DNA from: Hyphomicrobiales bacterium
Lineage (GTDB): Bacteria; Pseudomonadota; Alphaproteobacteria; Rhizobiales; RI-29
Assembly (NCBI GenBank): GCA_016125495.1
Contig: WGLQ01000003.1
Coordinates: 1 to 64,000, forward strand
Direction: 5' to 3'
Length of the DNA stretch: 64,000 nt
Part shown: positions 1-64,000 of the stretch, in pieces
How positions within the stretch are numbered: position 1 is the stretch's first letter
How the letters are laid out: every line of letters begins with the position of its first letter
Notes under the pieces: generated by a model
Told to the model about the DNA's origin: nothing
Seen by the model: only the letters and a program-made list of their open reading frames with translations
Databases searched by the model: none
Made by a program: the position numbers and the translations under genes

Positions 1-44
1 CCCCACCACACGGTCGCACCCGCTCGCACCCGCTCCTACCGCCG

Positions 45-998
45 TCAGCCGCCCTCGCGCGCCGCACGCACCGCCTTCAGAACCCCGACGATGGCGCGGT
101 CGCGCTCGGCGGCCATGTCCTTGAAATGGCGGTCGCCGGCAATCGCGTTGCAGCCATCGACCATGCGATTGCGCAATTCGGCGGTCAGCTCCGGCGCCTC
201 GAGCCGGGTCCAGGGCAGTTTGAGCGCCGGCCCGAACTGGTCGAGGTTGGTGGCCATGCCGCCGGCCCCGCAGGCGACGTGAAAGGCCATGCACTGGCCC
301 TGGATCGCCATGCGCGGGGCGGGCCCGTTCATCAGGGCGATGTCGATGTCTTCGGGTGTCGCCTCGCCGTTCGCCACCATGTGCAGCGCCTCGCGCCAGA
401 GGGCCTCCTGGAGGCGCGTTGCAACGAAGCCGGGCACCTCCTTTTTCATCACCAGCGGCGCCTTGCCGGCATGGGCGTAAAAATCGCGGGCCCAGGCGAC
501 CGCCTCGGGCGCGGTTCGGGCGCCGCCGATGATCTCGACCAGCGGCAGGAGATAGGGCGGATTGAAGGGATGGCCGACGATGGTGCGCTCGGGCGTTTCG
601 CAGCGGGCCTGAATGTCGGTCATCGGCAGACCGGAGGTGCTCGAGGAGATCACGACGCCAGCCGGAACGAGCCGGCCGAGCCGCTCATAGAGGTCCTGCT
701 TGATGTCGAGGCGCTCGGGGGCGCTTTCCTGGACGAACTCGGCATCGCCGACCGCTTCGGCCAGATCGTCGGTCAGCCGCAGCCGCTCGCGCGAGGCGCC
801 GGGCGCGAGGCCGAGCGCCGTCAGGCTGATCCAGGCGGTGTCGAGGACCTCCTCGAAGGCAGCGCGCTCGGCCATGGAGTGGAGATAGGCCGAGACATCG
901 TAGCCCCTCGCAAGGAAGTGGGCCGCCCAGCCCGCCCCGATCGGGCCCGCGCCGATGCTCGCCACACGCCTTACGTCCCCGGGTGCCGGTCGCGCCAT
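45..998 (-). CDS. 3-hydroxyacyl-CoA dehydrogenase family protein, L-carnitine dehydrogenase (LcdH)-like
   Basis: 317 aa. N-terminal Rossmann motif IGAGPIGAGWAAHFLARGYDV matches the NAD-binding signature of the LcdH/lambda-crystallin family. ATG at 998, stop at 45. GC3-rich. Confidence 0.75.
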   Translation of the reverse strand: MARPAPGDVRRVASIGAGPIGAGWAAHFLARGYDVSAYLHSMAERAAFEEVLDTAWISLTALGLAPGASRERLRLTDDLAEAVGDAEFVQESAPERLDIKQDLYERLGRLVPAGVVISSSTSGLPMTDIQARCETPERTIVGHPFNPPYLLPLVEIIGGARTAPEAVAWARDFYAHAGKAPLVMKKEVPGFVATRLQEALWREALHMVANGEATPEDIDIALMNGPAPRMAIQGQCMAFHVACGAGGMATNLDQFGPALKLPWTRLEAPELTAELRNRMVDGCNAIAGDRHFKDMAAERDRAIVGVLKAVRAAREGG

Positions 999-1025
999 GC
1001 TGGTCCCTCCGCCCCTCGATGCCCC

Positions 1026-1829
1026 TCAACGACCCTTGAACCGAGGCTCGCGCCTCTCGACGAACGCACGCACGCCCTCCTGCGCGTCCTCGGACGCGAG
1101 CATTGCGCGATAGGTCTTCATCTCGTTGGTGCGCATGCGCGCGAAAGCCTGCTCGAGCGGAACGCACTCGATGCCGCGCAGCACTTCCTTGACGGCCTGC
1201 AACGCGAGGGGGGCGGCCTTGGCGAGGTGTGAAGCCCATTCGCGCGCGGCCGCCATCAGATCGGCATGCGGCACCACCTTGTTGACGAGGCCGTAGTGGG
1301 CGGCCTCGCTGGCCGGCATCCGCCTGCCGAGCAGGAACATCTCCATGGCGATGTTGTGCGGCACACGGCGGGGGAGGCGCTGGAGGGCACCGGCGTCGGG
1401 GACGATGCCGAGCGGCAGCTCGGGTAAAGCGAACTGGACATGCTCGGAGGCGATGACGAGGTCGCAGGCCAGCGCCAGCTCGAAACCGCCGCCGATGGCG
1501 AGCCCGTTGAGGGCGGCGATCACCGGCTTGTTGTTGTTCCAGTTCTCCGTCAGTCCGGCGAAGCCGCCATCGCCGTAGTCGCCGACCTCCCACCAGTTGT
1601 CGAGCTGCGTGCCGTCCGCCTCGAGTGATTTGAGATCCCATCCCGCCGAGAAAATGCGATCGCCGCGCGCGGTCAGGATCGCCACGCGCAGTTCTGGATC
1701 GTCGCGCAATTCGGCGAATGCGGCACCAAGCTCGCGGCTCATCTCGTGATCGATGGCGTTGACCTTGGGCTTGTCGAGCGTCACCTCGAGCACATGGCCA
1801 TTGCGCCTCACCTCGACGTACTGGCCCAT
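1026..1829 (-). CDS. caiD: enoyl-CoA hydratase/isomerase (crotonase), carnitinyl-CoA dehydratase CaiD-like
   Basis: 267 aa. Collinear similarity to E. coli CaiD across the whole length (HVLEVTLDKPKVNAID, FSAGWDLK, GGFAGLTE, GGGFELALACD, SEDAQEGVRAFVERREPRFKGR at the C-terminus). Only the C-terminal 267 codons of the 838-aa track ORF are credible. Confidence 0.75.
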   Translation of the reverse strand: MGQYVEVRRNGHVLEVTLDKPKVNAIDHEMSRELGAAFAELRDDPELRVAILTARGDRIFSAGWDLKSLEADGTQLDNWWEVGDYGDGGFAGLTENWNNNKPVIAALNGLAIGGGFELALACDLVIASEHVQFALPELPLGIVPDAGALQRLPRRVPHNIAMEMFLLGRRMPASEAAHYGLVNKVVPHADLMAAAREWASHLAKAAPLALQAVKEVLRGIECVPLEQAFARMRTNEMKTYRAMLASEDAQEGVRAFVERREPRFKGR

Positions 1830-2065
1830 CGACACCCACTCCATGCGTTGCAGCCGGGCCGGCCGAAGCCCTTCGCATGGCGGTCGGCCGGCGCGACGAT
1901 CCATCACCGTGGCCAACAGTCGGGCAACGGCGCCGACCGCATTGCGGAGAATTCGTCTCGATCTGTCATTTTTTGGAATGCGCCGGCGCTGGCTGCCCGG
2001 CGCCCCGGCGAGGGCCCACCACGGCCGTGGCACCCTGCGGGACCGCCGAGGAACCGGGAGACGTC

Positions 2066-2089
2066 GTCCGGGCGCGCTGGCGCCCGGAC
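2066..2089 (-). terminator. perfect 10-bp stem / 4-nt loop hairpin immediately downstream of aioA stop (no U-tract)
   Basis: GTCCGGGCGC-GCTG-GCGCCCGGAC read directly. Lies 25 bp after the aioA stop codon on the minus strand. High-GC hairpin without T-run, so it may be an attenuating or processing hairpin rather than a strict intrinsic terminator. Confidence 0.35.
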
Positions 2090-2113
2090 GGTTCTTCGTA
2101 GAGGGCCAGCCGA

Positions 2114-4579
2114 TCAGCCGGCGGTGTATTCCTTCGACTTGAAGGAGAGGTGCGCGATCGCCGCCGGGGCGTCCGAAATCTTGCGGATGTTGCCCCAGGT
2201 CTGCTTGTAGTTCGGCAGGATCAGCTCGTTGACACCGGCGTTGATGACGTTGCCCTGCGTGCCGGTCGGCGCGCCGAACAGCATGAAGGTCTCGCCGCGC
2301 TTTGCGGTCGGCGTCGGGTAGGCCATGGCCTGCGTCGCACCGACGTCGTTGTAGACCTCGACGAGATCGCCCGCCTTCAGGCCGAGTTCCGCCATGTCGT
2401 CCGGATTGATCTCCAGGAACGGATAGGGATAGCGGTCGGAGACGAAGTCGTTGTCCTTGTCGAGGAACCAGTTCTGCCAGTTGATGTTTGAGCGGCCGTT
2501 GTTGATCAGGAAGCGGTGGCCCGCCTTCTGTGCCGCCTTGCCCGGCGCCTGCAGCCCGCGCCAGCCACCGCCGCAGAAGAGGGCCTTCTTGTCCTGGCGA
2601 CCGTGACGCGTGAAGTTGCCGTCCGTGTAGAGCCGCTTGGTGCCGACCAGCTGGCCGTTCGCGAAACCGACGACCGGCTCCTGGACGCCATTGTTGCCCA
2701 TGGCGCGCAGGCGCTCGTAGGTCACCTCCGGATTGCCCTTGTTGTAGCCGTCCATGAAGGCGTCTTCCTCGCTCGACCAGTCGTAGCCCTTGAACTGGTC
2801 GGCGTATTCGTTGCGCCCTTCCTCGCGCAGCACGCGCTCGAGGTGTTGGGCAAGACCGGCCGCGATGAGGCAATCCGGTTTCGCCGAGCCGGGACCGTCC
2901 ATGTATTTCTCGACCAAGCGCATGCGCCGCTCGCCGTTCATGGAGGTCAGATTCATCTCCCCGGATTCGACCGCCGGGAGGATGACATGCGCGCCTTGAC
3001 CGATCTGGGTGTGGATGATGTCGACGTTGACGGAGAACAACCCACCCGCTTCGATCGCACCGACGATCGCATCGACCAGTTCCTCGCGCGTCGCGCCGGC
3101 ACGGGCGTCCATGGCCTCCTTGACCATGTTCGTGCGCCGGTTGTAGACGCGCTTGAACTCGACGGCGTTCAACGTCGTCTTGTAATGGTCGTTCGCCCAG
3201 ATGTGGTGAACCTTGCCGCGCCCGGCGATGATGAGCTGGTCGAGGTAGGGAGCCGGGCGCCCGACATGGGCGTCGGAGGGACGAAAATACCCCTCCTGGT
3301 GACCGCCGAGGCGGCAGACGCCACCGCCCTCGCGACCGATGTTGCCGGTGGCGAGGCCGATGTTCACAAGCGCGCCGATCGTGCGGTAGTTGTCGTTGCC
3401 CCAGATGATGCCCTTTTCGTAGGCCGTGACGCACTTGCGGCGCCGGCCGTCGATCGGCTCGGCGATCCAGGCGGCCGCCTTCATGATGTCGGCCTCGGAA
3501 ACGCCGCAGATCCCGGCCGCCTCGGCGAGCGACATGCGGCACTCGGCCTTGGCCATCTCGAAGGAGCCGAGTGGGGAGGGGAACTGTTCGTTCTGGGGTT
3601 GCGCGACATCCCCCTGGAAGGTGGATTTGGCGATGAAGTCGCTGTCGACCCAGCCCTTCTCGACGATGTGCGTGAAAATGGCGTTGAAGAGCGCGAGGTC
3701 GGTGCCCGAGGCGATCGCCAGGTGGAGGACGTTGTCCTTGCCCGCCTCGATCTCGGCGGCATTGACGGAGACGGTGCGGCGCGGGTCGACGAAGATGACC
3801 TTGGCGCCCTTGCGCATCCCGGGAACCATGTGGTTGAGGAACAAATTCGTCTGCGTTTCGAGCGGGTTCGCACCGACGATCATGATCGTATCGGTGAGAC
3901 CGTAGTCCTCGTAGGCGTAGTTCAGCTCGTCGACGCCCATGTCGCGGCTCGAGTGAACCTCGGAGTTGTAGGCCGGGCGGTTGTGGATGCGGCAGTTCTT
4001 GACCTTCATGGATTGGAAATAGAGCTTGCCGGTGCCCCAGGTGTTCTCATAGCCGCCGGCCGAGCCGCCGTGGTCGAACATGGAGACGAAAAGGTCGTCC
4101 TCGTCGTCCTTGTCGATGACGCGGGCGGTGACGCGGGCAACGAGGTCGAGCGCGTCGTCCCAACTCGTCGGCTGCCACGTGCCATAGCGCCAGACCATCG
4201 GCTCGGCGAGGCGCTGCTGCTGCGTGCCGGTGATGTCGGAGCGCCGGTTCTCCGCCATGCGGGCGCCGCGCACGGAGCCGAGGCCGGAGTTCACGGTGCA
4301 GCCCTGATCCGGCTTGATGACGAGGTGGACGTCGCGGCCGTTCTGCTTGACGACGTTGTACATCGAGGGAGCGTACCAGGCGTCCGTCTCGGCGCCCTGC
4401 TGGCGCGAGAGATCGGCGCCGAGTGCGTTCTCACCGGGTGCCGTGCCGCCCTGCTTGTTCACCGGCCAAGTGTAGGCGTGATAGCCGCAGCCGACGATGC
4501 AGTAGTGGCAGGTGACGTTGTGCTTCTTGGCGTCCGCCGGAATGATGGGCAAACGGTCCACGTGTCGCTTATAAGCCAT
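2114..4579 (-). CDS. aioA: arsenite oxidase large (molybdopterin) subunit AioA
   Basis: 821 aa. N-terminal 3Fe-4S motif CHYCIVGCGY. Long collinear identity to Alcaligenes/NT-26 AioA (NRPAYNSE, YEKGIIWGNDNY, GGHQEGY, EMNLTSMNGERR, MLFG). GGAGG RBS 6 nt before ATG at 4579. Confidence 0.95.
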   Translation of the reverse strand: MAYKRHVDRLPIIPADAKKHNVTCHYCIVGCGYHAYTWPVNKQGGTAPGENALGADLSRQQGAETDAWYAPSMYNVVKQNGRDVHLVIKPDQGCTVNSGLGSVRGARMAENRRSDITGTQQQRLAEPMVWRYGTWQPTSWDDALDLVARVTARVIDKDDEDDLFVSMFDHGGSAGGYENTWGTGKLYFQSMKVKNCRIHNRPAYNSEVHSSRDMGVDELNYAYEDYGLTDTIMIVGANPLETQTNLFLNHMVPGMRKGAKVIFVDPRRTVSVNAAEIEAGKDNVLHLAIASGTDLALFNAIFTHIVEKGWVDSDFIAKSTFQGDVAQPQNEQFPSPLGSFEMAKAECRMSLAEAAGICGVSEADIMKAAAWIAEPIDGRRRKCVTAYEKGIIWGNDNYRTIGALVNIGLATGNIGREGGGVCRLGGHQEGYFRPSDAHVGRPAPYLDQLIIAGRGKVHHIWANDHYKTTLNAVEFKRVYNRRTNMVKEAMDARAGATREELVDAIVGAIEAGGLFSVNVDIIHTQIGQGAHVILPAVESGEMNLTSMNGERRMRLVEKYMDGPGSAKPDCLIAAGLAQHLERVLREEGRNEYADQFKGYDWSSEEDAFMDGYNKGNPEVTYERLRAMGNNGVQEPVVGFANGQLVGTKRLYTDGNFTRHGRQDKKALFCGGGWRGLQAPGKAAQKAGHRFLINNGRSNINWQNWFLDKDNDFVSDRYPYPFLEINPDDMAELGLKAGDLVEVYNDVGATQAMAYPTPTAKRGETFMLFGAPTGTQGNVINAGVNELILPNYKQTWGNIRKISDAPAAIAHLSFKSKEYTAG

Positions 4580-4590
4580 TTCATCCTCCC

Positions 4591-5112
4591 TCAGAGCACG
4601 TTCGACAGGCGACCGTAGAGCAGCTCATCGACGCCTTCGGCATAGATGTCGCCCTTGTCGTCCACGCGGAGCATGTATTGCGGGAGGTTCTGGGTTGCCT
4701 GTCCCCAAACCTGCATGCCGCCGGCCTCGCAATCGAAGACCGAGTAATGGCCGGGGCAGTTGAGCGTGCGGCGCTCGGCGTTGTAGCTCAGCGGAAAGCC
4801 CTTGTGCGGGCAAACGGTGGAAAATCCGACGATGTCACCGTCGGGGCCGACACCACCCTCGATCCGCTTTCCGAGCTTCATCACGACGCCCGGCGCATCG
4901 GCATCGGGATAGGCGACTTCGAGCGGCTCGTCGGCCTTGAGGTCGGCCAAATTGGCGAGCCTCGTGACCGGATACTCGACGAGCGCGCTCGCCACCTTCG
5001 CCTCGGCCCGCGCCGGCAGCATGGTGGCAGCCGCGGCGCCCGCCGTCGCGAGTGCGCCGCCTCTCAGGAACTGGCGCCGGCCGAGATCGACCAGCTTGTT
5101 GCAACCCTTCAT
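4591..5112 (-). CDS. aioB: arsenite oxidase small Rieske subunit AioB (Tat-exported)
   Basis: 173 aa. Twin-arginine motif RRQFLRG. Rieske ligands CPHKG...CPGHYS. Sits 12 bp upstream of aioA. GGAGGAG RBS. Confidence 0.9.
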   Translation of the reverse strand: MKGCNKLVDLGRRQFLRGGALATAGAAAATMLPARAEAKVASALVEYPVTRLANLADLKADEPLEVAYPDADAPGVVMKLGKRIEGGVGPDGDIVGFSTVCPHKGFPLSYNAERRTLNCPGHYSVFDCEAGGMQVWGQATQNLPQYMLRVDDKGDIYAEGVDELLYGRLSNVL

Positions 5113-5159
5113 GGATGTCTCCTCCAGATCGGCCCGTTGGTTCGGGTCGAGCGGAGAAG

Positions 5160-5176
5160 AGCAACCGGCGTGCCAA
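5160..5176 (-). promoter_or_regulatory. sigma-54 (RpoN) -24/-12 promoter of aioBA
   Basis: Minus-strand sequence TGGCACGCCGGTTGCT gives TGGCAC-N5-TTGCT, a perfect match to the consensus. It lies about 45 bp upstream of the aioB ATG and downstream of the NtrC-family aioR, consistent with known AioR/RpoN control of aioBA. Confidence 0.75.
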
Positions 5177-5217
5177 GGTTAACATCCCCCTATGCGTCTG
5201 ATTTCACGTATTTTTAT

Positions 5218-5285
5218 TTTCCGGAAGGGTCGACGACGTTCGATTTTCCGGACATTCGCGGCAGGGGGTGTCCGGAAATCCGAAC
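5218..5285 (-). promoter_or_regulatory. candidate AioR upstream activator sites: three TCCGGA palindromic cores (5220-5225, 5247-5252, 5271-5276) including GTCCG-N6-CGAAC
   Basis: TTCCGGAA, TTCCGGAC and GTCCGGAA spaced 27 and 24 bp. The second and third form an inverted repeat TTCCGGAC-N16-GTCCGGAA. They sit about 60-125 bp upstream of the -24 element, the usual distance for an enhancer-binding protein. The resemblance to a GTYCG-N6-CGRAC motif reported upstream of aioBA in other genomes is from memory. Confidence 0.4.
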
Positions 5286-5303
5286 GGGCGGGCGGCTCGA
5301 ATT

Positions 5304-6632
5304 TCAATCGCTGGACGAGATGGCGAGCCGCTTCATCTTCTCCCAAAGCGTGGTGCGCGAGACGCCCAACAGCTCGGCCGCGTCGGTGGCATTGCCAGCG
5401 GTCGCGGCAAGGGCCCGCTCGATCTGACGCCGCTCGGCCCGGGCACGCACCTCGGCGAGGGTCAAGAACTGCTCGCCGGACGCACCCTGAGCATTCGCGG
5501 ACCCGTCGGGAAAGAGATCGGCGGGCATGATCCATTCACCAGCCGCAAGGGCCACCGCACGCTCGACCCGATTGCGAAGCTCGCGCACGTTGCCCGGCCA
5601 ATCGTGTTCGTGAGCCATCTCGAGTGCCGTCGAGGTGAACCCGCGCAGGCGCGACTGATAGTGCTCGTTGAAGGCCTCGAAGAAGTGGCGGAGCAGGCCC
5701 TCGATATCTTCCCTGCGCTCGGCGAGCGGGGGGATGCGAACCTCGATCGTGTTGATGCGGTGATAGAGGTCGGGGCGGAAGGCGCCGGTCACCACGGCCT
5801 CGGCGAGGTCGCTGTTGGAGGCGCAGACGAGCCGAGCATCGAAGCGCAGAGGCCGTTCCCCACCGACCCGCGTGAACGAGCGCACTTCGACGAGGCGCAG
5901 CAGCTTTGCCTGAAGCGCAAGCGGCATCTCGCCGATCTCATCGAGGAAAAGAATTCCGGAACCGGCGCGCTCGGCGTAACCCTTGTGGGAGGCGTGGGCG
6001 CCAGTGAAGGCACCGCGCTCGTGGCCGAAAATCTCGCTCTCCATGAGATCGGCGGGCAGCGCCGCGCAATTGACGGCAACGAAGGGCTGGTCGGCGCGCA
6101 CGCTGGCCGAGTGCAGGAACGCGGCCGCGACCTCCTTGCCGCTTCCTGTCGGGCCGCAAAGGAGCACCGCGCTCGGCAGATCGGCGACCCGCAGCAAGAG
6201 CGCCTCGACCTGGCGCATCGCCGGCGATGCGCCCATGGTGCCGGCGCCGGGCGTAGCGGCGCAGGCCGGCGCGAGCGCATTTACGCGATCCAGGAGGTTT
6301 TCCATGTCGAAGGGCTTGGTGATGTAGTCGCTCGCGCCGGCCCGCAGGAGACCGACCGCCTCGTCGATCGTGCCGTATGCGGTCATGAACAGGAAGGGCG
6401 GCACGGCCTGACGAGAGGATATCTCGCAGTAGAGGTCGGCGCCCGAGCCGTCTGGAAGCCGGATGTCGCAGATGACGATGTCGGGGCAATTGGCCGCGAG
6501 CCCGCGGCGGGCCTCGCTGCCGTCGCGCCACCACTTCACGCGGGCACCCTCGAGGCGCAGCGCCTGCCAGAGGCTCTCGCCCATGATCGGGTCGTCCTCG
6601 ATGAGCGCGATCGAGCGTCCCTCAAGCAACAT
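5304..6632 (-). CDS. aioR: sigma-54-dependent response regulator AioR (NtrC family)
   Basis: 442 aa. Receiver domain (DIVICDIRLPDGSG), AAA+ sigma-54 interaction domain (GPTGSGKE, GAFTGA, ESELFGHE-like), C-terminal HTH. Overlaps the aioS stop. Confidence 0.9.
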   Translation of the reverse strand: MLLEGRSIALIEDDPIMGESLWQALRLEGARVKWWRDGSEARRGLAANCPDIVICDIRLPDGSGADLYCEISSRQAVPPFLFMTAYGTIDEAVGLLRAGASDYITKPFDMENLLDRVNALAPACAATPGAGTMGASPAMRQVEALLLRVADLPSAVLLCGPTGSGKEVAAAFLHSASVRADQPFVAVNCAALPADLMESEIFGHERGAFTGAHASHKGYAERAGSGILFLDEIGEMPLALQAKLLRLVEVRSFTRVGGERPLRFDARLVCASNSDLAEAVVTGAFRPDLYHRINTIEVRIPPLAERREDIEGLLRHFFEAFNEHYQSRLRGFTSTALEMAHEHDWPGNVRELRNRVERAVALAAGEWIMPADLFPDGSANAQGASGEQFLTLAEVRARAERRQIERALAATAGNATDAAELLGVSRTTLWEKMKRLAISSSD

Positions 6633-8121
6633 CCGAAAACTCCTGCTCGACCTTGCTGCCCAGGGCCGAGGCGCCCTGCGGGAACCACATCGTGATCATC
6701 GAGCCGCCGGCCGGACGTGCCTCGACCTCGATCCGTCCGCGCGCCTCGAACAAGAGCCGCTTGACGATCCAGAGTCCGAGGCCGCCCTCCTGGTCGACCG
6801 GCAGCCCGGCGCGCGCGCGGTCCTCGAGGAAGGCGCACAAGGGGGCGGGCATGCCGGGTCCCTGGTCGCTCACGCGCACAACCAGCATGCCATCCCGGCG
6901 CTCGGCGGAAAAGCCGATGGTTGCTCCCTTCGGCGAGGCCGCGCAGGCGTTCAACAACAGGTTGAGGGTGGCGTCGCGCACGGCATGGGCTGGAACGCGG
7001 AGCCTCTCGTCCAGGCCGTTGTGCCAGTCGAGCTGCAGGCCACGGCGGCGCAACTCCGGGCGTATGAGAACGGCGATATCGTCGAGATGCGCCGGGCTGA
7101 GGGCCTGCTGGTCGTGCCCGGCACGGTAGGTCGCGAGTGTCGAGCGCACGACATTGCGGATGCCGAGAAGGCCCCGCTCGATGAGGCTCGCCGAACCGAC
7201 ACGCACGTCCGCCCGCTCGCCGTGACGTTTCAGGGTCTGCAGGGCGTTGAGCATACCGCCGAGCGGGTTGTTGATCTCGTGGGCCATGCCGGAGGCCAGG
7301 CGACCAAGGGCGGCGAGGCGCTCCTCCTCGGCAAGGCGGCTCAACAGCTTCTCGCGTTCGGCGACGCTGTCGACCAGCGAGTTGTAGTTGCGGAACAGGC
7401 GGCCGAATTCGCTCCTGGGCTGGCCGAGCTGATGCTCGGGAATCGGCGTGACCCGCCCCGAAACACCTGTATTCATGTGCTCGGCGAGAACGTCGATCGG
7501 GCGCAGCATGCGGCGCACCGCGGCATAGCCGACGATCGCGAGGAGGAGTGTCAGGAGGGCATTGGTGACGAGGAGAGTCTTCAGCACGTCCCAGCGCTCC
7601 TCGATCAGCGCGGCGATGCCGACCTCGGCGTAGATCGTCCCGACGACCCGGTTCTGGTAGACGAGGTCACGGCTCAGACCGAAGCGGCCGTCATCCTCGT
7701 CCATGCTGGCGGCGACCTCTGGCGACGAGCGCGCACGGATCGTCTCCGCCAGGGGCGACTGCAGCGGGAACTCGCGCGGCAGGCTCGAGGCGAGCACCAG
7801 CCCGTCCGGTCCGGTAACCGTGGTCCAGGCGATGTCGAGGCCCTCGTAGCGCTGGCCCGCGCGCTCGAGGACGTCATAGACCTCCCAGACGTCCTCGCGC
7901 AGCACGTGCGGCAGCACGGCCGATGAGAGGCCGTCCAGATAGGCGCCGGACAGCTCCGACAGATGGCGCTTCTGGGTCTCGACAAGGCGAACGAGCACGC
8001 GGTCGCTGACGAGCACGCTGACGCTCAGCATGAGCAGCACGACGACCGCCGGAACACGGTAGGCGAGCGGCCAGCCGAGCGGGTTGAGACCGGTCAGCAT
8101 GCGCAGGAGCCACGGCATCAT
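6622..8121 (-). CDS. aioS: sensor histidine kinase AioS
   Basis: 499 aa. Two N-terminal TM helices flanking a periplasmic loop. HisKA H-box MAHEINNPLGG. HATPase_c motifs (DQGPGMP, GGLGLWIV). ATGA overlap with aioX. Confidence 0.85.
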   Translation of the reverse strand: MMPWLLRMLTGLNPLGWPLAYRVPAVVVLLMLSVSVLVSDRVLVRLVETQKRHLSELSGAYLDGLSSAVLPHVLREDVWEVYDVLERAGQRYEGLDIAWTTVTGPDGLVLASSLPREFPLQSPLAETIRARSSPEVAASMDEDDGRFGLSRDLVYQNRVVGTIYAEVGIAALIEERWDVLKTLLVTNALLTLLLAIVGYAAVRRMLRPIDVLAEHMNTGVSGRVTPIPEHQLGQPRSEFGRLFRNYNSLVDSVAEREKLLSRLAEEERLAALGRLASGMAHEINNPLGGMLNALQTLKRHGERADVRVGSASLIERGLLGIRNVVRSTLATYRAGHDQQALSPAHLDDIAVLIRPELRRRGLQLDWHNGLDERLRVPAHAVRDATLNLLLNACAASPKGATIGFSAERRDGMLVVRVSDQGPGMPAPLCAFLEDRARAGLPVDQEGGLGLWIVKRLLFEARGRIEVEARPAGGSMITMWFPQGASALGSKVEQEFSDVA

Positions 8122-8993
8122 CCCGCCCTCCGCACCTGTTCGAGCTTTGCCGCGATGCCGTCGAAGAGGCTCGGCGTTGCGGGCGCAAAGCCGTCGAGCC
8201 GCAGCAGACGAAGCACCTCGGCCCCGACCGGGTCGTTACTCATGTCGAGCAGTGCCTCGCGCAGGGCAATCGTCGCGCGAGCCTCGCGAAGGCGCGCCAT
8301 GCAGGCGATCGGCGGAAAGCCCAGCCAGTCGGAGCGCAGCAGAACGCGCGTGCGCCCCGCCAATTCGGGCTCGAGTTCGGCGATGACCTCCCAAACGTAG
8401 CCGTCGACGCTGCCGCTCTCGGCGAGCCCGGAAGCAACGGCGCGCACGACATTGCGATGCCCATAGGTGAAGAACGTGCGGCGAAAGAACTCCTCGGGGC
8501 GCTGGGCCCGCTCGGCCAGCGCTGCCATGGTCACCAGATAGCCGGAGTTGCTGTTGGGGTCCGAGAAGGCATGGATGTCACCCGTCAGGTCCTCGAGCCG
8601 GTCTGCCGGGCGTTCGGCGCCGACGATGACGTAGGACTGATAGAGCGGGCGCCCACGCCAGAGCGGGACGGCAACGACGGAGAGCTGTTCGCGATAGGTG
8701 ACGTAGGGGTAGCCACAAATCCAGGCTGCCGTGAGCTGCCCCGAGACGAGCAGGGAGGTGATCTCCTCGTAGGTGCGGCGCTGGACGAGCATGACCTCGC
8801 TCCCCAGCCGGCGCGCCAGATACTCCTTGAGGCGCGAGAGCAGTTCGAGATCGTTGTTCAGGAAGACCGGGGTCAGCCCGAAGCGGACCACATCAAGGCC
8901 CGCGACTGCGCGCCGAGGCGAGCCGCTCGACATCACTGCCGCCACCGCCCCTGCGACGAACAACCGCCGACTTGGCTGATTGCCAATACCCAC
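8118..8993 (-). CDS. aioX: periplasmic arsenite-binding protein AioX (PhnD/SsuA-like SBP)
   Basis: 291 aa. Signal peptide with RR (VGIGNQPSRRLFVAGAVAAV...AVA|G). Phosphonate-SBP-like fold. Position and orientation match the aioXSR signalling triad. Start is GTG at 8993 (ATG at 8933 would remove the signal peptide). Confidence 0.85.
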   Translation of the reverse strand: MGIGNQPSRRLFVAGAVAAVMSSGSPRRAVAGLDVVRFGLTPVFLNNDLELLSRLKEYLARRLGSEVMLVQRRTYEEITSLLVSGQLTAAWICGYPYVTYREQLSVVAVPLWRGRPLYQSYVIVGAERPADRLEDLTGDIHAFSDPNSNSGYLVTMAALAERAQRPEEFFRRTFFTYGHRNVVRAVASGLAESGSVDGYVWEVIAELEPELAGRTRVLLRSDWLGFPPIACMARLREARATIALREALLDMSNDPVGAEVLRLLRLDGFAPATPSLFDGIAAKLEQVRRAG

Positions 8994-9278
8994 GACGATC
9001 CTCCCATGGCGCCGCCCAACATTGCCGGTGGCGTCCCGTTGGCGGCGAGCTTACCACCGCAGGGCCGAGCAGCAAGGCGATCCGTCGGCGCCGGGCTGGC
9101 CGTGACCGGCTCGACCTGCAGACGTGGTGACACCGATGCCTTGGCCTCATGGGGAGTTCAACACCCGCATCACGAGACCGCGAGCCGCGCGATGTGGCTG
9201 CCCTTGCGGACTGGCATCATCGTCTTTGCCGGATTATTCTGGCGTCTCCATTCTGCCGCCAAAGCGAATTGGGGAACC

Positions 9279-10565
9279 ATGCCGGTGGAAATCGCGGGAT
9301 ATGGCAGGACATTCGTTGCCGGGCTCGTCCTGACGGTGCTCTGCGGCACGGGCGCCGCCGCGCAGTCGAAGAGTGTCGAGCGGGCCAACGCGCCGCAATG
9401 GACACTGCACGGCCTCGTCGAGGACGCCAACCGGCCCGGCCTCTGCCCAACGGCCTACGCAGCCAACTCCATAACCTCCATTATCCTCCACGCCCTGGAA
9501 GCCCAGCAGGCCGGCGACAAATCCCGCATGGAGCGCCTGCTTGGCATCGCGGCGCAATATCAGCGTGAAATCTGCCGAACGCCGGCCCCGGACGACGTCA
9601 TCTTCGTACGCTGCCGGATCGACGACGTGGAGGCCTTCGGCACACGAGTCACCATCGCCAAGCTCAGCGCGATCATCAAGAGTGAGATCACCAAGGGCGA
9701 ACGCGCCTTCTATGCCTGGACCTACGCGGACATCCGCGAAGCTCCCAAAGGAGACAAACGGGCGCAGGAACAGCACCGGCGCTGGTGCACGGACCAGGGC
9801 CAGCAGGCGAACAACGGCGAGCAGGAAGGAGGCCCGGTCAAACCCGACAAAGGAGGTGGCGAAGGCGCGGATTCGGCCGTTGTGCTCACGAGCGATCTGC
9901 TCTTGCGCCTGCAGCAGCGGCTCTACGATTTCGGCTATTCGATCAGTGTTTTCGACGGCACCCTGCAGCAGGAACTGGTGCAGGCGGTCGCGGCCTTCCA
10001 GCGCAATGCCGGTCTCGAGGCCACGGGCCAGATCACACGCCGGACCGTCGAACTGATCGATAGCACTCCGACGCCCGGTCCCTGGGTCGCGATCGCCTTC
10101 CTCGGCAATGGCCGCTATGGGACGTCGAGCGGACAGCTGACGAGGCGCGCCGCAGAGCAGGCAGCCCTGCAGCAACTGCGACGTCGCAATCGCTCGGGCG
10201 ATCCGCGCATCTCATCGGCCTCGGGGCCCGCGTGCCTGTCGCTCGCGACGACGAACTACACCAGCGGCTCGCGGCGGAACCGCGTGAACCACACCCAAGC
10301 CTTCACCAACGGAGCACGCGACAAGGCGGGCGCGATCGATGCGGTGCTCGCCTACTGCAATCGTGAGAAGGGCGGCGGCACGTGCCGCGTGCGCCATACC
10401 GAGTGCATCGGCACCAGCGCCGCACCCTCCGGCGATGGTCAGGGGCGCCATCTGCCGGGCGATCAGACGGCGGGCTCGTCGGGCGGAGGTTCGGGTCGGC
10501 ATCTGCCGGGCGACCAGTCGCTCGGCTCGCAGGGGCCCGTCGAGGTGCTGCCGAAGAAGCCCTAG
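9279..10565 (+). CDS. secreted protein with peptidoglycan-binding (PG_binding_1) domain and DUF4189-like C-terminal region
   Basis: Credible start MPVEIAGYGRTFVAGLVLTVLCGTGAAAQS (signal peptide); upstream part of the 702-aa track ORF is Arg/Pro-rich junk. PG-binding helix pair LYDFGYSISVFDGTLQQELVQAVAAFQRNAGLEATGQITRRTV. C-terminal tandem GRHLPGDQ peptide repeat encoded by a near-identical 23-bp DNA direct repeat. Confidence 0.55.
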   Translation: MPVEIAGYGRTFVAGLVLTVLCGTGAAAQSKSVERANAPQWTLHGLVEDANRPGLCPTAYAANSITSIILHALEAQQAGDKSRMERLLGIAAQYQREICRTPAPDDVIFVRCRIDDVEAFGTRVTIAKLSAIIKSEITKGERAFYAWTYADIREAPKGDKRAQEQHRRWCTDQGQQANNGEQEGGPVKPDKGGGEGADSAVVLTSDLLLRLQQRLYDFGYSISVFDGTLQQELVQAVAAFQRNAGLEATGQITRRTVELIDSTPTPGPWVAIAFLGNGRYGTSSGQLTRRAAEQAALQQLRRRNRSGDPRISSASGPACLSLATTNYTSGSRRNRVNHTQAFTNGARDKAGAIDAVLAYCNREKGGGTCRVRHTECIGTSAAPSGDGQGRHLPGDQTAGSSGGGSGRHLPGDQSLGSQGPVEVLPKKP

Positions 10566-10748
10566 GTGCAATCGAAGTTCGACCTAGTGCAGCGCTTCCA
10601 ACGTTTGGTTCGGAACCTTGCCGCGAGCGGGTACCAAATGTTGGATGCATAGGCTGCACAAGAATTACAAACTTGCTGGTGTTCCTCTTGGCGCCGACAC
10701 TTGAGCAATCGAGTGCCGCAAAGGGTATCAAGTGTCGGAGCCGGAACA

Positions 10749-12344
10749 CTAGTTCGCGCCTGGCCGCGTGCCGCCGGGCAACGGCGCGTTGGGCAGGCTC
10801 GGCAGACGATCCAGCCCCGCCATGAAGCGAGGACCGAAAATGCCGTCGAGCTGCCCCTCGTAGAGCCCTGCCTCGCGCATCAGGCGCTGCAATTCGATCC
10901 GGAACTCGAGCGTCCAGCCCTTCCAGGCACCGCGCATCTGACGCACGGTGTAATCGTGGCCGAGCCGCAGGGCGGCGTAGATCCAGCGCGCAGCCTGCAC
11001 GGGATTGGCCGGCAGGCCGTCGCCCGAGTCGTAGGCCGCGGCGGTGTTGAACATCGCGAATTTGTCCCCCTGGTGGGAGGCCGACAGGTGCAATCGCACG
11101 GCACGCTCGTGGTCGCGCGCAACGCCGAGTCCACGCTCCATCATGTAGCCGTAGTTGGTGAAGGCGGCGAGATAGCCCTGGCGCACCAATGGCTCGTAGA
11201 GCCGGGCCGCCTCGCCATAACGTTCCGCCTTCTGGTAGGACCGCGCGAGCTGATACATGAAGCGCGGCGTGCCGGGGTAGGCAGCGAGCGCCTTCTCGCA
11301 GACGGCGATCCCGGCGGTGCCGTCCAGCACACGGAATTCGTTGCCCGGCACCACGCGCTCGCGGTCGTTGTCACTGCCGGCGACGATGTCGCAGGCATCG
11401 ACCGGGGGACGACCGCTCGTCGAGGGGCCGTCCGTCCTGGTGCCCGTTGCGCCACCCCCGGGCGGCAGGAAGAGGCTGAGGTCGCCTTGCGCCGGCTTCT
11501 CGACGACGGCCGGCGGACCATCCTCGCGCACTGGACCAGGCGCCTGACGGTCGCCATCACCCGATGTCGAGCGGGCGAGTTCGAGGGTGCCGACAAGGGA
11601 AGAATTGTCCCAGGGGATCTGCTGCTCTGCGGTCGCTGCGATGACATCACGGCGAACGAGGCGGAGCATGGCCTGGACGTCGGTGTCCGGCGTCGCGATG
11701 TGGCGCAGAAGGGCGCCGGTGAACGGACTGTTTCGACCTTCACCGTCGAAGGCGACGTTGCCCGGCTGCGTCGCGTAGGCGAGCAAGGAACCATAACCGA
11801 CATCGATGGCCGCCAGACCCGCGCCGACCGCGTCCCGCCGCTCGCCGAGGGCCTCGGCGAGCGCCTCGCCGAGGGGGTTGTTGCGGCAGGCGTCGAGGAA
11901 AACGACGGTCGTCAGGCGGTGCGCGTAGAGAAGCTGGACGACCTCGTCGAGCGGCACCAGTTCGAACGGCAGATCGGCCTCGTCGGCGAGGCGGGCATCG
12001 ACCGGAAGGATGAAATTGCGGCCGTTCACCTGGAGCCCGTGGCCGGCGTAATAGACGACCGCCGTGCTCGCCACCTCGAGGCGTTCGGCGAAGGCCTCGA
12101 GGCGGCTCGCGAGATCGCCGCGAGCGAGATCGAGACCGAGGTGGACCTCGAACCCCATCGCATCGAGGGCGGCTGCAACGTCGCTCGCGTCGTGGACCGG
12201 ATTGGGCAGCGGGTCCGCGTTCTCATAGGCGGCATTGCCGATCACCAGGGCGATGCGCAGATCACCCGCCCGCACCGGCGACGCGGCGAGAAGCGCTGCG
12301 ACCGCTCCGAGCAAGACGAAGCGCAATACGGAGGTCATCGGCAT
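10749..12344 (-). CDS. secreted caspase-family (peptidase C14) protein with Sel1/TPR repeats and C-terminal PG-binding domain
   Basis: Signal peptide MPMTSVLRFVLLGAVAALLAASPVRA. Caspase His/Cys dyad in canonical context (VVYYAGHG ... VVFLDACRNNP). Sel1-like repeats (NYGYMMERGLGVARDHERAVRLHLSASHQGD...). C-terminal LQRLMREAGLYEGQLDGIFGPRFMAGL PG-binding-like segment. Confidence 0.75.
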   Translation of the reverse strand: MPMTSVLRFVLLGAVAALLAASPVRAGDLRIALVIGNAAYENADPLPNPVHDASDVAAALDAMGFEVHLGLDLARGDLASRLEAFAERLEVASTAVVYYAGHGLQVNGRNFILPVDARLADEADLPFELVPLDEVVQLLYAHRLTTVVFLDACRNNPLGEALAEALGERRDAVGAGLAAIDVGYGSLLAYATQPGNVAFDGEGRNSPFTGALLRHIATPDTDVQAMLRLVRRDVIAATAEQQIPWDNSSLVGTLELARSTSGDGDRQAPGPVREDGPPAVVEKPAQGDLSLFLPPGGGATGTRTDGPSTSGRPPVDACDIVAGSDNDRERVVPGNEFRVLDGTAGIAVCEKALAAYPGTPRFMYQLARSYQKAERYGEAARLYEPLVRQGYLAAFTNYGYMMERGLGVARDHERAVRLHLSASHQGDKFAMFNTAAAYDSGDGLPANPVQAARWIYAALRLGHDYTVRQMRGAWKGWTLEFRIELQRLMREAGLYEGQLDGIFGPRFMAGLDRLPSLPNAPLPGGTRPGAN

Positions 12345-12498
12345 CTCTCGAGTTCCGAGGTCTGCATCGTCGCGGATGGCGAAAGTCTCCCGCCAGCGGC
12401 AAGGATAAGCGCGACGGCCGGCCGGGACAACCGGTGGAGCGCTGACCAAGTGGGTGGCAGACCTCGGCCCGGCGCCCGTTCCGGGGCCGCTGCCCGCC

Positions 12499-13965
12499 TC
12501 AGAACTGGAAGTAGATGAAGGGTGCGACCCCCTCGGGGCCGATGACCTCGATCAGCCAGATGCCGATACCGGCGACCAGCCCGAGCCCGATGAAGCCGAG
12601 CCGCGAGAGCAGCAACGACATCCGCTCGACGATCGAGGCTGGCAGGAACTGGCAGACGAGCGCGCCTGCCACCAGTGTGACGACGAACGGCGTCGCCAGC
12701 TCGATCGGCGCGTCGAGCCGCTGGAGGCCTTCGAGGTAGGCGGTCGCCGTCGCGAAATCGGGTGAGCGAAAGAAAACCCAGGCAAAGCACACGATGTGGA
12801 ACGTGACGAGGATGCCGACGAGGCGGGAGAGGGGCGAGGCGGGCGGCTCGCCAGCGTGCGCCGTCGTGCCCGCATCGGCGACGGAAAGCACCGGTGCGGG
12901 GCGCGACACCATGGCGCGCAGCATGCGCTCGAAGGCGAGCGCGCCGCCGTGGATGAGGCCCCAGACGACGAAGGTCCAGTTGGCGCCGTGCCACAGGCCG
13001 CCGAGCAGCATGGTGAGGAAGAGGTTGCGGTAAGTGGCGAACGCACCATGGCGGCTGCCGCCGAGTGGCTTGTAGAGATAGTCGCGGAGCCATTCCGAAA
13101 GCGAGATGTGCCAGCGCCGCCAGAACTCCTGGAGCGAGGCCGCACGATAAGGCTGGTTGAAGTTGGCGTGGAAGTGGTAGCCGAGGAGCGCCGCCGTGCC
13201 GATGCCGATCTCGCTGTAGCCGGAAAAATCGCAGTAGATCTGCACCGCGTAAGCATAGACGCCGAGCGCGAGATCGATGCCACCGCGCGCCGACGGGTCG
13301 AAGAACGCCTCGTCCACGATCTCGCTCGCCAGATAGTTGGCGACCACCATTTTCTTGAAGAGACCGGAAAGCACGAGGACGAGACCGAAGGCGAGGCGCT
13401 CGCGGCTGAGGCGGGCGGGGCGCTCGAGCTGCGGCAGGAAATGCGCCGCGCGCACGATCGGGCCGGCGACCAGCTGGGGAAAGAACGAGATGTAGAGGAA
13501 GAGATCGAGGGGGGAGCGCACGGCTTTGACATCGCGGCGCGCGACGTCGACGACGTACGAGATGCCCTGGAACGTGAAAAAGGAGATGCCGACGGGCAGC
13601 ACGATCTCGAGCATCGGCAGATCGCGCTCGAGGCCGAAGTGGGTGAGAGCGCGCCCGAGGCTCTCCATGAAGAAGCCGTAGTACTTGAAGAAGCCGAGGA
13701 TCGCGAGGTTGAGGACGACGGCGAAACCGACCACCCAGGAGCGCGCCCGCTCGGAGGCGGTACGCACGAGGATGGCACCGGCCGTGTAGTTGATGAGCGA
13801 GCTGGCCGCGAGCAGCCCCAGGAAGCGCCAGTCCCACCATGCATAGAAGACATAGCTCGCCGCCAACAGGACGAGCTTGCGCAGCGAGGCCCGTTCCATG
13901 AGCGCCCAGCTCGCCGAGAAGACGAGCACGAAGAAGAGAGCAAAATCGAGGGTCGGGAATAGCAT
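12499..13965 (-). CDS. MBOAT family membrane-bound O-acyltransferase (AlgI/DltB/PatA-like)
   Basis: 489 aa from MLFPTLDFALFFVLVF. Multi-TM. Conserved MBOAT His in GLWHGANWTFVVWGLIHG and the YxDFSGYS motif (QIYCDFSGYSE). The two other long minus-strand ORFs here are alternate frames of the same DNA. Confidence 0.8.
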   Translation of the reverse strand: MLFPTLDFALFFVLVFSASWALMERASLRKLVLLAASYVFYAWWDWRFLGLLAASSLINYTAGAILVRTASERARSWVVGFAVVLNLAILGFFKYYGFFMESLGRALTHFGLERDLPMLEIVLPVGISFFTFQGISYVVDVARRDVKAVRSPLDLFLYISFFPQLVAGPIVRAAHFLPQLERPARLSRERLAFGLVLVLSGLFKKMVVANYLASEIVDEAFFDPSARGGIDLALGVYAYAVQIYCDFSGYSEIGIGTAALLGYHFHANFNQPYRAASLQEFWRRWHISLSEWLRDYLYKPLGGSRHGAFATYRNLFLTMLLGGLWHGANWTFVVWGLIHGGALAFERMLRAMVSRPAPVLSVADAGTTAHAGEPPASPLSRLVGILVTFHIVCFAWVFFRSPDFATATAYLEGLQRLDAPIELATPFVVTLVAGALVCQFLPASIVERMSLLLSRLGFIGLGLVAGIGIWLIEVIGPEGVAPFIYFQF

Positions 13966-14311
13966 TGCCGCGTCGGTGCCTCGGCGTCGATCGTGTGGGA
14001 GGGCACTGAGGTTGCCGGCCCGGTCGGCGAAATCCGCAGGCGGGCCGGTCGCGGGTCCCGGCGCCCCCCGGTGGGGACTCGCTCGAGCCTTGCTAGCAGA
14101 TGTCGCCGGTCGAGTCGCCCGGTCAGGCTGGCCATTGGATGGCCGACACGATCCGCGGGCGCGGCTGTGGGCGAAACGACTGGACGTGCGTTGCCCGGCG
14201 CGCCGGCCGCATGCTAACAACCCCGAGCCTGAAGGTCGCCTCGGGCACGGGCTCTCATGCACCGGCCGGCGCGCGCCGCCCTGCGGTTGGTGTGTTCCGC
14301 ACCTTCGGGAC

Positions 14312-14385
14312 GAGGCTGTAGCTCAGCGGTAGAGCAGCCGGCAATGGCCGGCAGGGCGGGGGTTCGAGTCCCTTCAGCTTCTCCA
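14312..14385 (+). tRNA. tRNA-like gene, non-canonical (6-nt anticodon loop CAATGG; G3:U70 acceptor; CCA encoded)
   Basis: Cloverleaf read by hand: acceptor GAGGCTG/CAGCTTC (G3:U70 wobble), D-arm GCTC-AGCGGTA-GAGC, T-arm GGGGG-TTCGAGT-CCCTT (two G:U pairs), 3' TCCA. The anticodon arm GCCGG-CAATGG-CCGGC has only a 6-nt loop, so no standard anticodon can be assigned. Could be a pseudo-tRNA or a sequencing indel. Confidence 0.5.
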
Positions 14386-14458
14386 AAACGACTAGCTCAG
14401 AGGGTAGAGCAAAGGATCGTCACTCCTTTTGTCGCGGGTTCGACTCCCGCGTCGTTTG
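14386..14458 (+). tRNA. tRNA-Asp(GTC)-like gene, atypical (C33, A1:U72, no encoded CCA), abutting the previous tRNA-like with zero spacer
   Basis: Acceptor AAACGAC/GTCGTTT + G73. D-arm GCTC-AGAGGGTA-GAGC. Anticodon arm AAGGA-TCGTCAC-TCCTT (GTC at 34-36 but C instead of U at position 33). T-arm GCGGG-TTCGACT-CCCGC. A canonical tRNA-Asp(GTC) exists at 22900-22977. Confidence 0.5.
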
Positions 14459-14841
14459 CCTGTGCTTTAAAACGCACACTTGGCTGGTAACCAAGCTCCA
14501 AAATGAGGGAGCCGGCAGCCGAACCGGCCTTCGTTGTGGTCGAGGCGAAAGCCGAGGCGGCACGCGGGCGAGCATCGCGGCGCCCTGTGCGCCCGGCGGA
14601 TACCGCCGGCCGGCAAGGTCCGAGCGCGGGACACCGGCGCCTGCCGTCCCTCGGGGCGACAGGCGGCCGCAATCCCGAGGCGAGGACGGCGCCAGCCGGC
14701 TCAAGCCGGCGCCCGTGTCCGGGATGTGGTGAGGCGGCCGGCGACCTTGGAAGCCACGATCGGACCCGACGAACCACGAACCACACGCGGCCGGGATGGG
14801 CCGCACCTTCGCGATGGCTGCACACACTCGGAGATCGCGCA

Positions 14842-15999
14842 ATGCGTCAATTCGGATTTTTCAGCGTCACCGTACGTGACGACGAGCGCGCGTTCCTGAC
14901 CCATGACGGTCGCTTCGTGCGGCTGCTCGAGCCCGGGCGCACGCGCCTCTTCGATCCGGCCGGGCGCTACGATGCCCGGGTGGTCAAAGTGGTGCGCACG
15001 GACGTGCCGGTCGACACCGCGCTCCTATTCGAGAAGGCGCACCCAAAGGTCGCGGAAGATAATTTCGAGATCGTTCAAACCGGCCCCGGTGAGGTCGCCA
15101 TCGTCGCGCTCGACGGCCAGCCGACCCATCTGCTGCCGCCGATGACGACGAGGGCCTACTGGCGCACCATCACGCTGGTCGAAGTCGAACTCATCGATGC
15201 CGCAGGGACGCTGCAGGTCGATCCGAAGCACCTCAAGCGCATGGACCTCAAGAGCAGTTCGGTGGTCGTGCACGAAATCATCAACGCGCACGAGATCGGA
15301 TTGCTCTTCGTCGACGGTGAACTCATCGACGAATTGGCCCCAGGCCGGCACGCGTTCTGGGCGGTCGGGCGCACGATCCGGATCGCCAAACTCGACATGC
15401 GCCCGCAGCCGATCGAAGTGACGGCGCAGGAAATCCTGACGAAGGATCGCGTCGGCATCCGCGTGACGCTGACGGCCTTCTACCGCATCACCGATCCCCG
15501 GCGCGCGGTCAACGAGGTCAACGACCTCTCCGGAACGCTCTACCGGCTCGTCCAGTTCGCGATCCGTGAGGCGGTCGCAACGCGCACGCTCGATGAAATC
15601 CTCGCCGCCCGCGACCAGATCGACGGCCAGGTACGCGAATTCGTCACACAGCGCTCCAAGGCGCTCGGCATCGAGGTGGGCGAAATCGGCATCAAGGACG
15701 TGATCCTGCCGGGAGACGTGCGCGAACTCCTCAACAAGGTGGTGGAGGCCGAGCGCACGGCGAAGGCCAACCTCATCCGGCGCCAGGAGGAGACGGCGGC
15801 GACGCGATCGCTGCTCAACACCTCCAAGCTGATGGAGGACAATCCGCTGCTGCTGCGTCTGAAGGAACTCGAAGCACTCGAGAAGCTCGTCGAAAAAGTC
15901 GGGCGGATCGATCTGCACGCCGGCGGGGGCAAGGGTCTCGAGGCGCTGTTGTCCGGGCTCTATTCACTGCGTCAGCCAGGCAAGGACGAAAACGGCTAG
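14842..15999 (+). CDS. SPFH/band-7 (stomatin/flotillin-like) domain protein
   Basis: 386 aa from MRQFGFFSVTVRDDERAF. SPFH core (VDLKSSSVVVHEIINAHEIGLLFVDGEL..., ITKDRVGIRVTLTAFYRI) followed by a coiled-coil tail (EAERTAKANLIRRQEE...). The in-frame upstream part of the track ORF is Arg-rich junk. No NfeD partner adjacent. Confidence 0.8.
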   Translation: MRQFGFFSVTVRDDERAFLTHDGRFVRLLEPGRTRLFDPAGRYDARVVKVVRTDVPVDTALLFEKAHPKVAEDNFEIVQTGPGEVAIVALDGQPTHLLPPMTTRAYWRTITLVEVELIDAAGTLQVDPKHLKRMDLKSSSVVVHEIINAHEIGLLFVDGELIDELAPGRHAFWAVGRTIRIAKLDMRPQPIEVTAQEILTKDRVGIRVTLTAFYRITDPRRAVNEVNDLSGTLYRLVQFAIREAVATRTLDEILAARDQIDGQVREFVTQRSKALGIEVGEIGIKDVILPGDVRELLNKVVEAERTAKANLIRRQEETAATRSLLNTSKLMEDNPLLLRLKELEALEKLVEKVGRIDLHAGGGKGLEALLSGLYSLRQPGKDENG

Positions 16000-16213
16000 A
16001 CGGAGCGGGCCGGCCGACCGCCGGCTGCCATTTCCGGAGCCCCTAGGCAGGCAGCACGAGGGCGGCCGCGATCCTCGAACCGCGACCGCCCCGACGCCTC
16101 ACCTGCCCTGCGGCCCGATGGTCCGCCCGCCCGCCCCGGAACGCGGGACAAGGAGCGGCGGGGGGACCTCATCGATCATTCGGGACTGTGCCGCAGGGCG
16201 TGCGAGCCGAGGG

Positions 16214-16390
16214 TTACTCGCCCTCTTTCTCGCACTTCTGCGTCTCCTCGTTCCACTTCTCGCCGTCGACGCAATCCTCCTGGGCGAAAACCGTCAGGGA
16301 ACGCTCGCCGACGGGGGCAAACGCCACCGCGACGTTGGCTGCGCCGCCAGCGATGCCGAGGAGGACGAGGAGGGTCGCAAACTTGCTCAT
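16214..16390 (-). CDS. small secreted/lipoprotein-like hypothetical protein (58 aa)
   Basis: MSKFATLLVLLGIAGGAANVAVA signal peptide, then an acidic Cys-containing tail (CVDGEKWNEETQKCEKEGE). Track ORF has an N-terminal extension. Confidence 0.35.
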   Translation of the reverse strand: MSKFATLLVLLGIAGGAANVAVAFAPVGERSLTVFAQEDCVDGEKWNEETQKCEKEGE

Positions 16391-16773
16391 GATCTTCTTC
16401 CTTTTCTCGTGATCCGTGACGCGCCGGCTTTCGGACGGCCCGCTGCGCCACACCAGGAAAATGATTGCGAATCAAGGCGATTTGCCGCCGCGTCAAGGGC
16501 ATCGGGGTGTCCATTTCACCCCGCGCGCTCACGTTCGGGAGAGATGCGGAAATATCAATGAACCCGGAATAAAATTATGCTTTCGGCTCAGAAAATGCCG
16601 TTGCATGCGCCACGTGGAACCTGCGGCCGGCAGACACCACACAGCGCCCGTGGCGCCAGACACGAGACGGTCCAAGCGACAAAATCATCGACCGCAGCAA
16701 ACGCGGGCAGGCCGCTTCGATCGCGGGCCGGGCACGACACGCCAACGGGACACGACGCACCACCGACGACGCT

Positions 16774-17289
16774 CTAGCGACCGCTGGCCCCGGCCCAACA
16801 GGCGTTGAGGTGCTGGCAGCGATCGGGACCGGCGAAATGGAAGCGACCCGCCGGCGTGTTCCACAGCGACTTGCAAATCTGATCGACGCTCCTCTTGGAG
16901 AACAGCCCGCGATAGCGCCCGCGCTGGATGGCCCAGCAGTCGGCCGCGGTCTCGTCGACGATGGTCATATGCGCGCACTCGTGCAGGAAGACGAATTGCT
17001 GGAAGGCGGCCGGATAGCGGCCCAGCAGCCGCATGTTGATGTAGAGTTCACGCAGCGAGGGGCGGGCGCGCCCGAGCGCGGGCATCTGGTTGTCGACGAC
17101 GATCTTGCCGAGACCGCAGGTCATGCGACGGCCACCGACGGAGAGCGAAGTCGCAGCCTCGGCGCGCTCGGCCGGGAAAAGCTGCGGGAGCAATGGCGGA
17201 CCGGCCAGCAGCAGCAGGCCGGCGACCGCCAGGGCCGCAAGCTTTTCAACCCAGAACGGCCCGCGCCGCGCATCCCTTCCCATTGCCAT
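16774..17289 (-). CDS. secreted Cys-rich HExxH (zincin-like) hypothetical protein
   Basis: 171 aa from MAMGRDARRGPFWVEKLAALAVAGLLLLAG (signal/TM). HECAH zinc-binding motif in FVFLHECAHMTIVDE. Six Cys. More protein-like than the antisense 310-aa ORF. Confidence 0.45.
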   Translation of the reverse strand: MAMGRDARRGPFWVEKLAALAVAGLLLLAGPPLLPQLFPAERAEAATSLSVGGRRMTCGLGKIVVDNQMPALGRARPSLRELYINMRLLGRYPAAFQQFVFLHECAHMTIVDETAADCWAIQRGRYRGLFSKRSVDQICKSLWNTPAGRFHFAGPDRCQHLNACWAGASGR

Positions 17290-17465
17290 GCCCGCCTCAT
17301 ACTTGACACCCAACCATTCCCGGCAGGCAGGCCGCCTTGCCGAGCGTCGTTGCGCTGGGTTACCGCGCCCAGCTTCGCCAGCCTTCCCGACGAAATGCAA
17401 GAGGGTGAGCGAAAGAGCACAAACGACCGGCTCCACCGCTGCCAACCCGAGCCCCAGCTGCCGGA

Positions 17466-17915
17466 TCACGCGGCGCTGCCAGCGCGCCTCTCGATCTCGT
17501 CGAGCGCCTCGAGCACGGCATCGAAGACCAGGAGCGTCGAGGTGTGGCGGGCTTTGAAATGGCGGACGGGACGCAGCAGGGCGAGATCGGCCCAGCGCCC
17601 GGTCGGCGGCTCGCCATCCTCCTTCAGCATCGCCCGCATCTGGCGCGCCACGTCGCGAAGCTCTTGCGGCGTCGAACCTTTCGCCTCTCTGGCGACAACC
17701 GCTGCCGAGGTCTGGCCGAGCAGACATGCCTTGACGGTGTGACCATAGGCGCTCACCAGGCCGTCCCTGACCTCGAGATCCACGGTGATCGTCGAGCCGC
17801 AGAGCTTGGAATGGGCGGTCGCGCTCGCGTCGGGATCGGGGAGCCGTTCGGCCGGTGGCATGTTGGCTGCCAGCGTCAGGATCTCGTCGGAATAGATGTC
17901 GTCGAGTTCGCTCAT
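17466..17915 (-). CDS. iron-sulfur cluster assembly scaffold, NifU/IscU-like N-domain (SufU-type) protein
   Basis: 149 aa. MSELDDIYSDEILTLAANMP... N-terminus and KLCGSTITVDL / TVKACLLGQ cysteines typical of NifU-N-like scaffold proteins. Confidence 0.65.
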   Translation of the reverse strand: MSELDDIYSDEILTLAANMPPAERLPDPDASATAHSKLCGSTITVDLEVRDGLVSAYGHTVKACLLGQTSAAVVAREAKGSTPQELRDVARQMRAMLKEDGEPPTGRWADLALLRPVRHFKARHTSTLLVFDAVLEALDEIERRAGSAA

Positions 17916-18193
17916 GCGTCATCCCACGTCATGGCAGATGGCCGGGCCAGTCGCTTGCGGGAGCATGGCGGAGGCCATATGTTGCTGGCCACGCGCGGCG
18001 GCCGGGCTGGCGATCAACTTACACTTGAAATCGTCATAACGTGTCACCCATACGAGTAACAAGCGAACTTGGCGCAAGGGCCGATCCGATGCCAGCAGGA
18101 TTCGGCGCAGTCGAGCCGCCGAGCGACCTGGGGCGTAAGGTCGCGGGCGACGACCCCCGGCACGCCATCCTCGAAAGGGACTGAGGCATCGGA

Positions 18194-18835
18194 ATGGACG
18201 CAATCGTACGCAAGAGCGCGGCAATCGCCCGCGAGGCCTCGGCAAGCACCGGCTCGCCAGCGCCCAGACCTTCCCGGGAAGAGGCCGAGGCCGCGGTGCG
18301 CACGCTCATCGCCTGGTCCGGCGACGACCCGACGCGCGAGGGCCTCATCGACACGCCGAAGCGCGTGCTCAACGCCTACGACGAATTCTTCAGCGGCTAC
18401 GGCGAGGATCCGGTCGAGATCCTCTCGCGGACCTTCGAGGAGGTCGCTGGTTACGACGACCTCGTCATGCTGCGCGACATCGACATGAACTCGCACTGCG
18501 AGCATCACATGGTGCCGTTCGTCGGGCGGGCCCATGTCGCCTACTACCCGACCGATCGCGTGGTCGGGATCTCCAAGCTCGCGCGCGTCGTCGAGGTCTT
18601 CTCGCGCCGCCTGCAGTCACAAGAGACGATGACGGCGCAGATCGTCGATGCGATCGAGCAGGCGCTGCGTCCGAGAGGCGTGGCCGTCATGATCGAGGCG
18701 GTGCATCAGTGCATGTCGCTGCGTGGCGTCAACAAGCGCAACGTCGCCACGATCACGACGCAGTTCACCGGCCTCTTCAAGGACGAGCTCAGCGAAAAGA
18801 ACCGCTTCATGCTGCTGGCCAGCGGGCGCCGCTAG
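18194..18835 (+). CDS. folE: GTP cyclohydrolase I
   Basis: 213 aa. CEHHMVPF...HQC zinc-site motifs. Collinear with FolE. Confidence 0.9.
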
Positions 18836-18889
18836 GTCAGCCGGCGAGGGCGGCGGCTGATCGGGCGCGCAAACCGAGCGAGCCGTGCG

Positions 18890-19330
18890 ATGGTGTTCCA
18901 GACACTGCAAGACAGCCACGAAATCGAGGCCGGCGATACCTTTGCGCCGCGCTTCGATGCCAAGGGCCTCGTTCCGGTGGTCACCACCTCGGCCGAGGAC
19001 GGCCGTGTGCTGATGCTCGCCTACATGAACGCCGAAGCGCTCGCCCGCACGATCGAGACCGGCATCGCGACCTATTGGAGCCGCTCGCGCGGCAAATTGT
19101 GGGTCAAAGGCGAGACCAGCGGCAACGTCCAGCACGTCGTCGAATTGCGCACGGACTGCGATCAGGACGCCATCTGGATCGTAGTGCGGACAGCAGGCGC
19201 CGGGGTTGCCTGTCATACCGGCGCTGCGAGTTGTTTCTACCGCGCGATCGCCGTCGGGTCAGGGCCGGCAGCCGGCACTCGTCGGCTCGAGCCCCGCGAC
19301 CAGGTCCCGGGACCGTTCAAGAATAGTTAA
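18890..19330 (+). CDS. hisI: phosphoribosyl-AMP cyclohydrolase
   Basis: 146 aa. HisI core ([60 protein letters not shown]). Confidence 0.85.
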
Positions 19331-19453
19331 TCGAATCGTCGCTACCCTGCCTGATTGGCATGGCCAACCCGGCACCTCGGTCGCAGGCACGCCCTCCGGT
19401 ACGGTGCTTGCTTGGCCGGTCCTGCGCGGAACGGCCGTGGAGGGGCTAAGACG

Positions 19454-20395
19454 ATGGGGACTGGGACGATCGGACTGGCGCTCGGTGGCGGAGCGGCAAG
19501 GGGCTGGGCGCACATCGGCATCCTCAAGGCCCTGTCGAAGGCCGGCATATTCCCCGACGTCATCGTCGGAACCTCGATCGGTGCCGTGGTCGGCGGCTGC
19601 CATGCCGCCGAGAAGCTCCCCCAGCTCGAGGAATTCGCGCTGAGCCTGACCAAGAGCAAGGTCTTCCGCCTGCTCGATTTCAATCTCGCGGGCTCGGGTC
19701 TCATCTCCGGCAGGCGGCTCTGCCAGCGGCTCGAGGATCATCTGGAGATGACCCGCATCGAGGAATTGCCGACCCGCTTTGCCGCCATCGCGACCGAACT
19801 CGGCACGGGTCACGAGATCTGGCTGACCAAGGGGCGCCTCGTCGATGCGCTGCGCGCTTCCTATGCGCTGCCGGGCATCTTCCATCCGGTCAACATCAAG
19901 GGGCGATGGCTGATCGACGGTGCCCTCGTGAACCCCATCCCGGTCTCGGTCTGCCGCGCGCTCGGCGCGCAGATGGTGATCGCGGTCAACCTCCACTGTG
20001 ATACCTTCGGGCGTGGCGCGGTCATCCCGGACTACGGCTTCGAAGACGTTTCGAGCGAGGACGATCTCGAGCGCCCCACCCCCGTCGCGCCAAAGAGCAC
20101 CTGGTCGGCCGCCCAGCTCCTGCATCGCCAGTTCTTCGGTCAAGTGTCCGGCGCGCCCGGCATCTCGAGCGTCATGATGGACGCATTCAGCATCATCCAG
20201 GACCGCATCGCTCGGGCGCGGCTCGCCGGCGATCCGCCGGACATCACTTTGAAGCCACGCCTCAAGGGCATCGGCCTCTTCGAGTTCCACCGCGCCGACG
20301 AACTGATCGCGCGCGGCGAGGAGGCGGCCGAGCGCATGATCAACAGGCTCGACGAGATTCGCGGCCCGGCGCTCGTTGAGACCACGGGGCGCTGA
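19454..20395 (+). CDS. patatin-like phospholipase (RssA family)
   Basis: 313 aa from MGTGTIGLALGGGAARGWAHIG (GGxR oxyanion), GTSIG nucleophile elbow, DGA(L) catalytic Asp. Confidence 0.8.
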   Translation: MGTGTIGLALGGGAARGWAHIGILKALSKAGIFPDVIVGTSIGAVVGGCHAAEKLPQLEEFALSLTKSKVFRLLDFNLAGSGLISGRRLCQRLEDHLEMTRIEELPTRFAAIATELGTGHEIWLTKGRLVDALRASYALPGIFHPVNIKGRWLIDGALVNPIPVSVCRALGAQMVIAVNLHCDTFGRGAVIPDYGFEDVSSEDDLERPTPVAPKSTWSAAQLLHRQFFGQVSGAPGISSVMMDAFSIIQDRIARARLAGDPPDITLKPRLKGIGLFEFHRADELIARGEEAAERMINRLDEIRGPALVETTGR

Positions 20396-20535
20396 CGCCG
20401 CGGCAAGCGCCGGCTCCAGCGGCGCCAGTTGCCCACGACGGCGCGCCGAGGCGTGCGCTCCGCACTCCCTGCCGTGACCAGCCGACTGCTCGCTCTGGCT
20501 TGCCGGGCCAAGCGGCATCGGGTCGACGGCCGAGG

Positions 20536-20967
20536 TCAGTTGGCCGCGATGTAGGCCCGCATGGCCTGCGCCTCCATGTCGACCTCGGCCAAGCGGTGCT
20601 TGACCACATCGCCGATCGAAATGATCCCGACCAGCTTTTCGGCGTCGACGACCGGAAGGTGACGGAAGCGGCCGCGCGTCATCTTTTCCATGAGGGACTC
20701 GATCGCCTCGTCGCGGCGGCAGGTGACCACCTCGCGCGTCATGACATCGCCAACCAGATCCTCGAGCGCGGCGGCGCCACGCGCGGCGACGGCACGGACC
20801 ACATCGCGCTCGGATAGGATGCCGACGATGGCGCCATTCCGGTCCACCACCACGACCGAGCCGACACGGTTTGCGGTCAGCTCGCGTGCCACCTCCTCCA
20901 GCGTCATCGAGGCGTGCGAAGTGACCACGCCGTTACCCTTGGCGGTCAGGATGGACTGAACGTTCAT
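20536..20967 (-). CDS. CBS-pair domain protein
   Basis: 143 aa from MNVQSILTAKG. Two CBS motifs (VGSVVVVDRNGAIVGILSERDVV; HLPVVDAEKLVGIISIGDVV). Upstream part of track ORF is junk. Confidence 0.75.
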   Translation of the reverse strand: MNVQSILTAKGNGVVTSHASMTLEEVARELTANRVGSVVVVDRNGAIVGILSERDVVRAVAARGAAALEDLVGDVMTREVVTCRRDEAIESLMEKMTRGRFRHLPVVDAEKLVGIISIGDVVKHRLAEVDMEAQAMRAYIAAN

Positions 20968-21349
20968 TACACGTCCCCTTGACAAATCCCTCGTTCGGCC
21001 AATGCGGCCACCAACCCCCGTTCTTCGACGTGTCATCCCTGGCGGACTGTCGTCGAGTGACCGCCGGGATGATCTTCTTGCCGGAGCCAAGCATTGCGCG
21101 AAATGCGAGAGGCCGCAAGCACGTGCAGCCCTCGTCTGTCGTGGCGCCGACGGACGCCACAAACGTCGTTTACGCATTCTTACGATCGCCCCCGGGGGGA
21201 AACGATCGGCGCTGGCGTTGGCACAAGTCCTGCTCTTGGAGGCGGCAGATGAAGCGCGGCGACCGTCCGTCGGTCGGTCGCGCTCGGCAGGGGTCATTCG
21301 GGCGAGGGGCGGCAGTCGGGCAATCGGCTGTGTTGGGAGCGTATCCGCG

Positions 21350-21973
21350 ATGCAGGAAAAGAATAACCAGATCCTCTATGGGTATTGGAATGGCGTGCGG
21401 GGGGAGCGCTTGGCGCCGCGCCGCTTCGACATCGAGCCGTCGCGGATCGCCGAGATTCTCCCCGACACGTTCATCCTGGAGCGAGTCGAACTCGAGCGCT
21501 TCCGGTTCAGGCTCGCCGGGACGCGGATCTGCGAGCTGTTCGGGCGGGAGTTCCGCGGCATCGATCTGATGGACATCTGGCATGGCGACGACCGCAAGGC
21601 CATCGGCGACGTCATGCAAACCGTGGTTCGTGATGCGGCCGTCGGCATCGTCCGCTTCCAGGCGAGCGCGGGTGGCAAGACGCTGTCGGAATGCGAAATG
21701 ATCCTGCTGCCGCTCGTGCACACGGGCGATCAAGTGAACCGCGTGCTCGGCGCGCTGGCGACCGCAGGTCGGCAGGGGTGGGCCGTCGGCCGCCCGATCG
21801 AGGCCATCCGGCTCATCGGCGTCGAGACGATCTGGCCGGACGGGCGGCCATTCGCGGTGGTCAACCGGATGGATCGCCAGTCGCCGTTCCTGACACAGCC
21901 GCGCTATTCGCGCCTCGTGACCAGCGAGCACCGCGCGTTCCGCGTCTACGATGGCGGGCGCAGCCAGGACTGA
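21350..21973 (+). CDS. PAS_5 (PF07310-type) domain protein
   Basis: 207 aa from MQEKNNQILYGYWNGVRGERLAPRRFDIEPSRIAEILPDTFILE, the diagnostic N-terminus of the alphaproteobacterial PAS_5 family. Confidence 0.55.
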   Translation: MQEKNNQILYGYWNGVRGERLAPRRFDIEPSRIAEILPDTFILERVELERFRFRLAGTRICELFGREFRGIDLMDIWHGDDRKAIGDVMQTVVRDAAVGIVRFQASAGGKTLSECEMILLPLVHTGDQVNRVLGALATAGRQGWAVGRPIEAIRLIGVETIWPDGRPFAVVNRMDRQSPFLTQPRYSRLVTSEHRAFRVYDGGRSQD

Positions 21974-22138
21974 TCCGGCAGACGGCGACGTCCCGTTCTT
22001 AGGACCCCCCTTTTTGGTGTCACTCATCGCCCTGACTTTAGGCGTTTGTTAAACGCGGCGGGCGATCCTGTTCGGTGAAGGCCAGTCATCCGCACGGCCC
22101 GCGTCAAACCTTCACTGAACCGGGATCGATCCACACCA

Positions 22139-22768
22139 ATGGCAACTCAGGGCCAGCTCTCGGAATCGCGACCGCGCGGCACGCTCTCGCGGATCGCGGC
22201 GGACCGACGCCGCCACAAGCGCTGCACGATGTCACTGATCGGGCGCTTCATGTCGAGCGACCAGCAGGAGCACCCCTGCCGCCTGCGCGACATTTCCGTC
22301 GGAGGCGCGGCGATCGAGACCAACAGGGTGGTCGGCGACGGCGAGCGGATCGTCGCCTACTTCGATGAACTCGGGCGGCTCGAGGGCACCGTGACGCGGC
22401 GCTTCGACGGCGGCTTCGGAATGCAGTTCGTCAACACGCAGCACAAGCGGGAAAAGTTGGCCGCCACACTGACGTGGCTCGTCAACCGGCATCTCCTCGA
22501 CCCTGCGGACGAGCGGCGACACGAGCGCATCGTGCCGAACGTGCGCGAAGCGGTCATCACCCTCGCCAATGGCGCCATGCTTCAATGCCGCCTCAACGAC
22601 GTCTCGGTCGGGGGCGCTTCGATCTCGGCCGAGGTCAAGCCCGAAGTCGGTGAGAACATCCTGCTCGGCAAGCTGCGCGGCCGCGTCGTGCGACATCACG
22701 AGCAGGGCTTCAGCGTGCAGTTCACGGACATCCAGAGCCCGAACGCGATCCGCCGCAATTTCAGCTGA
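22139..22768 (+). CDS. tandem PilZ-domain protein (putative c-di-GMP receptor)
   Basis: Two repeats each with RxxxR ... D/NxSxGG (RRRHKR...DISVGGAAIE and RRHERI...DVSVGGASIS). Confidence 0.6.
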   Translation: MATQGQLSESRPRGTLSRIAADRRRHKRCTMSLIGRFMSSDQQEHPCRLRDISVGGAAIETNRVVGDGERIVAYFDELGRLEGTVTRRFDGGFGMQFVNTQHKREKLAATLTWLVNRHLLDPADERRHERIVPNVREAVITLANGAMLQCRLNDVSVGGASISAEVKPEVGENILLGKLRGRVVRHHEQGFSVQFTDIQSPNAIRRNFS

Positions 22769-22899
22769 GCCGCGTCAAGACAAGGGCCTTCCGGGCCCTT
22801 TGCGTCCGATCCCGCGCGCTGCGCCTCGTGCGGCGACAATCGCCAGCCGGCGCCTCCGGGCGCCGCCGTCCTTCCGAACGAGTGTCGAGATGGATGGAA

Positions 22900-22977
<78 letters not shown>

Positions 22978-23338
22978 GCGTGGACGGACTGGGTCCGCCA
23001 AGCCGAGAGTGGGTACGGGGGTGCGCGCCGGGTGTCAAGGGTCTCGTGAACGACCCGAAGCGCAAACCGATGATCAGGGCTCCCGAAACGAACCCGCCGG
23101 CCAGCCCGACCATCTCGACATTTGAGTTTTACATGCATCGTCCCGGCATGGCACACTCGAAATACCGCAAGCGGGTGGCGGCGCCCGCATGCGCGAATGA
23201 TCGAGGAGCGCCATGACGAAACAGGGTTCGGCGGGGGCCGGGAAGAGTCGTGACGGGGCCGCTTCATCGAGAGCGGTTGAGGGATCAGAAATGCCGGCCC
23301 GCGGCGGCAGTATCGCGGGTGGCGGGCGATCATCGACA

Positions 23339-24343
23339 ATGGACATGACGCGCCGGGGGGCGCTCGGTGCGCTCGGTGGTGCGCTCGGTGTGCTCGGCGG
23401 CGTTGCCAACGGTGCCAAGGCCGACGATGGCACCTCCGCTCAGCTCGCCCAGGCAGGCCATGTGGATCACAAGTTGCAGGCACCGGGCTTTTATCGCCAG
23501 CGCGTCGGCGAGCGGGTCATCACGGTCATCAGCGACGGGCTCGTCAACTGGCCGGTCGGAGTGGCAGCAACCGACGTGCCGGACGCGCAGCTCAAGGCTC
23601 TGCTGCGCGAGAGCTTCCTCGATACCGAGACGGTCGCCGCACACCTCAACGCATGCGTGGTCGAGACGGCGGATGCCCGGATCCTCATCGATGCCGGAGC
23701 AGGTGCCGACTACCAACCGAGTTCGGGCCGACTGCTGCAGAACCTGGCGGCCGCCGGCTACAAGACCGAGGACATCGATCTCGTGGTGGTCACGCATTGC
23801 CACCTCGACCACATCGGCGGCCTCGTCGACCCGTTCGCGAACACGCCCGTCTTCCCGCGCGCCGACTACGTGATGCTGGGCGCAGAGTGGGACTTCTGGA
23901 CGGGCGAGCAGGCGCGCGCGACGCTCAAGGAGCCGTGGTCCGCAACCATCGACAAAGTGCAGGCCATCCTGCTCGCGATCAGCGCGCGGGTTCGCCGATT
24001 GACGGAGCCTGGTGAAGTGGCGCCAGGGATCTCGCTCTTTACGACGGGCGGTACCACACCGGGCCATGCGTCGGTGCTGGTCGATGGCGGAGCCGAGAAG
24101 CTCATCATCGCCGGCAATGCACTTGCGCATGCTGTCGTTGCTTTCGAGAGGCCCGACTGGCGCTCCGGCCTCGATCTCGACGCCGAGATGGCCAAGAATA
24201 CGCGGCTCGCGTTGCTGGAACGGTGTGCGAACGAGGCACCGTTGGTGCTCGGCTATCATCTGCCGTATCCCGGGCTCGGCCGCGTCGGGCGGCGCGGACG
24301 GACCTATCGCTGGGTACCCTCGCTCTGGACCTGGGAGGTTTGA
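23339..24343 (+). CDS. Tat-exported MBL-fold metallo-hydrolase
   Basis: 334 aa from MDMTRRGALGALGGALGVLGG (twin-arginine). HxHxDH motif VVVTHCHLDHIGG. Later His/Asp ligands. Confidence 0.65.
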   Translation: MDMTRRGALGALGGALGVLGGVANGAKADDGTSAQLAQAGHVDHKLQAPGFYRQRVGERVITVISDGLVNWPVGVAATDVPDAQLKALLRESFLDTETVAAHLNACVVETADARILIDAGAGADYQPSSGRLLQNLAAAGYKTEDIDLVVVTHCHLDHIGGLVDPFANTPVFPRADYVMLGAEWDFWTGEQARATLKEPWSATIDKVQAILLAISARVRRLTEPGEVAPGISLFTTGGTTPGHASVLVDGGAEKLIIAGNALAHAVVAFERPDWRSGLDLDAEMAKNTRLALLERCANEAPLVLGYHLPYPGLGRVGRRGRTYRWVPSLWTWEV

Positions 24344-24486
24344 CGGCGTCGGTGCGCCGACCCGACCGGTGCGCGATCACCGGCGCCGGCGCCGGCCATT
24401 GACGATGCCCGATTTTACGCTGGCGGTTGGCTGCGGGCCCATGATAGAGACCGCAGGTTTCTCGCGTTATCCTGGCGCACCCCTCA

Positions 24487-24572
24487 GCGGGCGTGGTGGA
24501 ACTGGCAGACACGCGAGGTTTAGGTCCTCGTGGGCTTCGCCCGTGGGGGTTCAAGTCCCTCCGCCCGCACCA
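24487..24572 (+). tRNA. tRNA-Leu(TAG)
   Basis: Acceptor GCGGGCG/CGCCCGC + A73 + CCA. Anticodon arm CGAGG-TTTAGGT-CCTCG. Long variable arm typical of Leu. T-arm GGGGGTTCAAGTCCC. Confidence 0.9.
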
Positions 24573-24635
24573 GGCTCAATGGCGGTCACGCAATGGCGTG
24601 GCCACGACAAACGGAATTGTCCGACATGCACGTTA

Positions 24636-25984
24636 CCGAGACCATGAACGAAGGGCTGAAGCGCCAGCTCCAAGTGACGATCAGCGCGGCAGAACTGGCC
24701 AGCCGCGCCGACGAGCGGATCGCAGAGCTCAAGGACCAGGTGCGCATCAAGGGGTTCCGGCCCGGCAAGGTTCCGTTCGCGCACATCAAGCGGCTGTACG
24801 GTCGCTCGGTGATGGCGGAAGTGCTGGAGAAGGCGGTCAACGAGACGACGCAGCGCGCGCTCGATGAACGCAACGAACGCCCGGCGCTGCGACCCGACAT
24901 CAAATTCTCCGAGGAGGAGGGGGCCATCGACAAGGTGATCGCGGGTGAGGCCGACCTCTCCTACGACGTCACGTTCGAGGTGCTCCCGAGCTTCGAGGTG
25001 GTCGATTTCAAGACGCTCAAGCTCGAGCGCCCGGTCGCCGAGGTGCCGGCCGCGCAGATCGACGAGGCGATGGAGCGGCTGCGCGAGCAGGGCGTTTCCT
25101 ACGACGTCCAGGAGGGCCGGGCCGCCGAAGCACGCGACCGGCTGACGATCGATTTCGAGGGCCGCATCGATGGCGAACCGTTCGAGGGCGGCTCGGGCGA
25201 GGACATGTTCGTCGTGATCGGCCGCGGCGGTTTCATTCCGGGCTTCGAGGACGGGCTCACGGGCGCCAAGGCGGGCGAGGAGCGTGACGTCAAGGCGAGC
25301 TTTCCGGACAATTATCCGGCCGAGCAGCTCAGGGGCAAGGACGCCGTCTTCAAGGTCAAGGTCAAGGACGTCGCGGTGCCGCGGCTGCCGGAACTCGATG
25401 ACGAATTCGCCAGCAAGCTCGGGCTCGACAGCCTCGCCAAGTTGCGGGCGGCGGTCGAGGAGCGCACGAACGCCGAGTATGCCTCGGCCACTCGCGCCAA
25501 GCTCAAGCGCAAGCTGCTCGATGCACTCAACGACGCCCACACCTTCGATTTGCCGGCATCGCTGGTGGACAGTGAGTTCGAGGGCATCTGGCGGCAGGTG
25601 ACGCAAAGCCTCGAGCAGGCCGGCCGCACACTCGCGGACGAGGGCAAGACCGAGGAGGCCGCCCGTGACGAGTACCGCGCGATCGCGGCGCGGCGCGTGC
25701 GCCTCGGGCTCGTTCTCTCGGATGTCGGCGAGAAGAACCAGATCACGGTCAGTGACGAGGAACTGGCGCGCGCCATGGTCGAGCAGGCCCGGCGCTATCC
25801 CGGCGAGGAACGCCAAGTCTACGAGTTCCTGCGCAAGTCGCCCGAGGCGATGCTGCAATTGCGCGCCCCGCTCTTCGAGGACAAGGTCGTCGACTTCATT
25901 CTCGAACTCGCCGAGGTGACGGACACGGTCGTTACGCCCGAAGAACTGCTTGCGGTCGAGGACGAGGACGAGCAGCAGGGCTGA
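24636..25984 (+). CDS. tig: trigger factor
   Basis: 449 aa. [19 protein letters not shown] start typical of TF. PPIase region [10 protein letters not shown]. Followed by clpP-clpX-lon as in many bacteria. Confidence 0.9.
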
Positions 25985-26135
25985 GCCACGGCCGGGCCAG
26001 CCGAGACCACGGCCGGTGCCCACCGGCCGCGCAGCCGAGTGGCGCGCAGCCGTGCGACGCCTCGCCAGAGGCGGCACACGCACGGCACGCCACGCGCGCC
26101 CATCGAGCAACCCCCGTTCGAGGAAGGACAGAGAG

Positions 26136-26768
26136 ATGAGAGACCCGGTCGCCGTCTACACGAACACCCTGGTGCCCATGGTCGTCGAGCAGACGAACCG
26201 GGGCGAACGCGCCTACGACATCTATTCGCGCCTCCTCAAGGAACGCATCATCTTCGTCACGGGTCCGATCGAGGATCACATGGCGACCCTTGTCACGGCG
26301 CAGTTGCTCTTCCTGGAGGCCGAGAACCCCAAGAAGGAGATCGCCATGTACATCAACTCGCCCGGCGGCGTGGTGACGTCGGGCATGGCGATCTTCGACA
26401 CCATGCGGTTCATTCGTCCGGCGGTTTCGACACTCTGCATCGGGCAGGCGGCCTCGATGGGCTCGCTGCTGCTCTCGTCGGGCGAGAAGGGCATGCGCTT
26501 TGCACTGCCGCATGCACGCGTCATGCTCCACCAGCCCTCGGGCGGGTTCCAGGGGCAGGCGAGCGACATCGAGCGGCACGCGGAGGAAATCATCAAGCTC
26601 AAGCGCAAGCTCAACCTGATCTACGTCGACAACTCGGGCCAGCCGCTCGAGGTCGTCGAGCGCACGCTCGACCGCGATCACTTCATGAGCGCGGAGGAGG
26701 CCAAGAGTTTCGGCCTGATCGACGAGGTCATCAGCAAGCGCAAGGTCGACGAGGCCGAGCAGAAATAG
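26136..26768 (+). CDS. clpP: ATP-dependent Clp protease proteolytic subunit
   Basis: 210 aa. Ser-His-Asp triad context ([16 protein letters not shown]). Only the last 210 codons of the track ORF are credible. Confidence 0.9.
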
Positions 26769-27239
26769 CCCCGTTCGTCGGAGGCCGGGAAACGCCTCAT
26801 GGCCGTCGCCGCTTGGCGTTACCGGCCGCCACGACGGGCGATTCGTCCGCCAATGCCCTCAAGGAAGCCACCGATGGTCGCGTCGGGAGCTAAGGATGGC
26901 CCGTGCCCGGTCCCTCGCCAACGTCACGGGATCGACAAATAGTCGTTATGGTTCCGCCGTTTCGAGGGGGCATCGACACGATCGTGAGGGGGGCGACCGG
27001 CTACCCCATTGAAACCGGGGTTGGCATGGGCCAAACTTGGAAGTTGTCGTCGTGGCGCGAGCGTGCCCGGCGAGGTGGTACTGGACGGGTTGCAGTGCGG
27101 GCTTGAACGTCGCGAGAGTCGCGTGCTCTCATCGCCTCGCGGACGTTCCACGGGGCCGGGCCGCACCGCGGGGCGCTCGGGAAACAAGGCGCAGTGCGCT
27201 GCATTGATTTGCAGCCGCCAACAAACAGATGACGGGCCA

Positions 27240-28487
27240 ATGAGCGAGAAGAATACCCTCTACTGTTCCTTCTGCGGCAAGAGCCAGCACGAGGTCCGCA
27301 AGCTGATCGCGGGGCCGACGGTGTTCATCTGTGATGAATGCGTGGAGCTGTGCATGGACATCATCCGCGAGGAGAACAAGACCTCGCTCGTCAAGTCGCG
27401 CGACGGCGTGCCGACGCCTCAGGAAATCTGCCGCATCCTCGACGACTACGTGATCGGTCAGGAAAAGGCCAAGCGCGTCCTCTCGGTGGCGGTTCACAAC
27501 CACTACAAGCGGCTCAACCACGCCACCAAGAACAACGACGTCGAGCTCCAGAAGTCGAACATCCTGCTGATCGGCCCGACCGGCTGCGGCAAGACGCTGC
27601 TCGCCCAGACGCTGGCGCGCATGCTCGATGTCCCCTTCACCATGGCCGACGCGACGACCCTCACGGAAGCCGGTTACGTCGGCGAGGACGTCGAGAACAT
27701 CATCCTCAAGCTGCTGCAGGCGGCCGACTACAACGTCGAGCGGGCCCAGCGCGGCATCGTCTACATCGACGAGGTCGACAAGATCAGCCGCAAGTCGGAC
27801 AACCCCTCGATCACCCGCGACGTCTCGGGCGAGGGTGTCCAGCAGGCACTCCTCAAGATCATGGAGGGCACGGTTGCGAGCGTGCCGCCACAGGGTGGGC
27901 GCAAGCATCCCCAGCAGGAATTCCTGCAGGTCGACACGACCAACATCCTCTTCATCTGCGGCGGAGCCTTCTCGGGCCTCGAGAAAATCATCTCGCGGCG
28001 TGGGCGCTCGACCTCGATCGGGTTCGGAGCCAACGTCAGGGCCGAGGACGACCGGCGGACCGGCCAAGTGCTGTCGGAGGTGGAGCCCGAAGACCTGCTC
28101 AAGTTCGGCCTCATCCCCGAGTTCATCGGCCGCGTGCCCGTGCTCGCAACACTCGAAGACCTGGATGAGCCGGCGCTGGTGAAAATCCTCAGCGAGCCGA
28201 AGAATGCTCTCGTCAAGCAGTACCAACGCCTGTTCGAGATGGAGGACGTGCAGCTCACGTTCCACGAGGATGCGCTGACGGCGATTGCGCGCCGGGCCAT
28301 CGAACGCAAGACCGGCGCTCGCGGCCTGAGGTCGATCATGGAGGCGATCCTGCTCGATACCATGTTCGATCTGCCGAGCCTCAAGGGTGTCGAGGAAGTC
28401 GTGATATCGGCCGAGTCCGTCGAGGGCAGCGCACGACCGTTGCGGATCTACTCGGACCGCGCCGAGGAAATCGAGTCGAGCGCCTGA
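27240..28487 (+). CDS. clpX: ATP-dependent Clp protease ATP-binding subunit ClpX
   Basis: 415 aa. Zinc-finger CSFCGKS...CDEC. Walker A GPTGCGKT. Walker [10 protein letters not shown]. Conserved C-terminus. Confidence 0.95.
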
Positions 28488-29149
28488 GCGGCACCCTGAT
28501 TGTCGGTCCCAGCCGCGCCCGTTCTCCAGGCCATGGGGGCTCGGTTCTTGCGCCCCGGGCCATGCGTTGACATCGCGCCCTCGGCCTGCCGACGGAGTGG
28601 CGCGGGCGCACGGTCGCCCATTCACCTTGTTGCGCGCCAACGAGCGTTGGGGGTTGTGGCTGGCGTGCCACCCCCATGTTGCAACTCCCGGGTTGCAAGG
28701 CGCTTTCAACGCACTGTAGGATCATGTGACATGGTGATGTCCGTTGCGGGCACGCCATGGCCCGCGTTTCCTGTTGTGATCCGTTCCAGAGCCGACTCCA
28801 TGCCCACTGGCCATGATCTCTGGCGGGATCATCGGGTTGTCGCCGAGCCTCTCCCGAGAGGCGTTCGAGGGGATCGGCGTTCGCGTGCGGGTTGATCGAA
28901 CCGGTGTCCGCGTCCCATCGTGCCTTTGCGGAACCGCGTTTCAGGATCCGCGCCGTGGCGTTCTTCCGCGTCCCGCCCCCTTTACCCGCGCCGACCAGAG
29001 ACCGGACCACGCCCGGTTCACCGGGAGGAGCCCGATCGGAGCCGGGCCGCGATGCGTAGAGCTTCGGGAGGACAGGCCGCGTCACAGACGGAGCGGGCGC
29101 GGTTCGCGGAACTGATCGGGTATCGAGGTCGGGCTTATCGGTGCGTAAG

Positions 29150-29177
29150 CTTGTAGGTGCCGAATTGTCGCCTACCT
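29150..29177 (+). promoter_or_regulatory. candidate RpoH (sigma-32) promoter of lon: CTTG-N17-CCTACCT
   Basis: Read directly. Matches the alphaproteobacterial sigma-32 pattern CTTG-N17-CYTATNT at 6 of 7 positions in the -10. About 125 bp upstream of the lon ATG. lon is heat-shock regulated in related bacteria. Confidence 0.3.
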
Positions 29178-29300
29178 TAGAGGATCGTGTAGCATTGCTG
29201 GCGAAGGGCATTGCGCCATCGTCGCCAGCTGAACAAAAAACGTCGAGGTCGGCCTTCCGGTCGCTGCCGGATGGAGCCGGGTGAGCATAGGAAGCACATC

Positions 29301-31727
29301 ATGAGCGAGAAAAGCAGGGACGAGCTGGGCAAGCTGGCGGGCTCCTATCCGGTGCTGCCGTTGCGCGATATCGTCGTGTTCCCCTACATGATCGTGCCGC
29401 TCTTCGTCGGGCGCGAGAAGTCGATCGCCGCCCTCGAGGAGGTGATGCGCACCGACAAGCAGATTCTGCTCGCGGCCCAGCAGAACGCGAACGACGACGA
29501 TCCGAAAGTGGAATCGATCTTCAAGGTCGGCACCCTCGCGTCCGTTCTGCAGCTCCTCAAGCTGCCCGACGGGACCGTCAAGGTGCTGGTCGAGGGCTCG
29601 ACGCGGGCGCGGATCACCGGGTATCGCGACAACCCCCTGTTCTTCGAGGCCAATGTCGAGCGCGTGGTCGAGACGGTCGGCGAGAAGGCCGAAGTCGAGG
29701 CGCTCGCGCGCTCGGTCGTCACGCAGTTCGAAAGCTACGTGAAGCTCAACAAGAAGATTTCGCCCGAAGTGCTCGGAACGGTCTCGCAAATCGCCGACTA
29801 CTCCAAGCTGGCCGATACGATCGCTTCGCACCTCGCCATCAAGATCGCCGACAAGCAGAAAATCCTCGAGATCGAAACGGTCGCCGAGCGGCTCGAGCGC
29901 GTCTACGAACTCATGGAGAGCGAAATCTCGGTGCTGCAGGTCGAGCGCAAGATCCGCACGCGGGTCAAGCGCCAGATGGAGAAGACGCAGCGCGAATACT
30001 ACCTCAACGAGCAGATGAAGGCGATCCAGAAGGAACTCGGCGACGGCGACGAGCGCGACGACATCGCCGAGTTCGAGCAGAAGATCGAGGACACGAAGTT
30101 CACCAAGGAAGCCAAGGACAAGGCGCTCGCCGAACTGAAGAAGCTCAAGATGATGAGCCCGATGTCGGCCGAGGCCACCGTGGTGCGCAATTACCTCGAC
30201 TGGCTGCTGTCGATCCCGTGGGGCGTCAAGGGTAAGGTCAAGAAGGACCTCGAGGAGGCGCAGGCCATCCTCGATGCGGACCACTACGGCCTCGAGAAGG
30301 TCAAGGAGCGCATCGTCGAATACCTCGCCGTGCAGAAGCGCACCAACCGGATCAAGGGTCCGATTCTGTGCCTCGTCGGACCTCCCGGCGTCGGCAAGAC
30401 CTCGCTCGGACGTTCGATCGCCAAGGCGACGGGGCGCGAGTTCGTGCGCATGTCGCTCGGCGGGGTGCGTGACGAGGCCGAGATCCGTGGCCACCGCCGG
30501 ACCTACATCGGCTCGATGCCCGGCAAGGTCATCCAGTCGATGCGCAAGGCCAAGAAGGTCAACCCATTGTTCCTGCTCGATGAAATCGACAAGATGGGGC
30601 AGGATTTCCGGGGCGATCCGGCAGCCGCGCTGCTCGAGGTTCTGGACCCCGAGCAGAACAACACGTTCAACGACCACTATCTCGAGGTCGACTACGACCT
30701 CTCGAACGTGATGTTCGTGACGACGGCCAACACGCTCAATCTGCCGGCACCGCTGATGGATCGCATGGAGATCATCCGCCTCGCCGGTTACACCGAGCGC
30801 GAGAAGGTCGAGATCGCACGGCGTCACCTCATTCCCGGCCAGCTCGAGGACCACGGCCTCGAGCCGCACGAGTGGACGATCGACGATGAGGCCCTGCAGC
30901 TCATCATCCGGCGCTATACGCGCGAGGCGGGCGTGCGCTCGCTCGAGCGCGAGATTGCCAAGCTGGCCCGCAAGTCGGTGACGGAGATCGAAAAGACCGG
31001 CAAGTACGCCGTCCGCATCACGCCGGAGAACCTCGAGGGCTACCTCGGTGTGCCGAAGTACCGCTTTGGCGAGGCCGAGCTGGCGGACCAGGTCGGCGTC
31101 GTCACGGGTCTCGCCTGGACGGAGTTCGGTGGCGAACTGCTGACGGTCGAGGGCGTCATGATGCCGGGCAAAGGCAAGATGACGGTCACGGGCAATCTGC
31201 GGGACGTGATGAAGGAATCCATTTCGGCCGCGAACGCCTACGTGCGCTCGCGTTCGGTCGATTTCGGCATCAAGCCGCCGATGTTCGAGAGCCGTGACAT
31301 CCACGTCCACGTGCCGGAGGGGGCAACGCCCAAGGATGGCCCCTCCGCCGGTGTCGCGATGGTGACGGCGATCATCTCGCTGATGACCGGCATCCCGGTG
31401 CGCCGGGATGTGGCCATGACGGGCGAGATCACGCTGCGTGGCAGCGTGCTGCCGATCGGCGGGCTCAAGGAGAAGTTGCTCGCGGCGCTGCGGGGCGGCA
31501 TCAAGAAGGTGCTGATCCCGGCCGAGAACGCAAAGGACCTCGCGGACATCCCTGACGAGGTCAAGACACGCCTCGAGATCATCCCCGTCGCCCGCGTCGA
31601 GGAAGTCCTCAAGGTCGCTCTCGAGCGTATGCCCGAGGCTGTCGAGTGGTCGGAGAACGAGACCCCGGAGGCCAAGCCGGCGAATACCGGCGAGGCCGAG
31701 GCACCGGCCGGCGTGGTGGCGCACTAG
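29301..31727 (+). CDS. lon: ATP-dependent protease Lon
   Basis: 808 aa. LON N-domain. Walker [10 protein letters not shown]. Protease Ser in PKDGPSAG. K in the KLLAA context. Long acidic/Ala C-terminal tail. Confidence 0.95.
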
Positions 31728-31874
31728 AACGGCCGCGAGGCCCACGGATTGGCGCGTCTCTGTCCGCCCGGACCATCCGAGCGGACAGAGACGATGTCAG
31801 CCAGGCAGACACCGATCTGTGGCCGTCGTGCCGAATTGGGACAAATCCCGGGACTTGCGTCGGGTCTCGGACAC

Positions 31875-31896
31875 ACCCCCCATTTGAAGGGGGTTA
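31875..31896 (+). terminator. possible intrinsic terminator downstream of lon (CCCCCC-ATTTGAA-GGGGG-TT)
   Basis: G/C stem with short T-tail about 150 bp after the lon stop. Confidence 0.3.
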
Positions 31897-32173
31897 GGCG
31901 CACAACCACATGATGGAAAGCGGCTTTTCCTCTTCAGATTCGGTTCCGCACCGACCGGCCGGTCGCTTCTTGAAGGCTTGACGACAGACCGGCAGCGCCC
32001 GTAGATGGCCGCCGCTGCGGAGTTGGGGAGTGCTCTTGCATGCGTAACTCTTGAACCTGTTGTCGTCGCAAGCCCCCTTTGTCCGGCGGTCGCGCAACGA
32101 GGGCTTGCGCGGTGGCAGGTGTGTTGTGCACCCGGACTGTCGACGGCGCCAAAATATTCAGAAGGACGTTGTG

Positions 32174-32452
32174 ATGAACAAACGGGAGCTGGCAGCCGCG
32201 CTGGCCGAGAAATTGAACCTGAGCAAGGAGCAAGCCGGCAATTTTCTGGATGCGTTCCTCGCGGTCGTGACGACGCAGATGCAGAATGGCGGAGAGGTCA
32301 AGATCGCCGGTTTCGGCAACTACAAGGTCAAAACCAAGCCGGCACGCATGGTGACGCCACCGGGGCAGGGCGAGGCCCGCATGATCCCGGCGTCGGTCGT
32401 GCCGAAGTTCACCCCGGCCAAGGCGCTGAAGGATCTGCTCAACGGCAAGTGA
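32174..32452 (+). CDS. hup: HU family DNA-binding protein
   Basis: 92 aa. MNKRELAAALAEKLNLSKEQAGNFLDAF...GFGNYKVKTKPAR...NPRTG-like arm. ATG preceded by GGACG. Confidence 0.85.
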   Translation: MNKRELAAALAEKLNLSKEQAGNFLDAFLAVVTTQMQNGGEVKIAGFGNYKVKTKPARMVTPPGQGEARMIPASVVPKFTPAKALKDLLNGK

Positions 32453-32575
32453 GCCGGGTGGCCGAATGGTGGGCCGCGCGAGTTGCATGCACATATCTCG
32501 TCGCGCCTCGGCAGCGGTAGCGAGATTGCAAAGATGGGCACGCGTGGCGGGGTTTTCGCCACGCGCACTGGATGC

Positions 32576-32651
32576 GGGCGGTTAGCTCAGCTGGTAGAGC
32601 ATCTCGTTTACACCGAGAGGGTCGGCGGTTCGATCCCGTCACCGCCCACCA
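32576..32651 (+). tRNA. tRNA-Val(TAC)
   Basis: Acceptor GGGCGGT/ACCGCCC + A73 + CCA. Anticodon arm TCTCG-TTTACAC-CGAGA. T-arm GGCGGTTCGATCCCGTC. Confidence 0.9.
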
Positions 32652-32704
32652 GCCACTTCAAGACTCTGGGTCGTGCGTGGCGCCCGTGAGAGCCGTGTCT
32701 TCGC

Positions 32705-32875
32705 TCACGAAAAGAAGACGTCGTGCAGGATGAAGTGCCCCTCGAACAGGTTGATACCGGCCAGGGACTTCAGCACGTACAGCATCGACAGCGCCGCCAC
32801 GAGCGCCCCGGCACCGAGCGCATGAAGCATCGCCTGGGCCACCACGTCGCGCCAATCGTAGATCATTCCGGTCAT
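32705..32875 (-). CDS. small hydrophobic membrane protein (56 aa), not in the 60-aa ORF track
   Basis: Translated by hand: MTGMIYDWRDVVAQAMLHALGAGALVAALSMLYVLKSLAGINLFEGHFILHDVFFS. Strong GC3 bias (about 85%). One predicted TM helix. Confidence 0.35.
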   Translation of the reverse strand: MTGMIYDWRDVVAQAMLHALGAGALVAALSMLYVLKSLAGINLFEGHFILHDVFFS

Positions 32876-33038
32876 CCCCCCGCCGAACCGTTGCGAGGGC
32901 TGGATTGCAATCGGCGGGCCAGATGGACGAGCAACGACGCCCTCGGTGGCGCCGATCGCATTTCGGCGGCATGCCTTGCCGAGGCGCCCTCGGCCGACTA
33001 ACGTCCCCGGATCGTCCCATCATCGATCGAGGCTCGAG

Positions 33039-34112
33039 GTGCCGGAGAATCCCCCCGCCCGCGCAATCGCAGGCAGTATCGTCGACCTCGTCGGCAACAC
33101 GCCCTTGATCGAGCTTCAACGCGCTTCCCGCGAAACGGGTTGTCGCATCCTCGGCAAGGCCGAGTTCCTCAACCCGGGTCAGTCGGTGAAGGACCGGGCC
33201 GCGCTATCGATGATCCGCGATGGCGAGAGGCGCGGCTTGCTGCGCCCCGGTGGTGTGATCGTGGAGGGCACCGCCGGAAACACGGGAATCGGGCTCGCGG
33301 TCATCGGGCGGGCGCTCGGTTACAGAGCCCTCATCGTCATTCCGCAGACGCAGTCGCAGGAAAAGAAGGATGCCCTGCGGGCCGCCGGGGCGACGCTCGT
33401 GGAAGTGCCTGCCGTGCCCTATCGCGACCCCAACAACTACGTGCGCTACTCGGGGCGGCTCGCCGAGGCGATGGCGGAGCGCGAGCCGGCGGGTGCGTTC
33501 TGGGCCAACCAGTTCGACAACGTCGCCAACCGGCAGGCTCATATCGACACGACCGCCCCGGAAATCTGGCGCGACACGGGCGGAGAGGTGCACGGCTTCG
33601 TGGCCTCGGTCGGCTCGGGCGGCACGATCGCGGGCGTTTCGATGGGGCTGGCGGCGATCGATCCCAAGGTGCGCATCGCCTGCGCCGATCCGCACGGTTC
33701 GGCGATCTTCAGCTACGTGACGACGGGAGAGCTCAAGGCGGAAGGCTCATCCATCACCGAGGGCATCGGCCAGGGCCGGGTGACGGCCAACCTCGAGGGC
33801 GCGCGGATCGACACCGCCTACCGGATCGCGGACGAGGAAGCACTCGCGATCGTCTTCCGGCTGATCGAGGAGGAGGGGCTCTGCCTCGGCGGCTCGAGCG
33901 GCGTCAACATCGCCGGGACGATCCGTCTCGCACGCGACCTCGGGCCGGGGCACACCATCGTTACGGTCCTCTGCGATTACGGGACGCGCTATCAGGGCAA
34001 GCTGCTCAACCCCGCGTTTCTCGCCACCAAGGGTCTCGCCGCGCCCGCCTGGCTCACCGCCCTCCCGCAGGTTCCCGACGTCCGCGTCGCGGCCGGGGGT
34101 GGCGATGCGTAG
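33039..34112 (+). CDS. cysteine synthase / PLP-dependent beta-replacement enzyme (CysK/CysM/CBS family)
   Basis: PLP lysine context NPGQSVKDRAAL. GTAGNTGIGLA. GSGGTIAG glycine loop. Start taken at in-frame GTG 33039 (VPENPP...). Exact start uncertain. Confidence 0.7.
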   Translation: MPENPPARAIAGSIVDLVGNTPLIELQRASRETGCRILGKAEFLNPGQSVKDRAALSMIRDGERRGLLRPGGVIVEGTAGNTGIGLAVIGRALGYRALIVIPQTQSQEKKDALRAAGATLVEVPAVPYRDPNNYVRYSGRLAEAMAEREPAGAFWANQFDNVANRQAHIDTTAPEIWRDTGGEVHGFVASVGSGGTIAGVSMGLAAIDPKVRIACADPHGSAIFSYVTTGELKAEGSSITEGIGQGRVTANLEGARIDTAYRIADEEALAIVFRLIEEEGLCLGGSSGVNIAGTIRLARDLGPGHTIVTVLCDYGTRYQGKLLNPAFLATKGLAAPAWLTALPQVPDVRVAAGGGDA

Positions 34113-34127
34113 AGCAGAGGATAATTC

Positions 34128-34844
34128 GTGAGCACGCCACTGTTCCACGACGACGCCTATCTCGGCGCGACCGAGGCCACGGTCACCGGCATCGACGCGC
34201 GGGGCGGGATCGCTCTCGACCGCACGGTTTTTTATCCGACCGGCGGCGGCCAGCCAGGAGACAGCGGGCGGCTCGTTCTCGACGACGGCACCGAGATCAC
34301 CATTGCGACCACGATCTACGACGCCGACCGCAAGACCATCCTGCACGTGCCGGCCAGTCCACCCGCCGAGGGATTGCTGGCACCGGGCCGGGCGGTGCGA
34401 GGGGTGATCGACTGGGAGCGGCGCTTCGACCTCATGCGCACGCACACCTGCCTGCATCTCCTCTGCTCCCTCATTCCCGCGCCCGTGACGGGCGGGGCGG
34501 TCGAAGCCGCCAGGGGCCGGCTCGATTTCGACGTGCCCGAAGCGATCCTCGAAAAGGAGGAGCTGACGGCCCGTCTCCAGGCGCTGATCGCCGGCGACCA
34601 CGAGGTCTCGAGCACGTGGATCACGGATGCCGAACTCGATGCGAATCCGGGGCTGGTGCGTACGATGTCGGTGCAGCCGCCGCGCGGCTCGGGGCGGGTC
34701 CGGCTGGTGCGCATCGGCGAGGTCGATCTGCAGCCCTGCGGTGGCACGCACGTGCGCTCGACGCGCGAGATCGGAACTGCGAAGGTGACGAAGATCGAAA
34801 AGAAGGGCGCGCTCAATCGGCGGATACGAGTCGAATTGACGTGA
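34128..34844 (+). CDS. alanyl-tRNA editing protein (AlaX-M-like, AlaRS editing-domain homologue)
   Basis: 238 aa. Zinc-binding HxxxH and CxxxH motifs (HTCLHLL ... CGGTHV) characteristic of the AlaRS/ThrRS second additional domain. GTG start with GAGGA RBS. Confidence 0.7.
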   Translation: MSTPLFHDDAYLGATEATVTGIDARGGIALDRTVFYPTGGGQPGDSGRLVLDDGTEITIATTIYDADRKTILHVPASPPAEGLLAPGRAVRGVIDWERRFDLMRTHTCLHLLCSLIPAPVTGGAVEAARGRLDFDVPEAILEKEELTARLQALIAGDHEVSSTWITDAELDANPGLVRTMSVQPPRGSGRVRLVRIGEVDLQPCGGTHVRSTREIGTAKVTKIEKKGALNRRIRVELT

Positions 34845-34949
34845 GCGACGGTTCCGCCGAAGTCGAGTGGTGGATCGTGGGGCCAAGGGGCGTCGACACG
34901 AGTGCGCCCCTCCTTCTGGGACGCAAGGCGCGCGGGCATGGAGGACGAT

Positions 34950-35810
34950 ATGACTGACGGTGGCAACCGGTGGCTGGTCGGAACCGACTGGGTGGCGAGC
35001 CACCTTGCCGCGCCCGATGTCGTGATCGTCGATGCCAGCACCTACATGCCGGCGGCAAAGCGCAACGGCTATCAGGAATTCCTCGCCGAGCGTATCCCCG
35101 GCGCCGTCTATTTCGACGTCGATGCGATCGCCGATCGCTCCGTCGACTTGCCCCACATGCTGCCCGACCCGCGCGCCTTTTCGCTCGCCATGCGCCGCCT
35201 CGGCATCGGCGACGGCATGCGCATCGTCGTCTATGACAAGGAGAATTATCTCGGCGCGGCCAGGGTCTGGTGGACGTTCCGGGTGATGGGCGTCGAGGAT
35301 GTCGTGATTCTGGACGGGGGCCTCGGCAAGTGGAAGGCGGAAGGCCGACCGCTCGAGGACGGCCCGCCCGCCAAGCGTGCGGAACGGCACTTCACGGCCC
35401 GCCGTCGCGCCGGACTGGTTCGCGATCTCGGCGACATGCGGGAGGTCGCAGAGAGCCGTTCCGCCCTCGTCGTCGATGCGCGCTCGCGCGAGCGCTTCGC
35501 GGGGACGGCGCCGGAGCCGCGCCAAGTGGCACGGCTCGGGCACATCCCTGGCTCGAGCAATCTGCCCTTCAACGAAGTGATCGGCGCGGACGGACGCTTC
35601 CGGCCGGTGGATGAAATCCGCGCGGCCATGGCGGGGATCGGCGTCGAGCCGGGGCGACCGGTGATTGCGACCTGCGGGTCAGGCCTCACGGCGTGCGTGC
35701 TCGCCTTCGCCATGGCGCTCGCCGGGCGCGAGGACGTCGCGGTGTACGACGGTTCATGGGTCGAGTGGGGAAATACGCCAGACGTGCCGATCGATACGGG
35801 ACCGGCCTGA
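34950..35810 (+). CDS. sseA: 3-mercaptopyruvate / thiosulfate sulfurtransferase (tandem rhodanese)
   Basis: 286 aa. Active-site loop CGSGLTAC in second rhodanese domain. Conserved WVEWG. Confidence 0.8.
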   Translation: MTDGGNRWLVGTDWVASHLAAPDVVIVDASTYMPAAKRNGYQEFLAERIPGAVYFDVDAIADRSVDLPHMLPDPRAFSLAMRRLGIGDGMRIVVYDKENYLGAARVWWTFRVMGVEDVVILDGGLGKWKAEGRPLEDGPPAKRAERHFTARRRAGLVRDLGDMREVAESRSALVVDARSRERFAGTAPEPRQVARLGHIPGSSNLPFNEVIGADGRFRPVDEIRAAMAGIGVEPGRPVIATCGSGLTACVLAFAMALAGREDVAVYDGSWVEWGNTPDVPIDTGPA

Positions 35811-35924
35811 ACCGCAGAACACATCCGAATGGCGCCTCCGGGCTGCCCTCGGGGCGCGCTTGCCCAACCTGCAACAGGCGAGCCGGCGGCGGGCCGGACA
35901 TTCCAGTCAACGACAGAGTACGCA

Positions 35925-37109
35925 ATGAGCAAGCCGAGCGACGAGACCAAACACGACCGCAAGACCCGCCTCGCCCACGCCGGGCGCGATCCCTGGCGCT
36001 TCGACGGGTTCGTCAACCCGCCGGTCTATCGCGGCTCGACCGTGCTCTTTCCGACGCTCGATGCCATCGAGAGCGGCAACCAGCGCTACGTCTACGGGCG
36101 CCGGGGGACGCCGACCGTCGAAGCGCTCGAGGAGATCGTAGCGGAGATGGAGGGAGGCGCGCGCACGGTGCTGGTGCCCTCGGGGCTCGCGGCCGTGACA
36201 TCGACGCTGCTGGCGCTGACGAAGGCGGGCGACCACATCCTCGTCAGCGACAGCGTCTACAAACCGACGCGGCTCTTTGCTTCGGGGATGCTGTCACGTT
36301 TCGGCGTGACGGTGGAATATTACGATCCGCTCATTGCTGGGGGCATCGCGAGCCTCATCCGCGACAACACGAGCATGATCTATTGCGAGAGCCCGGGCTC
36401 GCAGACCTTCGAGATGCAAGACCTTCCGGCGATCTCGGAGGCGCGGGGCGGAAGGGACATCTGGCTCGTCGTCGACAACACCTGGGCATCGCCGCTCTAC
36501 TGCAATCCATTCCGGCTCGGGGCCGACGTCTCGATCCAGGCGGGAACGAAATACGTGGTCGGACACGCCGATGCCCTGCTCGGCACGGTGACGGCGAACG
36601 AGCGGGCGCGGCTGCCCGTCGTCAAGGGCATCCAGGACGCGGGTCACTGCGCGGGAAGCGAAGAGGTTTTTCTCGGGCTCAGGGGCATTCGGACACTCGC
36701 CGTGCGTCTCGAGCGGCACTGGCGATCCGGCATCACGGTCGCGAGCTGGCTCGAAACACGCCCGGAGGTGGCGCGCGTGCTGCATCCGGCGCTACCCTCC
36801 CATCCCGGGCACGCGATCTGGAAGCGCGATTTCACCGGCGCCTCGAGCCTCTTTTCAGTTGTCCTTAAGCCTGTCCCGAGGGAGGGATTGCGCGCGTTCG
36901 TCGAGTCCCTCAAACTGTTCGGAATGGGATTTTCATGGGGCGGATTCGAAAGCCTCGTGGTGCCCTTCGATCCGCGAAGCCACAGGTCGGCCACGGCGTG
37001 GGACGCCGAAGGGCCGTGCCTGCGTTTCCATATCGGCCTCGAGGAGGCGGAAGATCTCCTTCGCGATCTCGAGCGGGGATTTTCCGCCATGGCTCGCGCC
37101 GCGACCTGA
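35925..37109 (+). CDS. metC: cystathionine beta-lyase-type PLP enzyme (transsulfuration family)
   Basis: 394 aa. Cys/Met-metabolism PLP family. PLP-Lys context SIQAGTKYVVGHAD(A). MSKPSDETKHDRKTRLAHAG N-terminus typical of MetC. Confidence 0.75.
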   Translation: MSKPSDETKHDRKTRLAHAGRDPWRFDGFVNPPVYRGSTVLFPTLDAIESGNQRYVYGRRGTPTVEALEEIVAEMEGGARTVLVPSGLAAVTSTLLALTKAGDHILVSDSVYKPTRLFASGMLSRFGVTVEYYDPLIAGGIASLIRDNTSMIYCESPGSQTFEMQDLPAISEARGGRDIWLVVDNTWASPLYCNPFRLGADVSIQAGTKYVVGHADALLGTVTANERARLPVVKGIQDAGHCAGSEEVFLGLRGIRTLAVRLERHWRSGITVASWLETRPEVARVLHPALPSHPGHAIWKRDFTGASSLFSVVLKPVPREGLRAFVESLKLFGMGFSWGGFESLVVPFDPRSHRSATAWDAEGPCLRFHIGLEEAEDLLRDLERGFSAMARAAT

Positions 37110-37650
37110 GGGGCACCTCCTCATGCGGCGCCGCGGAGTGCTGCGCACGCCCCTCCTCCCGCCGACGCACCCGCCCCGGGTAATCTCCCAGGTGACCGGA
37201 ACGGAGCCCACCGGTATGGTCCTCTTGTGATCGAGGACGGGCCGGGAGCCATCCACAAGAGCCCGCACGGTCACCCGAGCCACGGCGACAAGCCCGGTCG
37301 GAACCTGGGAAGGCACTGCAAGAGGCACCGAAAGGGAGGGGTGGTACGGCTGCGAACCATGGGCCACCCCTCGCGCCAGCACTGACGACGGCGGCGGCAA
37401 AATCGCCACCTGCCCGGACGACGAGAAGACAAAAAAAAGGCGGTCTCGACGACCGCCCCAGTCGAACCCTAGGAAGAGACGAACGCGGTCGGCTGCCAAG
37501 CCACGACCGGCGCTCATCGAGGCCGAATCTACGCGGGTCGGGTTGCCGATGCCTTAACGCATTGCCGCCGGCGGGGTGAACCTGTTCTTCCCGGGCATGC
37601 GAAACACGCCGCCCATTATCCGCCATCCGGAGCACGAACGAACCGCCCTA

Positions 37651-39309
37651 TCAGTCGGAAAGGCGCACCGGCCCGCGCTCGGCCCAGACGTCGCCCGGCC
37701 CCGGATTGCCCGCGGGCGTGCCGCCGCCGAGATGGCGAACCACTCCCCAGACGGTGTTGAGCGCCGTCTGGACAGCTCCCTCCACCCAGCCCGGTGTCCA
37801 ACTCACGTCGTCGCCGACGAGGAAAATTCCGCGCTCGGCGGGCGCGAGCCCCTCCTGCATGAAGTGCCCGAACATTCGGTGGTTGTAGCGGTAGTGCCCG
37901 GGGAGCGCCCCCTTGAAGGCGCCAAGGAAATTGGGGTCCGACTCCCAGCTCACGGTGATCGGATCGCCGATCACGTGCGAGGCGATATCGAGGCCGGGAT
38001 AGATTTTCGCGAGCGCCTCGAGGGCGAGCGAAACGCGCCGGTCCACCGGCATCGGCAGCACCTTGAGGGCATCGGACATCCAGGTATAGCTGAGGCAGAT
38101 GACGCCGGGCCGATCGTCGCCGTTATCGAAGAGATAGGTGCCGCGCGTCAGCCGGTCGGTCAGCGTCATGGACATGACGTTGCGGCCGGTCGTCGGGTCC
38201 ACGTCCTTCCAGAAGGGGCGATCGACCATGACGAAGGTCTTGGCGCTCTGCATGTAGCGCGTGCGGTCGAGCGCCATCCACAGCTTGGGACTGAAAAGCC
38301 GCTCCTCCGTGGTGATCGAGGTGGTCAACATCCAGCTCTGCGTTGCAACGACGACGACGGGAAAGCGATCGGTGCGGCCCCAGCGGTCGCGCACGAGGAA
38401 ATCACCGTCGCCATCGCGCGACAGGGCGACGACGCCGGGTCGGGGCGCGCCGCCATTGAGCGCGGAGAGGGAAACGCCGGCCGGCCAGTGGGTCGGGCGG
38501 TCGCAGGGACGGCGCCAGAGCCCCTGCGGCACCTGCTCGACGCCGCCGGCGATGAAAAACTGCTCGGCGTCGCACTCGGTGGCGTTGACGCGCAGGATCT
38601 CGAGCATCGAGTTCGGGAAATCCGAATCCCAGCCGCCGGTGCCGAAACCGACCTGACCGAAAACCTCCCGATGATGGAAGGACAGCCGCCGAAACGACGA
38701 CGACGAGGCAACGAAGTCGTAGAAGGTGCGCTCGTCCCAGGCCTCCACGATCGGATCCCAAATCTCCTTGATCGCGCGCCAGTCACGCCGCGCGATCGCC
38801 GCTTTGAGGTCGGAAAAGCGCGCCCCCTCCTCGAGCGCGGCGTCGTAGGCTTCGGCCACTTCGCGGAAGATGACGGGCAGATCGGCGAGCGTGCGGGCAT
38901 GGTGCGAAACGCCTTCGAGGTCGATGACCGTCGACCCCGCCGCCTCGGTGAGCGGATTCGGGAATGGGCGACGCTCCACTCCGATCTTGTCGGCATAGTG
39001 CCAGAAGGCGCTCGACGAGCGCGGGAACCGCATGCCGCCGAGTTCGGCGATGATGCCGTCGGCCCCCTCGAATGGTTCGGAACGCAACCGGCCTCCGAGC
39101 CGGCCGGCTTCATAGACCACCGGCTGGAGGCCGATGCGCATCAATTCGTAGGCGGCAACGAGCCCGCCGATGCCGGAGCCGATGACGGCGATGCGCGTGC
39201 CGTGACGCTCCCCGGGCAGCACACCGAGGCCCTCGGGGCTCGATAGCCAGTCATCGTAGGCGAACGGCAAGTCCGGGCCGAACATCGTCATGTGCGCGCC
39301 GTTCGACAT
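37651..39309 (-). CDS. flavin-containing amine oxidase, amino-acid 2-monooxygenase type (tryptophan/lysine 2-monooxygenase IaaM/DavB-like)
   Basis: 552 aa from MSNGAHMTMFGPDLPF with AAGGAG RBS. FAD dinucleotide fold IAVIGSGIGGLVAAYEL. Collinear with IaaM/DavB family. Track ORF extends 5' into junk. Confidence 0.8.
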   Translation of the reverse strand: MSNGAHMTMFGPDLPFAYDDWLSSPEGLGVLPGERHGTRIAVIGSGIGGLVAAYELMRIGLQPVVYEAGRLGGRLRSEPFEGADGIIAELGGMRFPRSSSAFWHYADKIGVERRPFPNPLTEAAGSTVIDLEGVSHHARTLADLPVIFREVAEAYDAALEEGARFSDLKAAIARRDWRAIKEIWDPIVEAWDERTFYDFVASSSSFRRLSFHHREVFGQVGFGTGGWDSDFPNSMLEILRVNATECDAEQFFIAGGVEQVPQGLWRRPCDRPTHWPAGVSLSALNGGAPRPGVVALSRDGDGDFLVRDRWGRTDRFPVVVVATQSWMLTTSITTEERLFSPKLWMALDRTRYMQSAKTFVMVDRPFWKDVDPTTGRNVMSMTLTDRLTRGTYLFDNGDDRPGVICLSYTWMSDALKVLPMPVDRRVSLALEALAKIYPGLDIASHVIGDPITVSWESDPNFLGAFKGALPGHYRYNHRMFGHFMQEGLAPAERGIFLVGDDVSWTPGWVEGAVQTALNTVWGVVRHLGGGTPAGNPGPGDVWAERGPVRLSD

Positions 39310-39344
39310 ATTTATCTCCTTATCCGAAAGGGCCGATCCCGGCT

Positions 39345-40196
39345 CTAGCCGCGCGGGCGGGCCGACGGCGGAGCGACGACCGGGCCATAGAGTTCGGGAC
39401 GGCGGTCGGCGAGGTGTGTGTAGTTGCGCCGCTTGCCTTCCAGGTGACCGCGATCGAAGGCCCCGATCAGCAGGCAGTCGCCGTCCCCGGCCCGCGCCAC
39501 GTCCTCGCCATCCGGGCCCGCAATGCACGAAAGGCCGCAATACACGATCTCGCCCTCGCTGCCGCAGTAGTTGGCGTAGGCGACGTAGAGCGCATTTTCC
39601 TCTGCCCGCGCCGGCACGAGGCGTCTTGGAACGCTCTCGAACGGGCGCATGTTGGCGGTCGGCACGAGAATGGCGTCGGCGCCCGCGAGCGCATGGGCAC
39701 GGGCGAGTTCCGGGAACTCGATGTCGTAACAGATGGCAACGGCGAGCCGCCAGCCGTCGAGTTCGAGGAGCGGCGGGAGCGTGCCGCCCGCAACGAACTG
39801 GGCACGATCCAGGGAACCATAAAGATGCGTCTTGGCGTAAGGCACACAAAGCGTGCCATCAGGCAGTGCGAAGCGGATGGCATTGTGCCATCCCGTGGCT
39901 CCGGCGACCGGGGCCGGGTAACCATAGAGGATGGTGAGACCGTGCGCGCGGGCCAGATCGGCGATCCGCTCGTGCGTGCCGTTCGCGGCGATCGCCTCGC
40001 CGGCACGGGCGACCGCCGGGGCGCCGATGGCATAGCCAGACAGGAACATCTCCGGGGTGAGGAGGACGCGGGCACCGGCTTCGGCAGCACCGCGCGCTGC
40101 CGTCTCGAGCCGCGCGAGCCCCTCGCCGATGCCGTGGCTCACGGGCGTCGCCTGGAGTACCGCAAGGCGCATCGTCTCGCTCGGTGCCGCCGTCAT
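39345..40196 (-). CDS. carbon-nitrogen hydrolase (nitrilase superfamily amidase, DavA/omega-amidase-like)
   Basis: 283 aa. Glu-Lys-Cys triad contexts (TPEMF..., AKTHLYG, AVAICYDIEFPE). AAGGAGG RBS. Sits 36 bp upstream of the monooxygenase on the same strand. Confidence 0.8.
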   Translation of the reverse strand: MTAAPSETMRLAVLQATPVSHGIGEGLARLETAARGAAEAGARVLLTPEMFLSGYAIGAPAVARAGEAIAANGTHERIADLARAHGLTILYGYPAPVAGATGWHNAIRFALPDGTLCVPYAKTHLYGSLDRAQFVAGGTLPPLLELDGWRLAVAICYDIEFPELARAHALAGADAILVPTANMRPFESVPRRLVPARAEENALYVAYANYCGSEGEIVYCGLSCIAGPDGEDVARAGDGDCLLIGAFDRGHLEGKRRNYTHLADRRPELYGPVVAPPSARPRG

Positions 40197-40217
40197 TTTC
40201 CCCTCCTTGAAGGGCGC

Positions 40218-40916
40218 TCAGGTCACGCTGCGCATGAGCCCACCGTCGACACGCAGGCTCTGGCCCGTGATGTAGCTGGCGGCATCGGAGAGCAGGAAGG
40301 CCACAGTGTCGGCGATCTCGCGCACCTCGCCGTATCGGCCGGCCGGAATAGCGGCGCGACGCTCGGGCTTTTCCGGCAGGCTGTCGATGTAACCGGGTAG
40401 CACCGCGTTCATGCGGATGCCGCGGGCGGCGTGGAGATCGGCATAGAGCTTGACCCATGCACTCACCGCTGCGCGCAAAGTGGTGAGGGGGAACGCCGCC
40501 TGCGGTTCCAGTGCCCAGGCCGACGTGATGGTGACGAACGCACCGCCGCCCTGGCGCTCCATTTGGGGGGTCAGGAGCCGGGCCAGTCGCACGACGGAGA
40601 GGAAAACCATGTCGAGGCCGGCGTGCCAATCGCTGTCGGTCAGTTCGAGCAGAGGGCCCTTCGGCGGATGGCCAGTGTTGATCACGGCGGCATCGATCCG
40701 TCCGAAACGCTCCATGGCGAGGGCGACCAGGCGCTCGATATCGGCGGGCTCGGTCAGGCTGCCACGCAGGGCGATGCCACCCAGTTCCTCGGCGAGCGGG
40801 AGAACGGTTTCGCCGGGCGAGAGGAGGGCGAGGCGATAGCCGTCGGCGGCGAGGCGCCGGGCAACGGCGGCCCCCATGCCGCGACCCGCGGCGGTGACGA
40901 TGGCGACTTTGGTCAT
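40218..40916 (-). CDS. SDR family oxidoreductase
   Basis: 232 aa. TAAGRGMG glycine motif. Catalytic YxxxK context. Confidence 0.8.
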   Translation of the reverse strand: MTKVAIVTAAGRGMGAAVARRLAADGYRLALLSPGETVLPLAEELGGIALRGSLTEPADIERLVALAMERFGRIDAAVINTGHPPKGPLLELTDSDWHAGLDMVFLSVVRLARLLTPQMERQGGGAFVTITSAWALEPQAAFPLTTLRAAVSAWVKLYADLHAARGIRMNAVLPGYIDSLPEKPERRAAIPAGRYGEVREIADTVAFLLSDAASYITGQSLRVDGGLMRSVT

Positions 40917-41136
40917 TGCTCACCTCGATCTGGAGGCCGGCGATCCTGCCGGGGGAACCTCGCACCCATCCTAGCCCGCCACCAGAGGCGACCGCCAGAG
41001 ACAGGCCGAGGCTGCCCGGGCTGGACACTGGAAGAGAAAACCCTGCAACCCCTCGACAACCCGTTCCGCCCGAGGCTGTTACCGATGTGATCGGTACGAT
41101 CTGTGGCCCATGTCTCCGGTATGCACAGGCGAGAGT

Positions 41137-41213
41137 TGGCGACCCCGGCAGGATTCGAACCTGCGACCATTCGCTTAGAAGGCGAATGCTCTATCCAGCT
41201 GAGCTACGGGGTC
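41137..41213 (-). tRNA. tRNA-Arg(TCT)
   Basis: Minus-strand cloverleaf: acceptor GACCCCG/CGGGGTC + G + CCA, D-arm GCTCAGCTGGATAGAGC, anticodon arm TTCGC-CTTCTAA-GCGAA, T-arm GCAGGTTCGAATCCTGC. Confidence 0.9.
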
Positions 41214-41354
41214 GAATGTGGCCGCTCGGCCTGCATGTTGGCGGCGCGGGGCGGGCTTGGCAAGACGATGGCGCCTGCCGCCTGTGGTCCCCTTGTTTCG
41301 AAGTTCTGGCGCATCGTCGCCAACGGGGCACCCGTGGTCCAGCCACCGCGCCGG

Positions 41355-41612
41355 TCAATGCGACCAGCGTCCGATGCGGCCGAACTTGAAATTGTCGCTG
41401 TAGGATTTTGCGAGCGGCCGGCGGGATTTCGGCTCGATCACGCGGAAGGAGAGGCCATTGCGCTCGGCGTAGGCGATGGCCTCTTCGCGCGTTTCGAATG
41501 TGAGGCGAACCTGTCCCTTCATGTCGCTCGAGCCGGTCCAGCCCATGAGCGGATCGATCGAGCGCGGCGCCTCGGGCTCGTATTCGAGGACCCATTGGCG
41601 CGTCTTGGCCAT
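41355..41612 (-). CDS. ETC complex I subunit conserved-region protein (NDUFS4-like, PF04800)
   Basis: 85 aa. MAKTRQWVLEYEPEAPRSIDPLMGWTGSSDMKGQVRLTFETREEAIAYAERNGLSF matches the NADH:ubiquinone oxidoreductase 18-kDa subunit homologues common in alphaproteobacteria. Confidence 0.65.
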   Translation of the reverse strand: MAKTRQWVLEYEPEAPRSIDPLMGWTGSSDMKGQVRLTFETREEAIAYAERNGLSFRVIEPKSRRPLAKSYSDNFKFGRIGRWSH

Positions 41613-41733
41613 GCCGGACTGCATGGCGGTCTTGGCGGGCTTGAAAATGCGCGCGGTCACGGGCGTTCGACCCCTGCTGATGATGGCTGGCAACGTGAAC
41701 CATGCGTCGTCTACACGCGCCGCCGGAGGGGCG

Positions 41734-42615
41734 TCAACCGGGGGCCGGGTTGCCGGAAAGCAGCACGGCGACGCCACCGAACACCATGACGATGCCGAGC
41801 CACTGCAGCGGATGGACGCGCTCGGCAAGGACGATCCGCCCGAGCAGGACCGCAACAGCCCCGAAACAGCTCGAGACCACCGTGGCGATGGACGCTCCCG
41901 GTCCATGGCCCGCCGCAAGGAGCACGGCGAGGGCCATGACGTCCAACAGCCCCATCGCGATCAGCAGGGGCAGCCAGCGTACCGGCAAGCGCATCCCCGT
42001 GCGCGTCACCAACAGCACCAGGGCCAGCGTGGCGAAGCCGACGATGCGCGCAAGCCACGTCGCCTCGAGTTCACCGAAAACAGGGGCAGCACGCTGGCCG
42101 CGCGTGATGGCGAGGGCAAAGCTGAGATTGGCGAGCAGCGCGAGGCCGAGGACACCGGCGCGGCCGGCGCGCGGGTTCTCGGGCGCCGCGGAGCCCGGCT
42201 CGTCCGGCGCATAGCTCGCCACGATCGCCACCCCGGCGACGACACCGACGATCGCGAGCGCATCGAGGAGCGTCGGCACGCGGCCGGTCGCCACCTCGTA
42301 GAGCACCACCAGAACGGGATATGAGCCGACGATCGGGGCGACGAGCGAGATCGGGGCGAGAGCGAGGGCGGCGAACAGCCAGAGTGTCGCGAGGGCGAAG
42401 CCCGCCCCGCTGAGGACCACCAGCCAGAGGCCGTCCAGGTGCCAGACCGGCCAGCGTCCGAGAGCGGCGAGCAACACGGTCAAGGCGAGCAGACCGAAGG
42501 CGGTGACGGCGCCGACGGTGCGCAGCGGACCAACACTTCGGCTCGCAAAGCGTGCGGCGAAATCGTGCAGCCCCCAGGAGAGGGCGGCAATGAGGCCGAG
42601 AAGCGCGGGTGTCAT
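41734..42615 (-). CDS. DMT-superfamily (EamA-like) transporter
   Basis: 293 aa. 10 predicted TM helices. Duplicated EamA halves. Confidence 0.7.
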   Translation of the reverse strand: MTPALLGLIAALSWGLHDFAARFASRSVGPLRTVGAVTAFGLLALTVLLAALGRWPVWHLDGLWLVVLSGAGFALATLWLFAALALAPISLVAPIVGSYPVLVVLYEVATGRVPTLLDALAIVGVVAGVAIVASYAPDEPGSAAPENPRAGRAGVLGLALLANLSFALAITRGQRAAPVFGELEATWLARIVGFATLALVLLVTRTGMRLPVRWLPLLIAMGLLDVMALAVLLAAGHGPGASIATVVSSCFGAVAVLLGRIVLAERVHPLQWLGIVMVFGGVAVLLSGNPAPG

Positions 42616-42663
42616 CTGTTCGCGCCCTCGCGCGCAACTCGACGGGGCTCTGGCGGGGATCGA

Positions 42664-43368
42664 TCAGCGCGCATAGAGAGCCGCCGCTGCCTCCCGGTTC
42701 ACGAGAATGTGCTCCTCGGTCTCGCGCCGGGCGGCCGCGATGTCGCCCTTCTCGAGGAAGGAGACGATGCGCTCGTGGTAGTCGAGCGAGCGGCGCGACA
42801 TGAGCGTGACGCGCATCAATCGATAGCGAACCGGCAGCGAAATTTCGTTGACGTAGGCCATCACCTCAGTGATGGGGCGATTGCTGGTGTAGGCGATGAT
42901 GCGATCGTGGAACACTTGGTTCTCGGCGAAATAGCTCTCGATGTCCTTGGCCTGGAAGTGGCGGCGCATACGCGCGTTGCTCTGGGCGAGGTCGACGATG
43001 AGGGCTTCGAGCGGGCGCCCTTCGAGCGAGGCGATGACGAGACCTTCGAGGCTCGCGCGCAGATCGTAAAGGTGCAGGACGTCCTCGACGCTGTAGGTGC
43101 GCACGCGAAAGCCACGACGCTGCTGGTACTCGACGAGACCGTTCTGGAGCAGCATGCGCAGGCTTTCACGCACCGGGCCCCGGCTCGAGCCGAATTCGCG
43201 CTCGATGTCCTGCTCGCGAAGCGCCCGGCCCGGTTCCAGCTCGCCCGTGATGATCCGCCAGCGCAGGCGCTCGAGCAGGTGCGACGAAAGCGTCTTCGGC
43301 AGTTCCGCCCCGTCGCCGCCCGTCGCCTGGGCGTCCCTGGCATGCCTCATCGTATGGGTGCCACTCAT
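42664..43368 (-). CDS. GntR-family transcriptional regulator (FadR/FCD subfamily)
   Basis: N-terminal wHTH (LSSHLLERLRWRIITGELEPGRALREQDIEREFGSSRGPVRESLRML). C-terminal FCD helical domain. Heads a divergent/upstream position relative to the ABC-aminotransferase operon. Confidence 0.8.
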   Translation of the reverse strand: MSGTHTMRHARDAQATGGDGAELPKTLSSHLLERLRWRIITGELEPGRALREQDIEREFGSSRGPVRESLRMLLQNGLVEYQQRRGFRVRTYSVEDVLHLYDLRASLEGLVIASLEGRPLEALIVDLAQSNARMRRHFQAKDIESYFAENQVFHDRIIAYTSNRPITEVMAYVNEISLPVRYRLMRVTLMSRRSLDYHERIVSFLEKGDIAAARRETEEHILVNREAAAALYAR

Positions 43369-43399
43369 CGAACCTCCAGCCGGATGGCCGCGATCGCAT

Positions 43400-44680
43400 T
43401 CACGGGCATGCGCCGATCACCTCGGTGACGGCCGCGAGGGCCTCAGCCAAAATCCCGGCCTCCAGATTGAGCGGTGGAAGCAGCATCAGGCAATCCCCCC
43501 CGCGCCCTCCTCCATAGGCGAGGATGCGGCGCCGGAGAAGCGCCGTCTGCATGGCCGCATTGCGCTCGCTCCCGCTGCCGGCCCCGGTCGCCTCGATGCC
43601 GACGGCGGCCATCGCCCCGACCACACGAACAGCTCCGACCCCGGCCGAGCCCGCGAGCGGGGCGAGACGGGTGCGCAGCATCGGGGCGATCACCTCCTCG
43701 GCGTGCGCGGCGAGCCGCTCACCGGCGATCGTCTCGATGCCGGCGACCGCCATGGCGCAGGCCAGCGGATTGCCCTGGAAGGTGCTGGTGTGCATGCCCG
43801 GCGGCCAGGCCTTGAGGAGGCGCGCGGGGCCGGCGACGGCAGCGAGCGGCAGGCCGCCCGAGAGCGCCTTACCCATGACGACGAGATCCGGCGCGATGCC
43901 GGCACGCTCGAAGGCGAACCAGCGACCGGCCCGCGCAAAACCGCACCAGATTTCGTCGAGCGCCAGCACGACGTCGTGGCGCCGGCAGAGTTCGGCGAGA
44001 CCCTCGAGGAAGGGCGCAGGAGGCTCGATGACCCCTGCGACGCCCTGAACCGCCTCGACCACCATGATCGCCGGCGGATCGCCCCCGTCGGCGCGGCGCT
44101 CGAGCAGGCGCTCGGCCTCGGCAAGGCAGGCCGAGGCCGAGCGGGCGGGCGATCCATCGGCGTACGGCAGGATGTCGACGAGGTGTTCGAGGGTGGAAAA
44201 TGGCGCGCGGATGCGCTCGCCGGAGGTGATCGAAAGAGCGCCGAGGGTGCGCCCGTGATAGCCTCCCTCGAAGGCGACCAGCCGGCGGCGCCCGGTCGCG
44301 TACTGCGCCACCTTGATTGCGGCCTCGATCGCCTCGGCACCCGAATTGACGAATTGCACCGTATCGATGCCTGCGGGCAGGATATCGACGAGGCTGCGAT
44401 AGAGTTCGGCTCGCCACGGGGACGGCAGGCGCGTGCCGGTGTGCAGAATGCCGGTCGACAGCACCTCGCCTATGGCGCTGACGTGGGCTGGATGGCCGTG
44501 ACCGAGATTGGTGGTGGCCGAACCGCAAACGAGATCGAGGTAGCGCTCGCCGTCGTCCGTAAAGAGGAATGGCCCCTCTCCACGAACGAAAACCGGCGGA
44601 TCGGAGACCAGGCGGAAGGTGTTGGCGGACGCACTCTCGTGAGCGCGCGTCAGGGCCAGCGTCGTTGCGGCATCGATCAT
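43400..44680 (-). CDS. class-III (omega) aminotransferase
   Basis: 426 aa. PLP-Lys in VVMGKALSGGLP. GxxxxxDEIWCGF. ATGA overlap with upstream ABC ATPase gene. Confidence 0.85.
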   Translation of the reverse strand: MIDAATTLALTRAHESASANTFRLVSDPPVFVRGEGPFLFTDDGERYLDLVCGSATTNLGHGHPAHVSAIGEVLSTGILHTGTRLPSPWRAELYRSLVDILPAGIDTVQFVNSGAEAIEAAIKVAQYATGRRRLVAFEGGYHGRTLGALSITSGERIRAPFSTLEHLVDILPYADGSPARSASACLAEAERLLERRADGGDPPAIMVVEAVQGVAGVIEPPAPFLEGLAELCRRHDVVLALDEIWCGFARAGRWFAFERAGIAPDLVVMGKALSGGLPLAAVAGPARLLKAWPPGMHTSTFQGNPLACAMAVAGIETIAGERLAAHAEEVIAPMLRTRLAPLAGSAGVGAVRVVGAMAAVGIEATGAGSGSERNAAMQTALLRRRILAYGGGRGGDCLMLLPPLNLEAGILAEALAAVTEVIGACP

Positions 44681-45750
44681 GGCCCCGGCTCCAGTACGGT
44701 CGCGGCACCTTCGAGGACGGAAAGGCCGACGTCGTCACCCGGCGCGGGCGAGGGATCGTCGCGTCGGGCGTCGACCTCTAGGACCGTACCGTCTCGCGAG
44801 ACGAGATCGAGGCGCAGACCCGAGCCGGCGAACGCAACGTCTCGAACCACGGCCCGCGCTGGGGCGCCCTCCGAAATGCGTATCGATTCCGGGCGAACGG
44901 CGAGACGGACGCGGGTTCCCTCGGCGGCGGCGGCGTTGCCCGCCGGGGTCCCCGCAACGATGCGACCGAGCGGGCCGGCATCGACGAGGAGATCGCCCTG
45001 GTGGCGGCCGGCAACGGTTCCGTCGACCAGGTTACAGCGGCCGAGGAAGCCGGCGACGAATTCGGTGCGCGGCCGGTCGTAAATCTCCGTCGGCGGTCCA
45101 ACCTGCTCGATGCGCCCATCGCGCATCACGGCGATGCGATCGCTCATGGTGATCGCCTCCTCCTGGTCGTGGGTGACGGCGACGAAGGTCAGGCCGACAT
45201 CGCGGTGGAGGCGTCGCAATTCACCCTGGAGCTGGCGGCGCAGGCTCGTATCGAGCGCGCCGAGCGGCTCATCGAGGAGGAGGGCGCCGGGCTCGACGAT
45301 AAGGGCCCGTGCGAGCGCCACGCGCTGGCGCTGGCCACCGGAGAGCTGGTGCGGCGCGCGCGCGCCGTAACCGTCGAGACCAATGCGCGTCAGCCAGTCG
45401 CCCGCCGCGCGGTCGCGCTCGGGCCGCGCGATGCCGCGCATCTTGAGGCCGTAGCCGATGTTGTCCAAGACGCTCTTGTGGGGGAAAAGGGCGTAGTCCT
45501 GGAACATGATCGAGGTGTCGCGACGGTTGGGCGGCAAGTCGGTGACATCCGTCCGACCGACGTGGATGCGACCTTCGCTGACCTGCTCGAGGCCGGCGAT
45601 CATGCGCAGCAGCGTGGTCTTGCCACAGCCGGAGGGACCAAGGAGGGTGAGGAATTCGCCGGCCTCGATGCGCAGCGAGAGCGGGCGCACCGCCTCGACC
45701 TCGCCGAAACGCTTGCCGACCCCGATGACCTCGACCGCTTTTGCTGGCAT
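44677..45750 (-). CDS. ABC transporter ATP-binding protein (PotA/polyamine-type, with TOBE C-domain)
   Basis: Walker A GPSGCGKTT. LSGGQRQR signature. Walker B LLLDEP. C-terminal transport-associated OB region. Confidence 0.9.
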   Translation of the reverse strand: MPAKAVEVIGVGKRFGEVEAVRPLSLRIEAGEFLTLLGPSGCGKTTLLRMIAGLEQVSEGRIHVGRTDVTDLPPNRRDTSIMFQDYALFPHKSVLDNIGYGLKMRGIARPERDRAAGDWLTRIGLDGYGARAPHQLSGGQRQRVALARALIVEPGALLLDEPLGALDTSLRRQLQGELRRLHRDVGLTFVAVTHDQEEAITMSDRIAVMRDGRIEQVGPPTEIYDRPRTEFVAGFLGRCNLVDGTVAGRHQGDLLVDAGPLGRIVAGTPAGNAAAAEGTRVRLAVRPESIRISEGAPARAVVRDVAFAGSGLRLDLVSRDGTVLEVDARRDDPSPAPGDDVGLSVLEGAATVLEPGP

Positions 45751-45754
45751 GGCG

Positions 45755-46540
45755 CTATCTCACGTCCTTGCGCATGAACAGGAGCTGGGCGACGAGACCG
45801 AGCACCATAGAAAAGAGGAATACCATGGTGCCGAGTGCGTTGATCGTCGGGTCGTAGCCGGTGACCAGCGTCGTCCAGATCTTGATCGGCAGTGTTATGG
45901 AGAAATTCGTGAGGAAGTAGGCGATCACGAACTCGTCGAAAGCGAAGGTGAATGTGAGGATCAGCGTGGCGACGATCGCGAAGCGGCAGGAAGGCAGGAC
46001 GATTTCCCAGATGGCGCGTGCCCGCGAAGCACCGAGCGCCCAGGCGGCCTCCTCGTGACTCTTGGGGATCTGCGCCAGCCGGTTGCGCAAATTGAGCACG
46101 GCGAGCGGAAGGACATAGAGAACCTGACCGAGATAGGCGAGCCAGAGTGAGGGCTCGATCCCCATGCGGACGAAATAAAGTCTCAGAGAAATGCCGACGA
46201 GGAGCAACGGCACCGCGAGCGGGGCAAGGACGAGAAGGGTGACGGCGGTCTTTCCGGGAAAGCGCGCGTTGACCAGGGAATAGGCGCAGAGGAAGCCGAC
46301 GGTGGTCGCGGTGAGGGCAACGGCGCCGGCAACGAGGATGCTGTTGAGGAAGCCGGCGGAATATTGACCGTCGGAGAACACACGCACGTACCATTCGAGC
46401 GTTGCATCGCGGAACGGCAGCGTCTGGAAGCGCGCAGATGAAAAGGAGAAGATCGCCATCACCACGATCGGCGCATAGACGGCGACGACGACGAGGGCGA
46501 AAAGACCCGTGAGCAGCGTGCGTGCGAGACCGCCCCTCAT
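45755..46540 (-). CDS. ABC transporter permease (PotC-like)
   Basis: 261 aa from MRGGLARTLLTGLFAL. 6 TM. EAA loop region (EEAAWALGASRARAIWEIVLP). Confidence 0.8.
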   Translation of the reverse strand: MRGGLARTLLTGLFALVVVAVYAPIVVMAIFSFSSARFQTLPFRDATLEWYVRVFSDGQYSAGFLNSILVAGAVALTATTVGFLCAYSLVNARFPGKTAVTLLVLAPLAVPLLLVGISLRLYFVRMGIEPSLWLAYLGQVLYVLPLAVLNLRNRLAQIPKSHEEAAWALGASRARAIWEIVLPSCRFAIVATLILTFTFAFDEFVIAYFLTNFSITLPIKIWTTLVTGYDPTINALGTMVFLFSMVLGLVAQLLFMRKDVR

Positions 46541-46544
46541 GGCC

Positions 46545-47447
46545 TCACCCCTGAAGCCGGACCTGGCGCACCAGCAGCAGAAGGGGCGCTGCGCCGGCCA
46601 GGATGACGAGGACAAGGATCGAGGCGAAGGTGGCCGCCATGGGCAGGTCGTAGGTGCCCTTGAGGACCGAAAGCATCACCTGCGCGAGAACGGGGCGGAA
46701 GCCGCCGCCGAGCAGCGCCGGAACGGCATAATCGCCGACAGCGATGATGTAGGTGAGCACCGCGCCGATCAGCCAGCCCGGAACGCTCAGCGGCAGGACG
46801 ATCTCGCGAAAGCCGGTCCATCGCGTGCCACCGAGCACGGCGTTCGCCTCGAGCAGGCGCCGGTCGATCGTCACCATGACGCTGAAAAGCATCAATGTCG
46901 TCAGCATGATGCCGAACAGCGTGAGCCCGAGGATCGAAGCGCCCATGGTGTAGAGGAAGCCGAGGGAGACGGCGGTTCCCGTCACGCGCTCGATCGCCCA
47001 GGCGATGACGCCGCTGTCGGCGAGCACGAGCTGCCAGGAAAAGGCGCGGATCGTAAAGCTCGTCCAGAAGGGTGCGACGAGGATGAACAAGAGCAGCACC
47101 CGCATGCGGGGCGAGACCTCGAAAGCGAGGAAATAGGCGAGCGGATAGGCGATGAGGCTCGAGAGCGCGACCACGGTCAGGGAGAGGAACAGGGTGCGCG
47201 ATAGGGCGCCGACGAGGCGCGGCTCGGCAAAGAAGGTGCGATAGTTGGCGAGCGTCGGCCCCTCCACTCCCTCGGCACCGAAGGAGAGCGCGATGGTGTA
47301 GGCGATCGGGGCCGCAAAAAACAGCAGAGTCAGGGCGACCGCCGGCAGAACGCCGTGCCAGAGGTTGAGGACGGGGGCGCGTGCGCTCGCCACGGCCGAC
47401 CTCACCAGCGCACGAACAGCGCGCGCATCATCGCCCCGTCGATGCAC
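46545..47447 (-). CDS. ABC transporter permease (PotB-like)
   Basis: About 300 aa. 6 TM. EAA-like loop (LEANAVLGGTRWTGFREIVLP). Annotated GTG start overlaps the 3' end of the cyclase gene by about 45 bp. True start may be slightly downstream. Confidence 0.75.
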   Translation of the reverse strand: MHRRGDDARAVRALVRSAVASARAPVLNLWHGVLPAVALTLLFFAAPIAYTIALSFGAEGVEGPTLANYRTFFAEPRLVGALSRTLFLSLTVVALSSLIAYPLAYFLAFEVSPRMRVLLLFILVAPFWTSFTIRAFSWQLVLADSGVIAWAIERVTGTAVSLGFLYTMGASILGLTLFGIMLTTLMLFSVMVTIDRRLLEANAVLGGTRWTGFREIVLPLSVPGWLIGAVLTYIIAVGDYAVPALLGGGFRPVLAQVMLSVLKGTYDLPMAATFASILVLVILAGAAPLLLLVRQVRLQG

Positions 47448-48745
47448 GTCGTCTTCAAGGGGATCGCCAGCACATGAGTGCGGTCCGAGCCGGCAAGGCC
47501 GATGTCACGGAAATCCTCGATGAAGGGAATGTTGCGGGCAAAGACGGCGAGATGGGTGTGGAACTCGTGCACGAAGACATGGCGCTTCGGCATCTCGCGG
47601 GCAACGAAATCCTGCGGGAAGTCGAGGGCGATCGCCTTGATGCCCTGGTCCATCAGCCATTCCGCCGCCGCGACCTCGAGGTTCGGGGCGACGAGATGCC
47701 AGCGCGTGCTCTCATAGCCCATGCGGTTGGTGAGGTCGGAGCGCAGCACGACGATGTCGCCCATTCGGATTCCCTTGGCGCGGGCGGATATCAATTCGGC
47801 GGTGATCGGCGTCGGTAGCGGCAGGTCGGAGAGATCGACGATGTTCGCCTCGCCGGTGAAGGCATCGAGGCCCCAGTTCGGCATCTCCTGGATGGTCATG
47901 CCGTCGCGGCGCATGTGGCGGGGCGCATCGCAATGCGTGAAGCCGTGACCGCGGATCGTGAAATGGATTTCATCCCGGTCGGCGCCGGCCGCGAAGTTCG
48001 GCCCGTCGTCGACATCGATGTACCAGCGCCAGTGGTTGAACATCGGGGTCGAGACGTCGAGCAGGACCGGCTCGTCGGACGGCCACTGCGTGAAGGCGAT
48101 GGGGCGGACGGGCGAGACGGAGGCGCGCGGAATGGCGAGGGGCAGGGAGCAGAAAAACACCTCGCTCTGCTCGATCGCCACGAGGTTCTCGGCGTTCTCG
48201 GTGACGAGCAGTCCGGCGGCATGGAGCGCGGCGCGGAAATGCTGGTTCGCGTTGGGGACATAGCCATCGTCGAGCGGGCGGCGGGCGGGCAATTCGTCGC
48301 ACGGAATGTCGAGGACGACGTGGCGGAATCCCTCGCGCGCGATCTGGTTGGCGCAGGCGGCGGCAAAGCGCGGCACCTCGCGCCAGTAGGCGAGGTGGCT
48401 GTTGCGGTGGCGGGCGGAATGACCGGTTCGCAGAACCAGAATCCGTCGACCCTTGGGGGCAACGCCCTTCAGCCGCTCGGCGAGGGCGACGGCGCCGATC
48501 TCCTTGAGATCGGACACATCGACGATGCTCGCGACCGCCGCAAAGCAATCCAGAGGATAGGCATCGAGGCGGCCCGCGCCACGCATCCGCCAGCCCGGAG
48601 CGGAGACGAACGAAAAGCCGGGCCCGCGCCACTTGAGGCCGAACTCCTGGAATTCATCGCCCCGCGCGGGGTCCTGGGAGACGAATGGATGGCTCTGCCA
48701 GTGGAAATGCGGCTCGATCAGAGCTGAGCAGTCGATGATCGCCAT
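47402..48745 (-). CDS. cyclase-family protein (kynurenine-formamidase-like fold), apparently duplicated domain
   Basis: 447 aa from MAIIDCSALIEPHFHW. Two copies of the HxGTHxDAPxH-type motif (HGFTHCDAPRHM and a degenerate EPHFHWQSH / EFHTHLAVFARN). Embedded inside the ABC importer operon. Confidence 0.55.
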   Translation of the reverse strand: MAIIDCSALIEPHFHWQSHPFVSQDPARGDEFQEFGLKWRGPGFSFVSAPGWRMRGAGRLDAYPLDCFAAVASIVDVSDLKEIGAVALAERLKGVAPKGRRILVLRTGHSARHRNSHLAYWREVPRFAAACANQIAREGFRHVVLDIPCDELPARRPLDDGYVPNANQHFRAALHAAGLLVTENAENLVAIEQSEVFFCSLPLAIPRASVSPVRPIAFTQWPSDEPVLLDVSTPMFNHWRWYIDVDDGPNFAAGADRDEIHFTIRGHGFTHCDAPRHMRRDGMTIQEMPNWGLDAFTGEANIVDLSDLPLPTPITAELISARAKGIRMGDIVVLRSDLTNRMGYESTRWHLVAPNLEVAAAEWLMDQGIKAIALDFPQDFVAREMPKRHVFVHEFHTHLAVFARNIPFIEDFRDIGLAGSDRTHVLAIPLKTTCIDGAMMRALFVRW

Positions 48746-49068
48746 GTCATTGATCTCGCATCGCAGGAACTGACGGGGGCCGGCCACCGGCCACAACAGC
48801 AGCCGGATCGGAACGGGCGCAACGCCGGAGAGCCGGGGAGGAATCGCCCGCCAGGGACCAGTCTAGCCCAGGGCGAGGGGGCTGGGGAGCCCCGCGACCG
48901 ACGGCACGCCCGCTCCATCGCCGACGCCGAGGCATCGGGCAACGAACCGGCGGCCGGTCGAGCGGAGTGGGTCACTCCCCGACCCGAGCGGCCGCGCGGC
49001 TCGATCGAGCCCACCTGCCACCGGACGGCCGTCCGCGGCGCCCGGCGGCGGTGACATGGTGATCGCGA

Positions 49069-50178
49069 TCAGGTCGCCTTGAAATCCTCCCAGGCCGCGA
49101 GCCAGTCCTTGTCGTTGTCCGGCTTCTTCCTCGGCGAGAGATTGGCCATGAAGACCGTGTCGAACTTGTCGAGATCGGCGAGGTTCAGCAGTTCGCGCTT
49201 GTCGGCGGGAAGCTGCTCGGCGGCGTTGCGGTTCGGCACCATGGAGTAGTACGTCTTGGCGACCGCGAGGCGGGACTGGAAGACGGGACCGCAAATGTAC
49301 TGGAGGAATTTCACCGCGTTCTCCGGCCGCGTCGTGTTCTTGGCGATGCAGGGCGCCTGGTCCCAGGTCACGCCGCCTTCCTTGGGCACCACCGCTTTGA
49401 ACGGCAAGCCGGAATCGTACATGCCGGCCTGCACCCATTCACCGGCGATCGCGAGATCGTAGGTGCCGCCGGCCATGGCCTGCTGCACCTGGCTGGTGTT
49501 GCCGACGAGGCCGACCTGCGGGCGCAGGCGCTTCAACGTCGCCTTCAGCTTGTCGAAGGCGCCGGCATCGAGATCGTACGGGTTGGGATTGCCGTCGAAC
49601 TTGGAGAGGCAGCCCATGTTCGGGAGATACCAGTCGAACAGCGCCACGCGCCCCTTGACTTTCTCGTCGAAGAACAGCGCCCAGCTCGAGCAATCCTCCT
49701 CCGAGAACTTCTTGTGGTTGTAGGTGATGCCGTAGTAGCCGAAGCGGTTGACGATGGCATAGCGCTTGCCGTCGACGATGGTCGGCCCCCAGTTCGCGAT
49801 GATCGGGAAATAGTCCCCCAGCGGATAGTCGCCGTCGGAGAGCTCCATCAGCACACCGTCCTTGGCCGCCTGCGGGATGAAAGCGGAGGTGGGCGTCATG
49901 ATGTCGAAGGTGCCGGGCGCGGAGGTCTTGACGAGCGCCACCATCTCCTCGTCCGAGCCGTCGTGGATCTTGAGATTGACCTTGATGCCGGTCTCCTTTT
50001 CGAAGGGCTCCAGCATGCCGGGTTCCTCGTAGCCGCCGAAGGCGAGCACGTTGACCTCGCCAGCGGCATAGGCCCGGCGGGTCCACACCCAGGGCATCGC
50101 CATGGCCGTGCCGGCGGCGGCCGTCACCTTCAAGACATCGCGGCGACTGTGTCCGCCGCGTCGAGATGCAGAGTTCAT
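49069..50178 (-). CDS. ABC transporter periplasmic substrate-binding protein (PotD/PotF polyamine-type), Tat signal
   Basis: 369 aa from MNSASRRGGHSRRDVLKVTAAAGTAMAMPWVW (twin-arginine), then PotD/F-fold SBP. Confidence 0.8.
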   Translation of the reverse strand: MNSASRRGGHSRRDVLKVTAAAGTAMAMPWVWTRRAYAAGEVNVLAFGGYEEPGMLEPFEKETGIKVNLKIHDGSDEEMVALVKTSAPGTFDIMTPTSAFIPQAAKDGVLMELSDGDYPLGDYFPIIANWGPTIVDGKRYAIVNRFGYYGITYNHKKFSEEDCSSWALFFDEKVKGRVALFDWYLPNMGCLSKFDGNPNPYDLDAGAFDKLKATLKRLRPQVGLVGNTSQVQQAMAGGTYDLAIAGEWVQAGMYDSGLPFKAVVPKEGGVTWDQAPCIAKNTTRPENAVKFLQYICGPVFQSRLAVAKTYYSMVPNRNAAEQLPADKRELLNLADLDKFDTVFMANLSPRKKPDNDKDWLAAWEDFKAT

Positions 50179-50507
50179 TGCCGATCCTCCCGTTGCGTCG
50201 ATCCGCTCCCATCCGCCGCCGGGCAAGCAATCGCACCGGCGCGACGGTGACCGCGAGACAGCACCCGTCCTCGGTCACTCAGATTGTCAACAATTGACAA
50301 CGCTAAGGACGCTGGCCCATTGTGTCAAGGAGCGCTCGCGGGGCAACCTCGGGTCGCGGCGCTCGATCGGGGCGGGCCTTCGGTTGGCTCCAGCTCCATC
50401 CCGGGGCCGGACCGGATCGCACGCGACGGTGCTCGAAGCCAGGGCGCCGATGGCCGGTGACGCAGGCTGTCAGCGCGCCACGGGCGCATGAACGATAACG
50501 GAGCAAT

Positions 50508-51689
50508 ATGTCGGCAAACGGCGAGATCGGCGGCACGGCGCCGGCCAACAGGGGGCCGGAACCGCATCGGGACGCAGAGGATTGGGCAACCCATCCGCGC
50601 CCATCGCCTACGCTGGCGCTCGCCGAGGCGATCGAGGTGGCGCGCCGGGCCGGACGCGACGTGCTGTCAATCAGCACGCCGACATTCCCGGAGCATGCCC
50701 TGGACCCGAAGGTCGTCGGGGCGGCGAGTTGCCGGCTGTCGCCGGCGGAAGGCGCGCCGGAGTTGAGACGGGCGAGCAGGGACGCGCTGTTTTCCCGATG
50801 GCAATTGCCCGAGCACTCGGTGCTCGTGACCGCCGGTGCCAAGGCCGGCCTGTTTTGCGCCCTCAAGAGCGGGGCGCGACCGGGCAGCGCTGTCGTCGTC
50901 GTCGCGCCTGCCTGGCCCAGCTACGGCGATATCGTGCGGATGGCGGGCCTCTCGGCCCACGTCTACGAGACGCGGGCGCGGGACGGCTTCGCCATCGAGG
51001 CCGACGGTCTCGAGCGTGCGATGGTGGCGAGCGGAGCGCGAACGATCGTGCTCTCGAACCCCTCCAATCCGACAGGCCGCATCCTCGAGCCCGCCGAGCT
51101 CATGCTCCTGACACAGGCGGCCGAACGGCACGACGCGGAGCTGATCATCGACGAGAGCTTTTCCGACATCATGTTCGAGGAGAGCGCCTGGCAAAACTCC
51201 GTGGCGCCCGGGAACCGGCGTATCGTCATCCTCAATTCGTTCTCCAAGAATTTTCATCTCCAGGGCCTGCGGGTCGCCGCCTGCCTTGCGCATCAGAGCC
51301 GGGCCGGCGCGATCGTCGCCTGCCACCAGACACTCTTCAGCGCGGCGCCCAGTGTCAGCCAGGCGATCGCGCTCGCCGCGCTCGACGACAAAGGCCGCAT
51401 TCCGCCGTCCGCGCACTACGGCGCGGCTCGCGAGGTCGCGCTCGAGATCATCGCACGGGCGGGATGGCGTCTTTCCAGGGGTGGCGGAACCTTCTATTTC
51501 TTTCCGTCCATGACGGATGCCCAGCGGACCATCGCGGCGATGCAGGAAGCGGGAATCTACGCGCTCTCCGGCGCGGCCTTCGGGGACGCCTATGGCGATC
51601 ATTTGCGCGTGTGCTATGGCAAGCCCGTGGCGGAAATGATCGCGATCCGCGAGCGCCTGGCCGCCGCCGGGATCATCGGGCGGGGCTAG
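50508..51689 (+). CDS. class-I/II PLP-dependent aminotransferase
   Basis: 393 aa. SFSKNFHLQGLRV contains the PLP-Lys (SxSK). NPSNPTG motif. Confidence 0.8.
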   Translation: MSANGEIGGTAPANRGPEPHRDAEDWATHPRPSPTLALAEAIEVARRAGRDVLSISTPTFPEHALDPKVVGAASCRLSPAEGAPELRRASRDALFSRWQLPEHSVLVTAGAKAGLFCALKSGARPGSAVVVVAPAWPSYGDIVRMAGLSAHVYETRARDGFAIEADGLERAMVASGARTIVLSNPSNPTGRILEPAELMLLTQAAERHDAELIIDESFSDIMFEESAWQNSVAPGNRRIVILNSFSKNFHLQGLRVAACLAHQSRAGAIVACHQTLFSAAPSVSQAIALAALDDKGRIPPSAHYGAAREVALEIIARAGWRLSRGGGTFYFFPSMTDAQRTIAAMQEAGIYALSGAAFGDAYGDHLRVCYGKPVAEMIAIRERLAAAGIIGRG

Positions 51690-51692
51690 TTC

Positions 51693-53012
51693 ATGCCGGA
51701 TATCATCTCCCCCAACTCGGGCACGGCGATCGGCCACTGGGAACCGACGTCGGAGGCCGGCATCGAGAGCATCCTCGCGGGTCTCGGACTGCGGCAGCGG
51801 GCAATGCCGGGCCCGGGCGAGCGCGCCGGGCAGTTGAGGGCGCTCGCCAGCCGGCTCGCCGGGCGAAAGGAGGCGCTCACGCGCGTCATCGTCGCTGAGG
51901 TCGGCAAGACGCCGGGCGAAGCCGCCGACGAGGTGGATTATGCGGCGAGCTTCCTCGAATATGCCGCCGGTGTGTGTGACCATGCGCTGAGCCGCACGAC
52001 GAAGGGAGGCGAGCGGGACCTCTGCGTCGTGCCGGCGGGGCCGGCGCTGCTCATCGCCCCCTACAATGATCCCCTCGCCGGCATCACGCGAAAAATCGCC
52101 CCCGCCATCGCCTCCGGCTGTCCGGCCGTCGTCAAGCCGTCCGCGCTCGGTCAGCTGACGGCCGAGGCCTTGATGGCGAGCGTCGGCGACTGCGGTCTCG
52201 GCGACCTCGTGCACATGGTCAATCACACGAGCCGCGACGTGCTCGACCGGCTGGTTCGCGACGAGCGGCTCCGGGTGCTCTCGTTCACGGGCTCGACGGA
52301 AGTCGGCGTGGCGCTCGCAGCCAAGGCCGGCGGCAGCCTCAAGCGCCTCGTCCTCGAGCTCGGGGGTAACAATCCTTTCCTCGTCCTCGAGGGCGCGGAC
52401 GTCGAGCGCGCGGTGCGCGATGCGGTGGCGCGGAAAATCCGGGCAGCGGGCCAGGCCTGCTCGGCGGAGAACCGGATCTACGTTGTCCCTTCTCTCTATT
52501 CGGCGTTCCGCGACCGGTTCATGGACGCCCTCGGCGCGATCACCTACGGGCCCTCCGACATCGGCGTCTCGATGGGACCGCAGCGCACGGCACGCGCGGT
52601 CGAGACGCTCGAGCGGCTGGTCGCGGCGAGCCGGGCAGACGGGTCGGTCGAACGCCTCGGGCAACGCGCGGGGGAGGGCGGTTTCCTGTTCCCACCGACG
52701 GTCGTTGCAAGCGATGTCGCGCTGCGCGAAGCAGAGGCGTTCGGGCCGCTCGTCTCGCTCACCTCCGCGACGCGCGAGGAGGCTCTCGCGATCGCCGCCG
52801 GCGAGCGCCAGGCGCTCGTCTGCTACATCTATGGCGAGATCGCCGAGGAAGAAATCGCACCGCTGCGCTTCGGCTCGATCGGGCTCAACTCGACACGCAT
52901 CCAGGGACCGGACGTGCCGACCGGTGGGTTCGGCACCGCTGGCATCGGGCGCGAAGGCGGCCCGTGGGGGCTCGAAGAGTACCTCACCACCATCAACATC
53001 CGCCGCGGCTGA
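51693..53012 (+). CDS. aldehyde dehydrogenase family protein
   Basis: 439 aa. Catalytic Cys context (AAGQACSAENRIYV). Glu in LELGGNNP. 4-bp gap from upstream aminotransferase. Confidence 0.85.
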   Translation: MPDIISPNSGTAIGHWEPTSEAGIESILAGLGLRQRAMPGPGERAGQLRALASRLAGRKEALTRVIVAEVGKTPGEAADEVDYAASFLEYAAGVCDHALSRTTKGGERDLCVVPAGPALLIAPYNDPLAGITRKIAPAIASGCPAVVKPSALGQLTAEALMASVGDCGLGDLVHMVNHTSRDVLDRLVRDERLRVLSFTGSTEVGVALAAKAGGSLKRLVLELGGNNPFLVLEGADVERAVRDAVARKIRAAGQACSAENRIYVVPSLYSAFRDRFMDALGAITYGPSDIGVSMGPQRTARAVETLERLVAASRADGSVERLGQRAGEGGFLFPPTVVASDVALREAEAFGPLVSLTSATREEALAIAAGERQALVCYIYGEIAEEEIAPLRFGSIGLNSTRIQGPDVPTGGFGTAGIGREGGPWGLEEYLTTINIRRG

Positions 53013-53028
53013 ATGGAAGGACGAAAAA

Positions 53029-53406
53029 ATGATGCGTGAACTCGTCACGGACCCGTCAGCGCCCGCCTCGACCTCTCCCGTCTCGCAGGCAACGCTTGGT
53101 GGCGGGTTCGTGTTCGTCTCGGGGCAGATGCCACGCGACATGGCTAGCGGGCGCATCGTCGAGGGCGCAGAGGCGCAGGCGCGCCTTTCGATGCAGCACT
53201 GCCTCTCGATCCTGAAGGCCGCCGGCTCCGGCCCCGAAAAGGTGATGATCGCCTGGATCTACGTGACCGACCTCTCCGTGAAGCCAGCCGTCAACGCGGT
53301 CTTTGCCGAGACGTTCGGGGATCGCCCGCCCGCGCGCAATCTCGTTGCCGTCAAGGACATCGGCGAGGAGGCCCTCGTCGAGATATCGCTCATCGCACTC
53401 GCGTGA
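53029..53406 (+). CDS. RidA/YjgF-family (reactive enamine/imine deaminase-like) protein
   Basis: 125 aa from MMRELVTDPSAP. GGFVFVSGQ and conserved C-terminal AVKDIGEEALVEI pattern. GGAAGGA RBS. Confidence 0.7.
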   Translation: MMRELVTDPSAPASTSPVSQATLGGGFVFVSGQMPRDMASGRIVEGAEAQARLSMQHCLSILKAAGSGPEKVMIAWIYVTDLSVKPAVNAVFAETFGDRPPARNLVAVKDIGEEALVEISLIALA

Positions 53407-55378
53407 CCGCACCCTCGAGGATTTCGAGCGCCCGGTCGATCTCCTCGTCGGAGACCGTCAGTGGCGGCACGAGACCGATGACGTGGCCGTGGGTGCCGCA
53501 CTCCCAGGTGACGAGGCCCGACGCGAGGGCGGCCGAGCGGATGGCGCGCGTGCGCGACTGATCGGGCGCGCCGGAGGTATCGAAAACGGCGAGACCACGC
53601 ATCGCGGCAGTGCCAACGAGCGCCGTTTCGGGGCAGCGCGCGGCAAGTCCACTACCTGCGATGCGCTCGCCGATCCCGAGCGCACGGGCGATCAAGCCCT
53701 CCTCCAGCAGCACGTCGAGGGTCGCGAGCGAGGCCGCGGCCGACAGGGGATGGAGCTGGAAGGTCGAGGATTGCACGCCGGGGCGCAGCAGCTTCAAGAT
53801 TTCCGGCCGTGCCGCCACCAGCGCCCCGGGTACACCGCCGCTCGCTGCCTTGGCAAGAACCAGGATGTCGGGGATCGCATCACTCCATTGGACCCCGAAG
53901 AGGCGGCCGGTGCGCCCGTAGCCGGTGAAGACCTCGTCGGCAACGAGGAGGGTTCCGGCGCTCCGGCAACGCGCCGCGAGCATCCCCAGAAGCCCTCGAT
54001 GCGGCGAGCGCATGCCCGCCGTCGCCTGGACCGGCTCGACGAGAACGGCCGCGACGTCTCCCGTCGACAACGCGCGATCGAGGCGCTCGCCGAGGTCGGC
54101 GAGATCGCCATCGCTCACCGGATACGGCAAATGCACGGTGTCGGGTTTGAGTTCTCCGAGGACCGCATTGGCGCCGCGCGCGTGCGAGACGGCGAGCGAG
54201 CCGATGGTGCGGCCGTGATAGGAGCCCTCGAAGGCCAGGAAGCGGCGCCGTCCGGTCGCATGCACGGCCGCCTTCAGCGCCGTCTCGATCGCTTCGGTGC
54301 CGTTGGTCGCGGGGTGGAACGCCGAGAGGCCCGAAGGCAGAACGCCGGCAAGGCGCTCCATGAGCGCGATCTGGACAGGAGCATGAAAGTGCGGCCCGAG
54401 GTGCGTCAGCCCGCGATCGAGTTCCGTGCGGATCGCGGCGAGCACACGCGGATGGCCGTGGCCGAGCACGGTCGTTCCCGAGCCGCAGGCAAAGTCGAGA
54501 TAGCGCTTGCCGTCCGTGTCGAGCAGCATCGTGCCGGCGGCGGAGCGGAAAACCGGCGGGGTCTCGCTGATGGCATAGGTCTTCGTGCCCGACGAGAGGT
54601 GGCGACGCATGGCGCCATGGATGCGCCCGGTCTCCCCCTTGCCCGGCGGTGGATCGAAAAGCCGACCCATCCCGGGTTTTTCCGCCTCGACGCCGGCGAG
54701 CCGGCAGGCGTGCCAAACGAGGGCGGCCGTCGCGGGCACGGCGGGCTTGCCGCGATCGGCCTCGAGGCGGGCCAGCATGCCGGCGGTGCGCAGACCGCCT
54801 CCGAGGAATACGATGGCATCGGCTTCGGGATGGTCGGCGCTCACCGCGGCACCCCGCCAGACCTCCGCCCCCGCGCCGGCAATGGCGTGCTCGTCGTGGT
54901 GGGCGACCTGCCGCAGCGAAACGACCGCCAGGCCATCGGCCTCGAGGAAAGCAAGGCCCGCCGCCGTGACCTCGGCATCGTAGGGGGAGACGACGGCGAT
55001 GCGCCGCGCATCGAGGTGAGCGAGGGCCGCTCCAAGGGCTGTGGAAGGAGTGGTGCCGTGTGGGGCGCCGGCAGCCTCGGCGATCGCGCGCGCCTGGACC
55101 AGATCGAAGCCCGACCCTTTGATGAAGGAACCGGCGTGGTCGCCGAGCGCGGCGACCGCCGGTCTTGCCGCGCGCGTGAGGCGGGCGGCGGTGATCATCG
55201 GCGCGAGATCGGCGGAGGCCTCGAAGGTCGCGCGATCGAGGCCATGTCCTTCGAGCGTGCCCGGGTAGCGTGAGGCGAGCCAGGCGACGCCGTCCGGCAG
55301 ATAGGACCAATACTCGTCGTCGTTGAGACCGTCGTCGGGCCAGATGAACGCGACGCGTGCGCGGCTGCCTCTCGTCAT
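53390..55378 (-). CDS. fusion protein: N-terminal Asp/Glu/hydantoin-racemase-superfamily domain (arylmalonate decarboxylase / EutA-like) + C-terminal class-III aminotransferase
   Basis: 662 aa. N-terminal about 240 aa with VAFIWPDDG and paired Cys/Asp-racemase-fold segments. C-terminal omega-aminotransferase with PLP-Lys in LVLAKAASGGVP. GAGGAG RBS before ATG 55378. Confidence 0.75.
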   Translation of the reverse strand: MTRGSRARVAFIWPDDGLNDDEYWSYLPDGVAWLASRYPGTLEGHGLDRATFEASADLAPMITAARLTRAARPAVAALGDHAGSFIKGSGFDLVQARAIAEAAGAPHGTTPSTALGAALAHLDARRIAVVSPYDAEVTAAGLAFLEADGLAVVSLRQVAHHDEHAIAGAGAEVWRGAAVSADHPEADAIVFLGGGLRTAGMLARLEADRGKPAVPATAALVWHACRLAGVEAEKPGMGRLFDPPPGKGETGRIHGAMRRHLSSGTKTYAISETPPVFRSAAGTMLLDTDGKRYLDFACGSGTTVLGHGHPRVLAAIRTELDRGLTHLGPHFHAPVQIALMERLAGVLPSGLSAFHPATNGTEAIETALKAAVHATGRRRFLAFEGSYHGRTIGSLAVSHARGANAVLGELKPDTVHLPYPVSDGDLADLGERLDRALSTGDVAAVLVEPVQATAGMRSPHRGLLGMLAARCRSAGTLLVADEVFTGYGRTGRLFGVQWSDAIPDILVLAKAASGGVPGALVAARPEILKLLRPGVQSSTFQLHPLSAAASLATLDVLLEEGLIARALGIGERIAGSGLAARCPETALVGTAAMRGLAVFDTSGAPDQSRTRAIRSAALASGLVTWECGTHGHVIGLVPPLTVSDEEIDRALEILEGAVTRVR

Positions 55379-55388
55379 CAAGGTCTCC

Positions 55389-56132
55389 TCAATGCCCGAG
55401 CACGTTGTCGAGGAACCGGCGCAGGCGCGGATGGGGTGGAGCGGAAAAGAACTCGTCGGGCGGCGCGAGTGCGACGATGCGCCCGTGATCCATGAACGCG
55501 ACCCGATCGGCGGCGCGGCGCGCGAACCCCATCTCGTGCGTCACGACGATCATGCTCATGCCCTGACCTCCGAGTTCGAGCATGACGTCGAGCACCTCCT
55601 TGATGGTCTCTGGGTCGAGTGCCGACGTCGGCTCGTCGAACAGCATGAGGACGGGGTCCATGGCGAGCGCGCGGGCGATCGCGACGCGCTGCTGCTGGCC
55701 GCCGGAGAGCTGGGAGGGCAGTTTGGCGGCCTGATCGGCGAGGCGGACACGCTCGAGCAGCACCATGGCTTTGGCCTCGGCCACGTCGCGCGGCATGTCG
55801 AGCAGCTTTCGCGGAGCAACGGTGATGTTGTCTATGACGGAAAGGTGCGGAAAAAGATTGAACTGCTGGAAGACCATGCCGACCCTGCGGCGGAGCCGGG
55901 CGAGGCCGGCCCGGTCACCACGCACCAACTCTCCCTCGACGGCGATCGCTCCGGCGTCCGGTTCCTCGAGCCGGTTGATGCAACGGATCAGCGTCGACTT
56001 GCCGGAGCCCGAGGGGCCGCAGACGACGAGCCGCTCGCCGCGTGCCATTTCCAGATCGACGCCATCGAGCGCCGTGAAGGACCCGAAGCGCTTGACGAGG
56101 CCGGTGATGCTCAAAAGGGGAGGGGCTGTCAT
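55389..56132 (-). CDS. polar amino-acid ABC transporter ATP-binding protein
   Basis: 247 aa. [35 protein letters not shown]. Confidence 0.9.
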
Positions 56133-56159
56133 GTGGTCTCGTTGATCCCCGCTTCGATT

Positions 56160-56810
56160 TCAGTGCGCGAGCCTGCGCTCGAGCGTGCGTGAGAGGTGCG
56201 AAAGTACGCCGACGATGACGAGGTAGAGCAGCGTCATCTGCACCACGATCTCGACGACGACGAAGGTCTCGAAGATGAGCGCGTTGCCGACCTGCGCGAT
56301 CTCGTGGACGGAAATGACGGAGAGCAGGGCGGATGCCTTGATGACGTTCGCGAGTTCGTTGGTGAGCGGCGGCAGGATGCGCTTGAGGGCCTGCGGGAAC
56401 AGCAGCTCCAGATAGGTTCGCCAGAGCGGAAAGCCGAGCGCCAGCGCCGCCTCGCGCTGGCCGCGCCCGAGGCTGTCGATCGCCGAGCGGATGATCTCCA
56501 CCGCATAGACCGCGCCGACGATCGTGAGCGCCGCGACACCCGTCCAGAAGCCGTTGAGAACGAGCCCGATGGCGGGAAGCCCGAAATAGACGAAACTGAT
56601 GACGAGGAGCGGCGGGATGCCGCGCACGACCTCGACGAAGGCGGCGACGAGGAGGCGTAGGGGAAGCGGACCGATCATGCGCGCGACCGCGAGCGGGGGG
56701 GCCAGCAGGCAGGCGAAACCCAGCGCGAGAACGCTGACCTCGACAGTGACGACGGCCGCCTCGAGCATACGCGGAAGGAATTCGAAGAATGCGTTCCAAT
56801 CGAATTTCAT
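56160..56810 (-). CDS. polar amino-acid ABC transporter permease (HisM/GlnP family)
   Basis: 216 aa. 5 TM. EAA loop (QREAALALGFPLWRTYLELLFPQALKRILPPLTNE). Confidence 0.85.
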   Translation of the reverse strand: MKFDWNAFFEFLPRMLEAAVVTVEVSVLALGFACLLAPPLAVARMIGPLPLRLLVAAFVEVVRGIPPLLVISFVYFGLPAIGLVLNGFWTGVAALTIVGAVYAVEIIRSAIDSLGRGQREAALALGFPLWRTYLELLFPQALKRILPPLTNELANVIKASALLSVISVHEIAQVGNALIFETFVVVEIVVQMTLLYLVIVGVLSHLSRTLERRLAH

Positions 56811-57481
56811 CGCTGCTCCGCAAGACCTCCCGAAGCCGAGAGCCGACCCTCGAGCGCGCGTGCAACGAGGCTCAGCGCGTAAACGAAGCAGAAGTACCAG
56901 AAGCCCTCCACGATCAACACCTCAACGAAGCGGAAATTCGCCGAGATGATCGCCTCGGCGGCCTTGTGCAGTTCGTAGAGCGTGATGATGGAGAGAACGC
57001 TCGAGGCCTTGATGAGCTGCGAGAGTTCGTTCATGACCGGCCCCACCATGCGGCGGGCGGCCTGCGGGAGGATGAAACTCCAGAGTGTGGGACGCGCCTC
57101 GAAGCCGAGCGCGTAGGCCGCCTCCCATTGACCGCGCGGGACAGAGGAGACGGCGGCCCGACCGATCTCGATCTGATAGCCGGCCGAGTTCACGACGAGC
57201 GCCAGAACCCCCATCCAGAAGAGCGGAAGCTTGATGCCGGCGGCGGGAAGAAGGAAATAGACGGCGAAAATCTGGATGAGAATCGGCGTGCCACGCACGA
57301 AAAAGACGTAGGCATCGAGCAGCCATGCGGCGATGTGGCGATCGGGGAGCGTCGTTCTCAGGGTTCCGAGGGCGAGGCCGAGCGGCGTTGCCATGACGAG
57401 CGCGGTGAGCGAAAGCGCGATCGTGAGACCGAGCGGGGGCAGGAGCCGGACGAGGACGTCGAGCATGAATGCCAGGTCCAT
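56807..57481 (-). CDS. polar amino-acid ABC transporter permease (HisQ/GlnP family)
   Basis: 224 aa. EAA loop (QWEAAYALGFEARPTLWSFILPQAARRMVGPVMNE). ATGA overlap with downstream permease. Confidence 0.85.
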   Translation of the reverse strand: MDLAFMLDVLVRLLPPLGLTIALSLTALVMATPLGLALGTLRTTLPDRHIAAWLLDAYVFFVRGTPILIQIFAVYFLLPAAGIKLPLFWMGVLALVVNSAGYQIEIGRAAVSSVPRGQWEAAYALGFEARPTLWSFILPQAARRMVGPVMNELSQLIKASSVLSIITLYELHKAAEAIISANFRFVEVLIVEGFWYFCFVYALSLVARALEGRLSASGGLAEQR

Positions 57482-57556
57482 CGTCCCGCTCCCGTTCCAA
57501 CAGACACGACGCGCCGTGGAAGTCGCCTTGGCGCGTCGGATGGCGTCGCCGCGATA

Positions 57557-58400
57557 TCACCAGGTCGGCGCTGCGTCGGGCAGCGCGTCGACGAAGGACT
57601 GGCCGAACCACTTCATCTGGAGTTCGGCGAGCAGGCCGCTCTTTTTCGCCCCGAGGATGAAGGCATCGAACGCGGCGCGCAGGTCGTCGTCCTCCTTGCG
57701 GAAGGCCGCGGCCGTCCACTCGCCGGCGAACTTGCCATCGCAGTTCCAGGCCATGGCCTTGAGGGTCGGATTGGCCTTCTGTCCTTCGAGCAGTGAGACG
57801 ATGGTGGAGGCATAACCCGCGATGCGGCCGATCTTCATGGCTTCGTAGGCGAGCGCATCGTTGTCGAAGGTCTGAATGGAGCCGGAGAACGTGATGCCCT
57901 TGGCGGCGGCGCACTCCTCGAGCTGCTTGATCTGCGGCGTGCCGGCACCGGCGGCCACGGCCTTGCCGGCGAGGTCGGCGAAGGTTGCCGCGCCGCCATC
58001 CGACACCACCATGAGGCCGGAGGCCGCATCCATGTAGGGAACGGAGAAATTCACCCGCTCGAAGCGCTTCTGGGTCGCCGTCATGCCACCCTGGATCATG
58101 TCGAAATCGCCGTTGTATAGCGACTGGATGACGGTCGACCAGTTGGTGTCGATCGGCATCGCCTTGACCCCGAGAGAGGCGGCGAAGGCACCAGCGAGAT
58201 CGATGTCGTAGCCGACGATGTTGTTGTTCTCGTCGCGGAACTCGAAGGGCCGGTACTGCGCTTCCAGCCCGAAGCGGAGTTCGCCTCGCGCCTTTATCTC
58301 GTCGAGCTTGCCGGCCTCGACCGGGGTCGAGATGCCCACTGCCAGGCCGATCGCCGCGGCCAATCCGAGCATGAACCTCATGGAACGAAACTCCTCACCT
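57557..58400 (-). CDS. polar amino-acid ABC transporter substrate-binding protein
   Basis: 281 aa from MRFMLGLAAAIGLAVGISTPVEA (signal peptide). SBP_bac_3 fold (ELRFGLEAQYRPFEF...). Confidence 0.8.
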
Positions 58401-58419
58401 TCTGCGTTGCTTTCTTCAT

Positions 58420-59874
58420 TCATTTCCGGCGCCGTCCGGCCTCGGCCTCGAGCGCGTCGAGGTCCGGCCGGGGGCGGCGCAGGCTGTCGTCGCGCTCGAA
58501 CAGAGCCTCGAGCGTCACTGCGACATCGGCAAGGAAGGCGTCGTGATGCAGCCTTCCGATGATCTGGATTCCGAACGGCAAGCCACCCTCGCCACGCCCG
58601 CATGGCAGCGCGACCACGGGGTTGCCCATGAGCGTCACGCCGTAGGCGATCGCCTCCCAGCGAAGATAATTGGACATCGGCTCGCCGTTGATCGCCTTGG
58701 GCCATTCCTCCTCGTGGCGGAAGGGTGGCACCGACGCGCAGGGCGTCACGAGGAGATCATAGGTTTCGAAGAACGCCTGCGAGCGGCGATGAATACGGGA
58801 ATGCTCCCCCGTCGCCCAGGCGATCTCGTCGATGCCGACCTCCATCCCGCGCTCCACCTCGAAGCGCACATTGGACGCGAGAGCGGATCTGTCACGGTCG
58901 TACAGCGCCTTGAAATCGTGCACGAATTCGAGACTGCGCATCGCCGCGAGAACGCGATCGACGGTTCCGAGATCCGGGCATGCATCCTCGAGGGAGCCAA
59001 ACCAGCCGGCAAAGCGGGCGAGGCGCTCGCGAAAGGTGCGACGCACGCCGTTGTCGACGGGAGCGAAACCCAGGTCCTCGCTGACGGCGACCTTGAGGCG
59101 CGAAAGGTCGATCGGGCGGGACGGACCGTCGAAGGCCGGATCGCGCGGAAAAGACAGCGGATCGAAACTCTCGCCGCTCGCCATGGCCGCGAGCAGGAGC
59201 CGGGCATCGCGCGCTTCGCGCCCCATCGGACCTTCGACGTTGAAGGGCGAAAAGCCGAATGCCCGGCGCTCGTTGGCGACGGTGCCGGCGGACGGGCGGA
59301 TGCCGGTGATGCCATTGAACGAGGCGGGTGTGCGCAGCGAGCCGGCGAAGTCCGAGCCCATGGCAAGTGGCACAAGCCCGGACGCGAGGGCGACCGCCGT
59401 GCCACCGGAGGAGCCGGCGGCCGTGAAGCGGATGTCGTGTGGATTGGCGGTCGTGCCCCAGAGCGGATTTGCGCTGGTCGCGCCGAAGCCGAGTTCGGGA
59501 ATATTCGTCTTGCCGAGCACGATGGCGCCCTGGCGGCGGAGGTGGGCGACAATGAACTCGTCGGTGGCGGCGACGTTGTCCCGATAGAGGAACGAGCCGT
59601 AGGTGGTCGCGAGCCCGGCCGCATCGTTCATGTCCTTGATGCCGATCGGCAGGCCATGCAGGGGGCCCAGCGGGTCGCCGCGCATCACGGCCTGCTCGGC
59701 GACCGCGGCCTCGGCGAGCGCCTGTTCCGGTTTCATGTCGCAGAACGCGACCAGCACGCCGTTGAGCCGCTCGATGCGCGCGAGATAGTGGCGCACCACC
59801 TCGCGGGGCGACACGATCTTGGCGCCGATCAGGCGGCGCAATTCAACCGCGCTCAGCTCGTGGATTTCCGGCAT
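58420..59874 (-). CDS. amidase-signature (AS) family amidase
   Basis: 484 aa. Ser-cisSer-Lys triad contexts (GIKD...K, GGSSGGTAVALASG). Confidence 0.85.
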   Translation of the reverse strand: MPEIHELSAVELRRLIGAKIVSPREVVRHYLARIERLNGVLVAFCDMKPEQALAEAAVAEQAVMRGDPLGPLHGLPIGIKDMNDAAGLATTYGSFLYRDNVAATDEFIVAHLRRQGAIVLGKTNIPELGFGATSANPLWGTTANPHDIRFTAAGSSGGTAVALASGLVPLAMGSDFAGSLRTPASFNGITGIRPSAGTVANERRAFGFSPFNVEGPMGREARDARLLLAAMASGESFDPLSFPRDPAFDGPSRPIDLSRLKVAVSEDLGFAPVDNGVRRTFRERLARFAGWFGSLEDACPDLGTVDRVLAAMRSLEFVHDFKALYDRDRSALASNVRFEVERGMEVGIDEIAWATGEHSRIHRRSQAFFETYDLLVTPCASVPPFRHEEEWPKAINGEPMSNYLRWEAIAYGVTLMGNPVVALPCGRGEGGLPFGIQIIGRLHHDAFLADVAVTLEALFERDDSLRRPRPDLDALEAEAGRRRK

Positions 59875-60118
59875 CGGGCCCTGGTTCGGTGACGAAGCGA
59901 CCTAGCTCTTGCTGATTGTTGATTGTTGACAATCTCAGAGTCAAGATGGCTCGACCGTCAGGACGCGGATGGCTCCCATCGAAATCTCGCGGGTCGGGAG
60001 CCAGCGGGCGTGATCGTGGGTGGCAACGCGCCCGCCCTCAGGTCCTCGGGCCGGCCATCGAGCGCCCGGCGCACCGCCAGTCGCCCGATGCCCGTCCATA
60101 TCATCTCGGTCGGCTCGT

Positions 60119-60298
60119 TCAGAGCCCGCGAACGAGATTGCCGATCATCAGGATGATGTAGCCCGAAACGGCGAGCCACAGGTTCTGGTTCGGGAACTTG
60201 AACGGCACCTGGATCAGGCCGAGGTGACTGACGACCGCGAGGCCAACCAGGACCAGCGAGATGAGGAAGACGAAAACGGTCGGCGGATTGAGGCGCAT
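60119..60298 (-). CDS. small membrane protein (59 aa)
   Basis: MRLNPPTVFVFLISLVLVGLAVVSHLGLIQVPFKFPNQNLWLAVSGYIILMIGNLVRGL. Two TM helices. Strong GC3 bias. Only the first 59 codons of the 407-aa track ORF look genuine. Confidence 0.4.
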   Translation of the reverse strand: MRLNPPTVFVFLISLVLVGLAVVSHLGLIQVPFKFPNQNLWLAVSGYIILMIGNLVRGL

Positions 60299-60532
60299 GG
60301 CGGACCTCCGTTGGATGGCTGAATCGTCCCATATGTGTAGAGCATCGTCAGGCGGCGCGAGAGGGCATCGCCGCGATGGCTGTGGAGAGGACGCGCGGAT
60401 GTCGTTGCGAGGCAACAGCGGGCGCGGCATCGGTGCTGCAGTGATGGCGACGGTTGGTGCGGACGCGGCGTCCGGGTATGGCTGCGACCGGCGGGGCGCC
60501 GAGAGGCCTTGGAACGAGCCGAGTGAAGAGAC

Positions 60533-61420
60533 GTGACCAGAGCGCACGAAGCGGGCAGGGCGCCCACCATCGACGACCTCTTCGTCTGCGTCGGCGCCCA
60601 GAAGGCGGGCACGACTTGGCTGGCGCGCGTGCTGGCGAGCCACCCCGAGCTGTTCGTGACACCGGTCAAGGAAATCCACTACTTCGATCATCTGGCTGGC
60701 ATCACCAAGCATCTCTCGGACAAGAAGCGGCGCTCGCGCTACCGCAAATACCATCAGCGGCTCTGGACCCAGCCTCACCGCATCAGCCAGCACATGGGCC
60801 ACTGGGGTTGGTATCGCCGCTACATGGCCAACCCGATCGACGACGACTGGTATCGCGGGCTCTTCGCCGAACGCGGCGGCAAGCGCTTCGCGGGCGAGGC
60901 GACGCCCGAATACGCGATCATCGGCAGGGATGGTTTCTCGCACCTGCGCCGCCTCGCGCCGGGTGTGCGCGTGCTCTTCATCCTGCGCAATCCGGTAGCG
61001 CGAGCCTGGTCGCAGGCGCTCCACCACTGCCGTGCCAGCGGGCTCGATGCGACCCGCCAGAGCCCCGAGGCGCTCGAAATCCTTCTCGCATCGGGTCGGT
61101 TTGCCGAACTCGGCAACTACATGGCAACGCTCGACGATCTCGAAGCTTGCTTCGAGCCGGGGCAGGTCTCGGTGCTGTTCTACGAGGACATCCACGCCGA
61201 CCGGCTCGCCGCCCTCGAGCGGATCTGCGATTTCATCGGTCTTTCTTTTTCTTCCGCATGGTTTCCGGAGCTGGGGCGGCGCTACAATCGCTCGCAGGAG
61301 GTGAGCCTGCCGGCGGGGCTGCGTGCCCATCTCGCCGCGCAATACCGCCCCCTCGCCAGCGCCATCGCCGACCGCCTCGGCCGCGTGCCGGATAGCTGGG
61401 CCCGCGAAATGGCGATTTGA
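60533..61420 (+). CDS. sulfotransferase family protein (PAPS-dependent)
   Basis: 295 aa, GTG start. 5'-PSB motif FVCVGAQKAGTTWL. 3'-PB region LFILRNPVARAWSQ. Confidence 0.7.
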   Translation: MTRAHEAGRAPTIDDLFVCVGAQKAGTTWLARVLASHPELFVTPVKEIHYFDHLAGITKHLSDKKRRSRYRKYHQRLWTQPHRISQHMGHWGWYRRYMANPIDDDWYRGLFAERGGKRFAGEATPEYAIIGRDGFSHLRRLAPGVRVLFILRNPVARAWSQALHHCRASGLDATRQSPEALEILLASGRFAELGNYMATLDDLEACFEPGQVSVLFYEDIHADRLAALERICDFIGLSFSSAWFPELGRRYNRSQEVSLPAGLRAHLAAQYRPLASAIADRLGRVPDSWAREMAI

Positions 61421-61497
61421 GGGATTGAAAAGCCGGCTGGAGGTCGGGAACGACCTCCACGCCCGTGTTCATGTTCGTGGCCGAGAGGTCCCGCCGC

Positions 61498-62709
61498 TCA
61501 GCCCATCGCCTTCTGCAGGTTGGTGTCGATTTTGTCGAGGAAGCCGGTCGTCGTCAGCCACTTCTGGTCCGGGCCGACGAGGAGCGCGAGGTCCTTCGTC
61601 ATGTCGCCGGCCTCGACCGTGTCGATGCAGACCCGCTCGAGGGTCGTGGCAAAGCGGGCCAGCGCCTCGTTGCCGTCGAGCTTTGCCCTGTGGGCGAGGC
61701 CGCGCGTCCAGGCGAAGATCGACGCGATCGGGTTGGTGGAGGTCGCCTTGCCCTTCTGGTGCTCACGGTAATGGCGCGTGACGGTACCGTGCGCCGCCTC
61801 GGCCTCGACCGTCTTGCCGTCGGGCGTCATCAGCACGCTGGTCATGAGCCCGAGCGAGCCGAAACCCTGGGCGACCGTGTCGGACTGCACGTCGCCGTCG
61901 TAGTTCTTGCAGGCCCAGACGTAGCCACCGCTCCACTTCAGCGACGCGGCGACCATGTCGTCGATCAGCCGGTGCTCGTAGTGGATGCCCTTTTTCTTGA
62001 ATTCGCCCGCGAATTCGGCGTCGTAAATCTCCTGGAAGAGATCCTTGAAGCGACAGTCGTAGGCCTTGAGGATGGTGTTCTTGGTGGAGAGATAAACAGG
62101 ATAACCGCGAGAGAGACCGTAATTCAAGGAGGCGCGCGCGAAATCGCGGATGCTGTCGTCGAGGTTGTACATCGCCATGGCGACGCCCGAGCCCGGCGCC
62201 TGGAAGACCTCGTGCTCGATGGTCTTGCCGTCGTCGCCGACGAACTTGATGGTGAGCTTGCCGGCGCCGGGGAAGCGGAAATCGGTCGCCCGATACTGGT
62301 CGCCGAAGGCATGGCGCCCGACGATGATCGGCTCCGTCCAGCCGGGCACGAGGCGCGGCACGTTCTTCATGATGATCGGCTCGCGGAAGATGACACCGCC
62401 GAGGATGTTGCGAATCGTCCCGTTCGGCGAACGCCACATCTTTTTCAAGCCGAATTCCTCGACGCGGGCCTCGTCCGGCGTGATGGTCGCGCATTTGACG
62501 CCGACCCCGTGACGCTTGATGGCGTTGGCCGCATCGATGGTCACCTGGTCGCCGGTCGCGTCGCGGTGCTCGATGCCGAGGTCGTAGTACTCGAGGTTCA
62601 CATCGAGGTAGGGGTGGATCAGCTTGTCCTTGATGAACTGCCAGATGATGCGGGTCATCTCGTCGCCGTCGAGTTCGACGACGGGGTTGGCGACCTTGAT
62701 CTTGGGCAT
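61498..62709 (-). CDS. icd: NADP-dependent isocitrate dehydrogenase (eukaryotic-like homodimeric type)
   Basis: 403 aa from [23 protein letters not shown]. Collinear with type-II NADP-IDH ([23 protein letters not shown]). Confidence 0.9.
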
Positions 62710-62882
62710 CGGGGGCCTCGCGCGATGATGGCGCCGGCGCGCCGCCGGCAATTGGGCCTTCTCCTAGCCGAGCCGCAAGCCGGCGCCAATCGTAGGTTAG
62801 GCGAATAACGTTCGCAGCTCGCGCCCGACCGTGGGCGCGACATGGCGCGGGCCGGGCCGGCGGATGCTACGGCGTGACCGGG

Positions 62883-63482
62883 TCAGAGTGCCCTCGGCAG
62901 TTCCATTGCGGCCGGCGCACGCAACGGCGCCACTTCGCCGTGGCCGAGAACCCTCGGGACCGCGAACGGACATGCGAGAAGGGCCGCCTCGGACAAGGCC
63001 AGTCGGCTGTCGTCGCAACCGTCCTGGGTCTCGTGTCCTCGCGCCAGCCCGGTGTCGGACGATCGGGCGCCGACGCCGAGGTCCGAAACCGCGCCGGCTC
63101 CGGCCATGGGATGGACGAGGAGGCCCGACGGTTCACGTGCGGCGGATTCGTCGTGGGCTTCGTCGGTGGCCCTCGAACCGGTCAGAGCGGCACGCACGAT
63201 CGCCAGCCGCTGCTCCTCGACGGGGTCGACCACCACGACGTCGCCCGTCCAATCGTCGCTTTCGCCGAAACCTCGGGCCGCGACCGGACTCACGGCCACG
63301 ACCGGGGCGGACACCCCGCCCGAGGACAGGAGGGCACGCCCGTTCGGAACGGCAGCGGCAGCCAGCGCTGCACCGAGCCCGAGCAACGCGATGGCGAACC
63401 AGCCACGGTCCCGCCGATCGCCCCACCAGGGATGCGCCGAAACCTGCCTGTGTCCAGCCGATCGATCAGCGATCGTCACCAT
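62883..63482 (-). CDS. hypothetical membrane-anchored protein
   Basis: 199 aa. One TM (WFAIALLGLGAALAAAAV). Moderate GC3 bias. More protein-like than the overlapping Arg-rich plus-strand ORFs. Confidence 0.3.
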   Translation of the reverse strand: MVTIADRSAGHRQVSAHPWWGDRRDRGWFAIALLGLGAALAAAAVPNGRALLSSGGVSAPVVAVSPVAARGFGESDDWTGDVVVVDPVEEQRLAIVRAALTGSRATDEAHDESAAREPSGLLVHPMAGAGAVSDLGVGARSSDTGLARGHETQDGCDDSRLALSEAALLACPFAVPRVLGHGEVAPLRAPAAMELPRAL

Positions 63483-63582
63483 CCCTCACCCTTTGTCCTG
63501 CGGTTCTGACCCATCGTCAGGAGGCCCCGAGAGCAATGCCGGTCCGAAACGTATCTTCACATGAGCCGACCGCGCCGCGCGT

Positions 63583-63987
63583 TCAAGGGCGGCTGCGGTT
63601 CCGGGCCCCCGTACGGCGCGCTTCGGCGGGGAAAACCGTGCGCCATAACACCAAAGTGAAGACCGACATCGCCGAAAAGATCACGCCGGCAAGGACGAGG
63701 GCCAGCCGACGGTCACCCTCGGCGCGCGCATTGGCGCGGGGCACCGCGACGCCGACGCGGCCGACGGAAGGTTGCATCGGCGCGAGCGCGAGACGCGGGT
63801 TCTCGGAACGTGGCCGTGCCACGGCCCCAAGCTCCCGCGATCGCTCGACCAGGGCATCGGGCCGATAGAGCGCACGCCCGGCTCCCGGCGCACCCGTCCC
63901 ATGGAGGTCACCCGTCCCGCCCTGCCACGGGGCCCCGAACGGTTCGTCCGGCCCCGCTGGACCGGTGGCGAACTCCGACTGCGACAC
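63583..63987 (-). CDS. hypothetical protein with C-terminal TM segment (possibly 5'-truncated by window edge)
   Basis: 134 aa ORF ending in LALVLAGVIFSAMSVFTLVLW. Weak evidence. Confidence 0.2.
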   Translation of the reverse strand: MSQSEFATGPAGPDEPFGAPWQGGTGDLHGTGAPGAGRALYRPDALVERSRELGAVARPRSENPRLALAPMQPSVGRVGVAVPRANARAEGDRRLALVLAGVIFSAMSVFTLVLWRTVFPAEARRTGARNRSRP

Positions 63988-64000
63988 CGTGAAGCGGCTG

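Follow-up and report, generated by a model that had tools for sequence, protein, structure and literature searches.

An intact aioXSRBA arsenite oxidase cluster whose predicted sigma-54 promoter and AioR sites match a published architecture

The stretch of DNA analysed here (64 kb, called the window below) carries an intact, complete and ordinary arsenite oxidase cluster, aioXSRBA, with a predicted sigma-54 promoter and regulator-binding sites that match an already published architecture. Judging by homology with characterised systems, we regard it as very probable that the locus is a standard arsenite oxidase operon, controlled by AioXSR and dependent on sigma-54, and none of our observations appears to contradict this model. 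Since the arrangement of promoter and AioR boxes has been published before, the locus is a new example of a known architecture and brings no new mechanism.

Five intact open reading frames, all on the minus strand, follow each other in the canonical order, as a previous sequence-only reading of this DNA had stated:

8118..8993, minus strand: aioX, periplasmic As(III)-binding protein, 291 aa, GTG start with the RBS GGGAGGA upstream
6622..8121, minus strand: aioS, sensor histidine kinase, 499 aa, Pfam HisKA and HATPase_c domains
5304..6632, minus strand: aioR, sigma-54-dependent response regulator, 442 aa
4591..5112, minus strand: aioB, Rieske small subunit, 173 aa, RBS GGAGGAG at 5125..5119
2114..4579, minus strand: aioA, molybdopterin large subunit, 821 aa

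The interval 2066-9279, given earlier for the cluster, does hold it, but these bounds run from a hairpin to the start of a divergent neighbour, whereas aioX extends only to 8993. Each of the five proteins passes family tests with NCBIfam or Pfam profiles, codon bias is native-like across the five frames (GC3 0.81-0.89), and the locus is flanked by housekeeping genes (folE, hisI and tig-clpP-clpX-lon-hupB). For AioA the TIGR02693 score is 1141 bits (cut-off 359); the protein has Rieske_3, Molybdopterin and Molydop_binding domains in Pfam and the motif C24-X2-C27-X3-C31 in its translation, and its top PDB match is the arsenite oxidase of strain NT-26 (4AAY, 1307 bits). AioB reaches 206 bits against TIGR02694 (cut-off 96) and possesses both a twin-arginine Tat signal, RRQFLRG, and the CPH...CPGH motif.

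The regulatory proteins are equally well preserved. AioX matches the Pfam Phosphonate-bd domain with 168 bits and gives a gap-free alignment with 6ESV, the structure of NT-26 AioX (E = 2.6e-105); it shares with NT-26 the AAWICGYP cysteine, the PVFL loop, SDPxSNSGY, TYGHRNV and SVDGYVWEV, residues whose roles are taken from PMC5908839, and by this comparison the As(III) pocket is kept. AioR combines Response_reg (REC), Sigma54_activat, AAA_lid_14 and HTH_8 domains with the GAFTGA and Walker A (GPTGSGKE) motifs, and aioS is syntenic among relatives. The frames overlap, by 4 bp where aioX stops and aioS starts and by 11 bp between aioS and aioR. Upstream of aioX there is one candidate promoter for the three genes:

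9233..9262, minus strand: sigma-70-like match TTGGCG-18-AATAAT

It is the sole sigma-70-type consensus match within 1..10800, a bare consensus match located 240 nt from the start codon.

The elements expected to control aioBA lie in the 191-bp spacer between aioR and aioB:

5270..5285, minus strand: distal AioR box GTTCGGATTTCCGGAC, centred at about -128 relative to the predicted transcription start
5238..5253, minus strand: proximal AioR box GTCCGGAAAATCGAAC, centred at about -96 and starting 78 bp before TGGCAC
5220..5225, minus strand: third TCCGGA (TTCCGGAAAATAAAAA), left half-site only
5191..5203, minus strand: IHF-like core AATCAGACGCATA with an A/T tract before it, centre about -47
5160..5175, minus strand: sigma-54 -24/-12 promoter TGGCACgccggTTGCT, TGGCAC-N5-TTGCT

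The perfect RpoN element reported for this spacer is indeed there (5175..5160), and TGGCACgccggTTGCT is the single exact TGGCAC-N5-TTGCT in the window; it would place the start of aioBA transcription near 5150. About 20 relatives have a sigma-54 element likewise positioned, 50-64 nt before the aioB ATG, and RpoN dependence of aioBA is known from H. arsenicoxydans and A. tumefaciens (PMC7533571).

Both AioR boxes are exact matches to the previously defined motif GT[CT]CG-N6-CG[GA]AC (PMC3673622), with PWM scores of 26.9 (distal) and 20.5 (proximal). They are 16-bp palindromes 32 bp apart and the only matches in 64 kb, where about 1.2 would be expected by chance; two in one 191-bp spacer have P ~6e-6 by a Poisson estimate. 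The distal box differs by one mismatch from GTTCGGATTTCCGAAC, on which an AioR DNase I footprint was obtained (Shi 2017, PMC5335332). In most of the 80 relatives compared, and in nearly all of those with aioXSR, an AioR box precedes aioB by 125-175 nt. Many Hyphomicrobiales relatives and NT-26 have another box 32-33 bp off, and most two-box relatives keep 78-79 bp from the proximal box to TGGCAC. Tandem palindromes together with a -24/-12 element have been described for all aioXSR-linked aioBA operons (Li 2013, PMC3834237).

The same region had been read as an AioR enhancer made of three evenly spaced TCCGGA cores, one of them within GTCCG-N6-CGAAC. The three copies exist (5271-5276, 5247-5252 and 5220-5225), as does GTCCG-N6-CGAAC at 5253..5238, and the view that the repeats upstream of the promoter form the AioR enhancer is supported; the spacing, however, is 24 and then 27 bp along transcription, and the unit is two 16-bp inverted repeats and not three TCCGGA. 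Two of the copies are parts of the two palindromes, the first of them forming the right arm of another complete AioR box, which had been overlooked. We rejected the TCCGGA triplet as a functional unit, GTTCGGATTTCCGGAC and GTCCGGAAAATCGAAC being the published tandem-palindrome UAS (PMC3834237, PMC3673622, PMC5335332).

The third TCCGGA is probably not a full AioR site. It could be argued that it is a real weak one that aids hexamer assembly: TCCGGAAAAT repeats the left arm and spacer of the proximal box without a change, the window as a whole has fewer TCCGGA than expected (13 copies against about 32), and NtrC-type activators can use extra weak sites. We find this unlikely. The right arm of the third TCCGGA reads AAAAA instead of CGRAC (PWM score -4.5), and its distance of 27 bp to the proximal box puts it out of helical phase, while true pairs are 32-33 bp apart. 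It has no counterpart in any relative compared and shares bases with the A/T tract that belongs to the IHF-like site. The IHF-like core may be a DNA bend site. It has one mismatch to WATCARNNNNTTR, with just 5 such matches in 64 kb, and the case for it is one of position only: it begins 28 nt before TGGCAC and is found at 28-29 nt in three relatives (L001, L002 and L021).

From these data and the characterised systems it would be logical to propose the following course of events. In the periplasm, the conserved cysteine pocket of AioX would bind As(III), and AioX would signal to the membrane kinase AioS, which would phosphorylate AioR. Dimers of AioR~P would occupy the two palindromes centred near -128 and -96, and DNA looping may be helped by the A/T-rich, IHF-like site near -47, so that the AAA+ ring of AioR could remodel, via its GAFTGA loop, the RpoN holoenzyme at TGGCAC-N5-TTGCT, with aioBA transcription beginning near 5150. 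The Tat signal of AioB would direct export of the AioBA heterodimer to the periplasm, where As(III) would be oxidised and electrons passed to a soluble acceptor, a c-type cytochrome or cupredoxin, encoded outside the window. The aioXSR genes would form a separate, translationally coupled upstream operon, probably with a sigma-70-type promoter, and the aioBA transcript may be closed or stabilised by a GC-rich stem-loop. Downstream of aioA the window holds:

2065..2090, minus strand: GC-rich stem-loop CGTCCGGGCGC-cagc-GCGCCCGGACG, 11-bp stem, 24 nt past the aioA stop
1026..1829, minus strand: CaiD-like crotonase, 267 aa, a neighbour outside the aio system
45..998, minus strand: L-carnitine-dehydrogenase-like 3HCDH protein, 317 aa, a neighbour outside the aio system

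The hairpin had been noted with a 10-bp stem; it is real, with 11 bp. The two neighbours, described before as CaiD-like and LcdH-like, are homologues of these families, but both fall under the NCBIfam equivalog cut-offs: the crotonase has 309 bits against NF002936, crotonobetainyl-CoA hydratase (cut-off 500), and the dehydrogenase, with Pfam 3HCDH_N and 3HCDH domains, 321 bits against NF005471 (cut-off 414). Crotonase homologues of 79-82% identity sit in LLM-ECH-3HCDH / AraC / BKACE clusters, and a Bac_luciferase gene precedes the crotonase in all seven distinct contexts of the closest homologues (by 18-23 bp in six, by 213 bp in one). No such gene or remnant of it lies upstream of the crotonase here, which makes a small new point: the pair occurs without its usual preceding luciferase-like gene.

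Read-through from the sigma-54 promoter into the carnitine-type genes had been called possible, and possible it is. The AioR/sigma-54 transcript would pass the hairpin and give As(III)-dependent expression of two genes that would have lost their usual upstream gene and promoter. In favour of this, the genes share the strand of aioBA, no T-run or U-tract follows the stem, the 285-bp spacer contains no sigma-70 consensus match, and the luciferase-like gene is gone. Nothing found here points to such coupling, with hairpin and spacer lying between, and we hold it for quite improbable. The stem-loop is stable (dG -25.5 kcal/mol, z -4.05), and a perfect hairpin within 150 nt past aioA, mostly 11-28 nt after the stop, recurs in 42 of the 80 related loci regardless of the next gene, which argues against strong read-through. 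An own promoter would fit in 285 bp and may be missed by an E. coli-type consensus scan. In NT-26, As(III) causes no significant induction of cytC and moeA1, which lie after aioA (PMC3673622). The carnitine-type genes adjoin aio in none of the 80 relatives, so their adjacency does not look selected.

The absence of cytC, moeA and ars genes from the window, claimed earlier, was borne out by all searches. No CXXCH frame was found among its compositionally plausible ORFs, none of its about 40 called genes matched Cytochrom_C, MoeA or an ars-type family in Pfam scans, and tblastn detected no MoeA, MoaA, cytochrome c, ArsR, Acr3, LMWP-ArsC or PhnE there. The accompanying view that cytC and moeA normally follow aioA is true of NT-26 and of A. 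tumefaciens 5A (PMC3834237) but fails for the present AioA clade: among the 80 relatives cytC comes directly after aioA in 2 and MoeA in 14, DUF2478 follows in 21, MoaA in 10, and assorted genes in the others. Acr3, LMWP-ArsC and PhnE are all absent within 10 kb in 27 of the 48 relatives with full flanks. By this comparison, missing cytC and moeA are not unusual and missing nearby ars genes are common.

One might still see here a stranded partial duplicate, non-functional or redundant for want of acceptor, Moco and ars genes, given that cytC, moeA/moaA and the searched ars and phn genes are missing from 64 kb and that some related MAGs have two aioBA loci (L002 with L008, L015 with L016). We consider this very improbable: the five frames are unbroken and have native-like codon bias, the proteins retain cofactor and ligand motifs, the regulatory sites fit the strict consensus, and bare loci are the majority among relatives. 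A. tumefaciens GW4 still oxidises As(III) after loss of cytC (PMC7533571), so acceptors need not be linked. For the standard operon we assume the presence of rpoN, the IHF genes, moeA/moaA and an electron acceptor, which lie outside the window.

Among known systems, plasmid NT26_p1 of NT-26 (Pseudorhizobium banfieldiae / Rhizobium sp.) carries aioXSRBA-cytC-moeA1, in which the five aio genes have the order and orientation seen here. The aioX/aioS/aioR frames overlap there too, and the locus has a TGGCAC-N5-TTGC promoter and hairpins after aioA. Its proteins are 69% (AioA), 70% (AioB), 54% (AioR), 45% (AioS) and 56% (AioX) identical to ours. The two AioR boxes upstream of its aioB are 33 bp apart (32 bp in the window), and the proximal one starts 67 bp before TGGCAC, one helical turn less than the 78 bp here. 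NT-26 aioA is directly followed by cytochrome c and MoeA/Glp genes, with phnCDE adjoining, none of which the window has, and the NT-26 locus is on a plasmid whereas ours stands among housekeeping genes. A. tumefaciens 5A/GW4 aioXSRBA shares the AioR box consensus, our distal box being one base off GTTCGGATTTCCGAAC; its aioBA is RpoN-dependent, and the window carries a matching predicted RpoN promoter. The A. tumefaciens island adds cytc2, a Moco gene, mcp, ars and pst/pho (PMC3834237, PMC5335332), none of them in the window.

The nearest sequenced relatives are an uncultured Alphaproteobacteria MAG (L001) and a Filomicrobium MAG (L002), both with 92% identical AioA. Their DNA homology to the window reaches no further than the aioA stop on one side and a point in the 5' part of aioX on the other, which makes the flanks unrelated. 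DUF2478 follows aioA in L002; in L001 there is a weak DUF2478-like match (36%, tblastn), with MaoC-type dehydratases next. Both have aioSR before aioBA, with aioX seen in L001, while the short L002 contig stops within aioS. The proximal box is degenerate in both and a full consensus match in the window. Features shared with the window are a sigma-54 element 63-64 nt ahead of the ATG, a distal box at -173/-174 and an IHF-like core that begins 28 nt before TGGCAC.

The five aio genes form what their sequences predict to be a canonical AioXSR/RpoN-controlled arsenite oxidase operon of an uncultured Rhizobiales MAG. In a window of high G+C (about 0.65-0.69) the genes follow each other in this way:

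8993..8118, minus strand: aioX, intact ORF of 291 aa
8121..6622, minus strand: aioS, intact ORF of 499 aa
6632..5304, minus strand: aioR, intact ORF of 442 aa
5112..4591, minus strand: aioB, intact ORF of 173 aa
4579..2114, minus strand: aioA, intact ORF of 821 aa

The reading frames overlap by 4 bp (aioX/aioS) and 11 bp (aioS/aioR), and spacers of 191 bp and 11 bp separate aioR from aioB and aioB from aioA. AioA reaches 1141 bits with the equivalog model TIGR02693 (cut-off 359) and AioB 206 bits with TIGR02694 (cut-off 96). Pfam domains of AioA are Rieske_3 (3Fe-4S; 145 bits), Molybdopterin and Molydop_binding, its translation has the N-terminal 3Fe-4S motif C-X2-C-X3-C (C24HYC27IVGC31), and its best PDB match is the arsenite oxidase 4AAY (1307 bits) of NT-26, the Pseudorhizobium banfieldiae (Rhizobium sp.) strain with the reference aioXSRBA-cytC-moeA1 locus. 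AioB carries the Pfam Rieske domain and, in translation, a twin-arginine signal (RRQFLRG) together with the ligands CPH...CPGH. The large and small subunits are on these grounds assigned to the AioBA arsenite oxidases of the DMSO-reductase superfamily, with As(III) oxidation as their predicted activity. The regulatory part is equally complete: an NtrC-type AioR (REC, AAA+, Fis-type HTH; Pfam Response_reg, Sigma54_activat, AAA_lid_14 and HTH_8), whose translation contains GAFTGA and a Walker A motif, and the histidine kinase AioS (HisKA, HATPase_c) adjoin aioBA, a synteny also seen in relatives. AioX, a PhnD-like binding protein (Phosphonate-bd), aligns to the crystal structure of AioX from NT-26 (6ESV, E = 2.6e-105) with no gap and in this alignment retains the arsenite-binding cysteine (ICGYP) and the Y/S/S/H/D pocket motifs, whose roles have been described (PMC5908839). 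Thus ORFs, equivalog scores and Pfam domains bear out the sequence-only reading, which had described five intact aio genes in canonical order.

The spacer between aioR and aioB contains the predicted control elements of the operon:

5285..5270, minus strand: distal AioR box GTTCGGATTTCCGGAC
5253..5238, minus strand: proximal AioR box GTCCGGAAAATCGAAC, 16 bp after the distal box
3' of the proximal box and before the IHF-like core, minus strand: A/T-rich stretch containing TTCCGGAAAATAAAAA
5203..5191, minus strand: IHF-like core AATCAGACGCATA
5175..5160, minus strand: sigma-54 -24/-12 element TGGCACgccggTTGCT
5112, minus strand: aioB ATG, preceded by GGAGGAG

The exact RpoN promoter noticed earlier is confirmed by the match at 5175..5160, upstream of aioB, which is the sole exact occurrence of TGGCAC-N5-TTGC in 64 kb. 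The 16-bp palindrome GT[CT]CG-N6-CG[GA]AC, which we call the AioR box, occurs exactly twice in the window, each time in this spacer and at a distance of 32 bp, the copies starting 173 and 141 nt before the aioB ATG; the whole plan is then box, 32 bp, box, 78 bp, -24 element. Their number window-wide is not unusual (2 against 1.2 expected), and by our Poisson estimate the probability of two boxes within one 191-bp spacer is ~6e-6. Two one-mismatch sigma-54 matches lie elsewhere in the window, neither with an AioR box nearby: TGGCACAAGTCCTGCT at 21219-21234 on the plus strand, inside a PAS_5-domain ORF (21002-21973), and CGGCACGTCGGTTGCT at 23566-23581 on the minus strand, opposite a metallo-beta-lactamase-fold gene.

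The sequence-only reading had seen here three evenly spaced TCCGGA cores as a ready-made map of an AioR enhancer. All three hexamers are real, in a window with 13 copies of TCCGGA against about 32 expected; two of them form the inner portions of the 16-bp AioR palindromes. The third has the left arm only, stands at 27 bp from the proximal box, scores -4.5 with a PWM derived from 74 related sites, and has nothing similar at its place in any relative. The same evidence speaks against a three-site enhancer, which is improbable, and against a trimeric site made of the three cores, which we reject. The proposed map was therefore right in spirit, but it used the wrong repeat unit and was already known. 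The motif GT[CT]CGN(6)CG[GA]AC has been described as the Rhizobiales AioR motif tied to a -12/-24 promoter (Andres et al. 2013, PMC3673622), tandem palindromes with a -24/-12 region were reported for all 12 aioBA operons with aioXSR (Li et al. 2013, PMC3834237), AioR binding was demonstrated by EMSA with footprinting of the site GTTCGGATTTCCGAAC (Shi et al. 2017, PMC5335332), and RpoN dependence has been shown for H. arsenicoxydans and A. tumefaciens 5A (PMC7533571). Since this architecture is already published, the window is a clean instance of it, in which the AioR boxes and the RpoN element are predicted binding sites and aioBA transcription would be expected to require AioR and RpoN; the window itself contains no rpoN gene.

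The IHF-like core has one mismatch to WATCARNNNNTTR and starts 28 nt before TGGCAC. There are five such matches in 64 kb and none to the strict consensus, so that the positional signal exists only with the one-mismatch version. A core at a like offset of 28-29 nt, on the same strand, is found in an uncultured alphaproteobacterial MAG (L001), a Filomicrobium MAG (L002) and a further AioA relative (L021), and this conserved offset supports, short of proof, a candidate IHF bend site.

An AioA scan of GTDB representative genomes gave 80 related loci with 78-92% identity. Most of those with enough upstream sequence have the order aioX-aioS-aioR-aioB-aioA in one orientation, and in a Mesorhizobium/Aminobacter/Aquibium group aioXSR and aioBA are divergent. 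Upstream of aioB, at 125-175 nt, the majority of the 80 loci have an AioR box, as do almost all of those that bear aioXSR; many Hyphomicrobiales-type loci possess a second box, at times degenerate, 32-33 bp from the first. From the start of the proximal box to TGGCAC the distance is 78-79 bp in the window and in the relatives L001, L003, L004, L006 and L017-L027. DNA homology to the closest relatives extends from within the 5' part of aioX as far as the aioA stop codon, and thus aioXSRBA behaves as a self-contained five-gene module set in varied contexts.

A number of relatives (L009, L012, L014, L016, L030, L032-L034, L036 and the Rhodobacterales L041-L080) keep a strong AioR box and do not have TGGCAC-N5-TTGC at the expected place, where L058, for example, has TGGCCT-N5-TTGAT instead of the sigma-54 consensus; either the -24/-12 element is divergent in these loci or our start-codon anchors are off. 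Two single MAGs contain two aioBA loci each (L002 with L008 in Filomicrobium, L015 with L016 in Aestuariivirga), and one of the Filomicrobium copies has neither aioXSR nor an AioR box.

The same survey changes the meaning of the genes that had been noted as missing, namely cytC, moeA and ars. Within the window their absence is real: CXXCH occurs in no plausible ORF, tblastn with relatives' MoeA, MoaA, cytochrome c and DUF2478 found no match, and tblastn with ArsR, Acr3, LMWP-type ArsC, PhnE and PhnD found nothing besides aioX, the window including about 2 kb on the aioA side. Pfam scans covering about 40 of the window's genes gave no ars or pst/phn-type family; these genes are housekeeping or catabolic (folE, hisI, tig-clpP-clpX-lon-hupB, ABC transporters, aminotransferases). 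Of the features that define an 'arsenic island' (Silver & Phung 2005; Li 2013), the locus has no ars or pst/phn linkage and, after aioA, no aioC/aioD, the genes of cytochrome c and a MoeA-type Moco protein. The expectation that cytC-moeA normally follows aioA does not hold for this clade, where a cytochrome c stands directly 3' of aioA in two of the 80 relatives (L018, L020); genes found downstream include those for MoeA (14 loci), DUF2478 (21) and MoaA (10), and the remaining relatives have unrelated genes after aioA, such as those for nitroreductase, ArsR, MaoC or an ELM1-like protein. Likewise, full 10-kb flanks were available for 48 relatives, and in 27 of these Acr3, LMWP-ArsC and PhnE are all absent. 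It follows from the survey that the absence of a local electron acceptor should not be called unusual; an unlinked acceptor is to be expected, because A. tumefaciens GW4 still oxidizes As(III) after cytC loss (PMC7533571). We see cytC-moeA after aioA and ars/phn linkage as traits that belong to a few model strains and are atypical of this alphaproteobacterial AioA clade.

Signs of mobility were looked for as well. Megablast against plasmids had Rhodobacter sp. CZR27 as its best hit, at 79% over aioBA; a close relative was not among the matches, and there is therefore no evidence of a known plasmid island. Direct or inverted repeats shared by the two flanks (1830-2113 and 8994-9320) were GC-rich 9-10-mers only, which we rate as chance, and no integrase or transposase family occurs among the Pfam-scanned genes. 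The nearest tRNAs to the cassette are at 14.3 kb, and those at 14312, 14386 and 22977 are not mutual duplicates. An Rfam scan gave tRNAs only; it showed neither a riboswitch nor an sRNA in the locus.

Several features of the surroundings deserve to be recorded in their own right. Two tRNA genes at 14312-14460 (plus strand) abut without a spacer, the first having no ARAGORN anticodon and 53.8 bits with Rfam tRNA, the second being tRNA-Asp(GTC); another tRNA-Asp is at 22901-22977 (minus strand). Beside aioX, at 9279-12449, there are a divergent gene for a PG_binding_1 and DUF4189 protein and a gene for a caspase-domain (Peptidase_C14) and Sel1-repeat protein, neither with a tie to arsenic metabolism nor common to any aio relative. 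A 663-aa ORF at 53390-55381 (minus strand) joins arylmalonate-decarboxylase (Amdase) and class-III aminotransferase domains in one frame; it could be a fusion protein, or the ORF may have been called too long.

On the other side, aioA is followed by:

2090..2065, minus strand: hairpin with an 11-bp perfect stem and a 4-nt loop, 24 nt after the aioA stop, without U-tract
1829..1026, minus strand: crotonase gene, after a 285-bp spacer 3' of aioA
998..45, minus strand: gene of an L-carnitine-dehydrogenase-like (3HCDH) protein, after the crotonase gene

The best NCBIfam model for the crotonase is crotonobetainyl-CoA hydratase (309 bits, under the equivalog cut-off of 500) and for the 3HCDH protein L-carnitine dehydrogenase (321 bits, under 414), so that both are homologues and not assigned equivalogs. 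Crotonase homologues with 79-82% identity stand in a conserved cluster in six of seven distinct contexts, in the order luciferase-like (Bac_luciferase, LLM) gene, crotonase, 3HCDH, then a divergent DJ-1/AraC regulator (CdhR-like), BKACE, acyl-CoA dehydrogenase and CoA ligase; L088, a crotonase context, is without the BKACE, AraC, dehydrogenase and ligase genes. The 'carnitine-type' label used earlier is therefore reasonable. In the window the cluster is cut off by the end of the sequence at position 1. An LLM gene directly precedes crotonase in all seven contexts (L082, L084 and L085-L090 compared) and is absent from 1026-2113 of the window, where aioA and the 285-bp spacer stand in its place; no remnant of a DUF2478 or LLM gene was found in this spacer. 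No feature other than the missing LLM gene is specific to this locus, and its sole local oddity is that the carnitine-type operon next to aio appears truncated.

One may imagine from this arrangement that the aioXSRBA cassette joined or landed in a conserved LLM-crotonase-carnitine-dehydrogenase operon and replaced its first gene and promoter, and that most transcription of the crotonase and dehydrogenase genes would now start at the AioR/sigma-54 promoter and read through the U-less hairpin; arsenite would then induce a carnitine or gamma-butyrobetaine-type acyl-CoA pathway. We consider this very improbable as a whole, and dependence of the two genes on transcription from aioBA has itself a low probability. 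The hairpin alone is stable (dG -25.5 kcal/mol, z -4.05), and folded in its 77-nt context gives z = -0.96, so that the signal is clear for the hairpin itself only. A perfect GC-rich hairpin within 150 nt after the aioA stop is present in 42 of the 80 relatives, mostly at 11-28 nt, usually without a T-run and also where cytC, MoeA or DUF2478 comes next; it is a positional trait of aioBA 3' ends whose sequence is not conserved. NT-26 has hairpins after aioA too, and its genes 3' of aioA show no significant induction by As(III) (PMC3673622). From this recurrence and the NT-26 data, the most plausible role of the hairpin is that of a recurrent 3' end of the aioBA transcript, or of its stabiliser. 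This counts against strong read-through into the carnitine-type genes; read-through as such, which the sequence-only reading had thought possible, has a low probability.

On the whole, what the sequence-only reading observed is borne out, and its interpretation in part. We regard the locus as a further well-preserved example of the AioXSR/RpoN architecture, which matters little beyond cataloguing. Both AioR boxes fit the strict consensus with clear spacing and could serve as a template for footprinting AioR; the literature already offers equivalent ones, one of them footprinted. In comparison with NT-26, the proteins share 69% (AioA), 70% (AioB), 54% (AioR), 45% (AioS) and 56% (AioX) identity, and the NT-26 promoter likewise carries a pair of boxes at a spacing of 33 bp; the distance from there to TGGCAC is 67 bp, shorter than in the window by one helical turn.

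Follow-up and report, generated by a model that had tools for sequence, protein, structure and literature searches.

Positions 42664-59874 of the window (the whole 64 kb stretch of DNA analysed) are predicted to form a 17-gene regulon under GntR/FCD control, responsible for uptake and degradation of a nitrogen-rich small molecule or of two related ones, and in which the N-terminal domain of a 662-aa fusion protein would be catalytic and act with the PLP domain to which it is joined. A probability of about 0.55 is attached to this reading. The fusion, whose "racemase" half has lost the catalytic cysteines of racemases, probably does something that has not yet been described.

Extent and composition of the gene cluster

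Nine genes at 50508-59874, including the 662-aa fusion, lie where an earlier note had placed them, and their domain content (Pfam, NCBIfam) is as it described. However, they are only the right-hand half of the conserved unit. The nine had been taken for a self-contained pathway, which is not sustained: eight further genes are conserved with them and have a common operator, and these add a PotD-like importer of the ABC type, a cyclase-family hydrolase of two domains, another class-III PLP enzyme and the GntR/FCD regulator. The gene set is kept in 8 of 9 related loci, while flanking genes are not conserved. Gene order is the same in L001, L025 and L083, whereas L002 and L084-L087 show rearrangements. 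The ABC importer and amidase had been said to follow the fusion on its own strand; the strand is correct but the order is not, as the minus-strand operon runs amidase, binding protein, two permeases, ATPase and, last, the fusion. The predicted features are as follows.

42664-43368, minus strand: GntR/FCD-family transcriptional regulator (Pfam GntR and FCD)
43400-44680, minus: AT3b, second class-III PLP enzyme (PF00202, E 5e-83)
44677-45750, minus: PotA/PhnT-like ABC ATPase with TOBE domain (Pfam ABC_tran and TOBE_2)
45755-46615 and 46545-47447, minus: two PotB/PotC-like permeases, starts approximate (Pfam BPD_transp_1)
47402-48745, minus: two-domain cyclase-family (kynurenine-formamidase-like) hydrolase (PF04199)
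49069-50181, minus: PotD-like periplasmic binding protein, TAT-type signal (Pfam SBP_bac_8 and TAT_signal)
50283-50294: candidate operator palindrome ATTGTCAACAAT, in the divergent promoter region
50508-51689, plus: AT12, class-I/II PLP enzyme (aminotransferase; PF00155)
51693-53012, plus: aldehyde dehydrogenase (ALDH), 439 aa (PF00171, E 3.5e-86)
53029-53406, plus: RidA-family imine/enamine deaminase (PF01042)
53390-55378, minus: fusion, 662 aa (Amdase PF17645 and Aminotran_3 PF00202)
53390-54637, minus: linker and class-III PLP domain of the fusion (Lys510 and Asp481 present; GabT R398 and E211 equivalents absent)
54638-55378, minus: N-domain of the fusion, AMDase/maleate-isomerase fold (Pfam, PDB search, active-site mapping, model superposition)
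55389-56132, minus: GlnQ/EhuA-like ABC ATPase (Pfam, NCBIfam)
56160-56810 and 56807-57481, minus: two polar-amino-acid-type permeases (Pfam, NCBIfam, conservation in related loci)
57557-58381, minus: family-3 periplasmic binding protein (SBP_bac_3), signal peptide (PF00497)
58420-59874, minus: amidase-signature-family amidase (PF01425, E 1e-82)
59915-59944, minus: promoter-like site TTGACT-18-AACAAT
59922-59933: second operator copy, overlapping the promoter-like site

Of the two importers in the unit, the first is PotD-like (cation type) and the other of the polar-amino-acid type. Its two hydrolases, one from the kynurenine-formamidase family and the other an amidase of the amidase-signature type, could both release a blocked carboxyl or amino group. 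Three PLP enzymes, one aldehyde dehydrogenase and one RidA are also present. The proposed role in import and catabolism is supported.

In the left-hand part (42664-50181), the regulator shares 52-71% identity with its counterparts in 8 of the 9 related loci. The PotA/PhnT-like ATPase, which matches NCBIfam PhnT2 and PotA below their cut-offs, is the sole ATPase in several related clusters, and the PotB/PotC-like permeases are kept in related loci. The PotD-like protein (74-80% identity in relatives) has PotD and Lmo0810 as its top PDB matches. The cyclase-family hydrolase, 49-70% identical in relatives, retains the metal motif HGFTHCDAPRH only in its C-terminal half.

In the right-hand part, AT12 keeps the SFSK lysine, NPxNPTG and the arginine of a C-terminal HxRxC(F/Y)G, with DESF where DExY is usual. 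Its top NCBIfam match, GntC (181 bits), is below the 415-bit cut-off, and its top PDB matches are aspartate aminotransferases. The ALDH translation carries the catalytic motifs LELGGNNP and GQACSA, and every NCBIfam equivalog falls below cut-off. RidA, the best-conserved enzyme of the set (65-76% identity across related loci), keeps the carboxylate-binding Arg in a PARN motif, and quenching of an enamine or imine by this protein is plausible. Among the related loci compared, the GlnQ/EhuA-like ATPase is limited to L001, L025, L081 and L083, which are close relatives. PDB matches of the family-3 binding protein are generic amino-acid binders, and the amidase, which has the GSSGG and IKD motifs, reaches 381 bits against NCBIfam PRK07486 (cut-off 465 bits). 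All component scores against NCBIfam equivalogs are below cut-off and PDB neighbours are generic; no component tells the substrate.

Exactly two perfect copies of the palindrome are found in the 64 kb, both in promoter regions, a count reached in 0 of 100 shuffles. L001, L025, L083 and L089 have the TTGT-NN-ACAA core in their orthologous intergenic regions as well. The palindrome is a candidate operator common to both promoter regions of the unit, and the GntR/FCD regulator is presumed to be the repressor of the regulon.

The fusion protein and its relatives

Pfam finds an Asp/Glu/hydantoin-racemase-superfamily domain (Amdase, residues 64-242, E 7e-24) and a class-III PLP domain (Aminotran_3, residues 277-658, E 5.5e-78) in one polypeptide, as had been claimed, with the VAFIWPDDG motif at residues 9-17. 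A spurious N-terminal extension, which the earlier note had considered, does not fit: a Shine-Dalgarno sequence precedes the ATG (GGAGAcc-TTG-ATG, after the ATPase stop codon), GC3 is 0.81 in the N-domain versus 0.83 in the remainder of the gene, and two-domain relatives are conserved. About 68 protein clusters (90% level) from many samples have both domains in a continuous 640-690-aa protein, with 39-100% identity, and the pairing, previously called unusual, is judged rare and real. The AlphaFold model of the full-length fusion (pLDDT 87, pTM 0.80) has no disordered linker; that of the N-domain has pLDDT 93 and pTM 0.92.

In L087, L089 and L091, Amdase and aminotransferase are split neighbouring genes in the same cluster, with a 4-bp overlap in L091. 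From these comparisons, the fusion partners appear always to travel together, elsewhere as adjacent, overlapping genes. The relatives are all from metagenomes or MAGs of Alphaproteobacteria, except for one RefSeq Aestuariivirga protein. None of the relatives carries a specific functional name, and neither the plasmid collection nor the genome-collection matches include a cultured, studied organism with the cluster.

Active sites of the two domains

On superposition by Foldseek, 238 of 247 N-domain residues align with arylmalonate decarboxylase (AMDase) 3DG9 (TM 0.85, rmsd 2.2 Å, 28% identity), and AMDase is also the best sequence neighbour in the PDB (phmmer, E 3e-15). The N-domain carries the complete arylmalonate-decarboxylase/maleate-isomerase fold. 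It scores 89 bits against the NCBIfam AMDase model (cut-off 225) and 71 bits against that for EutA (cut-off 318).

In the active-site mapping, D80, Y133, E163 and G193 correspond to G74, Y126, V156 and C188 of AMDase. Both catalytic-Cys positions, including that of the single Cys188 of AMDase, are therefore occupied by invariant residues, Asp80 and Gly193, and Glu163 is new and likewise invariant. All full-length members examined, whether fused or split, keep this signature, and the oxyanion-hole Tyr133 and Gly194-Gly195 are kept across 31-100% identity. D16 and E22 are also conserved beside D80 and E163. H/C/N/F81 and A82 stand in place of T75 and S76, which are oxyanion residues in AMDase. 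N-domain relatives at ≤38% identity retain the two-Cys motif xCTSS...SCTxR; this wider family resembles amino- or hydroxy-acid racemases and includes members fused to D-2-hydroxyacid dehydrogenase, ACT and YbaK-like domains. With both cysteines absent, thiol-based isomerase and racemase mechanisms cannot operate in the N-domain. This and the low scores against the AMDase and EutA models make the racemisation or isomerisation step suggested earlier unlikely. By its residues, the N-domain represents a derived clade without thiol chemistry, in which the cysteines are replaced by Asp80 and Gly193 and Glu163 lies in the pocket.

AMDase (EC 4.1.1.76; PDB 3DG9, 3IP8) shares with the N-domain the fold and the equivalents of Tyr126 and Gly189-Gly190. 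Neither has a two-base pair; each offers a single candidate proton donor at the most. The two differ in the Cys188 to Gly, Gly74 to Asp and V156 to Glu replacements and the loss of T75 and S76, and the N-domain, unlike AMDase, always has a PLP enzyme as its partner. It fails the majority of the mappable residue criteria of PMC4996985. Maleate cis-trans isomerase and the Asp/Glu/hydantoin/allantoin racemases have superfamily and fold in common with the N-domain, whereas every full-length member examined of the fusion/split clade lacks both cysteines.

The PLP domain retains K510, D481 and R390 and has the family-specific motifs DFACGSGTT, GPHFH, QATAG and TWECG. Its nearest sequence and structure neighbours are GABA/PuuE-type class-III aminotransferases, alpha-amino-epsilon-caprolactam racemase (ACLR) and amino-acid amide racemase (~30% identity, TMt 0.82-0.87). 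The residues conserved with these are thus the lysine that binds PLP, an aspartate and the counterpart of R141, the distal-carboxylate arginine, but R398 and E211 (GabT numbering) are replaced by G635 and T453. In GABA-type transaminases, the Arg398/Glu211 pair serves the 2-oxoacid co-substrate, 2-oxoglutarate. AT3b, 36% identical to the PLP domain, has the same losses, no AT3b orthologue has Arg at the R398 position, and the pair is missing from both paralogues and all orthologues. The reading as an ordinary omega-aminotransferase is therefore not secure. Another part of the fold could, however, make up for the missing R398.

Candidate reactions and known pathways

Both fusion domains would act on the same metabolite in consecutive steps, the order of which is left free. 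In the preferred reading, which is nonetheless less likely than not, the PLP domain would convert an amine to a reactive carbonyl compound, on which the N-domain would then perform a cofactor-free proton transfer with Asp80 as acid/base, an arrangement like that of AMDase variants engineered to have their proton donor at position 74 instead. A malonate-semialdehyde-like product could in this way be decarboxylated or undergo adjustment of its enol/keto or epimer state, and ALDH, the class-I aminotransferase and RidA would complete the route to central metabolites. Against this reading, the AMDase T75/S76 pair is not kept, a Glu where AMDase has a hydrophobic pocket is of no obvious help to decarboxylation, and the acidic pocket could bind an ammonium group and catalyse nothing.

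A somewhat unlikely alternative makes the N-domain a pseudoenzyme without catalytic activity. It would bind ligand, set specificity or act allosterically, presenting the amine substrate to the PLP domain or sensing it on that domain's behalf. Loss of both catalytic cysteines is consistent with this, and the acidic residues of the pocket (D80 and E163 gained, D16 and E22 also conserved) would suit ammonium binding. The fold also resembles periplasmic-binding-protein-like two-lobe folds, with weak Foldseek matches to binding proteins. Moreover, a related aminotransferase (42% identity) adjoins an AT12-ALDH-RidA triad with no Amdase gene there, so that an accessory or upstream role of the N-domain fits as well as a downstream one. 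However, the replacements are strictly invariant precisely at catalytic positions and the oxyanion hole is kept, which exceeds the usual need of simple binding, and where the two are split, the domain is retained as a gene of its own with translational coupling.

It is unlikely that the class-III domain and AT3b, rather than being transaminases, act as PLP-dependent lyases, deaminases or racemases, as phospholyases, PbfA and amino-lactam racemases do, with RidA clearing the imine. The shared absence of the R398/E211 pair and the tight conservation of RidA would be explained, and racemases and a lyase of the same fold (ACLR, amino-acid amide racemase, Ile 2-epimerase, PbfA) are among the matches. 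Yet the ACLR residues D210 and K241 are absent (equivalents T453 and V483), PbfA scores 177 bits against a 525-bit cut-off, and overall similarity is highest to GABA and PuuE transaminases; these reaction types are not separable by sequence alone.

The nine-gene model of the earlier note, in which an amino-acid amide (D-amino-acid amide, ectoine- or DABA-like) is imported, deamidated, racemised, transaminated with RidA and oxidised by ALDH, is quite improbable. Gene content fits its outline, the wider two-Cys family is racemase-like, and weak diaminobutyrate-transaminase matches of AT3b, with the aspartate aminotransferase matches of AT12, make a route from diamino acid to acidic amino acid to oxo-acid conceivable. 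However, a two-base racemase or nucleophilic isomerase needs the missing cysteines, the EutA score is far below cut-off, the PLP domain lacks both the 2-oxoacid-binding and the ACLR residues, and the unit is one of 17 genes with a common operator. Products of the EutB, EutC, EutD, EutE, DavA and DavB types were not found among the 17 (Pfam, NCBIfam), in agreement with the earlier statement that no described eut/doe or dav cluster is matched.

The ectoine cluster (ehu/ueh-eutABCDE-atf-ssd, EnuR; eut gene content from PMC5924519) resembles the locus in that an Amdase-superfamily protein adjoins a class-III aminotransferase, an ALDH and an ABC importer of the amino-acid type. Matches of the locus permeases and ATPase to Ehu are sub-threshold, and the ectoine regulator is of the MocR type, whereas that of the locus is of the FCD type. 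None of the characterised eut/doe, dav and nic pathways matches the locus. The lower nicotinate pathway comprises NicD deformylase, NicF maleamate amidase and NicE maleate isomerase, formally the same series of enzyme types as the formamidase-like hydrolase, amidase and maleate-isomerase-fold protein here. The families differ (alpha/beta hydrolase versus cyclase, isochorismatase-like versus amidase-signature), the NicE nucleophile is absent from the N-domain, no ring-cleavage dioxygenase is present in the window, and the pathway has no place for three PLP enzymes and RidA.

Finally, as the window comes from a metagenome-assembled genome and split versions of both genes occur elsewhere, it might be suspected that annotation or assembly created the fusion, through a spurious extension upstream or a frameshift that merged two genes. 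This is already refuted for practical purposes by the continuous protein in ~68 independent clusters, the Shine-Dalgarno sequence, the uniform codon bias and the confident model with its ordered linker.

Gene content and extent of the cluster

Combining ORF listing with third-position GC gave an unambiguous gene map between 42.6 and 59.9 kb, in a window with a GC content of 0.64-0.70. An earlier note described nine genes here as a self-contained unit. Pfam and NCBIfam assignments found all nine present as named, but eight more minus-strand genes lie directly to the left and are conserved with the nine, extending the unit to 17.

Gene map of the unit (right-hand operon in transcription order)
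59874-58420, minus: amidase-signature amidase, first gene
58381-57557, minus: family-3 binding protein, second gene
between the family-3 binding protein and the fusion, minus: two permeases, then a GlnQ-like ATPase
55378-53390, minus: 662-aa fusion, last gene
50508-51689, plus: class-I/II aminotransferase AT12 (Pfam, NCBIfam)
51693-53012, plus: aldehyde dehydrogenase, ALDH (Pfam, NCBIfam)
53029-53406, plus: RidA (Pfam, NCBIfam)
49069-50181, minus: PotD-like binding protein
47402-48745, minus: cyclase-family protein
within 42664-50181, minus: two further permeases, part of the left-hand eight genes
within the left-hand eight genes, minus: PotA-like ATPase with a TOBE domain
43400-44680, minus: AT3b, second class-III PLP enzyme
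42664-43368, minus: GntR/FCD regulator

The gene tables of related loci contain the same 17 families together, in identical order in L083 and rearranged in L084, L085 and L086. When all window proteins were compared with nine loci using tblastn, each of the 17 genes was kept at 31-83% identity where the contig reaches, and no counterpart was found for the sulfotransferase, isocitrate-dehydrogenase-like and left-flank genes. The exception is the closest relative, L081 (69% identity), which keeps only the amidase-to-fusion operon and a truncated RidA and may be a cluster copy that has decayed or been rearranged. The 73-aa remnant after its operon (11973-12194) aligns with 28% of RidA, with 80% identity. 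The second, GlnQ-like ATPase is a feature of the window and its close relatives; in the more distant clusters L002 and L084-L087, a single ABC ATPase of the TOBE type accompanies two permease pairs and two binding proteins.

To the left, tRNA-Arg(TCT) (41137-41213) and an EamA transporter gene (41734-42615) immediately precede the unit. No counterpart of the EamA gene occurs in the related loci. The tRNA gene could mark an insertion boundary, although the base composition stays the same there. Other genes of nitrogen or sulphur metabolism are found upstream of the unit: those for a PLP enzyme of Cys/Met metabolism (35829-37109), a CN-hydrolase (39345-40196) and, likewise missing from the related loci, a short-chain dehydrogenase (40218-40916). 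At the other end, a minus-strand 59-aa ORF (60119-60298, MRLNPPTVFVFLISLVLVGLAVV...) with two predicted hydrophobic helices and no Pfam match separates the sulfotransferase gene from the promoter region of the amidase.

An AT-rich palindrome, ATTGTCAACAAT, occurs in exactly two copies in the 64-kb window.

Copies of the palindrome
50283-50294: between the divergent PotD-like and AT12 operons
59922-59933, reverse complement: upstream of the amidase gene

Allowing up to two mismatches gave five strand-matches where 0.87 would be expected, and a count of five was not attained in any of 100 shuffles. The same TTGT-NN-ACAA core is present in the orthologous intergenic regions of L001, L025, L081, L083-L087 and L089, and the copy next to the amidase gene overlaps the one sigma-70-like site that was detected. 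With a regulator gene in the cluster and a conserved palindromic candidate operator of the t.GT.N.AC.a type at the promoters, the layout is the pattern predicted for a FadR/FCD-type GntR repressor, and these in silico findings support co-regulation of all three transcription units. An Rfam search for riboswitches detected none, tRNAs being the only matches.

The fusion protein and its N-terminal domain

The fusion is genuine. The earlier note allowed for a spurious upstream extension with the real start near residue 250, and this is ruled out by five findings. GGAGAcc-TTG-ATG, which follows the stop codon of the ATPase gene, provides the ATG at 55378 with a good ribosome-binding site, and GC3 is 0.81 in the N-terminal domain versus 0.83 in the remainder. 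A search of 5.8 billion proteins recovered approximately 68 clusters (90% level) of 640-690 aa that contain both domains and are 39-100% identical to the fusion, the 100% match being MBI1383772.1 from a Hyphomicrobiales MAG. The AlphaFold model of the whole protein has an ordered linker (pLDDT 87, pTM 0.80), that of the N-terminal domain alone is better still (pLDDT 93, pTM 0.92), and the latter superposes in Foldseek on arylmalonate decarboxylase (AMDase; 3DG9) over 238 columns with a TM of 0.85 and an rmsd of 2.2 Å, and on maleate isomerases with a TM of 0.83-0.84. Amdase (PF17645) is predicted at residues 64-242 (E 7e-24, 85 bits against a gathering threshold of 25.9) and Aminotran_3 (PF00202) at residues 277-658 (E 5.5e-78, 263 bits).

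When 1.84 billion representatives were scanned exhaustively with HMMER, 2160 relatives of the N-terminal domain were found at E ≤ 1e-3 and only 12 at E ≤ 1e-30, and the best matches were five fusions and otherwise proteins of about 250 aa. In a collection of species-level genomes, where the scan was swamped by generic aminotransferases, only three fusion loci were seen, all in MAGs of Alphaproteobacteria or Paracoccaceae. One of the fusion clusters is represented in RefSeq, by WP_395661082.1 of Aestuariivirga sp., and the source names of the fusion relatives are all generic. No close relative of the fusion, its N-terminal domain or the cyclase-family protein was detected by tblastn in 72,556 plasmids, and the literature searched contained no description of either the fusion or the cluster.

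In L087, L089 and L091, a gene for a 240-247-aa Amdase protein directly precedes that for a closely related unfused aminotransferase (49-55% identity) in the same cluster, the two genes overlapping by 4 bp in L091 (9273-10004 and 10001-11278). As the two are adjoining genes in the same cluster here and fused elsewhere, the split and fused forms make up a classical Rosetta-stone relationship, which indicates functional coupling of the two proteins. The 3′-ends of the fusion and convergent RidA genes overlap by 17 bp (53390-53406), as they do in L083 (17 bp, 11937-11953), leaving no room for a terminator between them, and the convergent transcripts must overlap.

The residues of the N-terminal domain were mapped in native numbering from a phmmer alignment to AMDase, using the features of that enzyme defined in PMC4996985.

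AMDase residues and their equivalents in the fusion
Gly74, in the motif LMGTSLSF: Asp80, invariant in the clade, in the motif LGD(H/C/N/F)AGSF
Thr75, dioxyanion hole: His81, the position being H/C/N/F in the clade
Ser76, dioxyanion hole: Ala82
Tyr126, dioxyanion hole: Tyr133, kept
Val156, hydrophobic pocket: Glu163, invariant
Met159, hydrophobic pocket: Ile166
Cys188, sole proton donor: Gly193, invariant in the clade
Gly189-Gly190, the first in the dioxyanion hole: Gly194-Gly195, Gly194 kept

The domain thus lacks most of the published hallmarks of AMDase. At the level of the fold it belongs to the Asp/Glu racemase superfamily, with a complete two-lobe α/β structure, the PF17645 match and the superposition on 3DG9. 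It had been called EutA/AMDase-like; it reaches 89.3 bits against a cut-off of 225 for the AMDase equivalog NF052327 and 70.6 bits against 318 for EutA (TIGR02990).

An alignment of the 150 best representatives of the HMMER scan with the fused and split members revealed that P14-D16-N19-E22-R37, G-D80-(H/C/N/F)-A, SPY, E163 and G193-G-G are present in all full-length members of the clade that were examined, whether fused or split. In all of them, the positions of the two opposed catalytic cysteines of Asp/Glu/hydantoin racemases and maleate isomerase are occupied by other residues. Relatives at ≤38% identity have the canonical two-cysteine motifs xCTSS...SCTxR. The clade thus descends from two-cysteine ancestors, with the thiols exchanged for carboxylates under strong purifying selection. 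Asp80 sits at the position used in engineered G74C variants of AMDase (PDB 3IXL).

Two roles are then left for the domain, that of a single-acid/base catalyst using Asp80 or that of a ligand-binding pseudoenzyme. We favour a reading, at a probability of about 30%, in which the two domains of the fusion would act consecutively on one labile metabolite, Asp80 mediating a proton transfer that would decarboxylate, or adjust the tautomer or epimer of, a carbonyl compound produced by the PLP domain. A non-catalytic, binding role, consistent with the loss of both cysteines, is only slightly less probable. The racemisation or isomerisation assigned to the domain in the earlier note fares worst, since replacement of both cysteines in the clade alignment excludes a thiol-based racemase or isomerase, and a canonical racemase role has little to recommend it.

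Four two-cysteine relatives (P0206, P0233, P0264 and P0274) are fused to D-2-hydroxyacid dehydrogenase, YbaK/tRNA_edit and ACT domains, and such fusion partners link the wider family to amino- or hydroxy-acid metabolism. The closest two-cysteine relative, P0136, is on a contig of 909 bp from which gene context is not recoverable.

PLP enzymes and other components

The C-terminal domain of the fusion most resembles GABA and PuuE transaminases and class-III racemases, at approximately 30% identity. It has the class-III fold, and the Schiff-base Lys510 and pyridine-N Asp481 are invariant. In GabT, Arg398 binds the α-carboxylate of 2-oxoglutarate or glutamate, and Glu211 is the gate of Arg398. Alignment to GabT and PuuE shows that GabT Arg141 is kept as Arg390, and that Arg398 is replaced by Gly635 (HVIGLVPPLT aligned with NVLRILVPLT) and Glu211 by Thr453 (VQATAG aligned with VQGEGG), both in 21 of 21 aligned fusions. 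The description of this half as an ordinary omega-aminotransferase is hence insecure, as it lacks the two residues of 2-oxoglutarate-dependent transaminases. AT3b is a paralogue with 36% identity to this domain, and all of its orthologues have lost the same residues. The class-III pair may be transaminases with an unusual acceptor or, equally in keeping with the sequences, which do not discriminate between the two, lyases or racemases. Among the class-III racemases acting on α-amino-ε-caprolactam (ACLR) and amino-acid amides, the ACLR-specific residues Asp210 and Lys241, as named in PDB entries 5M4B and 5M4D, are absent here and correspond to Thr453 and Val483 when mapped via GabT (with a one-residue offset) rather than by direct alignment to ACLR. 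A route combining ACLR with the amidase, acting on an amino-acid amide, was rejected on the basis of the active-site residues, which do not fit.

AT12 retains the lysine, the NPxNPTG motif and the α-carboxylate arginine, with DESF in place of DExY, and its best PDB matches are aspartate aminotransferases. Its best NCBIfam match is GntC (181 bits against a cut-off of 415), and GntC/VioD identity was rejected; there is no GntC structure among its PDB matches at E ≤ 1e-15. The N-terminal markers of GntC, E9/S25/S26 (PMC10367076), lie outside the region aligned with AT12.

Catalytic motifs are kept in ALDH, the amidase and RidA. RidA (PF01042, 78.5 bits) has the PARN motif with the carboxylate-binding arginine, and scores 78.9 bits against TIGR00004, below the 106 cut-off. 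The translated amidase (PF01425, 279 bits) contains IKD, GSSGG and GSDFAGSLRTPA, covering the Ser-cisSer-Lys signature region. The cyclase-family protein consists of two cyclase-like halves in tandem, of which only the C-terminal one has the HxGTHxDxPxH-type metal motif. L089 and L091 carry a second paralogue directly upstream of the amidase gene, in which the motif is kept in the N-terminal half instead.

Cyclase-family genes in two related loci
L089: 1966-3303 and 4832-6160
L091: 1392-2711 and 4183-5523

All 17 proteins gave only sub-threshold NCBIfam matches, and PDB sequence searches with the N-terminal domain, the PLP domain, AT3b, AT12, the cyclase-family protein, both binding proteins and the amidase returned generic matches only. 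Weak matches of the GntR regulator to phnR_burk and of an ATPase to PhnT2, together with one to PbfA, suggested phosphonates, but all scores are below cut-off and the unit includes no C-P-cleaving enzyme.

Predicted pathway and relationship to known systems

As the earlier note had it, the gene set matches neither the eut/doe nor the dav clusters. None of the EutB, EutC, EutD and EutE (or DoeA and DoeB) families occurs among the 17 products, and ectoine clusters, as defined in PMC5924519, are controlled by the MocR-type regulator EnuR, whereas the regulator here is of the GntR/FCD type. The dav pathway uses the DavB monooxygenase and the nitrilase-family amidase DavA alongside DavT and DavD; the unit has no flavin monooxygenase, and the sole CN-hydrolase (39345-40196) is outside it, near left-flank genes that, when compared, were not conserved with the unit. 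There is a formal likeness to the lower nicotinate pathway (formamidase, amidase, isomerase fold), which was rejected as the identity of the locus because the active-site residues do not fit.

A variant cluster on the contig of P0096 (ENA ERZ4112831) contains the triad of RidA, ALDH and class-I aminotransferase together with a class-III enzyme of 42% identity. A NicX-like (PF26233) protein and an ABC importer of the Peripla_BP_6 type accompany them, and Amdase, the cyclase and the family-3 importer are missing. The variant shows that the triad and the class-III enzyme make up the core, the Amdase partner being part of the input branch. It is compatible with either order of the two fusion steps.

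The locus is predicted to be a regulon under repressor control that serves to take up and degrade one or two related nitrogen-rich compounds. The presence of cation-type and zwitterion-type importers, formamidase-family and amidase-signature hydrolases, three PLP enzymes, ALDH and RidA suggests that amino compounds with a blocked carboxyl or amino group (amide, formyl or lactam) may be unmasked, deaminated and oxidised. The regulon is found repeatedly in Alphaproteobacteria of freshwater, estuarine and marine origin, for most of which metagenomes are the source. Two importers and eight enzymes are invested in one task, which suggests that the compound is a common component of dissolved organic nitrogen with an as yet unmapped turnover.

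The folds are known, and what is new appears to be their conserved combination and the remodelled active site. Only tentatively can the clade be proposed as a new catalytic type in the Asp/Glu-racemase superfamily, with carboxylates (Asp80/Glu163) and an obligate class-III partner that uses no 2-oxoacid co-substrate, in a 17-gene regulon encoding an undescribed pathway for a nitrogen-rich compound in planktonic Alphaproteobacteria. The natural substrate of AMDase is unknown (PMC4996985), and a sister clade with a fixed partner enzyme, genomic context and regulator makes function directly testable. A cysteine-free active site in the racemase fold would be new enzymology, and the finding gains weight if the domain proves catalytic; should it be inert, the locus would be just one more uncharacterised catabolic cluster.

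In Paracoccus ferrooxidans pFER3 (L090, 7970-11470), a single-domain cyclase-family gene lies between genes for a TRAP binding protein and TRAP permeases, adjoining those for a four-carbon acid-sugar kinase and an aldolase. This placement of a hydrolase inside a transporter operon, shared with the window, fits an enzyme that opens or deblocks a compound after its import.
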